Origin: Marsupella aquatica
Taxonomy: Eukaryota > Plantae > Marchantiophyta
Reading direction: 5' to 3'
Assembly: GCA_973895155.1 (NCBI GenBank)
Contig: OZ316892.1
Location: 9,528,283-9,592,282, forward strand
DNA: 64,000 nucleotides
Under the pieces are notes generated by a model. The model did not search any database. It worked only from the letters and a program-made list of their open reading frames with translations, and was not told the DNA's origin. How positions within the stretch are numbered: the stretch's first letter is position 1; each line of letters begins with the position of its first letter. Made by a program: the position numbers and the translations under genes. Below are positions 1 to 64,000 of the stretch, piece after piece.

Positions 1-1458
1 AGTATCCCACAACACACTTGATGCACATATAGGACGGCAAGACTCAAAATCTACCGATGCAAAATACTAGACAGACTAGCTAGTAGACAATCTAACTTGT
101 CTGAGAATCTGCATGGAGCCTTTCTATCATTTCAATGGCATCATAAGGCTTGTCAATCCTCAATAAATGGATATATAGAACAACCACCTACAAGCTTTTT
201 CTGCCTCTGGTTTATCCAGACGGTTGCGATCCAACTTGACTCCAACAAAGAAAAGCCCTTGATCTCCTTGTGCAAATCACTGACGCACCAAAGGCAAGAG
301 CAAGGGTGTCCTTTGTTTGCTTACAAAGAAACCCTCTCCTCCTCCTCTGTAGATGCCAAGCGCTCTTCCCTAGCTGATTCTTGGTCTACATCTCTCCTCT
401 TTGTTCAGCTCTTCTCCTCCGTGGCCTGGTCACCAGCAACCTCCAACAAACTCCTGCATCCCGTCCTGCATGCCTTCTTGCCTAAGGCAAATCATTCAAT
501 GAATCAATAAATCAAAGAATTTTTGAAAGGCCACATAATGTTTTTGAGCAATTCCTGTACTCTCTGAATAATGCAGTGGGATACTACTATGACAGATTGA
601 TAGTATTCTTCAACATGCACTTACAAGAACTTAAAGTTGGTAGTAGGGTTGTTGACACGATTGAGAAGCTGCACGCTATGGTATGATGTGGTATGCTACC
701 AGAGAATTTGTTGTTTTGTAGGGACCCTGTGTGCCACTAGAAAGACAATGTAGTCGCATATCACTAGCTGAACATCAAATTGTGTAATGATCGGCATAGA
801 TTGTAGACCCGATTCTATATGGGAAATCAATCTGCATGTAAATGCGTAAGAATGTGACAAAGAACTCAAAAACCACCTTGATCAGCTGGACCTTCAGATC
901 ACTCGATCTACAGCACCGTCTGTAGCACTCCCTTGATGCTAGATCCCACTACTGTAAAGTCCACCAACCTGTACAACACGACAATGTTTATTGGATGTGA
1001 GGAAAACAAACACCACCACTTAATGCAAGCGGGAATGCAAGCCTAAAAAGCTGGCAATAACATCCCACATTGGACGGATGGCACTAAAAGAATGCAAGCC
1101 TGAAAATATCACCTGGAATAGTCGCAACTCAAGAATCATCGCCTACTTAATTTGCCTATCCCTACTAATGCTATGGTTCACTCATCACGTGAAGACGTTT
1201 TAATAAGAATGCAACTATGTGACAAGGTGAGGCGGATCAGATAGAGGTACTTCACGCTAGAAGACAGGGCCAATGCAAATAGGGTGAGATGATTAAAGAG
1301 TCCACACGAAGAGAAATGTACCCGGAAATGTATCTACTCTAGACTGCTAAGACATGGGGCTCGGGGCCGAAGGTTTCTTAGCCGATTGTAGAGGTGAAAC
1401 CAGGGGCAAAACATTCTGAAGACTAGCCAGTACATGAAGTCATGACCAGGTCCAGTCA

Positions 1459-1554
1459 CATGCACCCGCTCTTAGTTGCAGACCAGCTCACTTTGGCTCC
1501 AATCGCATGCACCCGGCTCTTAGTTGCAGACCAGCTCACTTCCGCTCCAATCGC
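1459..1554. repeat. Tandem direct repeat, 2 x ~47 bp
   Basis: catgcacccg(g)ctcttagttgcagaccagctcactt..gctccaatcgc begins at 1459 and again at 1506. Confidence 0.85.
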
Positions 1555-2374
1555 CGCTCCAATCCAAGCCTTGATCCGGGTCGACTCCTATGCTTGAACA
1601 TTTGGGTCAAAGGTAGCTAGTAGCTCACATCTCTAGCTCACTAAAACTCAGCTTCAACCAGTTGGCCATGCTCGAACATTTGTCCATGCTCGAACATTTG
1701 TTGATCCACAAAACTTGGCACAATGTCTTCAGCCCTACACTGCGGAAGTTTTCCTGCAGCCCCGCCTACAGCTCACACCTTCAATGCACGTAGGTTGTAG
1801 GTCCAACTTCCAGGCTGCACCTTGCAGGATAGCAGGAACATTGTACAATCATAGATCGAACGTCCAGGTTGGCTTCTCCCACTTGAACATTTGAGTTTCA
1901 ACTAGGTTACACATCACCCCATGCATAAGCACAATTATAGCAAAATGTATGTGAACACTTTGGTGTCTGTCAGCCAAAGTGAATGTACTTGAGGTGAGGA
2001 CTGACAATAAGAGGGAGTATCCAAGGTCACATAATGAGATGAGAACTGACAATTAGAGGGAGTATCCAAGGTCCATAGTCCTAACTGGTACATGATTGGG
2101 CCGGTATGACCTTTTGACCCTTGAGCATTGTAGCTTAGTTCAATGAAAACAGCAAAAAAGAGTGCTAGGAACTCAAGGAGAAACTACAAAGTTATCATGC
2201 ACTAGTAAGAGGGCATCAAATTAAAGGGGTGCACAAGCCCTCCATGTCCCCAAGAGGTTTGACAAGAGTTTGAACGTACTCACCATCTGGCTCCACTCTC
2301 CCTCCCACTCTCCCTTGAAACTTAAAATAAAACAAGTTGTAACTATTTAATGGGGAATATGATAGACATGACAC

Positions 2375-2835
2375 AACTTAACCATAACTTGTTTGCCTAC
2401 AAGTTACTGCACTAAGCCATTCAAGCACAGGTTCAAGTTCCATTCATTTGTAATAAGAAAACTCAAGTTACCATATTGCGTTACAAACTGCAGTTCTTAA
2501 AAGATACTTGCCTTTGCTACGGTCAACAATAATCAAGTTTTTTCATAACAAAAAATTGCAACTTACCTGAGCTATTAAGACATGACACAACTTACCATAT
2601 AATTGCATTACAACTTGCAATTCTCTCAAGATACTTAACCATAACTTGTTTGCCAACAAGTTACTTCACTAAGCCATTCAAGCACAGGTTCAAGTTCCAT
2701 TCATTTGTAATAAGAAAACTCAAGTTACCATATTGCGTTACAAACTGCAGTTCTTAAAAGATACTTGCCTTTGCTACGGTCAACGATAATCAAGTTTTTT
2801 CATAACAAAAAATTGTAACTTAATTACCTGAGCTA
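2375..2835. repeat. Direct duplication, ~200 bp unit, ~258 bp period
   Basis: acttaaccataacttgtttgcc...aagttccattcatttgtaataagaaaactcaag...cctgagcta occurs from ~2375 and from ~2633 with few mismatches. Confidence 0.9.
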
Positions 2836-2904
2836 CCACTCTACAATGATTAATATAAAGCACAACAATGGATCACATCCAAAATGCAAGCTCAATCAAT
2901 TTGC

Positions 2905-4106
2905 TTAATCAATGTCCCAATCAATGTATTTGGGATGAGATTTGGAAGCCATCCCATTTGATAAAATTTTACATAATCCTTGACTTGAAAGTTTGGCTCT
3001 CTTAGCATGTGCAAATGCTCTTCCCAACTTTTGATTTAATGCCAAGGCAACCACATATACTGGATCTATTGTCAAGCTTCTTAATGAAGTCCCATGTCTA
3101 TCCCTTCCTCTAAAGAAAAATGCATCCCGTCAAGAAGTGGCATTTGAATACCATAGTCCATAATAGTGAAATATCCTCCTTTACAATTTCTTGTCAAATT
3201 AGAGACATATGCCATTGTCCAAATTGATGTATCAGCATCTTGGTGCACACTGTTACAACAATTTTTACTCAAAAACATAGGGTATCCTGGTACTCCTCTT
3301 TCGAAGGCTTTAGTGTTATTGAAACAAGCTCTAAATTTTTTCTCTAGTCTTAGAAAAGGTTCATTCAAAGAAATAAAATGATCCAAGATAGGAGAAAAAT
3401 GTCTTCCAAATAAAACAAGCAAAACTTCAAAAAGTAAACGATGAGAAGTTCTTTCATGCAATTCTTCTAAGCTAGATCTGCAAAATGGTGATCCATTTGA
3501 AAGTTTTTTCATATTTCTATAATAGGTTATATTCTCCACCTTGTTTTCTATACGATTGATTAATGGTCCCACTGCTCTCATATTTAGTTTTAAACTACTT
3601 CTTTTATCCATGCGAATAATAGGATTCTTAAAATTAAATTGATCTTCAATACAATCCCTTACAATTGGTCTTGCTTTGAGGTCTAATGCTCCCTTTACAC
3701 GTCCTCCAATATAAACCTTTTCTTGTTTTGTCACCCAAGGTTCTCTTTCAATCCACAACTCCATTTTTGTAGAATGATGCATAACATAAAAGTTCTCAGG
3801 AATAGGTGTCCATAATATAGATGGACATCTATTTTTAATTTTTCTCTTATTTTGTTGAAGTGGTTTTTTCAGGTCACTTGATATCAAATATGTCCCATCA
3901 TAGGACTTACAATTTTTTTCATTATGTCTCCCAAACATTTTAATACCTCCATCTTTTTGCAACCGTGGTATTAAGAAAGTATCAAAATGATGCTTTTGAG
4001 ATTCAAAAAAATTATGTTGATCTTTTCTTAATTTTGTAATACTTTCTTTCATTCCTCTAGGTAGCAAGTCCAATGCATATCGTGTTTCCAACATAGAGGA
4101 TAACAA
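2905..4106 (-). pseudogene. TET/JBP-like 2OG-Fe(II) dioxygenase domain protein, one frameshift
   Basis: ORF 3081..4106 contains SVHQDAD (HxD) then GGYFTIMDYGIQMPLLDG. Adding one base to the A5 run at 3116-3120 continues it as HFFFRGRDRHGTSLRSLTIDPVYVVALALNQK...WDID* (stop at 2905), restoring the distal His. This matches the TET/JBP HxD...GG...G...HGT pattern. AT-rich; ORF fragments at 4169-4944 may be its broken 5' part. Confidence 0.6.
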
Positions 4107-6489
4107 TGTCCATATCTCAGTATTATAGAGTATTTTCCATCTCTTAGCTTTAAATAGATATCTATATCCTAAAAAACATTATTTCGGCATATTGTTTCAC
4201 ATGTGTCATCATAAGTTTGCAAACCATAATTAAATAGAAACACTTCAGATACTACCCATTTAAGGAATATTTGTAGATTAAAGTAGTCAAATCCCACTAT
4301 TTTGATAACATCATAAAAATATAGTTCACAGTCTCTTAAGTTCAAGTTATTGGATTTGTTGAGTGTGGCCCGGAGTGTGGTTGGGAGTATGACATTCCCT
4401 GCAATCAATCATCGAGTCAATAACACTAACATACAATATTTGTTTTACATAAAATCAGGCATAAATCCTGCATGAAATATTTGCATAGAGGGAAATCCCC
4501 ATCCCAAACATGAAGTCCATATGTACATCCCAAATCATAATTTTCATACAAATTAATAATCTTTGTCACTGTTCTTGGTAAAGTTGTGCTACACATACCC
4601 TTGCTCCCATCTTTAGTCTTTGAAATCACTCCTCTATCCCCTGCTCTTGCTCTATTCTATTCCTTGTTTTTTTTCCTTGGTTGGAACGGTTTCTTGATGT
4701 CTTGCTCAAACTTTCGTTTTGAGTTTCTTGACAGAATTTGTTGAAGCTTGCCCTCTTGCTGACCATAAACCGGACCATCTTCATGCGAACGGTTAACCTT
4801 GGGATTAAACTGATCCATGAACTCATGCATGTGCAATTCTTTTTCTACTCTCCTTACCACAACACGTTCTTTTGGACCAAAAAAAGTACCAAAGGTGGAG
4901 TCATTTGGTAGATGCTTCATCTTCTGCTTCATCTTATTCTCCATCCTTACTACTTACAATTAGGTAACACTTTTTTGCAAAAAAAACAATACCCTCATTC
5001 TTAGATCCTACCCAACAAAACATCCCACAAAACATTTTAAACATATTTAAGGGCCAGGTCAGATCAAAGAGCACTGCCATGTTCATTGCCAGCAAATAAC
5101 AAGAACTAGAACAAAACAAATAGCGTTGGGGATGACACTATGCTAAACTCTAAAGTAAGTGGGAAACGGGGTGGGAAAGTAAGCAAGACCCACAAAAAAT
5201 TGTATTTGCAACCCAATTCAATCTTCAATGGCAATACTTATGGGCCCAACAAGCTAGATAATATCATAGAGGGAATTGATACTTTTTATCTAATAAATGA
5301 CGATATGACAAGGCCCCAATCAAGGCCCCAGTCAGGGCTGTGAATGTAAATTTCCTGCATCTGGAATTAATATGGAGAAGCAAGCTGGAGACGCCTTACT
5401 ATAAAAATAATGCAATTTTTTCATTTTACTATGAATAGGCTGTCATGCTGCAATATAGCATGGGAGAAGAGAGCGGGAACATGAGGAGTAATACACATCA
5501 TCAAAGCAGGCACAAGAGTGAAGAGTACCATCATAAAACCCAGGTTGCATCCAACCTGTGCGTACTCATCACATTGCTTTGCCGTGGAAAGCACTAACCG
5601 AGTTCACACATTCATGTGTTGTGCAGTTTCAAACTCCTGGCGTGTAGAGAGCCAGACTGAGCAAGCACCTGAGTACATCAACTAGTGGGGCGCGCATGCA
5701 ACAATTCAAACTACCGGACAGGATGCAGAGCCGCGCCAAGAGCAAGTAGGAACTTGACGCAATAGTTTGCACGCATAGAGTAAGGCCCTTGAGTAAGCAC
5801 CTTCAAGAACGCTTTGTCTCACTTCCCACATTAGCATCGCTGACAGGAAAATGGGAAGGTAGGAAATCTGCCTGAAGAAGCACTTGCTCACATCTCTTCC
5901 GCTACATCGCTGAAATGTATAGATTTGGGAGCCTTTATTGATTTTGCCTCTACCTACTTTGGCAATTTCCAGTCCAGCCTACTACATCAATCGTCACCAA
6001 CACCGGACCTGTACTGCCTACCGACATCAGACTTGTCCCTGCCACCAACATCAGACTTGGTGACCCATGGCTGTGGACCAACCCGGGGACCAATCCTGCA
6101 TCCCATTTTTGGACCTCCTCAGTCCTCACCAAACCTTCATGGCTGTTTTCACCGACTTGTAGACTTTTAGTTTGACAATTTCTTGACGGTTCTTCACCGA
6201 CTAGTGTGGGTGCTGGTTGTTGGCAACTACAAGTTACTACGCTCTCTGTCGTTTCCTCATCGTTCATCATGATGATCTTATTCCCAATCTATTATGTTGG
6301 CGGAGGAAATAGTCTTGCTCTCATTTACTCATAGTTTTTCACACTAGATCTTATTTTTGATCTTATGCAGCTGGCGGAGGGAATAGTCTTGGGGCCAGAT
6401 GTCTTTGATTAGAGGACAAAAGGATCGTCGTTGTTTTTTATTCTTTGCACCATTGGTGGTCTTTGCACAATTGGTTGTCAGCCGCCCGG

Positions 6490-6815
6490 TCAGCCGATCA
6501 ATAAGGAAGGCACACCAAATGGAAATGGACACATCTTGGCCAACGCTACATGGCAATTTGATGACTTCAATTTTGACAATGATGGGAATGCGTATCTGGT
6601 CAATGCTGCAAGTGGCAACTTGATACTGAGGGTCTCACCCGACGAAAGTCATCAGCAAATCATTGTCGGAGACATGAACTCAACCCTGATTGCACAGCCA
6701 ACTTCTGTCACATTTTGGAGGGGGCCATGTGACCAGAACACTCTGTACGTGACTTCTATAGGAGGGTTGCTTGCATCGATTAATGGATCCATCATCGTTG
6801 GCGGTCAGGTTATGG
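6490..6815 (+). pseudogene. C-terminal fragment of a fungal-type six-bladed beta-propeller (SMP-30/gluconolactonase-like)
   Basis: FDDFNFDNDGNAYLV...NLILRVSPD...IIVGDMNSTLIAQPTSVTF.RG..DQNTLYVTSIGG...GGQVMA resembles the last blades of fungal secreted propellers. No N-terminus is present. Confidence 0.6.
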
Positions 6816-7444
6816 CAATGAGAGAATGATGTCAGTCATGTTCCGCACCAGATCTGTGTTTTTGCTTTAGCTCTCGTAGTAGCGTCCCCAATGGGGATCT
6901 CGGCAGACCGCAACACAGGGGGTGAAGACGAAAGGAATGCCAATGGCCCGGACTTCTAGAGCCATTGCTCTGCCAATTCTCATCACCAGGTCCCAATCTC
7001 TCGTGGCTCCGAGTCCAATATTGTGAGGCCAATATTGTGAGGAAAGATTGTGGCCCCAACTACAACGTTATTACCGTGAACCGCATCTACTCTGTAGATC
7101 ATGGGAATTGCCAGCCAAGTAGACAATGCTTGCCTTTGGAACCTGTCGATCATTTCTTGCCACAAAATGGCATTGTTCAGAGTGGGCGTGCTTCCTCCCC
7201 CATTGAGCACACTACTGACCATGTATCGGTACACATTCGAATCTTTCATGACGATTGTTTGTTTGATCTGCATCATCTGCCCAATCTTTTCAGCCAACGT
7301 CATCCATTTCAAGAGATCCTGCACCCTCGCCTCCACGGGTTGGCTTCCATCCTTGTATAGATCGTAAGCCACCGTAGCATTGAGAATGTGAAAACATAGG
7401 AGTATAACACAAAGTGCTCGTCTTGCTGTTGTGGTCCCACCCAT
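6815..7444 (-). pseudogene. GH3 beta-glucosidase/exo-beta-glucanase N-terminal fragment
   Basis: Signal peptide, then [50 protein letters not shown] 14-bp duplication (7015-7042) shifts the frame; beyond it the sequence reads [41 protein letters not shown]. Truncated near 6815. Confidence 0.9.
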
Positions 7445-8499
7445 GGCGATTCAGTGGTCCCTGGCAGCTTCATGTTCTTTCTTTACTAGTTCTCTCGATT
7501 GTTTGCCTCACTTATCACACGGGAAGTACGAGAGGTTTCAACACCAAGGAGCACCGACATTGTACGATCTAGACAATCTAGGAGGTTGGTTTTCTCATTG
7601 AGTTCCTTCCTAAAGTTCCAACAGTCCGAAATAGTGTCAAATAGACGATCATTTATGAACAGTATTGATCGACCAAATCACACTCTATTAATTGAGGAGA
7701 CGCAAGAGATTAGAAGCATAGTTCTAGGTGTGGTTTTCCTTATCCGAGAAGTGGCTATCCAGCCATGTCTTTGCATTAGCTTAGCTTTTGTCTTTGTATG
7801 GATCGACGACATAGTATGGCTGCGACAAAGTCACCACTCTGAAATAATATCAATTGGATTGTGCTATCACTGATTGGCACAGTTAACGTTGGTCTATGCC
7901 AAATTTGTCTACCACACGCATAGACAACGTCAATTGCCGATGACCAAGGTAGGCTACCAAATTGGCACTCATGTCCATGCCATTTTTGTCACCTTGTAGA
8001 CCAGAAATCCCAGGCCAGAAAGAGACACACCGTCACGGTAGTGTAACAATTTCTCCCGGTACTTAAATTCAAATCTTGGGCAGATTGCACCGATTTGCAA
8101 TCTGTGAGTCATTTGCAATGAGAAAAAGAGGTACGTGGAAATAGTGACAACTTCTGGTCCGGATGTAATAGCCTCTGTGAATGATCTAGCTATCTATCTA
8201 TCCACTAGTATATAATTGCTTGAGCTGCAATAGTCTGGGGCTGTTGCCTCATTGATGGGTCACGATTTGCTTCTGACCTTTGTTTGTGTTTTTATTCTAA
8301 GTAGACACTACGTTTTTTTAACACACTATCCATTCCGGTTGTCAACTACTGCCGCCTCTTTATCGGTGAATCTGCTCCATGCATGTAAGTTACCGGTATT
8401 TTGTACACAAATTCAGAATGATATTGAGCTATTAGTGCTCATTGTAAATTTGACGTTAATGTGTATTCTTGTTGCTTATTTTGTATTCCTATTTGCCTG

Positions 8500-9181
8500 A
8501 ATGAAAACATGCACCAGATGGCTTGATCCTTGAATTGCTAGTCGTGTCTGAGTTGAGAGACCATCTTGGCATCTATCGGCAATTGGAGGATCCCTTTTTG
8601 TAAGGAAATCTTTGCATTTGGCACACAAAGCTGCTTGAATGCAAAGAAGTGTGAACAGCATAGCCTTCAAACTAAGCAATTTAATTCTAAGCCTTCGATG
8701 AATTTTCTTGAATTTCCCTCTACTTATCAATGAGGAGAACGTGTTGAAGGGATGTGTGTGTTTTTCAGAGAGGCAACCACCTCACTGCAGTCGGAGTGTT
8801 GGATTACATTGGCTACCTTGTGAAGGGACATGTTTGTCCACAAGTACGTACATCTATGCCCGATTTACATAGCATATAACTTGATGTTGATCCTGTTTCT
8901 GGAAGGTATTTTACGCCTTACATTACAAAGGCGCGACGATTGAGAGTTGCCTTGTTAGTGTTGTGTGTTAGTACACGGTAATGACACCGTCTCTTCCGTT
9001 TCACATTTAAATTGATAAAGACTTGTTAGAGTGCAGCATATACCAGAGTTATTGAGGATTGATTACAGTGGGACAGATTGACTTGACAAAAGGGGGCCCT
9101 GGAACCTACCGCCTGCATCTCAATGGATCAGAGGTTGAAGCCAAACTTCAGAGTCTTCGTGATGGTGGACTCCTTGTGTAG
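8500..9181 (+). pseudogene. ACC1: Internal fragment of homomeric acetyl-CoA carboxylase, degenerate, introns retained
   Basis: Successive exon remnants read WLDP*IASRV*VERPSWHLSAIGGSLF|gt (~8518-8599), LDYIGYLVKGHVCPQ|gt (~8770-8843) and IDLTKGGPGTYRLHLNGSEVEAKLQSLRDGGLLV*|gt (9077-9181). These match consecutive ACC motifs (WLDSRIA..RAERPPWYLSVVGG; DYVGYLEKGQIPPK; GGxGTYRL..N.SE.....LRDGGLL). Confidence 0.8.
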
Positions 9182-11989
9182 GTATATTGTTTTATCCACT
9201 CCTTGTGTAAGCATTGGACTACCATACTACGTCAGAGCTTCCAACTTAGTGTCGTGCTAGCTTTACTAGCATAATTAGTTCTGGAATTTGGGCCTACTAC
9301 TGTAAAATTTCAGAGTCTAACAAGTGCTGCACTTCATTATATTGCAGCTGGATGAGAATAATTTTGGTCCTTAAGAGACCTCGTGCAGAGAGTTTCTCCT
9401 GAGACGGATGACAAAGGGTGATCGAAATCAAGGATATACATTCCTCTATGGATAAGTATATCTTTAGCCCATATTCCCTACTTTGTAAGCTAGTACATAT
9501 CTTCACTTACGTCTTCCTATTTTAGGCTACAATATTCCTGTTATTTCCTCTCAGTCTACCATGCTCAGACGTCACTTGATGAGTGCAGTATAGCAGTCCT
9601 GATAGCAGTACACAATTCTAGATCATAAGGGATTTGTGGCCGTTCTTGAAAACAGAATGGAAAAGGGCACATTAGTAAGGCATTGCTTGTTTGTTAAATT
9701 GCATAAGCACAAATCCGGTTGTCCAATTTCTGATTGATACTTTGGACAATATGCAATTTGACGACAAGGATCTAGAATGATTAAAATAGTGATTGATGTG
9801 ACAACGATCTAGAATGATTGAAATAGCAACTGATGTGGCAGCTATGCCGGTAGAAAGAAATTTAGCAGGTGCTAAGGATTTTGTTCTGGTATGGCTTGTG
9901 CGCAGGTGCCCGCCAGGTGGATTTTGTGTGAGCTCACTATTCGGCTTTCAGGTCCTTGTGGGATGAATTACTTCAAGTTTAAAAGGTCAGATAAATAAGA
10001 CAAGCTCATCGCTGGACAGCGTCGAAGTAGATGAAAAGCATGTCTATCATGTTCAAATGTAGTTGGAGTTGGACTCACATTCTTGGATCAGGACTGTTGC
10101 TGACTTTTTCAGTTTGTTGTTTTATGGTAGGGCTCATGACTTACCTCAGTGTTGCAACCGGACCTACAAGACACTTGCTAGTGAGGAAAAATTTCACACA
10201 AGAATCAAGGTCTAATAGCGATTCAAATATGTTAGGTTGTATTTCCTAATTGTTTAATTCAAAGATGCCCTAGCTACAGGTGTCCAGGCTAGGCTCTGAC
10301 ATTGACTAGTATCTCTTAGACTGGCACTTTTTGGTTTATTATGATTGTCAAGATTGGCCCTCTTTTCACTGTATTCATTCACATCATTCATACGGGCACT
10401 TTCTATTTGTTCATTGTGCTCTTTTCACTGTACTCACAATGATGCTGCTTTTTTGACAGATTTACTTGTCATTTTCTATATTCCAATAGGGACTGGAGCA
10501 CTGTTTATGTTGTCCATATATGGGTCACATTCAAGTCCTCAGAGTGACCTATGGTACCAGCAGTAAATAGACCTAAAAGTTAACATTTTAAGAGTCTGGA
10601 TGTTTACATCGCGGTGCTCTCTCGTTCTCGCTCTTGTTGGACCATTAATGTTGCTTGCAAGTTTCCATGTAAGCTTGAGATCCAAATCTTCTTGATCTCC
10701 ATGCAAACTACTATTCACCTGGTTGATATTGTTGGACTACCAGGTATTTCTGCTTTCCACATTTGACAGCGTGGGCCAAGGGTGGTGTAAAAGGCAGTTG
10801 GTGTAGTTTAGCTACTTTGCAATCTTAGCCGAGATCTTAGCATCTTTGTCAAATTCTCATAGGCTAAATTTAGGTTTTAGCTAAGTTCTAGTGCAATTTT
10901 GGGGAAGTCGAGGGTCAGTACAAGGTTAAATTAAAAAGGTGGAGTATGTTTAAGAGGCAAAGCCATGGACAAAGGACACTATAATTTCTATATAATATAT
11001 ACAACATTATCAAAAACATTTTAAAATCTTAAGAAAAATCCCCCAAAGCTGGTTAGTTTGGCGGTACACCTATAATAAAAAAAAGCAGTGGGGGGCAAAC
11101 ATACAAAGCAAGACTTTCTATTAGTGTATCCATTCCTTCACTTAGTTATTGATTCCTCTGAGTTTGATCAGTTCAGCTGAGTGGCATACTTCATCGATCT
11201 TGTAGTCACTACTACACCACAGCCCGCATCAAAGTTTGAGTGCAAAAAGGAATGCACAGTGATGAGAAATGACAGTTATGGTGGCTCTGAAATCAACACG
11301 GTCAACACTGCAATGGGCACCGCAAGCGGGACAGTGTAACTAGCATGACCAAGGTGAGGAAGCGCAAGGGTGATCCAATGAATGAGCCCTAGCAAGACCA
11401 ACCTGCTTACTACGCACACCTGCCTGATTTGAGAGAGAAAAAGTCTTGACCTTCTAAATGGGATCAATCCGGGGTTCACACCTTGGCCGACCCTAAATCC
11501 TGAACCTCAACCAGGGCCTTAACCAAGCCGGGAACCAAACTCTCCCTAGAGGTCCCTGGTCCAGCATGTGGATGACTTTTAATTGCCCTCCCCCTGCCCC
11601 TAGCCTTCCCCCAAATCCATTCAAAACATGTTATGGGTGTGTTATGGAACTAGAACTCCCTTCAAATTAAATTTTAATCAAGGATATCTGGGATAGTGAA
11701 TAACATTGAATTTATTAACCATTTTACTATTTGTACTTGTGTACCAATGAGGTGTTGACACGTGGACCAACCATATAGTGACACTTGTCATTCCAATTTT
11801 GAGTACCCTTGCATAACAAAATGTGGCATATGTTTAATAAAAGGCTTATTTCTTAAAATGTGCAACACATATATATTGGGACCTTGACTACTTCAAAAAA
11901 TATTATAAAAATTACTTTCCATTCAATTAAAAATACCCTTGCGACGTTCGCACATACTCCCTGTATTACTAATACTGAGGGCCCAGGGG

Positions 11990-13926
11990 AATTCAGTAAT
12001 GTGAAGATTCCACCAGTCAATCAATTTAGTGCGTGCACCGATTGTGAAGAGTTCAAGTCAATTCGAGACAAAGCTGTTTCCGACAATGAAAAAAGTAAGT
12101 TAGTATTTGAAATTCAACCATTTACAGAAAGTGTTGAAGTCTTTTTAGTGGTTTAGAGTGACTAACTTTGTTTATTTGTAGGGCGAGGAGAATTGATGTT
12201 ACAAAAACACCGGGACCAACAATCAAAGGAACACGAGAAACTTGCCAAGCACCGAAAAATATGTTTTTAAAATCCTGAAAAATATTTGGGAGTTGTTATT
12301 GATGGGATGGATCAAAAGAAGACAAGGTTGCCTCATTGGCCATGCCCTCCAAAATCTGTGGATGAAACCTGTTTAATTCAAATGCATGTTGTAGGTTGTT
12401 TGGTTTTCAGTGGGGTACTCTTTTCAAGAGTGTTCCTGAATTATCCTGTTTTACATAATGATGGAAACTTAATAGTTACAATTCTACAAAGGATATTTCA
12501 TGAATGGGAACAAAAACCCAATGGCCTACCACCTATTTTGTATCTTCAACTTGATAATACTAGCAGAGAAAACAAAAATAATCTGCTTTTTGCATATCTT
12601 CACATGTTGATCCAAAAGAAAATATTTCGGAAAATTAAACTAGGATTTTTACTTGTTGGACACACTCACGACCAAATAGATCAAATGTTTAGCCGTTTTT
12701 CTAAACGGCTAGCAAGGTTTAAAGCTTTTACATATGAAAGCTTGTGTGACATCATTCGTGAGTCTTATCAACCCCAACCAGACATCACCCTCTTAAAGGA
12801 AACATACGATTTCCGTCAATTTGCATTCTCAGATCCTGATTTAGTCATTGAGAGGATACGGAATGTCACCTTTCATCATCAATACAAATTTTCATTTGAC
12901 AACTTACCAGATCATGTTCCAACACAATGGGGGAAAAAATTCTCCACAGATTCTACCTGGAGACCAGACGGAGGGGTGAAGTTCTTGAGGGAAGAGGAGC
13001 CACAAAAGATAATGGGATGTGCTCCCGGAATCCCCCTTTTCAAGAAGGGGGAGAAGAAACGCGATGACAACGGCACAAGGACTCAACCAAATTTGTCAGG
13101 GTCTTCAAATATGACTTCTACTGAGATGGATGATTGCTTGAACGACATTCAAAAGGGTATATTTGCAGTTCAAACATTATTTTCCGAAGAGGAAGTCAAT
13201 TGGTGGACAAGGTTTTTTGAGGAACAACGAGAATTCAATAAAGCTTTGCTCAACAATCAAAGGCAACTCGAATTTCCTTTTCGGTGGCCTAAAGCTCAAG
13301 GGGAGACCATTGCTGATGTTGAAGTTCCAGGTGTTCTCTTGAATGAAGAAGAAATGGAAGAGAGAGTTTATGGCCCTACTCAAGATATATATGTTGGTCC
13401 TTATCGGAACCAGGAAAAAATTGATGCAGAGAAGGAGAACATGGAAGGAGATTTTTCAGATCTTGAAGTCAACACTTTCATTTCTGTAGCTGGAGAAGAG
13501 TCGCAAACATTCTGGGTGGCCAAGGTGAAAAGAATTGTTCTTCGTGACGAGTTGAATATTCCAAAAATTATCTATGTTCTTTGGCATGCTGCAAAGACAG
13601 GATCAGATCCGTGGAAAGCAAAGTACTTACCGGAAGTCTTGAATTACGAGAAGAAAAAAAGTGGACGGGGTAAAGGTACTCTGAAACCTATATGGTTTCA
13701 CCAGGAACTTGATTTATCATCCACGACTGTCTTCGCCTATAATTTCATGTTGACAAAGTCAGATACCTTGTACAAGAAAACCGTAAATAGAATCAAAATT
13801 CGGTTGGCCGAATTCCTAGCGGAAGAGAAAGACCAAGTACAAGAGGCTAGGTCAGTTAGAACATCAGAAGTAAGTCATTCTAGAGATATTTTGGCTGAAG
13901 ACTCGATAAGTTCTGATTCAGAGTAA
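11990..13926 (+). mobile_element. Sola-like DDD DNA transposase (DUF7869-type), 5'-truncated, with one premature stop
   Basis: CxxC (FSACTDCEEFK), GT-AG intron 12095-12181, in-frame TAA at 12268-12270, then IDGMDQKK, YLQLDNTSRENKN and LLVGHTHDQIDQMFS catalytic motifs in the 546-aa ORF. No TIRs identified. Confidence 0.7.
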
Positions 13927-14485
13927 TTAGTTTTTGTAGTAGTTTGTTACGTGTACATTACATAAACATAAAAGGAAAAGGTTTTGAAGATTGAGATGTG
14001 ATCAAATTTCTTAGTTCATGAATTCATGGTGACAATATTTTATAAAAGTCTATTTTTATGATTGAAATGGAAAACAATGTGTTTTTGAATAGAAATGACC
14101 GGTGCTGGCCCTTGCATTTGTGGAGAGACAAGAAGATATCATATTTCATGATTTTAAGTTTTTCTCATGTTTAATGAATTGTGGACCTAGTTTAATTGTT
14201 ACTTAAAAGTACAAATCATGTCTGGAGTGAAATTGCTCAATTGGCATACTAAAATCAGAGGTAGAGTTTTAATTGAAAGTAAGTTGAGATCATTTGGTGA
14301 TTTTGAAGTGGTGAAAAGGATGTGCCATTTCAGGACTTCCAATATATTTTATAATTTTATCCAAAAATGGATACTATTTGTGGCATTTTTTTGGCCTTTT
14401 TATTTCTTTCTACAATTTTTTTACTAGAGTGCCTAGAGTTTGGGCTTGTTACTCATCATTTAAGGCTTCATGTTAGTGGTTATTC

Positions 14486-17001
14486 TTACCATTTGGGTTG
14501 AAGAATGCACCAGCTAAGTTCCAGAGAGTCATGGATCGAATCCTTGCAGGTTTGGATTTTGTCAGATGTTATATTGATGATATTTTGGTCTATTCTTCTG
14601 TAGAAGAACATCTGCAGCACTTGCAAATTGTGTTGGAGAGATTGAGAGCACATGGGTTCAAGCTCCATCCTATCAAGTGTAAGTTCTTCCAAGACCAGAT
14701 TGAGTATTTGGTCCACACTATATACCCAGGGGGATTGGGTGTACAGCAGACTAAAGTGGAGGCCATTACCCAGATTCCTTGTCATACTGATGTGAGTAGA
14801 GTTCGTGCATTCTTGGGATTGGCGAGCTACTACAAGAGGTATGTTAAAGGATTTAGTCAGCTTGCTAAACCTTTGACCATACTCACTAAGTTGGATCATG
14901 AATGGATTTGGGATGATGACTAGGAGCATGCCTTTCAGGAGTTGAAGCAAAGGTTGGCATCATCCCCTATTTTGAGAAGACCCATTTCAGGCAGACCATT
15001 TCAGCTACACACTGATTGGAGTGGAGTAGGACTTGGAGCAGTGCTGACTCAGAAGGATGATGAGGGGAATGAGTTTGTTGTGGCTTATGCCAGTAGATCA
15101 AACAATTCAGCAGAGGCTAAGTATAGCTCTTATGAGGGAGAGTGTTTGGCAGCAGTGTGGGTTGTTGCACACTTTCGTTGCTACTTGTTTGGTAACCCCT
15201 TCACCTTGATCACTGATCATCAGCCTCTTAAGTGGTTAATGGAGTTTGACAAGCTTACAGGGAAGCTTGCACGATGGGCATTGTTGTTACAGGAGTATGA
15301 TTTCCAGGTGGTGCATAGGCCTGGAAAAGTGAACTTGGATGCAGATGGATTAAGCCACAATCCATGTACCAGTCAGCAGGATGAGACTGGAGCCAGATGG
15401 CATGATGAGTCAGATAAGGAGATGGTGCCAGGATGGCATGCATCTGCCTTTCTTTGTTGGGTGCCAGCATACAGTGGATCTGTGGACTCTACCTCATTGG
15501 ATGGAGTGGATGATGAGTCTTCAGATGTGGATGTTGGTGAGGTAACTTCAGGACAGCAAGATATTCACAATGATGTGAGAGTGTTGGAATATCTGTGCAG
15601 TGGTTCTGTTGTTGGTAGTGTTGATGCCAAAGAACGTGACAGGGTTCTATAGAGAGCCAAGAGGTTTCGATGGAAGGGAAACCATCTTTTAAGAGTACTG
15701 CATGATGGTAGGGTGTTGGTGGTACCAAAACCATCACAACGAGTATATTTGGTGCGACATGCACACGAGGAGTTGGGTCACTTTGGTGTGAAGCGCACTA
15801 TAGCTTGCTGCAGACACAGTATTGGTGGCGTGGTATGCACACTCATGCCCAGCAGTTGATAGCTAAGTGTGTGGTATGTGATAGAGTGAGAGCATCATTT
15901 AATGCTCCCACTCCCCAGTTGCACCCGTTGCCAATCATGGGTTTAGGATATCGTTGGAGTTTGGATTTTGCTGGTCCATTACCTCTTATCCAACGTCATA
16001 ATCGGTATGTTTTGGTCATGGTGGAGCACTTCTCCAAGTGGATTGAGCTAGTGGCGTTGCCAGATAAAGCCAGTGGAGGAGTTGCTGCTATATTTTTGGA
16101 TCGTGTACTCAGTCATTTTGGAGCACCAGCTGAGGTGTTGACTGATCAGGGAACTGAGTTCCATGGAGAGTTTGAGAGTTTGTGTGAACAAGCTCTGATT
16201 GATCATCGTACTACCTCTCGTGATCATCCTGAGGTAGATGGATTAGCTGAGAGAGTTGGGCAAACTGTGAAGAGAGGATTACGTAAGTATGGCTTGCAGG
16301 TTCGTCATCTGAGAGATTGGGATCTCCAACTACATTGGTTAGCTATGGGCTACCGTTTCAATCGGCAAGCATCACTTGCATCCTTTTCACCTTACTTTTT
16401 GCTCTATGGTAGAGAGCCAGATTTGCCAGCAGCTATTCGTCGTGATGCTACACCAGTTGTGAACTTGGATGATCCTGATGTTTGGGTCAAGGTGTGTTCA
16501 GAGAGAGCACGGGTATTTCAGAGAGTGATGCCCATGGCTTTTGACAACCTTGCCATTTCCCAACATCCTGATACTTTGAGGTATGCCACTATTCGTGGAG
16601 GAGGTTACCGTGCAAGCATTCGACGATTTCATCCTGGTGATTATGTTTATTTGCAGCAGACAACACCCACGACACTTGATGTGACCGCAAGCCGGATAAT
16701 CTTATGTGTGCGTGAAGTGTTGCCTTCTGGTGTCCTGATGTTGGAGGAATGCGATGGTATGGTTTGGAAGGATCATGTGCGCAACTGTGCGCCATGTCAC
16801 CTTCCCAACATTGATGGTACAATAGATCCAAGCTTGGCACATGTTTGTGCTGGCTTGAAATGTATGTTGTGTGAATCTACTCAGGGAGCAGCTACTACGT
16901 TGATTTGTGATAAGTGTTCTAGAGGATGGCACATGTCATGTTTGACACCACCATTGCAGGTGATTCCTAGTGGATCATGGTTGTGTCCTCAGTGTCGGTG
17001 A
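14486..17001 (+). mobile_element. Ty3/Gypsy pol remnant: RT (partial), RNase H, integrase, C-terminal PHD finger
   Basis: PFGLKNAPAKFQ and YIDD (RT); TDWS..GLGAVLTQ, ECLAAVW and TDHQPL (RNase H); integrase HHCC, SLDFAGPL and TDQGTEF; terminal C4HC3 PHD. Domain order RT-RH-INT indicates Gypsy. Stops at 14921 and 15650 and a frameshift near 15800. Confidence 0.93.
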
Positions 17002-17161
17002 AGCCAACTAGTTATCATTTGTGTTCTCTTGGCAAATATGGATTGCAGGTAGGTGATCGATGGGGCTCACTTGCACCCGGCCTCCTGATCTTCACACCTA
17101 AAAATGTGTATATCAACCTTGTAGAACTCATGGCTAGCTAGAGTTAGGGGACCTTACTCCC

Positions 17162-17300
17162 AGCTAGGGGGGCGATTGTGGGTTTTGGACATGTGTGGAC
17201 ATGAGTTCCACTTGTATTCCACTCTCTTGTGTTTGTGATGTGGCAGTGTGACTATGTTTGGATGTATGTGACAAGCGATGTATGTTGTGTAGCGATGTGT
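17162..17300 (+). mobile_element. Putative polypurine tract and start of the Gypsy 3' LTR
   Basis: agggggg (17166-17172) is followed after four bases by TGTG at 17177, ~170 bp after the pol stop. LTR end not determined. Confidence 0.5.
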
Positions 17301-18300
17301 ATGCGCACGACACACTTCACTTCAAGGCAATGTTGTTTTCTGTCTAGAGGCACATCTATTGCTATTCCATGATCATCAAGCACCTGCTGCAGCACTTGGA
17401 TCATTCAAGTGATGGACTGATAGCTAGCATTAAACCCAGGTCTCTCCTGGAACCTGGCATTGTTGACTTTGTCATGTCAACTTTCAACGCAGTGGCACGA
17501 GTAGTTTTTGGAGGGCGGCTCGTTGTAAAAAATGACACACTTCTTAAAGATAATCTTGTCACTCTTGAACTCAAAGTGGGCAAGATCCACTTTGGGGCAT
17601 CCCATGGTCAGTGCTCCATTTGTCAACATCTTTTGGAAACATTGCCTAGGTGAATGCATTTCATATGTCAAAACTTACCACATGAATCGCATTACTCTAG
17701 CACAACAACAGAAAGTACAATTCACATACCCTTCTTGACACAACATAAACTAGAATTCACGTACCCTTCTCTACACAACATACTCGGTACCAACAAGACA
17801 TAAACTACATTGCACATACCCTAGCTCGCATCTCATCTGGATCAATGTTGGGACCATGATTGTGCCAGAATGCAACAATTTTTGATTTCACAGCAGTCAG
17901 CATGCTGGTGAACTCTTGAGATTCAATCATTGTACCGCTCTATGGTCTTACTCAGAACCCATGTTATCTCATCCCTTCATGAGCTAACTTGAGGTCATTC
18001 ACCCATTGTAGCAACCACAACATTTGTTGTCGCTTGAGTTTCCACACTCGTCCAGGGTAGGAACCCAAAGTTGACTCTTGGTTGTGAATCGTGGCTGCCA
18101 CACTCATTGGATTCCTATAGACAAACACAAACCAAAGCATTGTCTAAATTGCAAAACATAAACCAGGAGCGGGACTAGGAGTAATTTGAATCCATCCATA
18201 CCAGAACATGAACTAGTAGTCGTGTGTGAAATGAACATAGAATGATCAAATCAAAAGCCACAAACCTCTAGCGTGCCACCATTTTGGGACGACCAACCGG

Positions 18301-18522
18301 TCACGGTTCTGGATTCATGCAATGTACTGATCGCATGTGATCCACAAAAGCCTGCGTTTTCACAAAGTGTTGGCATGAGTCATCCGTGATGATTTTGCAA
18401 AGAAAACCTGACCCTGATGTTCTTTTGTGGGATGGTTGTAGATCTTTCGCTTGCATCCAATGTTTGTTCATCTTGGCTATTGGAAACCTAGGCCCTACAA
18501 CACATTGCCAAGGGAGCGCCAT
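18301..18522 (-). pseudogene. Short exon-like fragment with a C2H2 zinc-finger-like motif
   Basis: FLCKIITDDSCQHFVKTQAFVDHMRSVH fits C-x7-C-x12-H-x4-H loosely. Confidence 0.3.
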
Positions 18523-19169
18523 TCCCTACATGACAATACATTTGCATCAATGAGTAGAACATAAACTGTGAATCTAAAGTAAGGGCCGGTAGCGACATTC
18601 AAACAATCCATTTGGTAACACCAGAGACAAAGTACTCGTATGACATGCAGCAGTGATCATTTGAATGAAACTGCTTACTTGAACAGGACGTCTCAGTCAG
18701 TTGTCGAGCTTCAGTTTTGAAACCAAATGAAGGCAAAATGTGATAGAACCTAAACAATAACACACTATTTGCAAATGAGGAAAAAACCAGGGAAAAAACA
18801 CTACACCGTTTGTGAAGCCCTAAACCCTCCACAAATGAAGATGCAGATTGCAAGGTGGGAGAACATCCGAAAGTTGCTTACAGCAGAGCGCCAAAAGTAC
18901 TTGCAAGTTACTGGCAATGAACGGACCACGCAAGTACTTCAAAGCTGTATGAATTCTGCCACCGTAAAAACAGGTTGAAGAACGCACGATCAGCGGCAAA
19001 ACATTGATGATTAGACTTGTCAAAAAGCACAGGAAAACACCCAGGGTCCTCACCTCCTCGCTGATGTAACCCCGGACTCGTCTTGGGTAACTTGACTTGA
19101 GTTCATAGGGCTTCTCCAAACTCTATAGCTCCAACAGATACAGCTTTGGCTTTGAATGAATGACCCACA

Positions 19170-19405
19170 TTGCTTTTGGCATAGCTTTTTCACAGGGTGA
19201 TGTGAATTTTAAATATTATTTTCACTAGCCACTATAATGACTTTCATGACATTGACCAATTTTTATTTCACTAGCCACTATAGTGACTGTCATATGGCCA
19301 ATTTTTTATGGCATAGTTTTTTTCACATGGTTCTGTAATTTTTTTATTTTTCATTGACTAGCCACTGTAGTGAATTAATGACATACAAAGCAATTTTTAT
19401 GGCAG
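19170..19405. repeat. Degenerate tandem repeats
   Basis: actagccact(a/g)ta(a/g)tga occurs three times (~19224, ~19270, ~19357); ggcatag(c/t)tttttcaca-like motif occurs twice. Confidence 0.65.
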
Positions 19406-19804
19406 AGTCATGAATTTGGTGGTCCATTATTCTTTTTGTCTGTAACATTAAATACCAAATTAGGATATATCAAAATTTTGACGATTCAAAATTGGTAGAC
19501 TGGAGTTGTGTAGTTTTGATCGGTTGGAGCTAGGCAGCTGTTCATGCAGGGGATCCTCAGTCTTCGGTTTTGTGTCTCGGAAGACTAAATTGCTTCTCAG
19601 AAGTAATTTATGTGTCTCGGAAAACTTCTGCATGCAATCCGAGTGCCAATTGATTGACAAATACATATCAAGCAGATGTGTCTTTAGCCAGATTTAACCT
19701 GACGGGCAACTTGATGCTGCTGGGCACGTAAAACCATCAAATGACGGGCCAAAAATAGACAACTTGACACATATTCTCAGTCACCAGCCATTCCCAAGTT
19801 TTTC

Positions 19805-20157
19805 CCCAGGCAGACTCCCCGGTCAAGCGAGCCGGTTCCCGGTTTGGGATCCCGGCCGGGCAGGGTCAGGGTAGGGGCCGGGTCGGGTGGGTGGGTTGGA
19901 GGACCGGGCGAGGTCGGGGCCGTGCCAGGTCAAAATTGGGTGGGCCGGGTCGAAAATGGTGGGGGACCGCGCAAGGTCGGGGCCGGCACGGGTCGAAAAA
20001 TGGTCGGGGCGGGGTCAGGGCCGGGCAGGGCTGTGCAGGGCCGGGCAGGAATCGGGGTCGGGGCTGGGCCGGGCCGGGTGGGTGGGGGACCCGGGGACCG
20101 GGCGACCGGGTGACGGAATGCCGGTTTGACGGGGTCGAGTGTCGAGAGCCCCTAAAC
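19805..20157. repeat. GC-rich GGGCCGG/GGGTCG low-complexity tract upstream of the TFIIB copy
   Basis: Dense G-runs with repeated gggccggg, ggggtcg and ggtcgaaaa units. The minus strand begins TAGGGGCTCTCGAC, resembling a DNA-transposon end with subterminal repeats. Confidence 0.55.
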
Positions 20158-20293
20158 TGAGTCAGAGAGAGGTAGAGAGCGAGAGAGATGGCGGAGAAAT
20201 CGGCGGCGTGGAGCAAGCCGCAGGCGACGACACCGTTGCTGGTGAACGATTTCTTCTTTTTGTGAAGGAAAGTGTAGGGAAGCGAATTGGAAG

Positions 20294-22210
20294 ATGAATA
20301 AGGTGAATAAGGTGGTGTGCCCAGAATGTCACAGAGCAACAGAGGTAGTGGTCGATCATGCGGCAGGGGACATGGTGTGCTCGGAGTGTGGACTGGTCCT
20401 GGAGGCCCATTCGATAGACGAGACCTCAGAATGGCGAACGTTCTCCAACGAGTCATCGTCTAACGACCCCGTCCGTGTTGGAGGGCCCTCCAATCCTCTC
20501 CTCACAGGCGGCGGAATGTCCACAATCATCACTAAACCAAATGGGGCTCAGGGAGATATCATGTCGTCGCTGGGCCGTTGGCAGGACCGGGGCTCCAATC
20601 CCGATCGGTCTCTCAGCATCGCGTTCCGCACAATTGCCACTATGGCTGATCGGTGAGTTTGTTGCGCTTTAATCTACTCCGAAAGCACAATTTCCTCCAA
20701 TATCGTCCGGTAGACTTCGGGACTGTTTTGTCATCTAATGTACCTCCAGCTACTTTAGTTGGCTTTGGTAGTATGTGAGGCCCTTAACACCACAATCTGC
20801 CGTCTACCAGGGGTCCACTTTACTTCTGCAATCCCTAGAATATTGGTCAAGTTGGCATATCTCTATTTGCAAGACGTCCTGTGGTTAAGGGGTTGCAAGA
20901 GCGCGTGATGTTCTGTGTGTCCCTTGTCCTGATGTATTGTAACGCAATTGTCCTCTCCAGGATGTAAAGATTCTTCTGTTGTCTAATCTGTGTAGGCATT
21001 GCTGTTGTCATCAAAGAACAGATGTGCCCACCTTGTCCTCCTCCTAGCTATAAATGGAAATGCGGATTTCTGATGTTGTTCTTCGCGTTTATGTATTATG
21101 TTGATGTTGGCAGGTTGGGGCTCGTCTCCACCATCAAGGTGTGTATCAGTCTCTAATCAGTGCTATCTAGGACGTCCAAGTTTAGTTTCTCAACTTTGAT
21201 GTGTCGAGTCGAATTTGTCAGAAAGAAAAACTGTGGTGTGTTTCAAATTATAAATCGGAATTCTAGAGGGACACATGAGACTGACAGTAGTATTTTGCAT
21301 AAACTGGAGACCTGTTTAATAATGTTGTATGAATGCATTATTAGAGTCGTTGTCAGATGGTTCAATAGTAATACTGAATGTTTTGGTACAGTTTTTTCCG
21401 GACACAAACCTGGTCTCTACTTGTCTGTTTGTTATGTTGCATGTAATATTGTGAGTCATTGAAAACAGTATGATATTAGGCCTACTGTCAACCTAGAATT
21501 TGCCATGTGCTCTTCGACTCCTGATTTACCCCAACGTGTGGGAAGGAAACAATGAGTCATAATGTATGCCTAAGTTTGTTTCTATGGTGCTCCTGCCGAA
21601 ACTGCAGCTAAATTATGTCTTGTTGTTAATTCTGTGCAACGCACGTCTTGACCAGGTGAGGTGTTAACCCTTTGCAACAGAGATGTGCTAAATGCACTCC
21701 CGCCTCTTCGTTGTGAATGATCGGGCCAATGAGATCTACAAGAAGGTGGAGGATTTGAAGTCCATCAGAGGCAGGAGCCAAGATGCCATTCTGGCTGCTT
21801 GTCTCTACATTGCTTCCAGGCAGGAGGACAAACCGCGTACTTTTAAAGGTATTGTGGGAACCAACTTCTTTGCAACGAATTCTAAGTAGCATGAAGATGT
21901 AAGACCGATCGGGATGCGGAAGGCATTGGTCATATAATTTTGGCGCTGAGAAGGAAAACATAACTGGGACGATGCTAATAGAGATATTCCGTCTCCTCCT
22001 GAGAACATCAAGTCTCAGTAGCTTTGCCTCTCTCGAGCTAAATACTACTTGGCGTGGCGGTTCCTTTGTCATAGTCCGGCGCAAAGTAAGACTGCAGAAA
22101 TATGCTCCGTAGCAAATGGCGCTTCTAAAAAAGAGATTGATCGTGCCACAAAGTTCATTGTCAAGCAATTGGAAGAGGAAATGGGAATGTCCATGGAGAT
22201 GGGCACAATC
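20294..22210 (+). pseudogene. TFIIB: Transcription initiation factor IIB, 3'-truncated copy
   Basis: Exon 1 (20294-20652) has the Zn ribbon CPEC...[16 protein letters not shown] and DPVRVG. Exon 2 (~21115-21138) LGLVSTIK; exon 3 (~21719-21848) DRANEIYKK...[10 protein letters not shown], with no clean AG acceptor; exon 4 (22098-22210) EICSVANGA...MEMGTI. Homology stops before HAGDF; the second cyclin repeat is absent. Confidence 0.88.
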
Positions 22211-22769
22211 TTTCCCTCCACACTTAAACCCTAAACATCACCCACTGAGAAACCCTCCCATAGACAAAGGCTGTTTGGAAACACTTGGATGGATGAAAAG
22301 CCCCTATAGACACAAAGGTTGGCTCTACAGATTTGGATGGACTTCACCGGCTGAAATAAAAGGCTCACAAACACAAAGGTGGATTCGAGAGACTCCCATG
22401 AACAGGAGACATACCCTTGCTCTACCCCACACTTCCCATCATAGGACCCTCGTACCCTACAAGTGGTTTTTGGTTGATTAATGAAAAACATGATCTATAT
22501 TAAGATGCACTTTGTGCAAAGTGGATCACTCCCTGTGCTGACTTTGAGGGCTCAGATTCTTTTGAAAGTTAAAAATTGAAATTATAGGGAGAATAATACT
22601 CTGGGAAACTGAAGTCCCCGTGGGCCCAAATGTTTGATAAAATCTTTGACTACGAAACTGTCATTGTAATCAAGTTGAAGGACGGGCTAACGCTGGGTCA
22701 GCAACCATACTCTTCAAGAGAATGACCTCGCACAATGGCGACTGCGGGTGCTCGACCTTCAACTTGATT

Positions 22770-22857
22770 ACACAAACGTAAAGATGAAGTCCGGTATAAC
22801 ATTATACGAAGAGACACAAACGTAAAGATGAAGTCCGGTATAACATTATACGAAGAG
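22770..22857. repeat. Perfect tandem duplication, 2 x 44 bp
   Basis: acacaaacgtaaagatgaagtccggtataacattatacgaagag at 22770 and 22814. Confidence 0.95.
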
Positions 22858-25800
22858 TGCGAAGCACATTTGGGTGTAAATCCGTGACCATCATGATGGA
22901 TAGTTGCAGCTATCAATTTTGGTCCCGATCGAGGCCGTGTCATCCTTTAACAAATTGACGCCGACCAAGTACGTCTTTGACGAGAGATCTAAAGTTCACA
23001 AACCTAGATCAGTTACTCAAATATGACTCATTGAACTAACAAAAGAAATCTGATGCATGGATATGTTTTCCTGCCTAGCCCAAGCAAAGCAAGTGGGCCA
23101 GCTTCATGTAAATCAAACAAACACATGGAGGAAGGGCACTAACCTGTCGAGATGTTAACCATTCCTGGTGTTGCTTACTTCATGTGAATCCTCGTCATTT
23201 ACATAGATCGACGAAGCTTACTGAATAAGTAGAATGATACTATACCTGATCGAGGAGAACGAGCTTCCTCTCTCAATGTGGAATAGAAAACAAGCCTCAC
23301 TTACACTAGCTACCTTCTTCTCCTGCAGACTGACAATTCAAGAGCAAATACTCCTCGTTAATTGCCGCGTGATGACATATCCCCTATCCTCGCAACATTG
23401 GTCGAATCCGACAATGTGTACACTCACTCACCTAGCTACACCTCCAAACAGTTGTCGTGGGCAATGCAAATACGCCCCGTCAAATCACCATCGTGAGAAA
23501 AAATCTCCAATCCGTTGTTGCCTTGACTACACTTGTACCTATACCTGGCCGCATGCATGAATGCCGAGCTCTGTTCAAGAAAATCAAATATTGAGGTAGC
23601 TGAAAGAAGCACCCGTTTAATTGTTCAAACGTATTCCATATACGACATCTCGCATTCAAGCTGGGGGCTATTCAATAAACTAACGTAAACGACCCGCCAT
23701 GTCAGGTTTTCGAAGTCCTGAGATCACATTCTACAGTCTGAACTGTCATTTGGCTTCTAATTGCATCGATATACTCCATTGCCGCAAACCACCGTGAAGA
23801 AACGAATTCTAGTGCAAGGGAGCGGATTACCTCCCTTGATTGCCAAAACTGACGCTGGCTTTATATTAGGTTCAAATTTTGCCAATCGGCTGCTTGCAGT
23901 GCATTCAATTCATTATGGTACCGCCAGGTCCAGAAGACTTTAGGAGTCCGGTCGAAGGATATATTTCTTAGTATTGGAACTCAATAACATCAATGTGGAC
24001 CAACGCATCGTGGTACCAAGTTACGAACTCTTTTAATTTGTCAAGAGTGGATAAAGCACTGAAAAGTATCACGCAGGTATGGATCAAGAAAGCAATTCGT
24101 GAGTCACAAAGTAATAGATATACATAGGAAGGTCCAACCGCATCAAGACTCTAGAGTGCGGTCAGTGTTCCAACATCGAGTACTTGGCAACCGTGGAGGC
24201 TAGGGGAGGGTTCTGTTATCTGATCAATGTGGCGATGTACTAGTGAAATACAAACAAATGGATGGATCATGAAGCGCAGAGGCATCAAGTTGGTAGTTAA
24301 TTCTGGGGAACGACTTGAGAGAATCAAACAATGGAGTTGTCTAGAGGTCCAGAGCTAGCCATCAAGTCGGTGGCTGGGTCTGGGAATGCTCACGCATTAC
24401 CTATACCATGTGCTGCTGTCTGTCAATCCCTCTGGTGACACGAGTGCTGTATGTACCAACCGTAATTTTGTCCTCTCGAATTTCTGCATTGAAACTAACG
24501 TCGTCTGCCGCCTCAGACATCTGTTTTGGAAGGTGAATGTACAGGTTGCTGTACCGAGTGCACAAGTGAATACTAATCAAAGCCTCGTCATCATGGTTCT
24601 AACAACAAAAACAGCCTGCCTGGAACGACAGAAAGGGGAGGGCCTGACAATTTCCACGATAGCTAGTTTCCCAATATGCTCTCAAATTGTAAGGCTGCAC
24701 ATGGCGAGCTCAAATTATAATTTACTGCTCTCATAAACCCTGCAGACGTCCCTACATGCATGATGATACTTGCAACCGATGACTCGATCAGCAGTTGCAC
24801 TCCTGGTACAATCATGATCAATCTCGTGATCCGACCTCCATGTGTATCATAATGTTCGACACTTCGACACATTCATTCTACTCGATCGCACAACCACTAC
24901 CGCGTCTACTGCATTTCGTACTTTCGTACCTACTGATGTGATGTTCTTCACGGATATGAGACGAATAGATGGACTTACTCTTTGAACGGGCGCACTCCAG
25001 GTATACATGTAGTATTGTAGTGGAATGAGACAGACTGCCACAATGTTCGGGGCCAGCACTAGTGAGACTTTCAAACTCGAAAACGAAGTTAAGATTAATC
25101 GTATTCTGGTAGCCAGAGAGAGCTGGAGGTCATGAGTACACCTAAGTTAGAACATGTTGAGATGAAATCCTTAGGTGCATCTCGAGTGAGCTGGATATTC
25201 GGAACTAGCTTTAACACTAGATCCATACGAAGCGTACCATAGAATAATGACAGTAGCTTAAACGAGAATCTTCTGCTTACTTACCAAAATGCTTACAATC
25301 AATAATGTTTTGGTCGTGTAACATTACCTCTAGAATTAATTGGATGGTAAGTAAGAATAGAGTCTAAGTTCAGCTCAATTGCGGGAGTGATGCCGGCACT
25401 GTCCTGAAGACAGTATAATCTCTCATTAAAGGCGGACTGGATGCTGTCAACAGAGGTCCATATATTCTCTTAACTCCAGATATCCTTGGACTATGCATTG
25501 ACACTTAGTATTCGGCCGGGTCTTCTGTAATGGCTTTTAGCATGAAGGATGATTGTATGTGAATTACCAGAGTGGAGGAAGATTACGGACGGGGAGCGGA
25601 GTTTTTTATGATGTTGACCTACTCTGAGTCTGTCGTTTTAAGGAATTCTGGTTTACGGGACTGAATACCCGTAAGCTTGTGCGTATTTCCTGGAGAAAGT
25701 TTAAAGCTCATGCCCATACGGACACACAGTCCACTATGGCCAACGGAAAATCACTGACTCTCCTCATAATTGCTCGAAAATGGTTAGAAGGACAAGCTGT

Positions 25801-27485
25801 ATTGATTAATTAAATGTCGGTCTACATCCACTCCTCTCAATGCACGCGCGAAAGGTTTCAGCCAATCCAGTAGTGTCGCGTGCACAATGCCCTTTTGTGT
25901 CATCATCAAAGCAGCTGATGGGCGGTCGAGGTCAAGGGAGTGCTGCTGGCCACTGTACGGTATGGTTCCGTACCCGAAACCATCCAAAGGTCCATCGGCT
26001 CGATCTGCATATCATATGAGAAAATGATCGCGCTATTTTAATAATTAGAGATACTCCTGGGACTGGATGACGGGCCAGACTTCTTGAGTCCAGAGCCAGC
26101 GCAGATATCTATCTGATCTTTGTTCGAGCCAATCAGTCGGGTCCTTACATCCTGCGCCTCATTCCTCAATCCTACAATATTGGCCTGCAAAGAAATCTAG
26201 AAAGTTGACGTTCGTATTGTAGAACTCCCGCGTTGCAACGTATAACAGCAAAAGAAATTTAGCTCAAAGGTTCATAGGAATTCCTCTCACAAAGGCAAGA
26301 ACCTGTCTCCGACCCCACTTTCGACTGATTCTGAGCAGTACTCTCATTCTTTCACAGCTTGATAATGTGAAAGTTTAGGGAGTTCAGACTTGGCAGCTAG
26401 CACTAAATTGGCATAGCAATCGCCATCGAGGGGATCCTCAATTCGAAGGCGGCAGGAGATTACCAATCCTGAGCTACCGTGAGCCGTGAAGTACACCACT
26501 ACTCAAGGCAGGTACGTCGTCTCGTTCTGAGTTTGTGAATGCTCACGGCTCCTGGCTAACAACAAGTGAAATTAATATCTCTGAATAGCTGACCAATTCC
26601 GAAAAGCCCTTAAATTATTGAGATACCTGATCGTCCAGTCAGGGCATTCTATTGCAATTTCTCATGATTCTTCAACGGGTACTACTCAGGGACGGAGAAA
26701 TCTGAGACTGGAAGAATTTTAATCGAACTATTTAATTTAACCATCCTAAACCCCTCTAGCTTCAGCAGTCTGATATGCTGTAATCATGTTTTAATTTATC
26801 AACGGTAGCAAACGTGGCGGGAGGAGAACCCAATGAGGGAGCACAGAAGTACAGTACCTAATATCTAATATATTTGACGGTAATTATCATCAATGTAGTT
26901 GGTACTTGGTGAAGCTCGGACTGTAATTAAGGCTACAAGACTGACCATTTCCCATTTTTTCTCTTGAATGATTCGATTTTGATACTTCACACGATCAATA
27001 ATTATGTTTGAATTTAGATCAGAAATGCCCTATTTTTCCCGGGACCAGGAGGTGGATGCCCGAAAATGACGAGGGGTTTGCAGCAGACAAATCCACTCGT
27101 TCGATCAAATAATCTCCAGGAGTAGATAATCTCAAAATTTGAAGAGTGGTAAATTTGAAATGTGGACCCGTCACGTATTGTTCTGGACATCTATTCTGTT
27201 TAGCGTTTTAGTCTAAAATAGTCATGTCTGTTAAGATTTTGAGCAATGAGTGCATGGTAGCAATGCTGTGACTTCCACTGTACATTGTTGGTGATAAACA
27301 GTTCAGATAATTGAGGAACCGAAGGCGTACAGACTGGGGCTATCGAGATTGCACGGTCTTTCGTCGGGACAACTGGACAATTCAGAATTTGTTCTCGAGT
27401 TTTCGAAAGACAAATCCTTTATGTTCACTGACGAATGTATGCGCGATGTCTTGAGGCTGCAGGGCTCCAATAGTTCGTGGTCAAG

Positions 27486-29646
27486 ATGGCCAAACAAATG
27501 GGGAGAAGCTCGATTCGCCTGGTTGGGATGCTGATTCTTGCAACAGCGTTACTCACGGAGTGCGACAAGCTCCTCAGCGTCCGCTTGATGATCATCTTTG
27601 GAGACTCAACTGTGGATGTTGGTACGAACAACTACATAGATACGTTGGTGAAAAGCAATTTCCAACCATATGGTCGAGACTGCAGCCAGGTTGGAAGTGG
27701 TCGCTTTTCAAATGGCCTTCTGGTCCTTGATTTCCTAGGTACAGTAAGCTGGCCTTCTAGATATAATTGTCTTCAGGCTTTGTCATTTCCATTCTCCCGG
27801 TTTGTTTTCGTGATGTGTGCCAAACAGTTTTCTTTCCTCGGCCACGTACCGACGAATGCATGCTTCTTCAATAACCTTCATAAGAGTACATGCTCGGTTG
27901 CTCAGTCCCATTCTTTCGCCAGCTCGTTTCGACCTGGTCTGGTTATCAATCGAGCTACTTGTTACTCTCTGAAAATATCTGGGCATCATAAAATATCCAG
28001 CCTACTCATTCCGGAAGTCTAATCTGCTGCACAATCTGGTCGGGCACATGAAGTATGACACATGGATGCTATCTGGGGTCTCTTCAAGGACCGCTCACAT
28101 CCCACATTTTTCGTAGTTTGTTCTTTCCACAAAGAGTATGCCTACCAGACTGCCTAGCTAGCGAGCTATCTTGCAGTCTAGAGTTGGTCGATATAGCCCC
28201 AGAAACGGCTAGCTATATATCTATGCAGACTCGGAGTGACTTCAGCAGGATACGCTAGTATTTGTCAACTACAGTATGAACCGGTACGAGTCATCAATTC
28301 AACGGCAAGTGATCTCCTGTTCTTTGTAAATGAATGCAGCTCAAGGACTTGGTATGGAATCGCCTCTCGCATTCCTGGACCCAGAAGCTAAAGGGGAGAA
28401 GCTATCGCGCGGCATCAACTTTGCATCAGCTGGTTCTGGTTTCCTTGACTCTACTGCAGAGATACTACAAGTAAGATCCTTCAAGCAACAATTGCAAGAC
28501 TTCAAAATCTACACAAGCAACTTGATTGCGCTTGTTGGTCCAAGCCAAGCAGCGGACATGTTGTCCGATGCATTATATGTCATGAGCACAGGGAGCAATG
28601 ACTGGGCCAACAACTACTTTCTTGTGGAGAGAGACAGGTACACCGTTCCAGAATGGCAAGAGCAGATGCGAAGCTCTGCATCTGAGTACCTGCAGGTGAG
28701 ACCCATTTCACGGCTCTGTAAAGAGTAGTCCAGTCTCCAGTTCTACAGGAAACGCTAACAGCAAAACGACATTCAACATTATCATTTTCTGGCTGTTCCT
28801 TTGTGCGTCTTTACTACTGAGTCATTAGCGCTACTGATTTGTTCCGATCGAAGACTTTGAATGATGAAATCTGTTCTAGCAGGAAATTTACAACTCAGGA
28901 GCTCGAAGGTTTTTGGTGGCTTCACTTCCAGCGCTCGGATGCATACCATCCGCGATATCACTTTTCGGGGAGGGCAACAACGGTTGCGTCAACTACATCA
29001 ACGAGGCGGCCGTCAGCACGAACCTGGCCATCGAGAGCACAATCACGAACCTCTTAAGCACCAGCATGCCCGGAGTTAAATTGCTCATCGTGGATATTTA
29101 CACCGACCTACTTCACACATCTCAGAATCCCTCCGCTTACGGTTGTAGCCATCACTAACGTCTCCCTTGTGTTATTACGAGTGAAGTTTCCTGCTGTTCC
29201 AGAAATGCTGAAATAAGTACTCTAGTCGAAATGGAGGTTTGTTGGAGGACATAATTTGTTTCATGGTTTTCACGCCTTAATAATTACCCAATGGACAGCC
29301 GAGGCACTCATACCTTTCGGACTACGTCTTTCACTTCGAGATTGGAGCTATTCGGAATGTTCACGTCGATATCCGTGTAATTATGCGCAGAGGGAAAAAT
29401 GAGAGAATTCTGCTGACTCTTTGATTGGACTTGACGGTCTCTGGGGCAGGTTTTGAGGAGGCTCGGATTGCTTGTTGTGGTACGGGTACAATTGAGGTGG
29501 CAATTCTGTGCAATGCAGATAGCCCTGGTACCTGTAAGGATGCATCGAAGTACATCTACTTTGACAGCTTTCACCCTTCCCAGAAATTTTACTCCATGGT
29601 GGCTAATAAGGCAATCCCCCAGATTATATCAAAGGTTTTGAGTTGA
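27486..29646 (+). CDS. GDSL esterase/lipase, 4 exons (27486-27738, 28340-28695, 28883-29141, 29450-29646)
   Basis: Signal peptide, IFGDSTVDVG, PYGRD, GRFSNG, GINFASAGSG, STGSNDW, LGCIP, ACCGTG and FDSFHPS (DxxH). Canonical GT-AG introns in consistent phase. Confidence 0.95.
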
Positions 29647-30402
29647 CAAACCGAGGTGGATCAGTCCAACTAGCCATCAACCGTGATCTCGTGGTTCAGC
29701 TATTTGAAATGTAAGATTCAGCACTCAACAATAATCTAGGTGCAAGATTACTTCAGATGATCCAGGAAGAACTAGTGTGAGTACCTGGCTGGTACTTTGT
29801 CACGCTTTGAATTGAATTGTTGTATATAAGCTCATCTTCGAAACGTTCAAAATGGGGCAGCCAGACAGTATCATCTGTTGTGATTTCAGAAGTGAAATTA
29901 AGAGGCCCACCAAATATACGGACTGCGTGTTTGCCAAATGGTTTCCAGATGGGACAGACCCACAGAAACAGTCACTAGTTTGGAATCTCCCTAAACCCTC
30001 AGTGCTGAGAGACCTCCGAATTATTTCACTCCTATGGTTCTTAAGTGAGCCTGATAGCATCTCGAGTCAGTACATGAGACTCGGCTAGATTATTTGAATG
30101 CACATGATGCGGGTCACATAATTTGCACCCGGAAAGAATTTGACACGTACTCATAATGTCACCAAGGGAGGCTCCATCTGAACAACTCCACGCATAGGAA
30201 GTACTGTAGGTGTCCATTTAGTAAAAACTTTTAGCCCAATACTTCCAATAGAAAATCACTCTGCTAAACTGCTCACTTCTCCTGAAGTCAACAGCTCAGT
30301 TGAAAAACCTTGGATCAGGTGTTAGGAAGGTGCTGAGTCATGACAGGCAGGTGGATGACTGAACCAATAATCGGTCGTGGAGAAAAAGCAGAGTCAGAAG
30401 GT

Positions 30403-31807
30403 CTATTGCTGTCGTTTGGCCAGCAGCGCTACACTCACTTGCTTGAGGCCCTCCCCAATGTTGTTCAAGGCCTTAACATACCCATTACCCAGCTCCATGG
30501 TGCCCCTAAACCGTTCCTTCACGAATTTCAGCTTGATCGTTTCCATTGCCATGTCCTCCTTGTGCCTTTTATCTTTCCTCTCTTCTGACTTTATCATAGC
30601 ATCAACAATCTTCTTATTGTTCCTCTCTAGGACCGGGGCCATTTGGTCAACTAACATTGGCGAACACTTGCGTTTTCTTAAGGCGATCGGTCCATTCATA
30701 TTATCGGCATCATCACCGTCGGAATCTGAAAATGTCTTGTTGCTCCCAGCTGTGTTATCTGGACTTCCTCCTGCTCCTGTATCACATCCGTAGGAACATG
30801 CTACCAAAAACATTCAGTTTATTTCCACCCTTCCTCGGGGGAAACAGTGGTCTATTAAAAACATTGACGAATAAAATGCAGTCCGGAGGGCAAAAAAGGT
30901 TAATCAGAAAATATGGAGAGTGGGAAGGAAGACAAAATCAAAGGAACCCAACAAACAATCCGGAAGATACAGTGGACTCATTGGTGTACAGAAGGCCCAA
31001 TAAATGTCAAAAAGTGTCACAACACTGCGGGAAGAGGGGATTGAAGCTGTGTGTGTGCACTGAAAATCTCTCCAACACAGATACTCGAAAGAACATGCGA
31101 GGAAAAGGATATAGACTATTCCTTGATCAAGTGTTGTGCCCAAAGTACCATATGGGCAGTCCAGAGCTTACTATTGAGGAAAAATAATTCAAGACGGAGT
31201 ATGAAGCCATTTACTTTAGGAGATATTGAAAATGATTTCCACATGAGCATGGCATCCAAAGCTTACCGATTCGCAGAACTGGGACTGGAGTGGAAGTATC
31301 AACGGCCAGCTCCCCAGGGTCCGTTGCTTTGCTTTTGCCGTACCATTCAGTGAGGGATTGGAAAACCTCCTTGTAGAAGTTCCGGGGAAGACGGTGCTTC
31401 GTCCTCTCGTCCCCAAGCATCTCCCAGTAGGACCTCCGTCCACCCGGGATATTCTTCTCATAATCATTCACCTTTTTGAACTCGGAGGCTAGAAGCTCCC
31501 ACTTATCCTGGCATTGCTGCGCGCTCTTCTGTACACCTTGAGCCCAGCAATAATCCTCGATCCACTGCCATCTCTCTACTGCTGTCTTCTTCTTCTCCTT
31601 CGACCCACCCTTGTTCGGCCTGTTAAAATCTTCCCGTCTGGCAGCCTGGAGGATAACCATCTCTTCTGGAGTCCAGTTGCTCTTCTTGTATGCCCGACCC
31701 TTCCTTGAACCCTCCGGATCCCCAAACAGCACATCATCGTCTGTGTCCTTGCTCTGATCATCACCCACTTTGCGAGGGTCACCCATCCCGACCTCTTCGC
31801 TCGTCAT
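30403..31807 (-). CDS. Trihelix Myb/SANT-like DNA-binding protein (ASR3/SH4-like, possibly Harbinger-derived), exons 31807-31267 and 30800-30403
   Basis: NWTPEEMVIL...RWQWIEDYCW..GVQKSAQQCQDKWE.L..EFKKV.DYE...SYWEM...R....LP. In-phase gtaagc...ggtag intron and a C-terminal coiled coil. Confidence 0.8.
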
Positions 31808-34151
31808 GCCAACCGGGAATACACAGAGAAAATGCCAATCTGCCAGATCGAAGAATTTTTTGAGGGAATTGCGTTCAACCTTGGAATTCCAGAACACTCT
31901 TTCAAGGAAAATATATTTTCCTCGTCACACGAACCCTAACCTTTCTGCATACCTCTGCTTATCACTCGATCCAAAATGATCTAGTGATCGAGACAAAGTC
32001 GGTGCTCCCTCTCTCTTCTTGTTCTCCCTCCTGTTTCGGTCTGCCTCTTGCGCGCCTTCGCACCTTCCCCAGCTCCTCGTCAGCCATCTTTGGGGCCAGA
32101 ATTGCACGAAAAACCTCCACATAGCCGCTTCAAACCCTCTAATACTGACAGTGCCTCATACCAACGGCAACCCTTCAGCCTTCCGAGGTTCACGAGGGAA
32201 ATGCTCCTCGTTTTTTAAGCTTAGACAGTAAAATGGCATCAAGTTACCCGCGACAACCTTTTCCACCTCACATTCGCTCTACTTTCTTTGCCATGACCCT
32301 CCCAAAAGTCCTACAACCATTAATTGCTAGGTACTTCTAAAATCCACGGCTCATTTCCCGGCCTCGTCAGGCAACACAAATTGGACATCAAAGTCCTCCT
32401 CTGACTAACTAAACCACCTCGCCTCGGTTCCCTCAAATCCGTCTTGGTACAAAAGTCGGGGCTTCCTTAGCTTGCTCTCTTCTGTTGTCCAACCCAAGCT
32501 ACCTCATCTCCGTGTTTGCAATGAGAACCATTAACACCATCAAAACCCTGGCAGCCACTTCTCTTCGTCTACTACCTCTCTACTCGTAGCATGGGGAAAT
32601 CGCTGCTGCTCAATTCTCCTTCCTCACGTGACCCGTTGCCACCGTCGGAAGTCCTTTTCGCCAACCAAAAATTTGCAGAACAAAAGTTTCCAATCTGCAG
32701 AATGCCCCACTTGACAGTTTGTTGGTCAGACGGGGATGGGCTCCCTGCTGCGCCGCTTTGCTGCTGACGCTCCTGCAAATTGATACCGGATTTCATTGTC
32801 AGTGCACCAACGAATTAACAATCAATTAAGGTACGACCAACCTGGCCTGACATGGAATATAGAGTAGAAAGAAGTAAATAATCCCACCCTTTTCCTCTTC
32901 AAGGCTTAACCCCAACACGCTCTCTAGTTTACCACTGTAGTTTCGAGATTCACATCCGCTCCCTCCCCTGATTGATGGTCCCTCCACCTTTTCGTCCCCA
33001 ATGCACACTTCCCCTTGATGGTCCCTCCACCCTTTCGTCACCAATTCACACTCCCTGACTCCCCACCTCGAAGTACTGTACAACATAAACATTGTCAGAC
33101 ACCAAATTGAGAGACAAACAGGACACTGCTCTATCCTCCGTCCCCCTGAGTACGTCCTATGCAAAGAAATGAAGGAAGTTGGGTAGAGACGGAACTGAAC
33201 AGAAAGTAAAACACAATCAACTGACAAAAACAGGAAAGCGCCAACTACATCAAATTACAATCAGAATTGATGAGGAAAACACAGTCAACTGACAAAGAAA
33301 GGAAAGACCCAACTACATCAAATTACACTCATCACGAGAACAAAGAATTGAGGAGAAAAGCATCAAAGGGGATTATCGTACTGCGGTAAGTTTGTCTCTC
33401 TTACAAGCGCCCCACACCACTGCAATGCAGAATCAAAACTCTCTGGACCTCCGACGTACACAAACCCACACAGGGAGTCAACAAAATCCACGGCTAACCC
33501 AAATCTCCATACTCAATCCTCGGGATTACTCCTCCTGGGGATTGACTCTCGAGAGGGGATTGCCTGAGAGTAATGGGAAGAGAAACCGGAAAAAGGGGTG
33601 ACAGATATATATATCACAGTGCCCAAGGGCCCAAAGGGGTGACAGAGGGAAGAAAGGCGGCGATCGGTGAGAAACGAGCCCTGCAGCTGGGTGTGTGGCG
33701 GGCGGCGCGGGTTCTGCCCCACCATGAGGCACGGGGGAACTTCCTCTCTCTGGTGCCCACGGCGCTTTTGCAACTTTTGCACCAGCATGATTGCTCTTCT
33801 ATAAAATAGTGATGTTGTGAGCAAGTTAATCAAGCTCCGGTTAATGCTACGGTAGGATGAGATCTGGACCTCAAATTTCTGTTTTAAAGTTCGATGAGAT
33901 CTATGCTTTAGAAGTTTATATTTACTAAATCACCATTGGCATTTTATAAAGAGAAAATGGATAAAAAAATTCCCTGATTTCTAATCATTGTTCGCCTCTG
34001 CTATGTCATCCTCTTCCCCCATTTCATATCAAATTCCCCTCTTACATGTAGTGTTAGCTGGTGGATCCAGTGGAGGTCTACTGGCCATCTGTAAGGAAAG
34101 TGTTGAAGAATTCCCCCTTTTTTCCATATTCCACTCACTCCTTTCCTCTAC

Positions 34152-34353
34152 TGTGCCAATATGCTCTAAGATTTCAAGAAAAAGTTATTAATGGTGAAAC
34201 CTGGTGTATGTAAGTTTTGTGGCTGGTGGCAATTTCATAAGAACTACTGCAGTTTCAACCCGTGTGCCAATATGCTCTAAGATTTCAAGAAAAGGGTATT
34301 AATGGTGAAACCTGCTGTATCTAAGGCTTGTGGCTGGTGGCAATTTCATAAGA
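34152..34353. repeat. Direct repeat, ~90 bp unit, ~112 bp period
   Basis: tgtgccaatatgctctaagatttcaagaaaa...gtggctggtggcaatttcataaga at ~34152 and ~34264. Confidence 0.85.
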
Positions 34354-35462
34354 CACAAACAACCCGAATTCTTAATTCTGGGCATGGGTAACGGCTCTCC
34401 CCAAGTAACTGGCCCACTCCACAAATAACATTTCCTTTCAATAAACTCTAAGCTATCCAAATTTTGCCCTCTCTGCAATTAGATCCCCTATTGTCGGAGG
34501 AGATGGATCCCACTGGTGACCCTCAATTCGAGCCTTCAAATTTCAGATCTTAAAAGTAGACAGTGCAATGTTCAAAGAATGCCTTGTTTTATGGTGCTTC
34601 AACTAGAGCATGGATTTCGAGTAAAAATCTCACACCCTAAACCAAATTTGAAGGTTTAGATGGTGGTCTCGTCCAAATTTTCTTTCTGTTTTCTCCATCC
34701 AGACTTCTGAAAGGTTTGGATGGAGATTGCATCCAGGTTTTTCTTCCCTCTGTTTTCCCATCCAGGCTTATGACTCCGGAAATACAAAACACGCCTTCTA
34801 AGGAATTGCTTGGGAAGACATGCAGGACTGTTTTTCAGGCGGTGCCAAAGCCAGCATAGAATGAAGCTAACGTTTAACATCCCGTTTCACCTGAACTGAG
34901 GGTGACAAAATGACCCCTTTCCCCGACTGCTTATAGTTTCTTAGGGAGATTTTTACTTATTATGGGGTCGGCTGAGTTGCACTTGTCTGGACCAGTTTAT
35001 TCGCTGAGTTCTCTCTAAGTTTATTGTATTTCAACACCAGAGACTCACAACTATAGGGTTGCTATGTTTTTATTGTCAATCATCATTACCCCAAACTGGT
35101 CTTCATCTCAAAGTCTCAGACTAGACTCCCTCACTTGATAATCTGGGTCATCAGAATAAATACCCAACGTTCGTTTGTTTTGGCTACGAGCCATTTTGAA
35201 TTTAAGCATTAGCAGAAGCATTCCATTCTGCACCTATTCAATTTTGTTCAAACCACTTGGCCCTGTACTTTTGGGGACCGAAACGCCATTAACAGACGGG
35301 TTGGCCCTTATTGAGTAGTGGCAAGATCTTGATGTTCAACTGAAGTGGCATGCCAACACGATGTAGCGTAAGATGAATGAATCCCAGCCAGTTCGACTAG
35401 TTGTGTACAAAGAATTGTAGATCAATTATCGATGTATTGCAACCGAGCAAGACATTCTTCTC

Positions 35463-38400
35463 CTAGCTCTGCTTTATGTCTGAGCTAAGGAGAAGCTCAA
35501 TCTCTTCTAGAGAACGGCCTTTCGTTTCAATAAGAAAAACGTTGGCAAATATGATGGACAATGTGGAGACTACACCAAAACTAGTGTACACAGTTGAGAG
35601 ACCAAATCGTTGCACCAGCTCCAGGAACAGGAGACCAATTCCAAAGTTGCATACCTGAACATTGCCCCACAAACATCTGTCAAATTCTGGTCTAACAGTT
35701 TCCAGCTACATGAATGCTCCCCAATTGGTTTAATTGTGTTCTACAACTGGTAAAAGTATGTCCATAAGAGAATTAGAATTATCAAACACAAAGTCTTTAA
35801 ATGGAGATTAATTACACAGAACTGTGCGGAAATGGAGGTCTAACAATTCTCATTACTGAACATACCCAGTGGACACAAAGGCTGAATGCCATGGCCTTCG
35901 CACGAATTCTTGTGCTACACATCTCTGGGAGAATGACAGCTACAACTGGTCCTGCCCCTAAGGCAAACGTGAATACATAACTGCATTCAGAAACCGAACG
36001 CATCTAGTTAATCCTTTGGGAAGTTCATGATACCAAAGAAGCCAACAAAGGATGAAGTGCAAGTGTGGACTTGTTAAACGATCCTGCGAGAGAAGGCACC
36101 GAGCGTCGGGTAATTGTGAATTATGCATCTACAGAAATACAATAACCCTCGACATCTCTGTAAGATTGATGCTTGGCCACTGAATAACTGTCCGTCCTAG
36201 TTAGAGAAAGAGAAACGATAACTTCCCCTGCAAATGGCAGGCACAGAAGATGACCAGCAATTTACATTTCTATAAGATGGAAAATAAATATGATCTACAA
36301 CTACAAGAAAGTGCCCCTACTTCACACAGTCAACTTATGACTCTGCTAGCGCAAGAAACGGTTTAAACTTACATTAGTGTACCAGTTACAGTCATGCCAT
36401 GTGATAACTGTTCGTCCATGGGAATATTGAGCGCTGAAACCATCATGGCCATGGATATTGCCTGTAGGTTGAAATGCAATGTGTCAGTGTCTGTACTATC
36501 AGCGTAGGAATGTCATCAAAAATCCGTCGAATCATCAAAATCAGAAGGCCTTGCTGTAGAATGCTATGAACGTCATTGACCGTGGCAAACGAAAATTTGA
36601 AAATCAGAAAGCAAGGGCAGCTACTTCTTTTGTGAGTACTAACCATTCCTGCATAACTACCCATGAGTAGTTTCTTCCGTCCTTGAGAATCCATTAGAGA
36701 TGACGCCACAAGTGCACCTGCATTCACCCAATGTACCATTGGAGTATGATTTACAGTCCCTCAACAGAACAGGGAGATGCCTTGTTTCTAGATCATAACC
36801 CAAGCCTTACATGTAATAATTAGATGCTAGATTATCATGAGGAAAAAATACTCCGTTGCGATGAAAAGGGGTTGCACATGCCAGTAGAAGCATCAGTTAC
36901 CTGTAAGATTTGCAAATCCCACCGCTGCACTCGCGGCGATGCTATCGGTGACTCCCGCATCATGGAAGTTCGACGATGAAAAGTAGAGTACACCATTGAT
37001 ACCTGCAAACTGTTGAAGTGCAAACAAAGCACCTCCAATTGCTACCACTGTGAACAAAAATAAGACAGGTGAACCAAAATATTACAAGGTTGCCTCGCGA
37101 CGCATGAGCTTATTTGCCGAACGAGCTTTCGTTACAGTTGAACAATCCAGTTTTGTAATGTAGACTATAAACTCTAGACAAATGCCGGAGACTCTTCATA
37201 AATGAAATTGGCCTTAAGTCAATCAAATTTTAAATCAGGTTTTTAAGAGAAACGATCATCGAAATTATAGAATTAAGAACCCACACATAACGTATGCATG
37301 CTATGGAAATCAATTCAAGACAAATATTCCCAGGTACTGTTTGTGGAGACCTACGAAAGGTTGCTTTCAGTGTACCTTTCAAGTAGCGCTGGGTCAGGAG
37401 CTCTGCCCAAGACGCCTCTTCTTCTTGTGCACTATTTGCGTTCCTAAGTTCTTCCATTGCATCTTCTACTTGTTCCTTTCCCCAAAGTTTTTCATATGTC
37501 GAGCTTGCCTCATTCCATCTGCCCATCTGGACAATGGACAGCAATCTCTATGATGAGAATTGTTTCATGACAAGAAGAGCTAGAATTACCGTCAAAGCAA
37601 ACGTTATAATAAGCATTGTCACTCACTTTGCCTAACCAGCGTGGGCTTTCAACACAAAACTGCATCCCAGTGGCCAGAAGGGCACCGGGAATGGTTGCCA
37701 CCCAGAACATTGTCCGCCACCTACAATTCCGAAACCAGATCACATTCTGGAAACTGTTAGGACAGACTGTAAGTCGGTTACAAAATGACGGCAAGACGAG
37801 AGAAGGTCTCCATGAGCGGAAAATCAGGTAAATTGACAGGTTAATCCCATATGGTTAGGCTAGCAAATGGTGTCTTAGCTACGCAAAGAGGCATACAGTC
37901 CCTGTTTCAGTTCGCAATAGTACGACAAATTTTGTTAAAGGAAACATGTTATCTGAAGGGTTCCCACCCGAAGCTACTTTGCATGATGTTGCGTGAAAAT
38001 TGATATCGCTCCTTTTCTCATCCTCGGGCAAAGGATAGTTTGTCATAAGGATTCGTACCAGTGAGGATCCGTCTCAACTGGCACGCCACAGATCAATGCT
38101 GCAATAATGCCGATGCATGTTCCAATTTGACAGAAGCTGCTCAGAGTTCCTCTAAATTTGGTTGGTGCAATCTGCGGGAGACAGCAGCACGTGGGATCAT
38201 ACTAATTATAAACTAACCTTCATCACAATTGGACCCAATTCCTCACCTGACTCAAAATCCCAAGGTGTCAGTTTGTGGACCATATAAGCAAGGAGTTGCT
38301 CCATGAAACATTCAAATGAAAGGCTGCTCATAAACACAAGCAAGGTAGACAATATTCAATTCAATTAAGTTGGATTAGAATAACATCCTTAAACAAAGAG

Positions 38401-40404
38401 CGATACAGAGAGCAAGGCAGCAGATGAAAAATCCTGACATAGAAAACCACGACGGAGAAAATCAAACCTCTGAGATGTAAAGTGGGACTAACGCAGTGTT
38501 TACTCCAATACCAACTCCAACCAGAAGGCGGCCAATTACCATGGCTTCTACTGAGTCCGCCGTTGCACTGGAAATCCATCAACAGGCAAGCAATGGCAAC
38601 GTAGGTGAGGAACTCAATCAATCCAAACAATCTACAACCAAAATAACTGCAGATATCACTATCACCACACCCATCTGAAGATTTTCGAAGAGTTCCAATT
38701 AACAAAGTCCTGACCGATTTTCCAAACTCCTTGTGGCATTCAAACTCAGGTGATATAGCAATAAAAGTCGCTGGAACATTTATGAGGTCAACCTATTTGA
38801 TGTCCGACGGCTAGAGAGGACGTAATACCAAACTGCTCTCGAAGAGCAACTACAAGATTTCAGAGTGCTAATTTTGAATCGGAGTTGAGCTTTGTTTCAA
38901 AAAGGATGGGAGCATCGGACAGCTTCTGCATAATCCCTGCCCCAAACCTACGAACAACAAAGTAATTAAATCTCGTAGTTAGCTTTACATATTGCTACTC
39001 AGGTCCGTGGATAGGGTTGAAAAATCCCAGTACCTGACCACAGCTCCTACCACGAGGGGGATAGAGCATATTTGAAATGTTCGCCTTCTTCCAATAGCGT
39101 CCGAGAGCACACCGCCACTGATGCTGCCAACAAAGGCCCCGACAAGGAATATACTGACTACAAACCCCTCCAATATGGTATTGCCATCAAAACTCAACTC
39201 CTTCGCAATTGAATCCAATGGCCCATTTATGATCCTGCAGACCCAACCAGAGAAAAAGGCTGTTAACTTGGCTCGATCAAACGAAGCTTGATGAGAGCGA
39301 AAACCTAAACATGAAAGATGAACGTTCATGGAACAAATTTAGGTGCAAAGTAGATTGAGTTTGCGATCGCGTGTTGCCCGAATCCATTAGTGAAATGTTG
39401 AACACCCGTAGAACAAAGGGTGCAAAATAGATTGACTTTGAGATCGCATGTAGCCAGAATCCATGAAGCGAAACGTTCTTAGCTTGAATAACTTTTTGAT
39501 CGCATGAGGCGGAAAATGCTACCTTCCCAACTTTGGTCAAACCAACCTAATTGCAAATTTTCTACCTTCTCCGGACGGAAAGGGGTGCCTGTCTGGAAAA
39601 TGTACCTAGTCTTTTAAGATAATAATATGAACCACTCTGGTTTCTCTGTTCATCCTGCTTATAGTAACTATCAAATTTGTTTTCGGAGACTGGCACGATA
39701 AGGGTAGAGAGCCGTGTAAATGGAATGTGGATGCATTCCCAAACTCTGCCAAAATTTAACTCGCATTCTATCCTCGTCTTGGTGATGACCATTAATACAA
39801 TCTCGTTCCACCTTATGAAGTTGAAATTATCTCCTTTCATGAGAACGATAGTAGAATGATAGTAAAGGTATTGCAGCAGACCCAATGTGGTAACCAAACA
39901 GAAAATTGGCCATGGCAGCAGTGGTCACGTGAGGGAACGATGGCAGCCACGAGAGGTCCCATCTTGCTTCTGGTTCTACTCCTCCTTCGCTACTGCTTAT
40001 GTCCTGGACACTCGCCTTCTGATCATCTACCTCTGCAACACCAAGAATCCCATGATTTTTCTGTGTTAGCACATGGCATTGAGCGAAAATGAGAGCAGCT
40101 ATATTCATCTGAAGTGCGACCACAAGGAATGAAACGACATGTTACCAGGATCCAAATTTTGGGAGTCCTCCTTGATTTGAACCTTAGGAGAAGAGGACAG
40201 CCTCCGACCACTCGTTGAAACCGGAGCATAAGAAGAAGACGAGAGCTTCGAGAATTGATGGTTGCTTGGACGAATCCTTGCACTATTGCTAAAATTTACA
40301 TGACACCCTACCCTGCCCACTGACCACAAGCTCCGGCTCGGACCCAATTCAGATTTTCGCTCCACAGGAGCTGAGAAAAAAGCCCAGCTTCCAGCTACCG
40401 CCAT
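35463..40404 (-). CDS. Plastidic glucose transporter (MFS sugar porter, pGlcT/SGB1 subfamily), 12 exons
   Basis: Exons 40404-40146, 40032-39882, 39234-39034, 38567-38468, 38171-38059, 37720-37627, 37526-37376, 37047-36901, 36717-36644, 36461-36373, 35980-35866, 35654-35463, all GT-AG. Ser-rich transit-peptide-like N-terminus; motifs NFLFGYHIG, IINGPL, DAIGRRR, ESPRWL, MDSQGRK, FALGAGPV, ETKGRSLEEIE. Confidence 0.93.
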
Positions 40405-41839
40405 TACTGACGGCCAACGCCTCCACACCCAACTTTCAGCTCCCTTTCAACCCCTCAAAACGCTCTCACGTTCCGGTCCCCAGGGCAGTTCAGCACTCTG
40501 TCCAAATCAATTCAGAGTATGATGATGAGAATTGAGACAATTCAATGTGGAGCTGAATTCTCAACTCATACATTTGCATCCGGTCCAACAAGGCTGGCTC
40601 TCTGACTGACCATGAGTAGACTCTATTGCCTCTATTCATTCTTCCTCACCAAGATCCCCGAGCATGTAATATAATACGGAGACATCTGAAAAGCAGCGGA
40701 AATCATGGACCATATTGACAGACAGATTCACCCAATTGAAATGCCTAATTCATCACTGTCCACTGGTTGCTGCTGTCTCCCGTTTTGCACAGCCATAGAA
40801 TTAATAATTCTCTGTGCATTTTGTGCTCCTCTCCTGTCCAGAATCTTCCGGCGAGAAGAAAACGAGGACAGCTTCTCCACTTGGAGACCTTTTTAATAGG
40901 ATAATGTCATGGTTAGAGAGCGTTATGAGATATAATGGCCCAAGAACGAGAGCGGTAGTCCACAAGTTTTGAGTGACTCTATCCTCACAATGTCTGTGGC
41001 TAGTATATTAAGATCCATAAAAATTTGAGCGATTTTTGCAAACCGACTAAAAATAAATAAAAGTATGAAACACATTAAAAGGTCATTTAATTAACAATTT
41101 GTTGCCAAGCAATTGCTCTATAGCAAGAAGGAAGTTAAAAGTGCAGTTTATAGATTCTCCACACACATATAGGAAACAGTTGGATGGGTAGTAATCCCCA
41201 AAAGGAAGGGAGGTAGTATGGAAAATCAAAGCACTCAAAAATACAAAGAGAAAAATCACTAGTGTCTTACGTGTAGGGTAACCCAATCCCAAGAGGGATA
41301 ATGGGACTTTCTGTGTAGAGTGGCCCAATCTAAAGGAGGGGTAATGGCATGTAATCCCCAAGGTCCTGAGCCAGAGCGGCTTAAAGCTTTATCAGGGCTA
41401 AGCCCCCAAGTGAATTTTGAAACATTGAGTGCACTTTAACATTCATTTACAAAACTTTTGGCATAGTTGCTGGCCATTGTTTGCCACTTGTGCCTTACCA
41501 GATACTAAGGCATGTATAAATGCATTTTCATTCAAATTTGAGAATCCCCAGGTCAGGCTGGCACATGGGTTCCATGGACTTGCCCATGGGATAGTGCCTC
41601 CCCTGTGCCTCAGAAGTTTTAAGCAGAAAATTCCCAAGGGGGTTTACGTATATTGTACAATTTGGTTTATAGGGCATTGTCAGATATAATGTCCCCAAAA
41701 CTATAGCTTCGGCTTGAGTTTTGAGGGGCCATTATTGCCCATAATTCTATCTGGTAACAAGGCCTTAATACACTTAAAGGTCTCTCATCTCCATGGCTTC
41801 ACCCTGGGCTTCACCGACAGTCACATTTCCTATTTCTCA

Positions 41840-42880
41840 AAGTGGTTTTGGGTTTACTTCCATTGAGAGTATTGCCCCCGGCCTTGGCATTTTTGGGTTC
41901 ATGGGCACCCTTGTCCTCCTTGTTGGCTGATTGCTTCCTCGTTGCGGATCAGCCTTTTCTACTTTCATCCCTTATGGAGGTTGAGGGGGATTCTCTCCCA
42001 TTTCAGGTTCATTTGCGCAACACAGGGTCCTCTATCGGATCTTGTACACACCGCATTACCTTCTTTTCGGGAAGTTTTATCCTTGGATCCTCTCCGTCTT
42101 CATGCTTACCTTGTTGAGCATATGCACACTTTCATCCTCTCTAGCATCGATCCTCACCAAGGTACCTGAAATGGACCAAGCTTGGATTCTTTCTTCTGCA
42201 AGGAAAGGTGTTGGAGGGTGGCTTCAGGCCAATCCGGCCATCCCCCATCTGCGGATGTCTTTATAGGAGTTCTCCATCACCATTCATCTTTTTCTAGGGC
42301 TATCCCATCCTCTTCTCGTAGGTCTACCCACTTCATGCACATGTGGGAAGCCTTGTGGTACCACAGGGGTCCATCTTCAATGCAATGTGGGAGGCAAAAC
42401 CATAGTCGTTCATGATGTTGTAAGAGATGTTACTGCTCAGGTTCTCTTTGGATCTTTGGTACACATTCGAAGGGAGGTTATGCTTGAGCTACCTGGTCCT
42501 CCACCACAACGATTATGGGTTGATCTGATCATGGTCCATGATGGTCGGTGTACTTTGGCAGATGTTGTGGTACTAGCAAACCCTTTGCCTCGAGACCTCA
42601 TTGAGTTAGCAGCAACAATGGCAAGAGCAACGGCATCCCATACGGCCACAACAAAGGAGGCAAAATATGTCGCTCAAGCTTCATCAGATTCCTTCCTCCC
42701 CTTGCTATTGAGATTTTTGGGCATCTTCATCATCAGTTTGATGGGCTTCTTCGACAGGCTGCTTGTGACATTCATGGATGGATGGGTGCCTCCAGACCCC
42801 ACTATCCATCTGACCATGCACTTTTGTAAGTCCATTTCAGTGGCCTTATAGCGTGCCCAAGCTCGAGCCATTAATCATTG
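41840..42880 (+). mobile_element. Degenerate non-LTR retrotransposon 3' end, CRE-like (restriction-like endonuclease)
   Basis: GLLPL...PALAFLGSWA, GGWLQANP, HDVVRD, DVVVLANP, ATTKEAKY and FLPL are typical of post-RT and REL-endonuclease regions. Multiple frameshifts. Confidence 0.55.
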
Positions 42881-43729
42881 ATCCCTCGCAGTAGGAGCCA
42901 CTCTGCCTCCACCGACACTAGCCCCCCTAGAGGACGTTCCTGTCCCCTTGATGTAGTAAGGACATTGGATGTGGCCTATTAGCTCTTGTCACATTTTCCA
43001 ATGTGGACACTGCCTATAGTTGTTGAGTTTGTAGTCATGCACTGGTTGACACCCTTCCCTTTATTTTCTTCAGTTTTTTAGGTTTGCACTTGCTTTCTTT
43101 TTCTTTGTTTGGTTTTTGTCCTCTTTGGACCTCTCTTTCTTTGGACCACTTTTTCTTGCCTTTCATTGTACTTTGTTTTTTTCCTGGTTTATAAACTTTG
43201 GTGACTTGTCTCAAAATCTAGCAAATGTGAAGGATAATTTCATGAGTGTGCATTTTTCTTCAAGAACACAATGAAATTTACAAAGAGGAAATTCATGAAG
43301 GGTAAGTGAAGACCATGGATCAATTTGGTGGGTTCTTTGAGCTTTTTGGACAGCTCAAGACCAATTTCTAAGAAGAGCCACACAAAGTACACTAATGTGA
43401 TGGGGTCCCCGTCACTCAAAATCACGAATAATGAGTCACGGAGTGTTGCGCAGTGTAAATAACCATTGTAAATAAGCATTTTTCAAATTTAAGTCAATTC
43501 CGTCACTTGTGACCGAAGTACTGTATTTATCTTTATCCCCTAATTGTTCTGCAAATATGTTGAGCGGAGGGCCCTGCCTTTGGGGGACTCCCCATTATTT
43601 TATGGCCATTTTTAGAGACCCCAATAGCAAGGTTGATGGGAAGAAGAAGTAAAACAGGACCGGGAGCAAGGAGTTTTTTTATGAGTGAAGGTGACCCCAG
43701 CAGTGGACGTTGGGGGGAAGTTTTTTTGG

Positions 43730-44520
43730 TTTGGCTGGAGGGCGTGACCCCGGGAGTAAGGTGGCGCGGGCCGGGCTGGGCGCAGAGGAGCCGGGGCGGA
43801 CGGCGGTGGCTGCCGCGAGCCCTGCATAGGGCCGCGTGCAGGAGGTGGGGGGGGGGAATTAAATCCCCCGTTTGAGGTGCTGCCGCGAGTGGCAGGCTGG
43901 GCCGGGGCGCAGGTGACACCGCGAGTGGGGCGCAGAGGAGCCGAGAGCCGGTCGGGTTGGTAGGGGCGAGCGGGAGCGCCATCGCAAGGGATATAAGGGG
44001 GGGTTAAAAACCCCCATAGGGACGGAGCCGGGAGGTGCAGCCGCGTGGCATGACGAGGCACGCCCTGCATAGGGCTGCGTGCCCGCCAATGGGGCGCAGG
44101 TGCTGCCGCGAGTTACAAGGCTGGGCCGGGGCGCAGGTGCTGCCGTGAGCGGGATGGGGGCCTCCATAGGGAGGCGAGCCCTCCATTGCAAGCAGCCGAG
44201 GGAGCTAAGAGGCTGCCAAAAATAAGGGATTAAATCCCCCAATACAGGGCACTAAATGCTCCCGGGGGCAGGGCGCAGCGAGCCGAATGAGGAAGGAGCA
44301 GGGCTAGGCGCAGCGAGTATAAAGGGGGGGGTAAATGATTCCCCCATCCCAAGGAGGCAGAGAGGGCAGGTATGGGCGAGGAGAAGTGAGTATTTAAGGG
44401 GGAGGCCTAATAAAGGGAGCCCCCATGGTTTTTTTTTGGAAGAGGCTCCCCGCACCTGGGGGAGGCCTCGAAGAGCCATTACAAGGCGGTGGGGGAATAA
44501 AAATCCCCCGATCCTCGGAA
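43730..44520. repeat. GC-rich tract with recurring GGGG-(A/T)n-CCCC hairpins and ggctgggccggggcgcaggtg repeats
   Basis: Hairpin-like motifs at ~43847, ~43997, ~44226, ~44323 and ~44490; ggctgggccggggcgcaggtg at ~43895 and ~44119. Confidence 0.6.
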
Positions 44521-44874
44521 GGTGCCAATAGGTTTGAAGGGGAGCCGGCCACCTATAAGGGTTGTCCAGGAGAGCACAGGGGTATTGGGGTTCTTTTTTC
44601 CTTTTGTCTGAAAACATCGTCTCTCTTTTCTCCCCCATGGCCGAATGTCTTTCTCTTTTCTTCCTTCCAAAACCTCTCACTCCTCTCCATTCCGAAAGCT
44701 CTTTTGGGGGAGCTTAAGTGTCATGGGAGGGTGAGGCCCTTATGACGGCAGCATTTGGACCCCCCCTGAGTGAGGTGGAGCCGGCCGGGTTGGGGGCCGG
44801 ACGGGCCGGGGAAACAAGGATTTTTGGGGAGATTGTTGTCTGGTAAGTGAAACTTTTCGTGATGGTTTCCTCTG

Positions 44875-46558
44875 GTGGTTTGGCTGAGGGGAAGTAGAGT
44901 GGACTCGAGATCGTGGTACGGGGGCTATACGGGCCAGGAATTGTACAGTGTGACGGGAATTGTGGTGATAGGAGAATTCTTAGTGTGGATGTTTGATCCA
45001 CCTGAGTTCAGTACAGCCCGTGTTCGTCGATACAAGGCTGCTTACCGGGAGTACATTGCCACAAGAATTAGGGAGGAGGGAGAGAAATGTCGGTCGGCCG
45101 CCATGAGTACGGGATCTGGAACGCCTAGCACTACGGTTGTACGGAAGGTTTTCCGTAGGGTGTACCCCCACACTTCTGCCAAGGTGATGGAAGAGGGCAA
45201 GGAGATTTTTCAGGCTACAGGGGCTCACCAATTTCATGGGTGTAGAGATTATGATTCCTCCCGACAGGACTTGGGACATTGCGGCTGGATTGGAGTGCCG
45301 TACGGAGGGGATTTATTTTCATTGTAACAGTCAGTTGATCCCTCACGTGGAGTTGGCCAAGCTCTTATTTCTCGATGACCAGGACTTCACGTTTCAGCCA
45401 GTAGAGCCACCTGGTGTTTTTACGTTGGAAGAACTAGCTGAGGTGGTGAGGGACCCCCTTTCCGTAACTACCATCCCCCTCTCAACGTTCAAGGATCCAG
45501 CGTACAAGGTGTTTGTGGCCAAGGTACACCAGCGGGTACTTGGTAGGGGGCAATCAGGGACGGTAAGTGGAGATCAGTTGGCTATTGCCACCGACATCAA
45601 GACTCACCCACGTCACATGTACGGATGGTGGTATTTCGGGATGAGGAAATCATTGGCCATGGATCCTAAGAGTGTGAAGACGGGAGGAGGCATGCACTTG
45701 GTGGGGTCTTTCCTATTGGCCAGGCGGGAAGGGCTTCTTCCCTCACCGGGCACAGGAGGGGAAACGGTGCCACCCTTCACCACGGAAATACGGAGGATAG
45801 CCACCACCATATTAGGAAGCTTGGTGAAGGGGCCACCGTCTGAGCCAATAGCCCAACCTACTACCGAAGATGACCCAGATGAGGATAGCGTTATGGAGTG
45901 GTTGGAGTCCCTTGTGGGGAACCCAGAGGAGCCTCTTGATTACGAAGTGCCCGAGGTGTACTTGGCCGAATTACGTGATTTTTGTGATGGAGTGCATGAG
46001 GGGCTTAAGTTGTGCCGAACATTGAAGGAGGCCATCAACCAAGGCCAGGCCAAGGTGGAGATGTTACAAGTAAGTAATAAGGCCTTGAAAGAGGTGGTCA
46101 AGGCAAAGGAGGTGGTAATTCAAGAGCAAGGGAGGTCGCTCAAGGAGTCACATATTCAGGTTTTACAACTGGAAGGAGCCTTATCTACTAAGGCTAAGGA
46201 GGCGCTGGAGGTGGGAGTTTTGAGAGATGAAGTGACCAAGCTCAAGCTGGGCACTGGTGAGGTCGAGAGACTCAAGAAGGAAGTTGTAGACTTACGGGGT
46301 CAAGTTGGACTCCTTGAGACCAGGGCCAAGAGGAACAATACGTTGAGGCTGGGGAAGAGGAAGAGCCCATCTCCCTCTAGCCCTACCCTCTCCCCAGATT
46401 TTATCTCAAAAGCCATTGAGATGGTGGTAAGAGAAGTAACTCAATGGTACGGGCCAATGTTGGAAGCGGCCAAGAGGGAGAAGGAGAAGAGTAAGATGTT
46501 GGAGAAACAGTTGCGAGAGACCCGTAAGTCATCACGAGAAACTAGTCACGATGACTAG
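44875..46558 (+). pseudogene. Retrotransposon accessory-type ORF with C-terminal coiled coil, one frameshift near 45235
   Basis: ORFs 44875..45327 and 45236..46558 join at ...TGAHQF/MGVEIM... The product is intronless, with an acidic linker and a long coiled coil, resembling extra ORFs of Athila/Tat-like Gypsy elements. Family assignment is uncertain. Confidence 0.4.
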
Positions 46559-47475
46559 CTAGTCACCTCCCCTTCTAGACAAAGCGGTGGAGGTGAGGAT
46601 TCCAGGGGGTGGAGCCCTGGTTCAGTCAGTGAGTCCGATGAAGACTAGTGTAGGGCCTTGCTTTTTATGCACTACGGAGTGGATGTGAGTACCGACGAAG
46701 GCACCGTTGGTACCGTAGTGGGCTAGGGTTTTTCACAGCGTGTGTGTGCCACACGCTTTAGGTTAGTTTATCTCTTAGATGTTTTTGGCGGCGCCGCTAG
46801 GGTTGCCGCCGTTGTTGCCATTCCATGAGGGGTGCTTTGGTGTTTTTTTCAGTATTTAGGGGGAGAGGCCCGTAGTAACAAGGGGGGAACTCAGTCTAGT
46901 GTTTGCTTAGGGAAGTTAGCTCATAGCCAGAAGAGGGAATCAAGCCAGAGTAGTGAGGTAGAGGTGTAGCATTTGCCCCAGTGAGGCAGTAGTTGGGCAG
47001 ACGGCAAGAGGCCGGGTTGTCCTTGCAATGTGTTACGACATTTTGCCAAAAGATATGGATTTGGTTTGATTCCTCAAGTTGTGGTGTGGCGTTATTTTTT
47101 TTTTGGTTCATGATTGTGTTCTTTCCCCAAGAAGTGTCTAAAGAATACTTGCACGGATTGGTCGTCCATGTGAGTAGGGGGGGTAGTGACAGCACTCCAC
47201 CAGCGACTAGTAGGAGTGTGTGTGTGGCGTAGTCCATGGGACTTGATCAAAAGCAACGGGACTAGTCGGTAGACTTGATCAAAAACTACATTTTTGGGAG
47301 TGGAAATAAACATACTCATCCTACATGCAATAGAATCCTAATAGCGTCCCTCCATGTTCCCGTCATACGATAACAAACGATTTTAGTAGAAGTAAATACG
47401 TATTTGTCATGTAAATCGTTTGATAAGCAGGTGACAACTAAGATAGAACTTATTGGTAAAGTTGTCTGACCAGGC

Positions 47476-47819
47476 TGTTAGATATTGCTCTAGTCTTGTG
47501 ACTCATGAGCTAACCACAGTTAGTCTAACTCGGGTTAGGACTTAGCTAATGTTAGCGGTAGTGCTGTTGTGCATATAGCCAAGGCTGATGCCAGACCCTG
47601 GTGGAACTTAGGCTCATTGTTGCGAAACTAGTTGAGAGATAGGGAGAGCTTGTGTTGTGGATGCTTGCTATGGCCGGTCGGCCTAGGGTGCAGTAAAGCT
47701 CTTGTGTGTTCCCATGGACATAGCCTCATGTGGAGGTGAACCACGTATCTCTCTGTGTCGACTATTGTGCGTTGGATGGTTCATGGACTTGTCGTTGCAA
47801 ATGTCGTCTATGCTCAACA
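47476..47819 (+). mobile_element. Solo LTR (344 bp) of the Copia family at 49365
   Basis: TGTTAG...CAACA termini, flanked by a perfect 5-bp TSD CAGGC (47471-47475 and 47820-47824). No PBS follows. About 93% identical by manual count to 49365-49708. Confidence 0.95.
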
Positions 47820-49364
47820 CAGGCATGCCCAATGGCTTTTCTTGGCAAATAGTGGGCACAGCGAGGGGCACAGAATGAAAAATAGCACAAAACAAAAGAT
47901 TTTCATGTGAAAACCTTTTTGGCAACCAAATGAATTAAAAACAGCTTTCAGGGTTTTTCAAAAACAAACACCAGCACATTTTAATTTATTTTTATTTGGA
48001 AACGTGACCAACACCCTATAAACTTTAATTTCTGGGAACAGCCTGAGAAAAAACAAAACAACCCTCTAGGAGGAGGAGACTTGAAAGAGCAAATGCAAAA
48101 TAAGGTGGCTGCCTAGAAGATGGAGCACCCCTAGAGGAGACAAAGGGCAACCTCCATCCCAACAACCAGAAGGAAGGAGGCACAAGAGAAAGGGAGGGAG
48201 GAACCCCAAAGGCAGAAAAAAACTAATCCCGAAAGCAAAAGAGAGCCCTAAGAGAGCAACAAAAAGTAACAATTAAACATGGCCAGAAAACTAGCATGTA
48301 AATTGAAATGGTCACTGCCAGCCAATCCCATAGCCGCCAATCAATTCCCATAATTATCCAGCAAGGAACGCCACCACTCAATCGTTTCCCATAACCAGCA
48401 AGAAACCACCACCACTGATGCAGGCAAAAATACAACCAAAGCTAGCTCTATGTTTCAAAATTCAGCAAGACATCGATCAGTACCACTCAATGAAACCATA
48501 TTTGAAGATCAGAGGACATTACCCTGATCACTGCACAGCACCAGAGCATATGGAACAAGAGGATACCTGGTTGTGAATAACCAATTGAGATGTAGAGAGA
48601 ATGACAATCCAATAGGGGTATGTCAACAGACATCAATTACTAGGCACTTCAAGAGGGATGATACATCTGTAGAGGGAACACCTAGAAAGATGAAAATAAG
48701 AGATAAAGATCTATAGCTTAGTGTGATGAGCTAATGGTCCACGTCTGTTCTTTAACTAAGCCTGCAAGTGCAACATGGATGTCCTCTAAGGAGGCAAGCC
48801 TCTAAAGGGTGGACTTTCCAGAAAGGGTCATACCGCAATTGCAGATTGAGCAAATTTGATGGTGGGTTTCCAAAAAGGTCTTGGGAGGTTGATTTTCTGC
48901 AGCTGGCAATGGATAAAACTTTGTCAAGAGCTTGCAAGTAGGTAGATCAATTTATTTGCGGAGTCCTCTGACTTTTGAAAGAGCCACTTTGACTAGGGCA
49001 GAGTCATGGTAAAAGGGCATGGGCCAGAATGCCCATGTGACATGGCGTTAACAGACAGAAAGGCCTAAGAGATTTTTCTGTTTATAATAATGCACGTAAA
49101 AGCAGAGGAGAAATTTCATGATTCTTGGATCCAAACCTAGACTGTGTATTAAAACTACAAAGCAAAAAATCACAAACTAAGGGCTTTAAGTAATGTAAAG
49201 TGTGAGGCAATACAAAAATGAAGCCAAAGGGAGCTAAAAACAGGCGGGGGTTGAGGCCTGGGCCCAAAAAGACAAAACTATGCCCAAATTCCCACCCCTA
49301 GCTAGATCTTGTTCTTGAACCCTCTATGTTGGTACATACCCAACCTGATCCTATTTCTGGCAAC

Positions 49365-49708
49365 TGTTAGATATTGCTCTAGTCTTGTGACTCATGAGCT
49401 AACCACAGTTAATCTAACTCGGGTTAGGACTTAGCTAATGTTAGCGGTTGTGCGGTTGTGCATATAGCCAGGGCTGAAGCCAGACCCTGGTGGAACTTAG
49501 GCTCATTGTTACGGAGCTAGTTGAGAGATAGGGAGAGCTTGTGCTGTGGATACTTGGTATGGTTGGTCGGCCTAGAGTGCAGTAAAGCTCTTGTGTGTTC
49601 CCGTGGACGTAGCCTCATGTGGAGGTGAACCACGTATCTCTCTATGTCAACTATTGTGCGTTGGATGGTTCATGGGCTTGCCGTTACGAATGTAGTCTAT
49701 GCTTAACA
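49365..49708 (+). repeat. Copia 5' LTR
   Basis: TG...CA termini, 344 bp, homologous to 47476-47819, followed by a PBS. Confidence 0.95.
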
Positions 49709-49710
49709 AG

Positions 49711-49722
49711 TGGTATCAGAGC
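49711..49722 (+). promoter_or_regulatory. Primer binding site (tRNA-iMet)
   Basis: TGGTATCAGAGC, 2 nt after the LTR end. Confidence 0.95.
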
Positions 49723-51580
49723 ATGCATGGGAGGTGACGAGGTTTTTCATGACGGGTTTTCCAGCGTTCATTGTCAATGGTACATTCAGAGTTTCATCGC
49801 ATGAAACTCAAATGTGTGTGGCTATGCGGATAGGTTAGTGAGAGGGCGTTCTAACAATGGTTAGAACTTGCTGATCGGTATCCGTGGTGCAGAGGAATCA
49901 AAGTTTGCGTTATTCAGGGTTTATTCGTGTTCGATGGGTCTTCGGGGGAGAGACCAGAGTTTGTGTTTTCAACGGTGTGAGCTGTGCGGTGTTCGGGGGA
50001 TCACACATTATAGCTCAAGTTGAAGGTTGAAGCGAGCTGGTCGTTTCGGTAGCTGGATTGCTGTCGAGTTGTTACCGAGTGCGACGTGACAAGTGACAGA
50101 GGCATTCAGGTTTTTTCACAAGCTATGGAGCTTGTTTTCATCTGAACCGGGTTTCTCTTCGTGACGTACGACTCAGTGGAAGAAACGCAAAGTGCTACGG
50201 CTCAACAATTTGATTGCGGTGAGGTGGTCGTTTTGAGCTTGGGATTGGCACTTGATGCGGAGTGAAGGCGACGCGGCGGAAATTTTTAACTCTGCTAGAG
50301 CTGCAGACTGTGCCGGTGAAATTCAGCCACTTTTCTCGTCGGTGGCGTTCACTTTCCTTGCTTAAAACAATGGCTTTAGGTGAGTAACTCATTCCTTTTT
50401 CCCTAGGGAAGTTTTTTGCGTTTTTAAAGGGGTATAGGTCATTTTGTAACGAGGTGTATACACACCTCGTTTTCGGCCTGGTATCGGCTTGGACTCGGCC
50501 GAGTACATACGCGCCCCCACCCCCCGCACCGCACCGCACCCCGTATATACGGCGGGGTACGCATCGCCGGCCAACGCGCGCCCCGGCCATTCGCTCCCCG
50601 CCCGCCCTTTGGCTAGCCCTGCCTTAGTGCGCCCCCCCGCGCCGTCTTTTTTCACCCATGAGCCCCTGGCTCTTCGCAAGCCTTTTGGGTTGCCGGCCCT
50701 CCCTCCCTCCTGCCTTCGCTCTCGGCCGGTGACTCACCTGCCCCCTCATGCGCCCTTGTGCCTCCGGCCGTGCCCTGCCATCCCCTTTACGCTCGTATTT
50801 GCTTGGGCGTACCCCGACAATACCCCGTCGGCCCTTGGTATCGGCCCTGCCCTCCTTATACGGGGTATTTTTCAATTTAAGGGGCTTAAACCCCCCCTTT
50901 TAAAGGCCCATTTTTTGTTTTTTCCCCGGTTTGATGCTATTGGTTGTCCCGGGACCAGTGACCCTCCGTTTTAACCACTCTAATAGGGGGAACGGCCCCT
51001 TGTGAGCCCTGTCGGACTGTGCAGGAATATTCCCAAAAAACATAGAGCTCTTTTTTGGCTGTCCGATGAAGATTCCGTCCACCGAACGGTAACTTTTTTG
51101 TTTCTTTTTTGGCGAGGACGTTGCCACTAGAGTTAGCAACGCGGCGCACTGATCACATTGCAATTTCAACAACAGGTTCTACTTGGTATTTTGGTTATTC
51201 TCCGAGGTGGTCAAAACAAGGGAGTTTCCCAAGGTTTTACCCACCCCGACCAAAAATAACTTTTCCGTTGAATTTTGATTTTGATTTTCAGTATTGGACT
51301 CCTAGCTTTGTGGGCTACGCAGTGGTGTTGAGTTTTGAGTTTTGTGAGAAGTTTCAAAAAAAGACTTTTTTCATGATTGTTTCATATGAGTGACTCGAAG
51401 GATACTGGAAGAATTGGCGTCGGTGGAGCTTCAGGATCACGATGATCAGACGGAGAGTCTAAGGAGGAGCTGCTACCGTTTGAGGAAGAACTAGTGTCAC
51501 CGGTACGATCACCGGTGCGGCGTGCAATGAAGGAAGCTATACTACTACCAAAATTATTGGTAGTGGGGAAAAAGAGGGAG

Positions 51581-54109
51581 ATGGCAAGATTTGGAGGAGT
51601 GAAGTTTGAGGTGGAGAAGTACGATGGTCGTACTAATTACTTGCTGTGGGAGAAGCAAGTGAAGGATGTTCTTAGGGCCATGGGCTTAGCTCATCTGCTT
51701 TCTTTGCGAGAGCAGTATGATGGAGAGGAGGAGATTTATGTGAGGCAGTGGAGACAAGAGGAGGTGATTGCTGTCAATGCAGTGATGCTATATCTCAAGC
51801 CGCACATCATCAAGCAGCTGGATGATTATGCAGATTACGCATCACTGTTCAAGGCTCTAAGAGAGAAGTACGACCGGGAAGATGTGTCAGACCGGCTGTA
51901 CAAGAAGTCTCTCTTGATGAGCCTCAGGCTCAAGGAAGGGAGCAAGCTGCAGGATCACCTGGATGAGTTTGACAATCTAGCGGTGGACTTGTCAAACCTG
52001 GGAAAAGGAGTTGAAGATGAGGATAAGGCCTTGCTTCTGCTAAGCTCCTTACCACCATCATATCAGGGCTTGAAATAGGTGCTCTTGTATAGAGATCTGA
52101 AGTCCATTTCGTATAATGAGGTGGTGAGCTCTTTACTGTCTGATGATGCTTAGAAGAAGCTGGGTCAATCATAGACAGCATCTTCTTCTAGCACTGCGCT
52201 CAATGTGAACAGGAGAAGAGCAGCGCAACGCTCAAATGGGCAAAACAGGTTTAGATCTACATCACGGGGGAGATCTAAATCCAGAGGGAAATCGCAAGAG
52301 AGAAAACCTCTTGCATGTTGGAATTGTGGCAAGCCTGGCCACATGAAAAGGGATTGTCGAGTAAAGGTCCCTATTGCACCTGCTAACGCAACATCAAGCT
52401 CACATAAGGTCGAGTTACTCGATGATGATGATATATTGTGATGTCAAGGTTATGCTCTCAACGTAGTGTCAAATCCAGGTAGTGATGATTGGATTCTAGA
52501 TAGTGCATGTACTTTTCACATTTGCTCTAGGAGAGATTTTTTCAGTTCTTACACGGTTTCCAACGAGTCAGTGTTGATGGGAAATGGAATCCCATGTCAA
52601 GTTGTTGGACTTGGATCTGTTAGATTTTAGATGTTTGATGGTGTTGTAAGAACGTTGAGGAATGTGAGACATATTCTCAGCATGATGAAAATTCTCATTT
52701 CACTTGGAGTTTTATAAGCAAATGGCCATCAGTGGAGTTTTGCTAATGGTGTCCTTCAGGTTTCAACTAGTATTAAAGTTGTATTGAAAGGAAAGAGACA
52801 TAGCAATCTATACATTTTGGAGGGCAGTGTAGTCTGTGATGAAGCCAATGTAACCTTATCTCATGAGGAGACGGCCCGGCTATGGGACTTCCGTTTGGGC
52901 CACATGAGTGAAAAAAGTTTGGCTATTCTTCAGAAAAAAGGATTACTTTCTAATTTGCAATCTTGTAAGTTGGAATTCTGTGAGCATTGTGTGCTTGGGA
53001 AGCAACACAGGAAACCCTTTGGAGTTGGAACTCACACCAACAAGGAGGTACTTGAGTATGTACATAGTGATGTGTGGGGTCCAGCCCCTACTCCCTCACA
53101 TTCTGGACGGTTATACTATATCACGTTCATAAATGATTACTCAAGGTATGTGTGAATATACTTTCTACACAATAGTCTGATGTTTTTTCCACTTTTAAGG
53201 AGTAGAAAGCCCAAGTTGAAAATCAGACTGGTAATAAGGTGAGATATCTTTGATCGGATAACGGCGGTGAATACAGTTCTGGGGAATTTGGAACGTATTG
53301 TAAGGAGCAAGGGATTACCCGCCATCTCACAACAAGTTATACTCCTCAGCAGAATGGTGTTTCTGAGAGACTCAACCAAACACTATTGGACCGCTCGAGG
53401 AGTATGTTGAGTCAATCATGCTTACCACATGAGTTTTGGGCTGAAGCTATCAACACTGTAGCTTATTTGGTAAATTTTTCTCCATCCAGTTCTATTGGAT
53501 TCAAGACGCCACTTGAAATGAGGTACGGGCGTCCAGCAGATTACTCACATCTGAGGATTTTTGGATGTGATGCTTATGTGCTTACACCTTCCCAGCTTCG
53601 ATCCAAGCTGGAGTCCAAGTTGAAGAAGTGCATTTTCCTTGGCTATCAGAAAGGTGTGAAGGGTTATAGGTTATGAGATCCGGTAACTTGTAAACTAATC
53701 GTCAGTAGAGATGTGTCCTTTAATGAGTCCAGATCATCAAAGGAGGGGAGAGTTCTCAGGATTCCCATACTGACAAGGGGAATCTCCCATCCCGGACCGG
53801 ATTGAGGGGGAGATTAGTCATGATGTTGTTCATGACAGGAGAGATGGAGAAGCTCCGGGCTTGGAGCTGGTTCCTGCGATGGAACAAGAGGAGCAAATTA
53901 TTGTTGGGGTACCTCAAATTCAACCAGCAGCAGCAACAACAAATCAGGCTGAGTCATCTACTAGAAGAACTTCCAGTCGTTCTACTAGAGCTCCTACCAG
54001 GTATGGTCAATGGGCATACTCATCTAAGCTAGATGATATTGACATTGCACCTGATGATGATGACATGGCTTTGATCTTGGAAGAAGGAGAGCCTTCTTCG
54101 TACAATGAG
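51581..54109 (+). pseudogene. Copia gag-protease-integrase with multiple stops and frameshifts
   Basis: KFEVEKYDG..NY.LW, LLLLSSLPPSY, zinc knuckle CWNCGKPGHMKRDC, protease WILDSACTFH, RLGHMSEK...CEHCVLGKQ, HSDVWGP, FWAEAINT, KCIFLGY..GVKGYRL, GEPSSYNE. Confidence 0.93.
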
Positions 54110-54890
54110 CACTAGTACATTTTCGGCCCTTTTTCCGATCCTAACAACATTGGACCCCTTCAGAAATTTTGACGCAGAAAAATGATCCGTCCGATGTGAT
54201 TTACTTCGCACTTTCCCATACTTCACCCATCGGATATCGACAATCGGACATCCATCGGAATTTCCATTTCTGATACAATCGGTACATCCGTTACTGAATG
54301 TTTCGGATAATTTGTGTCCGATTCTAATTTCATCGGATACTATAGGCCCACCAAAAGGTAATATCAAGGGTCCGATGTATTTTATATGGGATAGTCCGAT
54401 GTAAAACATATCGGAGTTTGCGTAGCAATATGTATCGGGACATCCGTAGTGGTGTGTAACGCAAATTGCGATGCTGAAAATATCGGACATTTGGGAGGAG
54501 GGGTCCGAAATAGTTTACTTCGGAAGTTCCGTAGCGTATGGTATCGGATATGAGCTGGGTCACCGGCTTGACTAATAATGGATATTTAGGGTTTGTGGGG
54601 GTTTAATATTGGATTCATGGGAATCATTTGGGGGTTTAGGTTTAGGGTTCAGGCTGAGATTGACAAAATAGGGTCCAAAGAGCATGCTCAAAGCAAGGTA
54701 GTGGTTGAATTAAATATCAGGTTTTCACAATGGGGAACACCCCAATATGTACAAAATGAAATGGGCCTAGGTAGGCAGTAGAGCCATATGGCCGGTGACG
54801 GCTACATGAAACACCAAAATGAGGCTCTAACTGGCCTACACTATGTGGTACCTCTAATCAAAGCTATCAGACACTATGTACCACAAACCT

Positions 54891-57399
54891 CTAAAAAGGT
54901 GTGTTGCGTCCCTTCTTCTTCTTTGGGCGAGAGCATGGGCGGGGTACAGGTTTGGGAGCGCGAGACCCCTCATGTTGGTGGCTGCCCACAACCGTGGTAG
55001 CCACCTGCTCAGCGGATGGCGTGGGTTGGCCTGATGCAGGTCTAGACCCTGAACCACTAGATGCACCACTACGGTGCTTAGGCAAGACAGATGTCCCACC
55101 ACCCCCCGACACAGCAGAGTGGAAGGAGCCCTCTCCGGTAGACCTACGCGAGTGATGGGATGCTCCACCTGCATGTGTTGTCTCTGGCCCGTGCCGTGCT
55201 GTACTCCCACCAGACTCACGAGATGGCGCTCGCCCCCTAGAACCACCATCCTGTATGTCACTAGTCCCTCGTCGTGGAGGGTCAGCTGGTGCACTATGTA
55301 CCCCGGACCGATGGCCTGGTCCCACACGACCTCTACTACCCCCTGACGGCCCGGGCCTACCACCCCGTGATGGTGCTAAATGATGGGAGCCCACACCATC
55401 AGCATCATGTGAACCAGCACCCTCTGCTGATGTGGGGGCAACATGAGGGATAGGGGTAATCGTGGCCACTCTCGCCGACCCTGCCGCATCCTCTGCATCC
55501 TCATCACCTGCATTCTCATCACCAGCATCCTCATCGCCAGCATCCTCATCACCACCGTCCTCATCACCTGCATCCTCATCACCTGCCCCACCTGACTCCT
55601 CATCCGATCCTGACTCCTCCTCCTACGCAATACATAGCTAGGATTAAATTGTTGTTAAATTAGTTTATATAGGGCCTCCAAAACTCTAACAAATTCACCA
55701 TAACCAAAAACATTTTCATAACCTAGGGGGAACACAAACCTCTCCCAACTCATCCTCAAGGTGGCGCTTAAGAGCGCGGGGTCCATTCCTCTTTGCCAAA
55801 TCCCTCTCGGATGGCCCAATAGGTCTACCCCACTCCCTTTCTTGGCAGTTCACAGTCCCAAACAAAATATCCCATTAGCATGAAACCAAGCAATCTTGGA
55901 CCCCATAATGCACACCCTACATACCCCTCATTAAAACTGTTATCATAGTAAACCCTAATTTAAAATAGGACCCCTGCCACATACCCATACATATCCTATA
56001 CCCTATATATAAACCCCTAATCAAACTAGTTCTCAAATTTAACCCTAATTTAAAAAACTCCACAAAGTGCTACTCAATCATGAAACCCCTAAAACCTAAT
56101 ACCAAAGTTAAACAGTTATTGCTATAAGCCCCCTAAAAATGCCACAAAACCTGATAATTAAGCTTTCCACGAGGGGTCCGATTCTCCATCGGATTGTCTT
56201 AGCATCGGAACTGCCTCGGAACATTAGTGCCAAAAAATGAATAACAAGAGGTCCGATGCCGGGTCCGATGCAGAAGAATCGGACACCTATCGGAAAGCAC
56301 AGGGCCGAGAGCAAATTACACCATCGGGCCGCAAAGGGTTTAAAGCATTTGGAGGCTAAAAAATGGTCACTCTTCACAACAGAAGGTCAGGTGGTCGGGG
56401 GGAGGAGCTAGGGAGGAGGGAGAGGGGACTTACAAATTCGGCCTTTAGTCGATTGGAGCCGCCTTGCCCCATCCGGTGAGTGACCACAGGTCGACCTTGC
56501 ACTCGCTGCAAAGCTGCTATGATGTCCTTTGGTGGCTTGGGGAGTCTTACCTCTTGTGCATGCCACTGTCGTAGCATCTGTTGGAGGGGGAGGATGTCAA
56601 TTTCCTCTCCAGCTTTCCTCTTCTCCTCTGCCAGGCTGATTTTGAGATTGTAGTGACGTTTTTGCAGCCAGGCTCGGACTGCTAGTTCCTCCTCAAGCCA
56701 AGCTGCCCACTCATCTGAGGAAAGCGCATCTGGACAGCCCTGCTCCCTGACCACCTCTGCATCCATCGGCATCTCAGCAAGGTAGTTCCTGAATTTCTCT
56801 CTTTGATGGTTTCGCATGTCTGAGAGTGAGGCGGATATCCTCTTGTTCAAGAACCTATCATCAATGTGTGCCCCGTTCTTGAATCGTTCTTTCACTTGCT
56901 CTCGAATTCTGGATTTCTCTTCCTCCTTCTTCTTGCCCCAGTAATCTAATGGCCCCAAATTGGCCCGCACCACTTGTTTGAATTGGCTGCGAAAGAGATT
57001 GTAGCCCCTGGGTAATGGAGAGCCACCTGAGTTTAGGGGTAGCTCAGGCCTCAAAGCTCTCTCTGCTTCCTTTCGCTTGAGCTCCTCTACTCGCCCCTTC
57101 TCAGCTTCCCTAGCCTCCCTCCGAAGCTTCTTCTCTCGTTTTCGAGGAGAGAGAGACTCCTCTGCATCTGCCCTGCTTCTCTTTGCCTCCTTCTTCTTCT
57201 TTGCAGCTGCAATGGCTGCTACAGCAGCTTTCTCAGCCTCAATCTTTGAGGCATCAAACAAGGTCTGCAAAAGCGGGACTACTCTAGCTGCATCCTCCAC
57301 ACTCAACCCGGCCCTAGCAACAAAAATCTCCTTCATCACCTCATCGTATGCCCGAGAAGGTCCAGCCCCATCCCCACCACCAGATTTGCCTCCCACCAT
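54891..57399 (-). CDS. TnpA-like CACTA protein (Ptta/En/Spm-type), about 3 exons (57399-56434, ~55840-55740, ~55623-54891)
   Basis: CPDALSSDEWAAW...VTHRMGQGG resembles TnpA-family motifs; gtaagt donor at 56433. Middle exon EWGRPIGPSERDLAKRNGP has an unclear acceptor. The last exon has acidic GDEDA repeats and a basic PKKKKGR tail. Confidence 0.6.
55490..55620 (-). repeat. 15-bp coding tandem repeat (GDEDA)n
   Basis: catcctcatcacc(t/a)g units repeated about six times on the + strand. Confidence 0.85.
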
Positions 57400-58574
57400 C
57401 TCCCCTCCTCCTTTGAGCTCCCCTCCCAGCCTCGACAATAGCCTAAGTGTCAAGTGCGAAGCTTGTCCCGACTCGCGGGTCTTCGCACCAGCGTCGGGAC
57501 TTCTTTTTTGAAATCTGGCCTGTTGCGTCCGATGCAAATTGCTTCGGACTTTCCGAAGCCTAGAACATCGGTATTGGTATCGGACCTTCCGATATGTTTG
57601 ACATCGGACCCCTCGTTGTTAATGGGTTGCCTTTTGTTTGCCAAGGTTTGTTCGTTTCTTATAGTATCGGACCCCTCGTAGAATTCTTTCGGATGCACCT
57701 TTTCTTTCCCAAATTAAGGGGGTGTGATGTGTTTAGTTAAATGGGTTGAATTGGGTATGGATTCTAGAGTTTTGGGGTTTTTTGAATTTGGGTTGGGTAT
57801 GGTTGTGTTAACATTTTCTTTCCATTTGAATTGACAGGTTTTTTGATGTAGGGTGATACATACCTCACTGGGAGGGTGACCGTGACGTGCATGTGACTCT
57901 TGTGCATACTAGTTCCTTCTTCACGGATACAATTTTTGGGTTTGTTCTTGATTTTCATTTTTTGGGGGATAATTTTACTCTGGTTGTGCATACCTAATAT
58001 GTTAGGCTATAATGATGCAATTCTTATATAGTCTTGCTTGAGACATTGGTTTAGGGTTTTTATGAGGATAGTGTTGTACATTTTCTTATGATAACATGAA
58101 GCCATTGTTAGGCTAATGTTTGTGTTTGGATATGATGTGCAGTACCTTGATTTTGGCATGGAGGGGTAGGTTAATTAGTTTTTTTGAGGGGGGTTGGTAG
58201 TCTTTTTTGATAATGCACTATGCATAGCGTGAGACCGCGCATCCAAGAGGTATGATGTTTCTTGGCCCATCCATGTATTCTCCTCAGGTTGTAACATAGA
58301 GGTTTACTTTGGCAAGTTTGACACATCGTTTGCCGAGGTGTGCATGTCGTGCACTTTTTTCACTTAGCTCACTATTGAAATGCCCACCTTGCAGAGACTT
58401 TGGATATCCCACACTTTGTGTGTCGAGAATATAGCCCAATAGGCACAGCAAAGCGCGGGTATCATTGAGGTACATAGGGCAATGTCTCTCTATGTAAATC
58501 TCCTTAATTATGTTTGTATATACATCGACACAAGAAGTTGTTTAATCTAACTTACATGTTGGATATGTATGTAG

Positions 58575-61500
58575 ATGTCTACATCCGATAGTTCCACATC
58601 GGATTCAGACTCTGACACGAGCTTGTCCGAGGGGGAGGTTCCTCCACCCCCTCCTCTTGACCGTCCTCGTGCTCCACTACGGCCCATACCTTGCTGGTGT
58701 GTGAGATGCAAGGGACTTGTGGTTCGACATGCCTGGGAGACTTGTGAGCACATTGAGAACTATGGTTGCCATGAGGGTGATATGCCAGGTTATTTGCCTA
58801 GCCAGGTAAATAATTATACATACATCCCCCCTTTCATTTCATGAAACGGCAATTGGTGAAATATTGTATATAATTAGCTTGCATTCAAATAACACTACTT
58901 AATTTATTGTGTGTTGAAATAGGTGCCTCGTAGACCCCCACCTCCTTTGGTTGATGATGCTGTGTGGCTAGAAGGGTTTCTCGCAAGGGCAAGGGACTTG
59001 CTTGCATCCCCCTTGCCCATCCACCTCTTAGCCCCCCTGCTCCTATCCCCATAGTCGAGCATGTAGAGGGTGAACCGGTCTCTCGACCAAAGGTTGGGTG
59101 TACAAGAGTCCTACGTACACGACCACGGTCTCGTAGACGTAGACGGCAATATGAGCCACTGGAACAGGTAGACAACAGGGAGGAGGTGTTAGGCAGTGCC
59201 CGACCATCCAACAACGTAGATTATATTGGGGTTGATGGACGGTTTGGAGCATCTTATCTCACTGGTAGGGCAGCTGACATTTTGAAAGACTTTGATCCTA
59301 GTCTCTTCAAATTTCCAGACTACATTCCTATTAATGAACTGGTTGAGATATGGGGTCACTCTTGGATAGTGAAAGATTCCTCCATTGGTGCTGATATAGG
59401 ATATGGTCTATATGCTTTGGAGGACATTATTGTCCCTCCAAAGCCATGGAGACGTGGCTATGATGGAGAGCACCTTTTCCCTTACATTGGAGCTGTATAC
59501 AACGCTAAGAGTTGGAACATTTTGTTGCGTCAACACCCAAGTTGGGGGGTGTACGCATTAAGGATGGACTCAGACCCAGACGAGGTCTTCACTAGGCCGT
59601 GGCATTGTAGGATGATTGATGGTGACCCTGTTCGGAATTGTAATTTAGCAGGGTACATCAATAGTACCACGGGTAGAGGTAGAGATTTGGAGGCTAATGT
59701 AGAGTGGATCCAGATGTTTGGTCCACCTAGAGCTCCATATTTTGTGAAACATATGGATGATCACATCATGACGGTCGCTGTTAGGACCATTAGAGCTGGT
59801 GAGGAGTTATTGTGTGATTATGAGTGGGATGCACCAAAATTGTCCCTACGTTCCCGTCCAAGATAGTTTCTTGGACTTACATATATACATATATATATCG
59901 GATTCTTTTCCATTTTTAACATTGGATAATTGGTTGTTCACAATATTGATGTTGATGAGATTGCATGCATTGATGTTGTATGATAGAATCAATATGTGGT
60001 GCCTGATATTGGGGTAATATCACGAGCTATGCGGCAACACCTTGTTGAGGCCATGGTGGCGAATGATGGGGAGGAGAATGAGGTACAACATGAGGATGAT
60101 GACTCTACCCAAGATCGGCTTGAAGATGAGGAGGCCATGGATGAGCTCATGAACCAATTTTATGAAGATGATGCTGATATTGGTATGGAGGAGATGGGTT
60201 TCACCGACGACAACACCACTCATCCTTCTAGGGGGGGCCAGCAGAAGGAATGGGAAGAGGCTCAACGTCATGCTCGTACTCGCATATTTGAGGGGAGTAG
60301 GTTATCTCGGCTCTCAGCAATAATGTTATTGTTGAATGTGCAACAAAGACATGGGGCCAGCAACCTACTTTTGGATGATGTTTTTCATACCCTACATGAT
60401 CGCATTTTACCACCAGGCAACAACATGCCAAGGTCTTGGAAGGAGGCTAAACAGGTGTTGAAGTCCATTGGTCTAAAGTATGAAGTGATACATGCATGTG
60501 TAAATGACTGCATTCTTTTTAGGGGTGAGCATGAAAATGCAATCATATGTCCTGAGTGTGAGAAGCCGCGGTACCGTGATGACATGTTGACAGGGAAGGT
60601 GCCTCAAAAAGTTATGCGGTATTTTCCTCTCATCCCTCGATTGCGAAATCAATACCGTTGTGCAGAGTTGGCTGAGTATATGGTATGGCACTCACAACAT
60701 CGTTCTGATATGGGTACAGACTCCAGTGCCATGCGAATGATGGTTGACTCTCCTGCCAATCAATTTGTAGAGGATAGATGGGGTGAGTTCAAAACTGACC
60801 CACGACATGTGAGACTTGGATTGGCAGCAGATGGTATTAGCCCTTTTGCATTGGCAGGTAAAGCAAAACCATATTCAGTATGGCCAGTAGTTCTAACAAA
60901 CTACAATATCCCTCCATGGATGGCCATGAAGAAAGGTCATCTACTACTCTCAATGATCATCCCGGGTCCTAAGCAAGTAAAAAAGATTGACATCTACTTG
61001 CAACCTTTGATTGATGAGCTTTTGCAACTTTGGAGGGGAGTGGATTGTTATGACGGACGTCGCAACACTGGAGGTTTATCTCGCGCATTCACCCTCAAGG
61101 CCATTCTTATGTGGACCATGCATGATTTACCAGGTAATCACAGTAAACCTTGCAATTAATTTAACCCTATTTCATCAATCTTGCACTTAATTAAAAATTG
61201 TATTCTTTTCTCTAACCTTCTTTCATTGGCTGGCTGTCCCTTGACCAATCATAGGGTTTGGATATATCTCTGGATTGCAAACATCAGGCTATCGAGCTTG
61301 CCCTTCATGTGGACCAGATTTGGAGGGAGTGGCAAGACGCAAGTCAACTACTTTGCGGAAGATAGTTTACATTGGTCATACTAAATATCTTCCAGCAGAC
61401 CATCCTTGGAGGAGTGACCACTTCCTGTATGACACTGATGAGGGCCAACCTGATACCCGTCCTCAACCTCAGCGAAAGGATCCAGCATATTGGAGAGAGG

Positions 61501-63213
61501 TATGGCAAAGAGTTCAAGACCCAGATGATCCATTACAATTTCTCAGATGTGGGATGACCCGTTTGTCTGCATTATCACAGTTGCCATATTGGTCAGATAT
61601 GCCCATTAATCACTTGTTAGATCCGATGCACTTTGAGGGGAATGTGGGGAGGTCATTGATTCGTCATCTATATGGGGAGAAGAACCACAATTGGAGAGAA
61701 AGTTGTGAGGAGATGGGGATGCATGGTCTTCTTGATTTTTGGCCATCTTTGGACCCCCTGGAGACCCCCTAGCATCCATCCACCTTGGGTTTTGACTGGG
61801 GCAGAGCGCACTGAGTTTCGCAGACGTATTGGGTCAATGAGGTTTCCCACAGGTTATGGCGCAAATCTCCGAAAAGCATTTGGGGGGGATGATTCTCCAA
61901 AATGGCCATCTTACTTGAAAACACATGATTATCATCGGTTACTAGAACATGTCATTCCAGTTGCAATTATTGGATTGGGTAGTGAGGAACTTCGTGATGC
62001 CCTTTGGTCATTGGGAAAGCTTTTGAGATGGGTATGTCAGAAGGAGGTACAGGAGGATGAAACTGCTGCAATGGAGATATTTGGAGTAGAGGTTATTTGT
62101 AAGTTGGAGAAGGCACTCCCTCCCTCTTTCTTTGATGGCCAGGTTCATTTTCTCATACATTTAGTGCATGAGGTTGCAATTGCAGGCCCAGTGCATTGTC
62201 GATGGATGTATTGGGTTGAGCGTTATATGGGGGTGATGAAGTCGTACGTCTCTAATCGCGCTAGGGTGGAAGCTAGCATTGCAGAGCGTCATCTTGGAGC
62301 AGAGAGTATGTTTTATTGTACAAACATAGTTGCCACACTAGATCCTAACGCTCCTAGGGGATGGATACCTGAGGCAGCGCGAGAGGCGGACTATGAGGAT
62401 GATAGACTCACTGGGGCATCAGGAGAGCGTCTCTTGAGCTCAGCGGAGCGTTTGCAGCTCACAACATTTATGTTGTATAATTCACCAGAGGTTGTAGGGG
62501 AGTGGACAACATTTTATGAGGAGGAGAAGAAAAATAGTCGGCGACCACGATTATTTCCCAAGTTTCACCCATACATGAAGTCAAAGATGCTAGAAGTGGA
62601 TGCCTTGGTGGGTATTGGGGAGAGCATATCACACTTCCCAAAGGTGACTGATAAGCTTCATACCTTGATTCATGGTCCACTACTTATAGTCACGACTCGG
62701 ACAGCCATGTGGTCCAAGGGGAGACATTTTCGTGTTGAACGACTTGATGAGAAGAGGGCAGCTACACAAGATTGTGGGGTGATGGGTTGGTTCACCCAGG
62801 ATTCACAGAGTAGCACATCAGACAGGAATCCCATTCGGTCCACCGTCGCCCATTATGGAAAGATTGAGGAAATCCTTACCATAAAGTACCATGCACATAC
62901 TACTTTGGAGGAAGTGGTATTAAAGTGCAAATGGTTCAAGATGAATCTTGTGGGCCACAACCGGACATGTGAAGATGATGCATGCGGTTTTACCCGGTTG
63001 AAGACAACCACAAATAGTGTCATCAGCTCAAACTGGAGGTCCTCAGATCCCTTTGCATTCCCCCATCACCTTGAACAATGTTTTTACCTACCCTATCCAG
63101 ATGACTCAGATTGGTCCATTGTCATGCCATACATTCCACGATCACGATCCATCGTCCAGGATAGACCTAACGTAGTTATAGTGGAAGATACTAACATTCC
63201 CTCCACTAGTTAG
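58575..63213 (+). CDS. CACTA TnpD (Tnp2) transposase: exons 58575-58805, 59987-61133, 61255-63213; one frameshift at the C-run near 61765
   Basis: Exon 1 has PCWCVRCK...HIENYG (transposase-associated domain). Core motifs IHACVNDCILF, CPECEKPRY, RYFPLIPRL, RLGLAADG, WPVVLTNYNIPPW, YLQPLIDEL, TMHDLPG, LDPMH, LKTHDYH, PPSFFD, HLVHE, GPVHCRWMYWVER, YGKIEEI, KCKWF. Confidence 0.92.
58923..59866 (+). CDS. SET-domain protein exon inside the CACTA element, preceded by shared exon 58575-58805
   Basis: VKDSSIGADIGYGLYALEDI (motif I), FPYIG (YxG), IDG, NLAGYINS...AN (motif III variant), VAVRTIRAGEELLCDY (motif IV). Acceptor aaatag at 58922. One extra C in the run near 59007 is needed to join it to exon 1. 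Confidence 0.8.
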
Positions 63214-64000
63214 ATATCTAGTACATCAAAGGCGGAGCTAACCCCTACCATCTTATTTGTGGCTATTTTATTGGCATTACATATTTATCGGCATTTCATG
63301 TGTTCTCACACTCTACCATTGCATAAACTATATTGCTACAAGTATCCAGGATCAAACCATGACCACAATACAATGTCCCATTGTCAATCCCATGGAATCT
63401 ACATCGCACAGGCATCGGTACTCGGCCGGAGAACTAAACCTCTTTCCGATATTGAAAGTGACGGGACACATGCGATTCAAAACCTATCGGACACATTTTT
63501 CCGTTCCAGAAACCATCGGACCCCTCGGCAAAAATGATGAAGGAGGGGTCCGATATGCTTACCTTTGGACAACTTCCGATACTGTAACTATCGCACGTAG
63601 GTTCCAAAGCAATGTCTTTCCCAATATTATGTCCGTTGGTTTAAATATCGGACAATGTCCGTTTGTTTTTCCAACGAGCCTCAGGTCCGAGTGTAACTGC
63701 ATCGGAAGCTAAAGCCTTACTTTTGTCGTCTTTTTGCGATGCTATTAATTTCGGACATTGTTCGATAGTTCTGGTATGGGATAGTTTTTGCGAAGCATTT
63801 TCCATCGGTACATTTATTTCCGATATATCATGAATCGGAAATTACGATGGTTTTAATATCGGAAGTTGTTCGATGCGTTCGGTTTCGGATGGCTAAAAGA
63901 AGCCGCGATTTGAGTATCGGAAAGAGACCAAAAATGTACTAGTGGAGGCTTGTGCTTCAGAGCAGAAGCATGAGTAGAATGCAGCAATGCAGAGGGAGTT

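What the first reader, a model, noticed from the sequence alone, without database searches (positions are those of the whole stretch)
2905..4944. Hidden TET/JBP-like DNA dioxygenase with a repairable frameshift and no obvious 2OG-binding arginine
Seen: HQD (His codon at 3243-3245), GGYFTIMDYGI and, after a one-base correction in an A5 run, RHGTS (His codon at 3094-3096). The following strand reads DPVYVVALAL, where TET/JBP enzymes normally have the 2OG-binding Arg. The gene sits in an AT-rich, intronless island. Known: TET/JBP enzymes oxidise 5mC or thymine, are absent from angiosperms and are often transposon-linked in fungi and algae. Chlamydomonas CMD1 keeps the iron ligands but uses ascorbate rather than 2OG. 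Inference: a TE-borne DNA-modifying enzyme family, possibly with atypical chemistry.
Basis: partly seen in the sequence, partly recalled or inferred. Interest (0 to 1): 0.75.

Follow-up and report, generated by a model that had tools for sequence, protein, structure and literature searches.

The report
Liverwort TET-like enzyme lacking cofactor arginine
A liverwort carries a gene of the TET/JBP type, an enzyme class said to be absent from land plants; it is broken in this copy but reads as intact in other samples, and its whole small family lacks the usual co-substrate arginine, so it likely modifies methylated DNA by non-standard chemistry.

Summary
The motifs are real and the gene is TET/JBP-like. 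A predicted model of an intact relative matches NgTET1, CMD1 and TET2 best (Z 13.3, 12.4, 12.2). The host is a liverwort. Contigs of 4 of 4 other runs carry both bases and 3 of 4 lack the stop; run X3 tiles an open 613-codon frame. Among 11 database relatives, HxD is kept in 8 of 8 and the distal His in 6 of 6 that cover them. The 2-oxoglutarate Arg column holds Val/Met in 7 of 7 family sequences, against Arg in 10 of 10 phage TET/JBP proteins. The base-stacking aromatic is Asn in 6 of 7. Action on 5mC, the co-substrate, expression and transposon carriage are all untested; no transposase lies within 7 kb. Verdict: new variant of a known kind.

The parts
4599..4944 (-). Predicted exon 1 (ATG at 4944; 115 codons, basic, no family match)
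   Evidence: Open frame apart from the stop at 4659; needed to supply a start, because homology to P0009 begins in exon 2 where no Met lies upstream. No homologue covers it; predicted only.
4657..4659 (-). Premature stop in this copy; Glu codon in runs X2, X3, X4; stop shared by the X1 contig
4399..4598 (-). Predicted 200-nt GT-AG intron (AGG|GTATGT ... TTGCAG|GG), phase-compatible
   Evidence: no RNA evidence; other phase-compatible donors exist (e.g. 4448, 4526, 4592)
2905..4398 (-). Exon 2: N-terminal helical region and TET/JBP-like double-stranded beta-helix domain, stop at 2905-2907
   Evidence: Homology to P0009, P0004, P0003, P0008 and others over residues 141-592 of the X-read-through; fold of relative P0008
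4170..4178 (-). Frame break 1: one base fewer than in contigs of 4 of 4 other runs
   Evidence: table 4; upstream frame matches P0009 (E 3e-4)
3612..3614 (-). Conserved Arg 123 residues before the first His; likely equivalent of TET2 Arg1261 / CMD1 Arg244
   Evidence: Arg in 7 of 7 family sequences that cover it; equivalence inferred from spacing only
3231..3245 (-). HQDxD: first two predicted iron ligands plus the Asp that would read cytosine N4
   Evidence: HxD and the further Asp in 9 of 9 covering sequences; Asp aligns to the Asn of ParB-linked phage enzymes
3207..3209 (-). Tyr at the offset of CMD1 Trp358 (predicted pocket filler)
   Evidence: Aromatic in 6 of 9; offset-based, register
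3126..3128 (-). Frame break 2: homopolymer run one base shorter than in contigs of 4 of 4 other runs
   Evidence: P0003 spans it in frame
3079..3096 (-). Distal His (3094-3096), Thr at +2, and a family-conserved Arg at +5 (3079-3081) that could stand in for the missing Arg
   Evidence: His 7 of 7, Thr 7 of 7, Arg 6 of 7
3034..3057 (-). Last core strand: Val (3052-3054) in the column of the 2OG-binding Arg; Asn (3034-3036) in the column of the base-stacking Tyr/Phe
   Evidence: Profile alignment to 10 phage TET/JBP proteins; Val/Met 7 of 7, Asn 6 of 7
2376..2835 (.). Two 203-nt direct repeats (96% identical) 70 nt past the stop codon; role unknown

Best explanation
This is a disabled copy of a liverwort nuclear gene whose open alleles would encode a roughly 613-residue protein with a predicted TET/JBP-type iron dioxygenase domain that likely modifies 5-methylcytosine in DNA and likely binds a co-substrate other than 2-oxoglutarate in a rebuilt pocket, much as algal CMD1 does. 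Shown: the motifs, the three breaks, open alleles in other runs, the family-wide residue pattern. Inferred, with my odds: TET/JBP-type fold and iron binding 0.9; methylcytosine in DNA as substrate 0.65 (Asp after HxD, first Arg kept); non-2OG co-substrate such as ascorbate 0.45 (no Arg in the C5-carboxylate column, bulky aromatic at the CMD1 Trp358 offset); origin as cargo of a mobile element that counters host CG/CHG silencing 0.45.
For: Fold: model of relative P0008 (mean pLDDT 51.6; ten-residue blocks 65-85 around the catalytic strands) gives NgTET1 Z 13.3/rmsd 3.6/202 aligned, CMD1 12.4/4.7/241, TET2 12.2/4.6/232, then AlkB 11.0 among 48,161 chains; Foldseek ranks NgTET1 and CcTET first. 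P0008 matches the window protein at E 1e-9. ESM Atlas: top three clusters for the window protein carry Tet_JBP at 0.97, 0.96, 0.95. Profile-profile match to 10 phage TET/JBP proteins: probability 68, E 4.7e-5, score 40.8; 15 column shuffles scored at most 28.0. Triad kept in 7 of 7 sequences covering all three sites. Arg column: Val/Met 7 of 7 versus Arg 10 of 10. CMD1 ascorbate-contact offsets: Ser/Thr at His-8 in 8 of 9, Thr at His2+2 in 7 of 7, aromatic at the Trp358 offset in 6 of 9 (CMD1 numbering from PMC7854593 passages). Open frame under the intron model in X3, whose five main contigs cover the gene with all listed differences accounted for, and in X2 and X4 as far as listed. Listed main-contig differences are 11 non-synonymous to 8 synonymous (pN/pS 0.37, p 0.03), a decayed copy 7 to 1. 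CG o/e 0.30 and CHG o/e 0.49 are the lowest of 10 reading-frame sets tested.
Against: No Pfam family reaches its cut-off: best is PF20515 at E 0.0014 for P0003 and PF12851 at E 0.13 for P0012; the window pieces hit neither. The window protein folded alone gave no usable model (pLDDT 39.6), so the fold rests on a 25%-identical relative. The stacking aromatic (NgTET1 Phe295, CMD1 Phe416) is Asn, and CMD1 Ser335 is Phe/Tyr, so base binding differs from both TET and CMD1. The Thr at His2+2 also occurs in canonical phage enzymes (10 of 10), so it does not discriminate. A conserved Arg at His2+5 could still bind 2OG. Residue equivalences come from sequence offsets and a moderate profile alignment, not from superposed coordinates. 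One second copy has His to Gln in the HQD motif. The SNP test is small, 15 rows were not shown, and main versus decayed copy do not differ significantly (Fisher p 0.20). No transposase within 7 kb and no terminal repeats found.
Confidence: 0.45

Rival explanations
1. An ordinary 2-oxoglutarate-dependent 5mC oxidase (5hmC/5fC/5caC) in which the C5-carboxylate is held by a relocated residue, the Arg five residues after the distal His or a Tyr hydroxyl.
For: Arg at His2+5 in 6 of 7; first Arg in 7 of 7; Tyr at His1-5 and His1+12 in most members. NgTET1 and CcTET rank above CMD1 in Foldseek (ranks 1-13 versus 25). 2OG-binding residues are subfamily-specific in this superfamily (PMC7854593, passages).
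Against: The closest relative P0003 has Cys, not Arg, at His2+5. In the model that residue lies just past the strand end; its direction could not be inspected.
Confidence: 0.3
2. A TET-fold protein that acts on something else (thymine, RNA, 6mA/4mC, a small molecule) or binds methylated DNA without catalysis.
For: Both the 2OG Arg and the stacking aromatic columns are changed. AlkB is only 1-2 Z units behind the TET hits.
Against: Iron triad kept at about 25% identity, which argues for catalysis. Asp rather than Asn after HxD favours cytosine over thymine (PMC4678852, passages).
Confidence: 0.15
3. The whole family in this liverwort is decaying relic DNA with no present function; open frames in other samples are only young.
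For: Three breaks in this copy; the stop is shared with run X1; a His-to-Gln copy and a copy with a one-base deletion at 4005 exist. Strong CG/CHG depletion implies long silencing.
Against: An open 613-codon frame in X3 and synonymous excess among alleles from two studies (6 to 6, p 0.025).
Confidence: 0.08
4. Contaminant or endogenous viral DNA rather than a liverwort gene.
For: AT-rich island; ESM neighbours include viral and fungal clusters, which the tool says are no sign of transfer.
Against: No relative confirmed in viral contigs, metagenome contigs (75, 77) or prokaryote genomes (79). Predicted spliceosomal intron, plant-type CHG depletion, plant gene fragments beside it, and run contigs that cross from gene to flank at like depth.
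Confidence: 0.02

Closest known systems
NgTET1 of Naegleria gruberi (PDB 4LT5, 5CG8) and human TET2 catalytic domain
   Same: Top fold match (Z 13.3; TET2 12.2); HxD...H with 50 residues between the His; GDxxFF[RK]G before the distal His; Asp after HxD like Asp234.
   Different: No Arg at the Arg289/Arg1896 column; Asn at the Phe295/Tyr1902 column; HxDxD rather than HxDxxD; about 350 extra N-terminal residues of unknown fold; 10-13% structural identity for the relative modelled.
CMD1 of Chlamydomonas reinhardtii (PDB 7CY4-7CY8), ascorbate-using 5mC glyceryl-transferring TET homologue
   Same: Tied by fold (Z 12.4, 241 aligned); no functional C5-carboxylate Arg; by offset, Ser/Thr at Thr337, Thr at Thr399, aromatic at Trp358, and an upstream Arg like Arg244.
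   Different: No sequence-level match to CMD1 at E up to 10.
Transposon-borne fungal TET/JBP dioxygenases (PU, AG, PE types; Kojima 2025, PMC12730594; Pfam PF20515)
   Same: Weak PF20515 matches in 4 of 11 relatives (E 0.0014-0.049, below cut-off); multi-copy, partly decayed family; CcTET is a high Foldseek hit.
   Different: Host is a liverwort; no transposase or termini found beside this copy; Arg column lost. The paper's alignment figure could not be seen.
Phage TET/JBP (PF12851) such as Cooper gp2 and P12024L gp26
   Same: Profile match over 168 columns (probability 68).
   Different: All 10 keep R-x-S-x-x-x-Y/W on the last strand; no ParB, glycosyltransferase or methyltransferase partner here.

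Membership tests
TET/JBP superfamily | Double-stranded beta-helix fold closest to TET/JBP structures | tested here: met
   Model of relative P0008: top three of 48,161 chains are NgTET1, CMD1, TET2; not modelled for the window protein itself (one search failed)
TET/JBP superfamily | HxD...H iron triad | tested here: met
   7 of 7 sequences covering all sites; one partial second copy has His to Gln
TET/JBP superfamily | Pfam PF12851 or PF20515 over the curated cut-off | tested here: not met
   Best 19.1 bits of 27 (PF20515) and 11.9 of 34.9 (PF12851); bona fide phage members also fell under the PF12851 cut-off (28 bits)
Canonical 2OG-dependent TET/JBP | Arg on the last strand binding the 2OG C5 carboxylate | tested here: not met
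   Val/Met in 7 of 7 versus Arg in 10 of 10 phage proteins
Canonical 2OG-dependent TET/JBP | First Arg (TET2 Arg1261 / NgTET1 Arg224) | tested here: inconclusive
   Conserved Arg at His1-123 in 7 of 7; equivalence by spacing only
Canonical 2OG-dependent TET/JBP | Aromatic residue stacking the flipped base | tested here: not met
   Asn in 6 of 7, Gly in 1
CMD1-like enzymes | Ascorbate-binding residues (Arg244, His249, Ser335, Thr337, Trp358, Thr399, Ser414) | tested here: inconclusive
   By offset, Arg, Thr, aromatic and Thr are matched; Ser335 is not; His249 and Ser414 not placed
CMD1-like enzymes | Forms 5gmC with ascorbate | not testable with these tools
   Needs enzyme assay
TET-bearing DNA transposons | Transposase or Helitron gene and termini enclosing the TET gene | tested here: inconclusive
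   None within 1-11800 of the window; only 2.9 kb of the downstream flank is in the window; no whole genome held
Land-plant nuclear gene | Host genes of a land plant on the same contig | tested here: met
   TFIIB exon at 20294-20653 is 94-96% identical to Marchantia, Calypogeia and Riccia proteins and 81% to the moss Ceratodon

The most novel reading that the evidence does not exclude
Liverworts carry a working, mobile-element-type family of TET-fold enzymes that writes an undescribed modification on 5-methylcytosine with a co-substrate other than 2-oxoglutarate: an enzymatic 5mC-modifying activity in a land plant, and a chemistry apart from both TET and CMD1.
Probability: 0.2. Interest if true: 0.9.

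Novelty: new variant of a known kind. Interest (0 to 1): 0.62.

Why it matters
[quoted passage not shown] A liverwort family with open alleles makes that directly testable. A 2024 review leaves open whether further TET/JBP types with other cofactors exist (PMC11065753, passages); a family that keeps the iron triad but has lost the 2OG Arg and the stacking aromatic is a concrete candidate. It would also add to the laterally gained 4mC methyltransferases of Marchantia (cited in PMC12344493, passages) as a second unusual DNA-modifying system in liverworts.

Tried and rejected
Word-index protein search with the main ORF found none of 940 candidates; with alignment A1 only 3 proteins already in hand. 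Pfam and PHROGs gave nothing for the window pieces. PDB sequence searches with the ORF, A1, P0012 and A4 gave only chance hits. Phage tblastn gave chance hits or none. Locus searches confirmed no relative in viral, metagenome or prokaryote collections, so no genomic context or taxon is known for any of the 11 relatives; none carries an informative name. Single-sequence folding of the window fragment failed. No RNA holder was listed; this says nothing on expression. Reading Tyr (3055-3057) as the Arg column was rejected: the profile alignment puts the next residue there. A long inverted repeat 5081-5107/18896-18922 (27 nt, 81%) was not supported as a terminus. Literature: ten searches found no paper on TET/JBP genes in liverworts or mosses; searches are weak because the phrase may not match the slash spelling, and subscription papers, including the Iyer/Aravind surveys (recalled), are not in the library.

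Full report
Observation. On the minus strand an open frame 4178-3081 (365 aa) holds HQD (His codon 3243-3245) and GGYFTIMDYGI; a second frame 3117-2905 (70 aa) holds RHGTS and DPVYVVALAL. The gene region has GC 0.339, with 2 of 124 windows lower. The three-frame translation shows further disruption upstream.

Host. The TFIIB exon at 20294-20653 is 96, 95, 95 and 94% identical to proteins of Marchantia paleacea, M. polymorpha, Calypogeia fissa and Riccia fluitans, and 81% to the moss Ceratodon: a liverwort. No whole genome is held.

State of the gene in other samples. Five runs hold part of the stretch, four of them two thirds or more of its words, from two studies. Their contigs all show one more base in the run at 3126-3128 and one more near 4170-4178 (4 of 4 runs each). 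The stop at 4657-4659 reads Glu in X2, X3 and X4, while the X1 contig matches the window, so at least the stop is a real allele. Whether the two missing bases are mutations or assembly errors cannot be told. A GT-AG intron at 4399-4598 is phase-compatible. With it, the listed differences give 613 codons and only the terminal stop for X2, X3 and X4, one internal stop for X1, and 30 stops for the window. X3 is the full test: its main contigs overlap across the gene and their counts of differences match the rows shown. X2 has gaps, and 15 rows were not displayed. The contigs are not phased. Listed main-contig differences are 11 non-synonymous to 8 synonymous on 1358 and 364 sites (pN/pS 0.37, p 0.03; the three-base change at 4152-4154 and the stop site were left out); a diverged copy with a deletion at 4005 gives 7 to 1; the contrast is not significant (p 0.20).

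Other copies. A 1930-nt contig in X1 and X3 (and a like contig in X4) matches only 3182-3310 and has His to Gln in HQD. Contigs about 82-86% identical match 3214-3462, 3559-3729 and 3718-3957. So this is a small family with decayed members. CG (o/e 0.30) and CHG (0.49) are more depleted than in any of nine other reading-frame sets in the window, including CACTA (0.47, 0.66) and two host exons (0.65, 1.09), the footprint expected of long CG/CHG methylation. No transposase lies in 1-11800; neighbours are a GH3 fragment and a weak SGL-like fragment. A DUF7869 frame starts 7 kb upstream on the other strand, with no link shown.

Family. phmmer over 1.84 billion representatives gave 11 relatives, E 8e-41 to 1e-4, all unnamed; the ten looked up lie on contigs of 0.7-4 kb. 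P0003 is 69% identical over 163 residues and spans break 2 in frame. No relative was confirmed in viral, metagenome or prokaryote contig scans, so taxa and contexts are unknown.

Fold. The window fragment alone did not fold. P0008 with a 16-row alignment gave mean pLDDT 51.6, low over residues 1-167 and several loops. Foldseek ranks NgTET1 and CcTET first, CMD1 at 25, TET2 at 29; in BFVD the best named hit is a JBP1/TET domain protein. VIA-align gives NgTET1 13.3, CMD1 12.4, TET2 12.2 (tied within about 1), then AlkB 11.0. ESM Atlas puts the window protein beside Tet_JBP clusters (0.97, 0.96, 0.95; family share 41, 97, 51%) and P0008 beside unnamed Mucoromycota and Basidiomycota clusters and a PF20515 cluster, with a low recognition value. 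No Pfam cut-off is reached.

Active site. In the family alignment (window plus 11 relatives, counts over those covering each site): HxD 9 of 9, Asp two residues later 9 of 9, distal His 7 of 7, Thr at +2 7 of 7, an Arg 123 residues before the first His 7 of 7, an Arg at distal His +5 6 of 7. To fix the register I gathered 10 phage TET/JBP proteins (six of the 18 IMG/VR loci were not needed beyond the five diverse ones used, 13 near-duplicates left out) and aligned profiles: probability 68, E 4.7e-5, score 40.8, against at most 28.0 in 15 shuffles. The 2OG Arg, present in 10 of 10 phage proteins, faces Val/Met in 7 of 7 family members; the stacking Tyr faces Asn in 6 of 7. The NgTET1 stretch printed agrees. 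The literature calls both Arg residues strictly conserved for 2OG binding (PMC7854593, PMC8256090, passages). CMD1 keeps Arg410 but turns it away and fills the site with Trp358 (PMC7854593, passages); this family has an aromatic at that offset in 6 of 9. An Asp after HxD sets cytosine preference in NgTET1 (PMC4678852, passages).

Mechanism. Most likely an Fe(II) enzyme that flips and modifies 5mC in DNA, with a rebuilt co-substrate pocket. I put non-2OG chemistry slightly ahead of 2OG held by a relocated Arg or Tyr; neither is shown. By analogy with fungal TET-bearing transposons, for which anti-silencing is proposed but untested (PMC12730594, passages and parts 3-4 of 7; its supplement was searched for three terms without hits and its alignment figure is not visible), the gene may be mobile cargo that counters host methylation. 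The carrier was not found.

Novelty. Ten searches found no paper on bryophyte TET/JBP genes (limits under Tried and rejected). [quoted passage not shown] Two earlier, unchecked notes of this scan report dead CMD1-like copies in Sphagnum; the sequence look-up found no look-alike of this protein, so their relation to this family is open. Other papers seen as passages only: PMC11065753, PMC12344493, PMC13229309. Verdict: a new variant of the TET/JBP kind in a land plant, with open alleles and an altered pocket; function untested. Interest 0.62.

Noticed in passing
window 11857-13926 (+): DUF7869 frame (E 7e-51), 551 aa open after one stop near 12268, with an upstream Cys-rich exon; looks like a recently broken DDE-type transposase (the family label as transposase is recalled, not from a call).
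   Followed up: partly
window 54891-63213: CACTA Tnp2 transposase frames (59987-63213) preceded on the same strand by a SET-domain-like frame (58958-59866, E 3e-5) and other unassigned frames: a possible chromatin-enzyme cargo of a CACTA element.
   Followed up: no
window 30403-31924 (-): Myb/SANT-like frame (E 3e-12) with a second exon, of the kind paired with Harbinger transposases (recalled).
   Followed up: no
window 6400-7730: SGL-like and GH3 gene fragments matched by up to 15 contigs per run with loose ends: captured, multi-copy host-gene fragments next to the TET-like gene, possibly cargo of one large element.
   Followed up: partly
window 464-1236: Run contigs join 504 to 1206 and show loose ends at 464 and 1236 in X1 and X4: a repeated or polymorphic insert of about 700 nt.
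   Followed up: no
window 2850-5050: Main contigs have about 2-2.7 times the depth of the diverged-copy contigs in all four runs; may mean several near-identical copies, but the tool warns depth is no copy number.
   Followed up: no
window 20294-22210 (+): Liverwort TFIIB gene whose later exons appear interrupted near 22210 by unrelated sequence.
   Followed up: no
L001:785-1753, L002:776-1744, L024:223-1008: Phage TET/JBP genes are labelled 'queuine tRNA-ribosyltransferase' in RefSeq although they match PF12851.
   Followed up: partly
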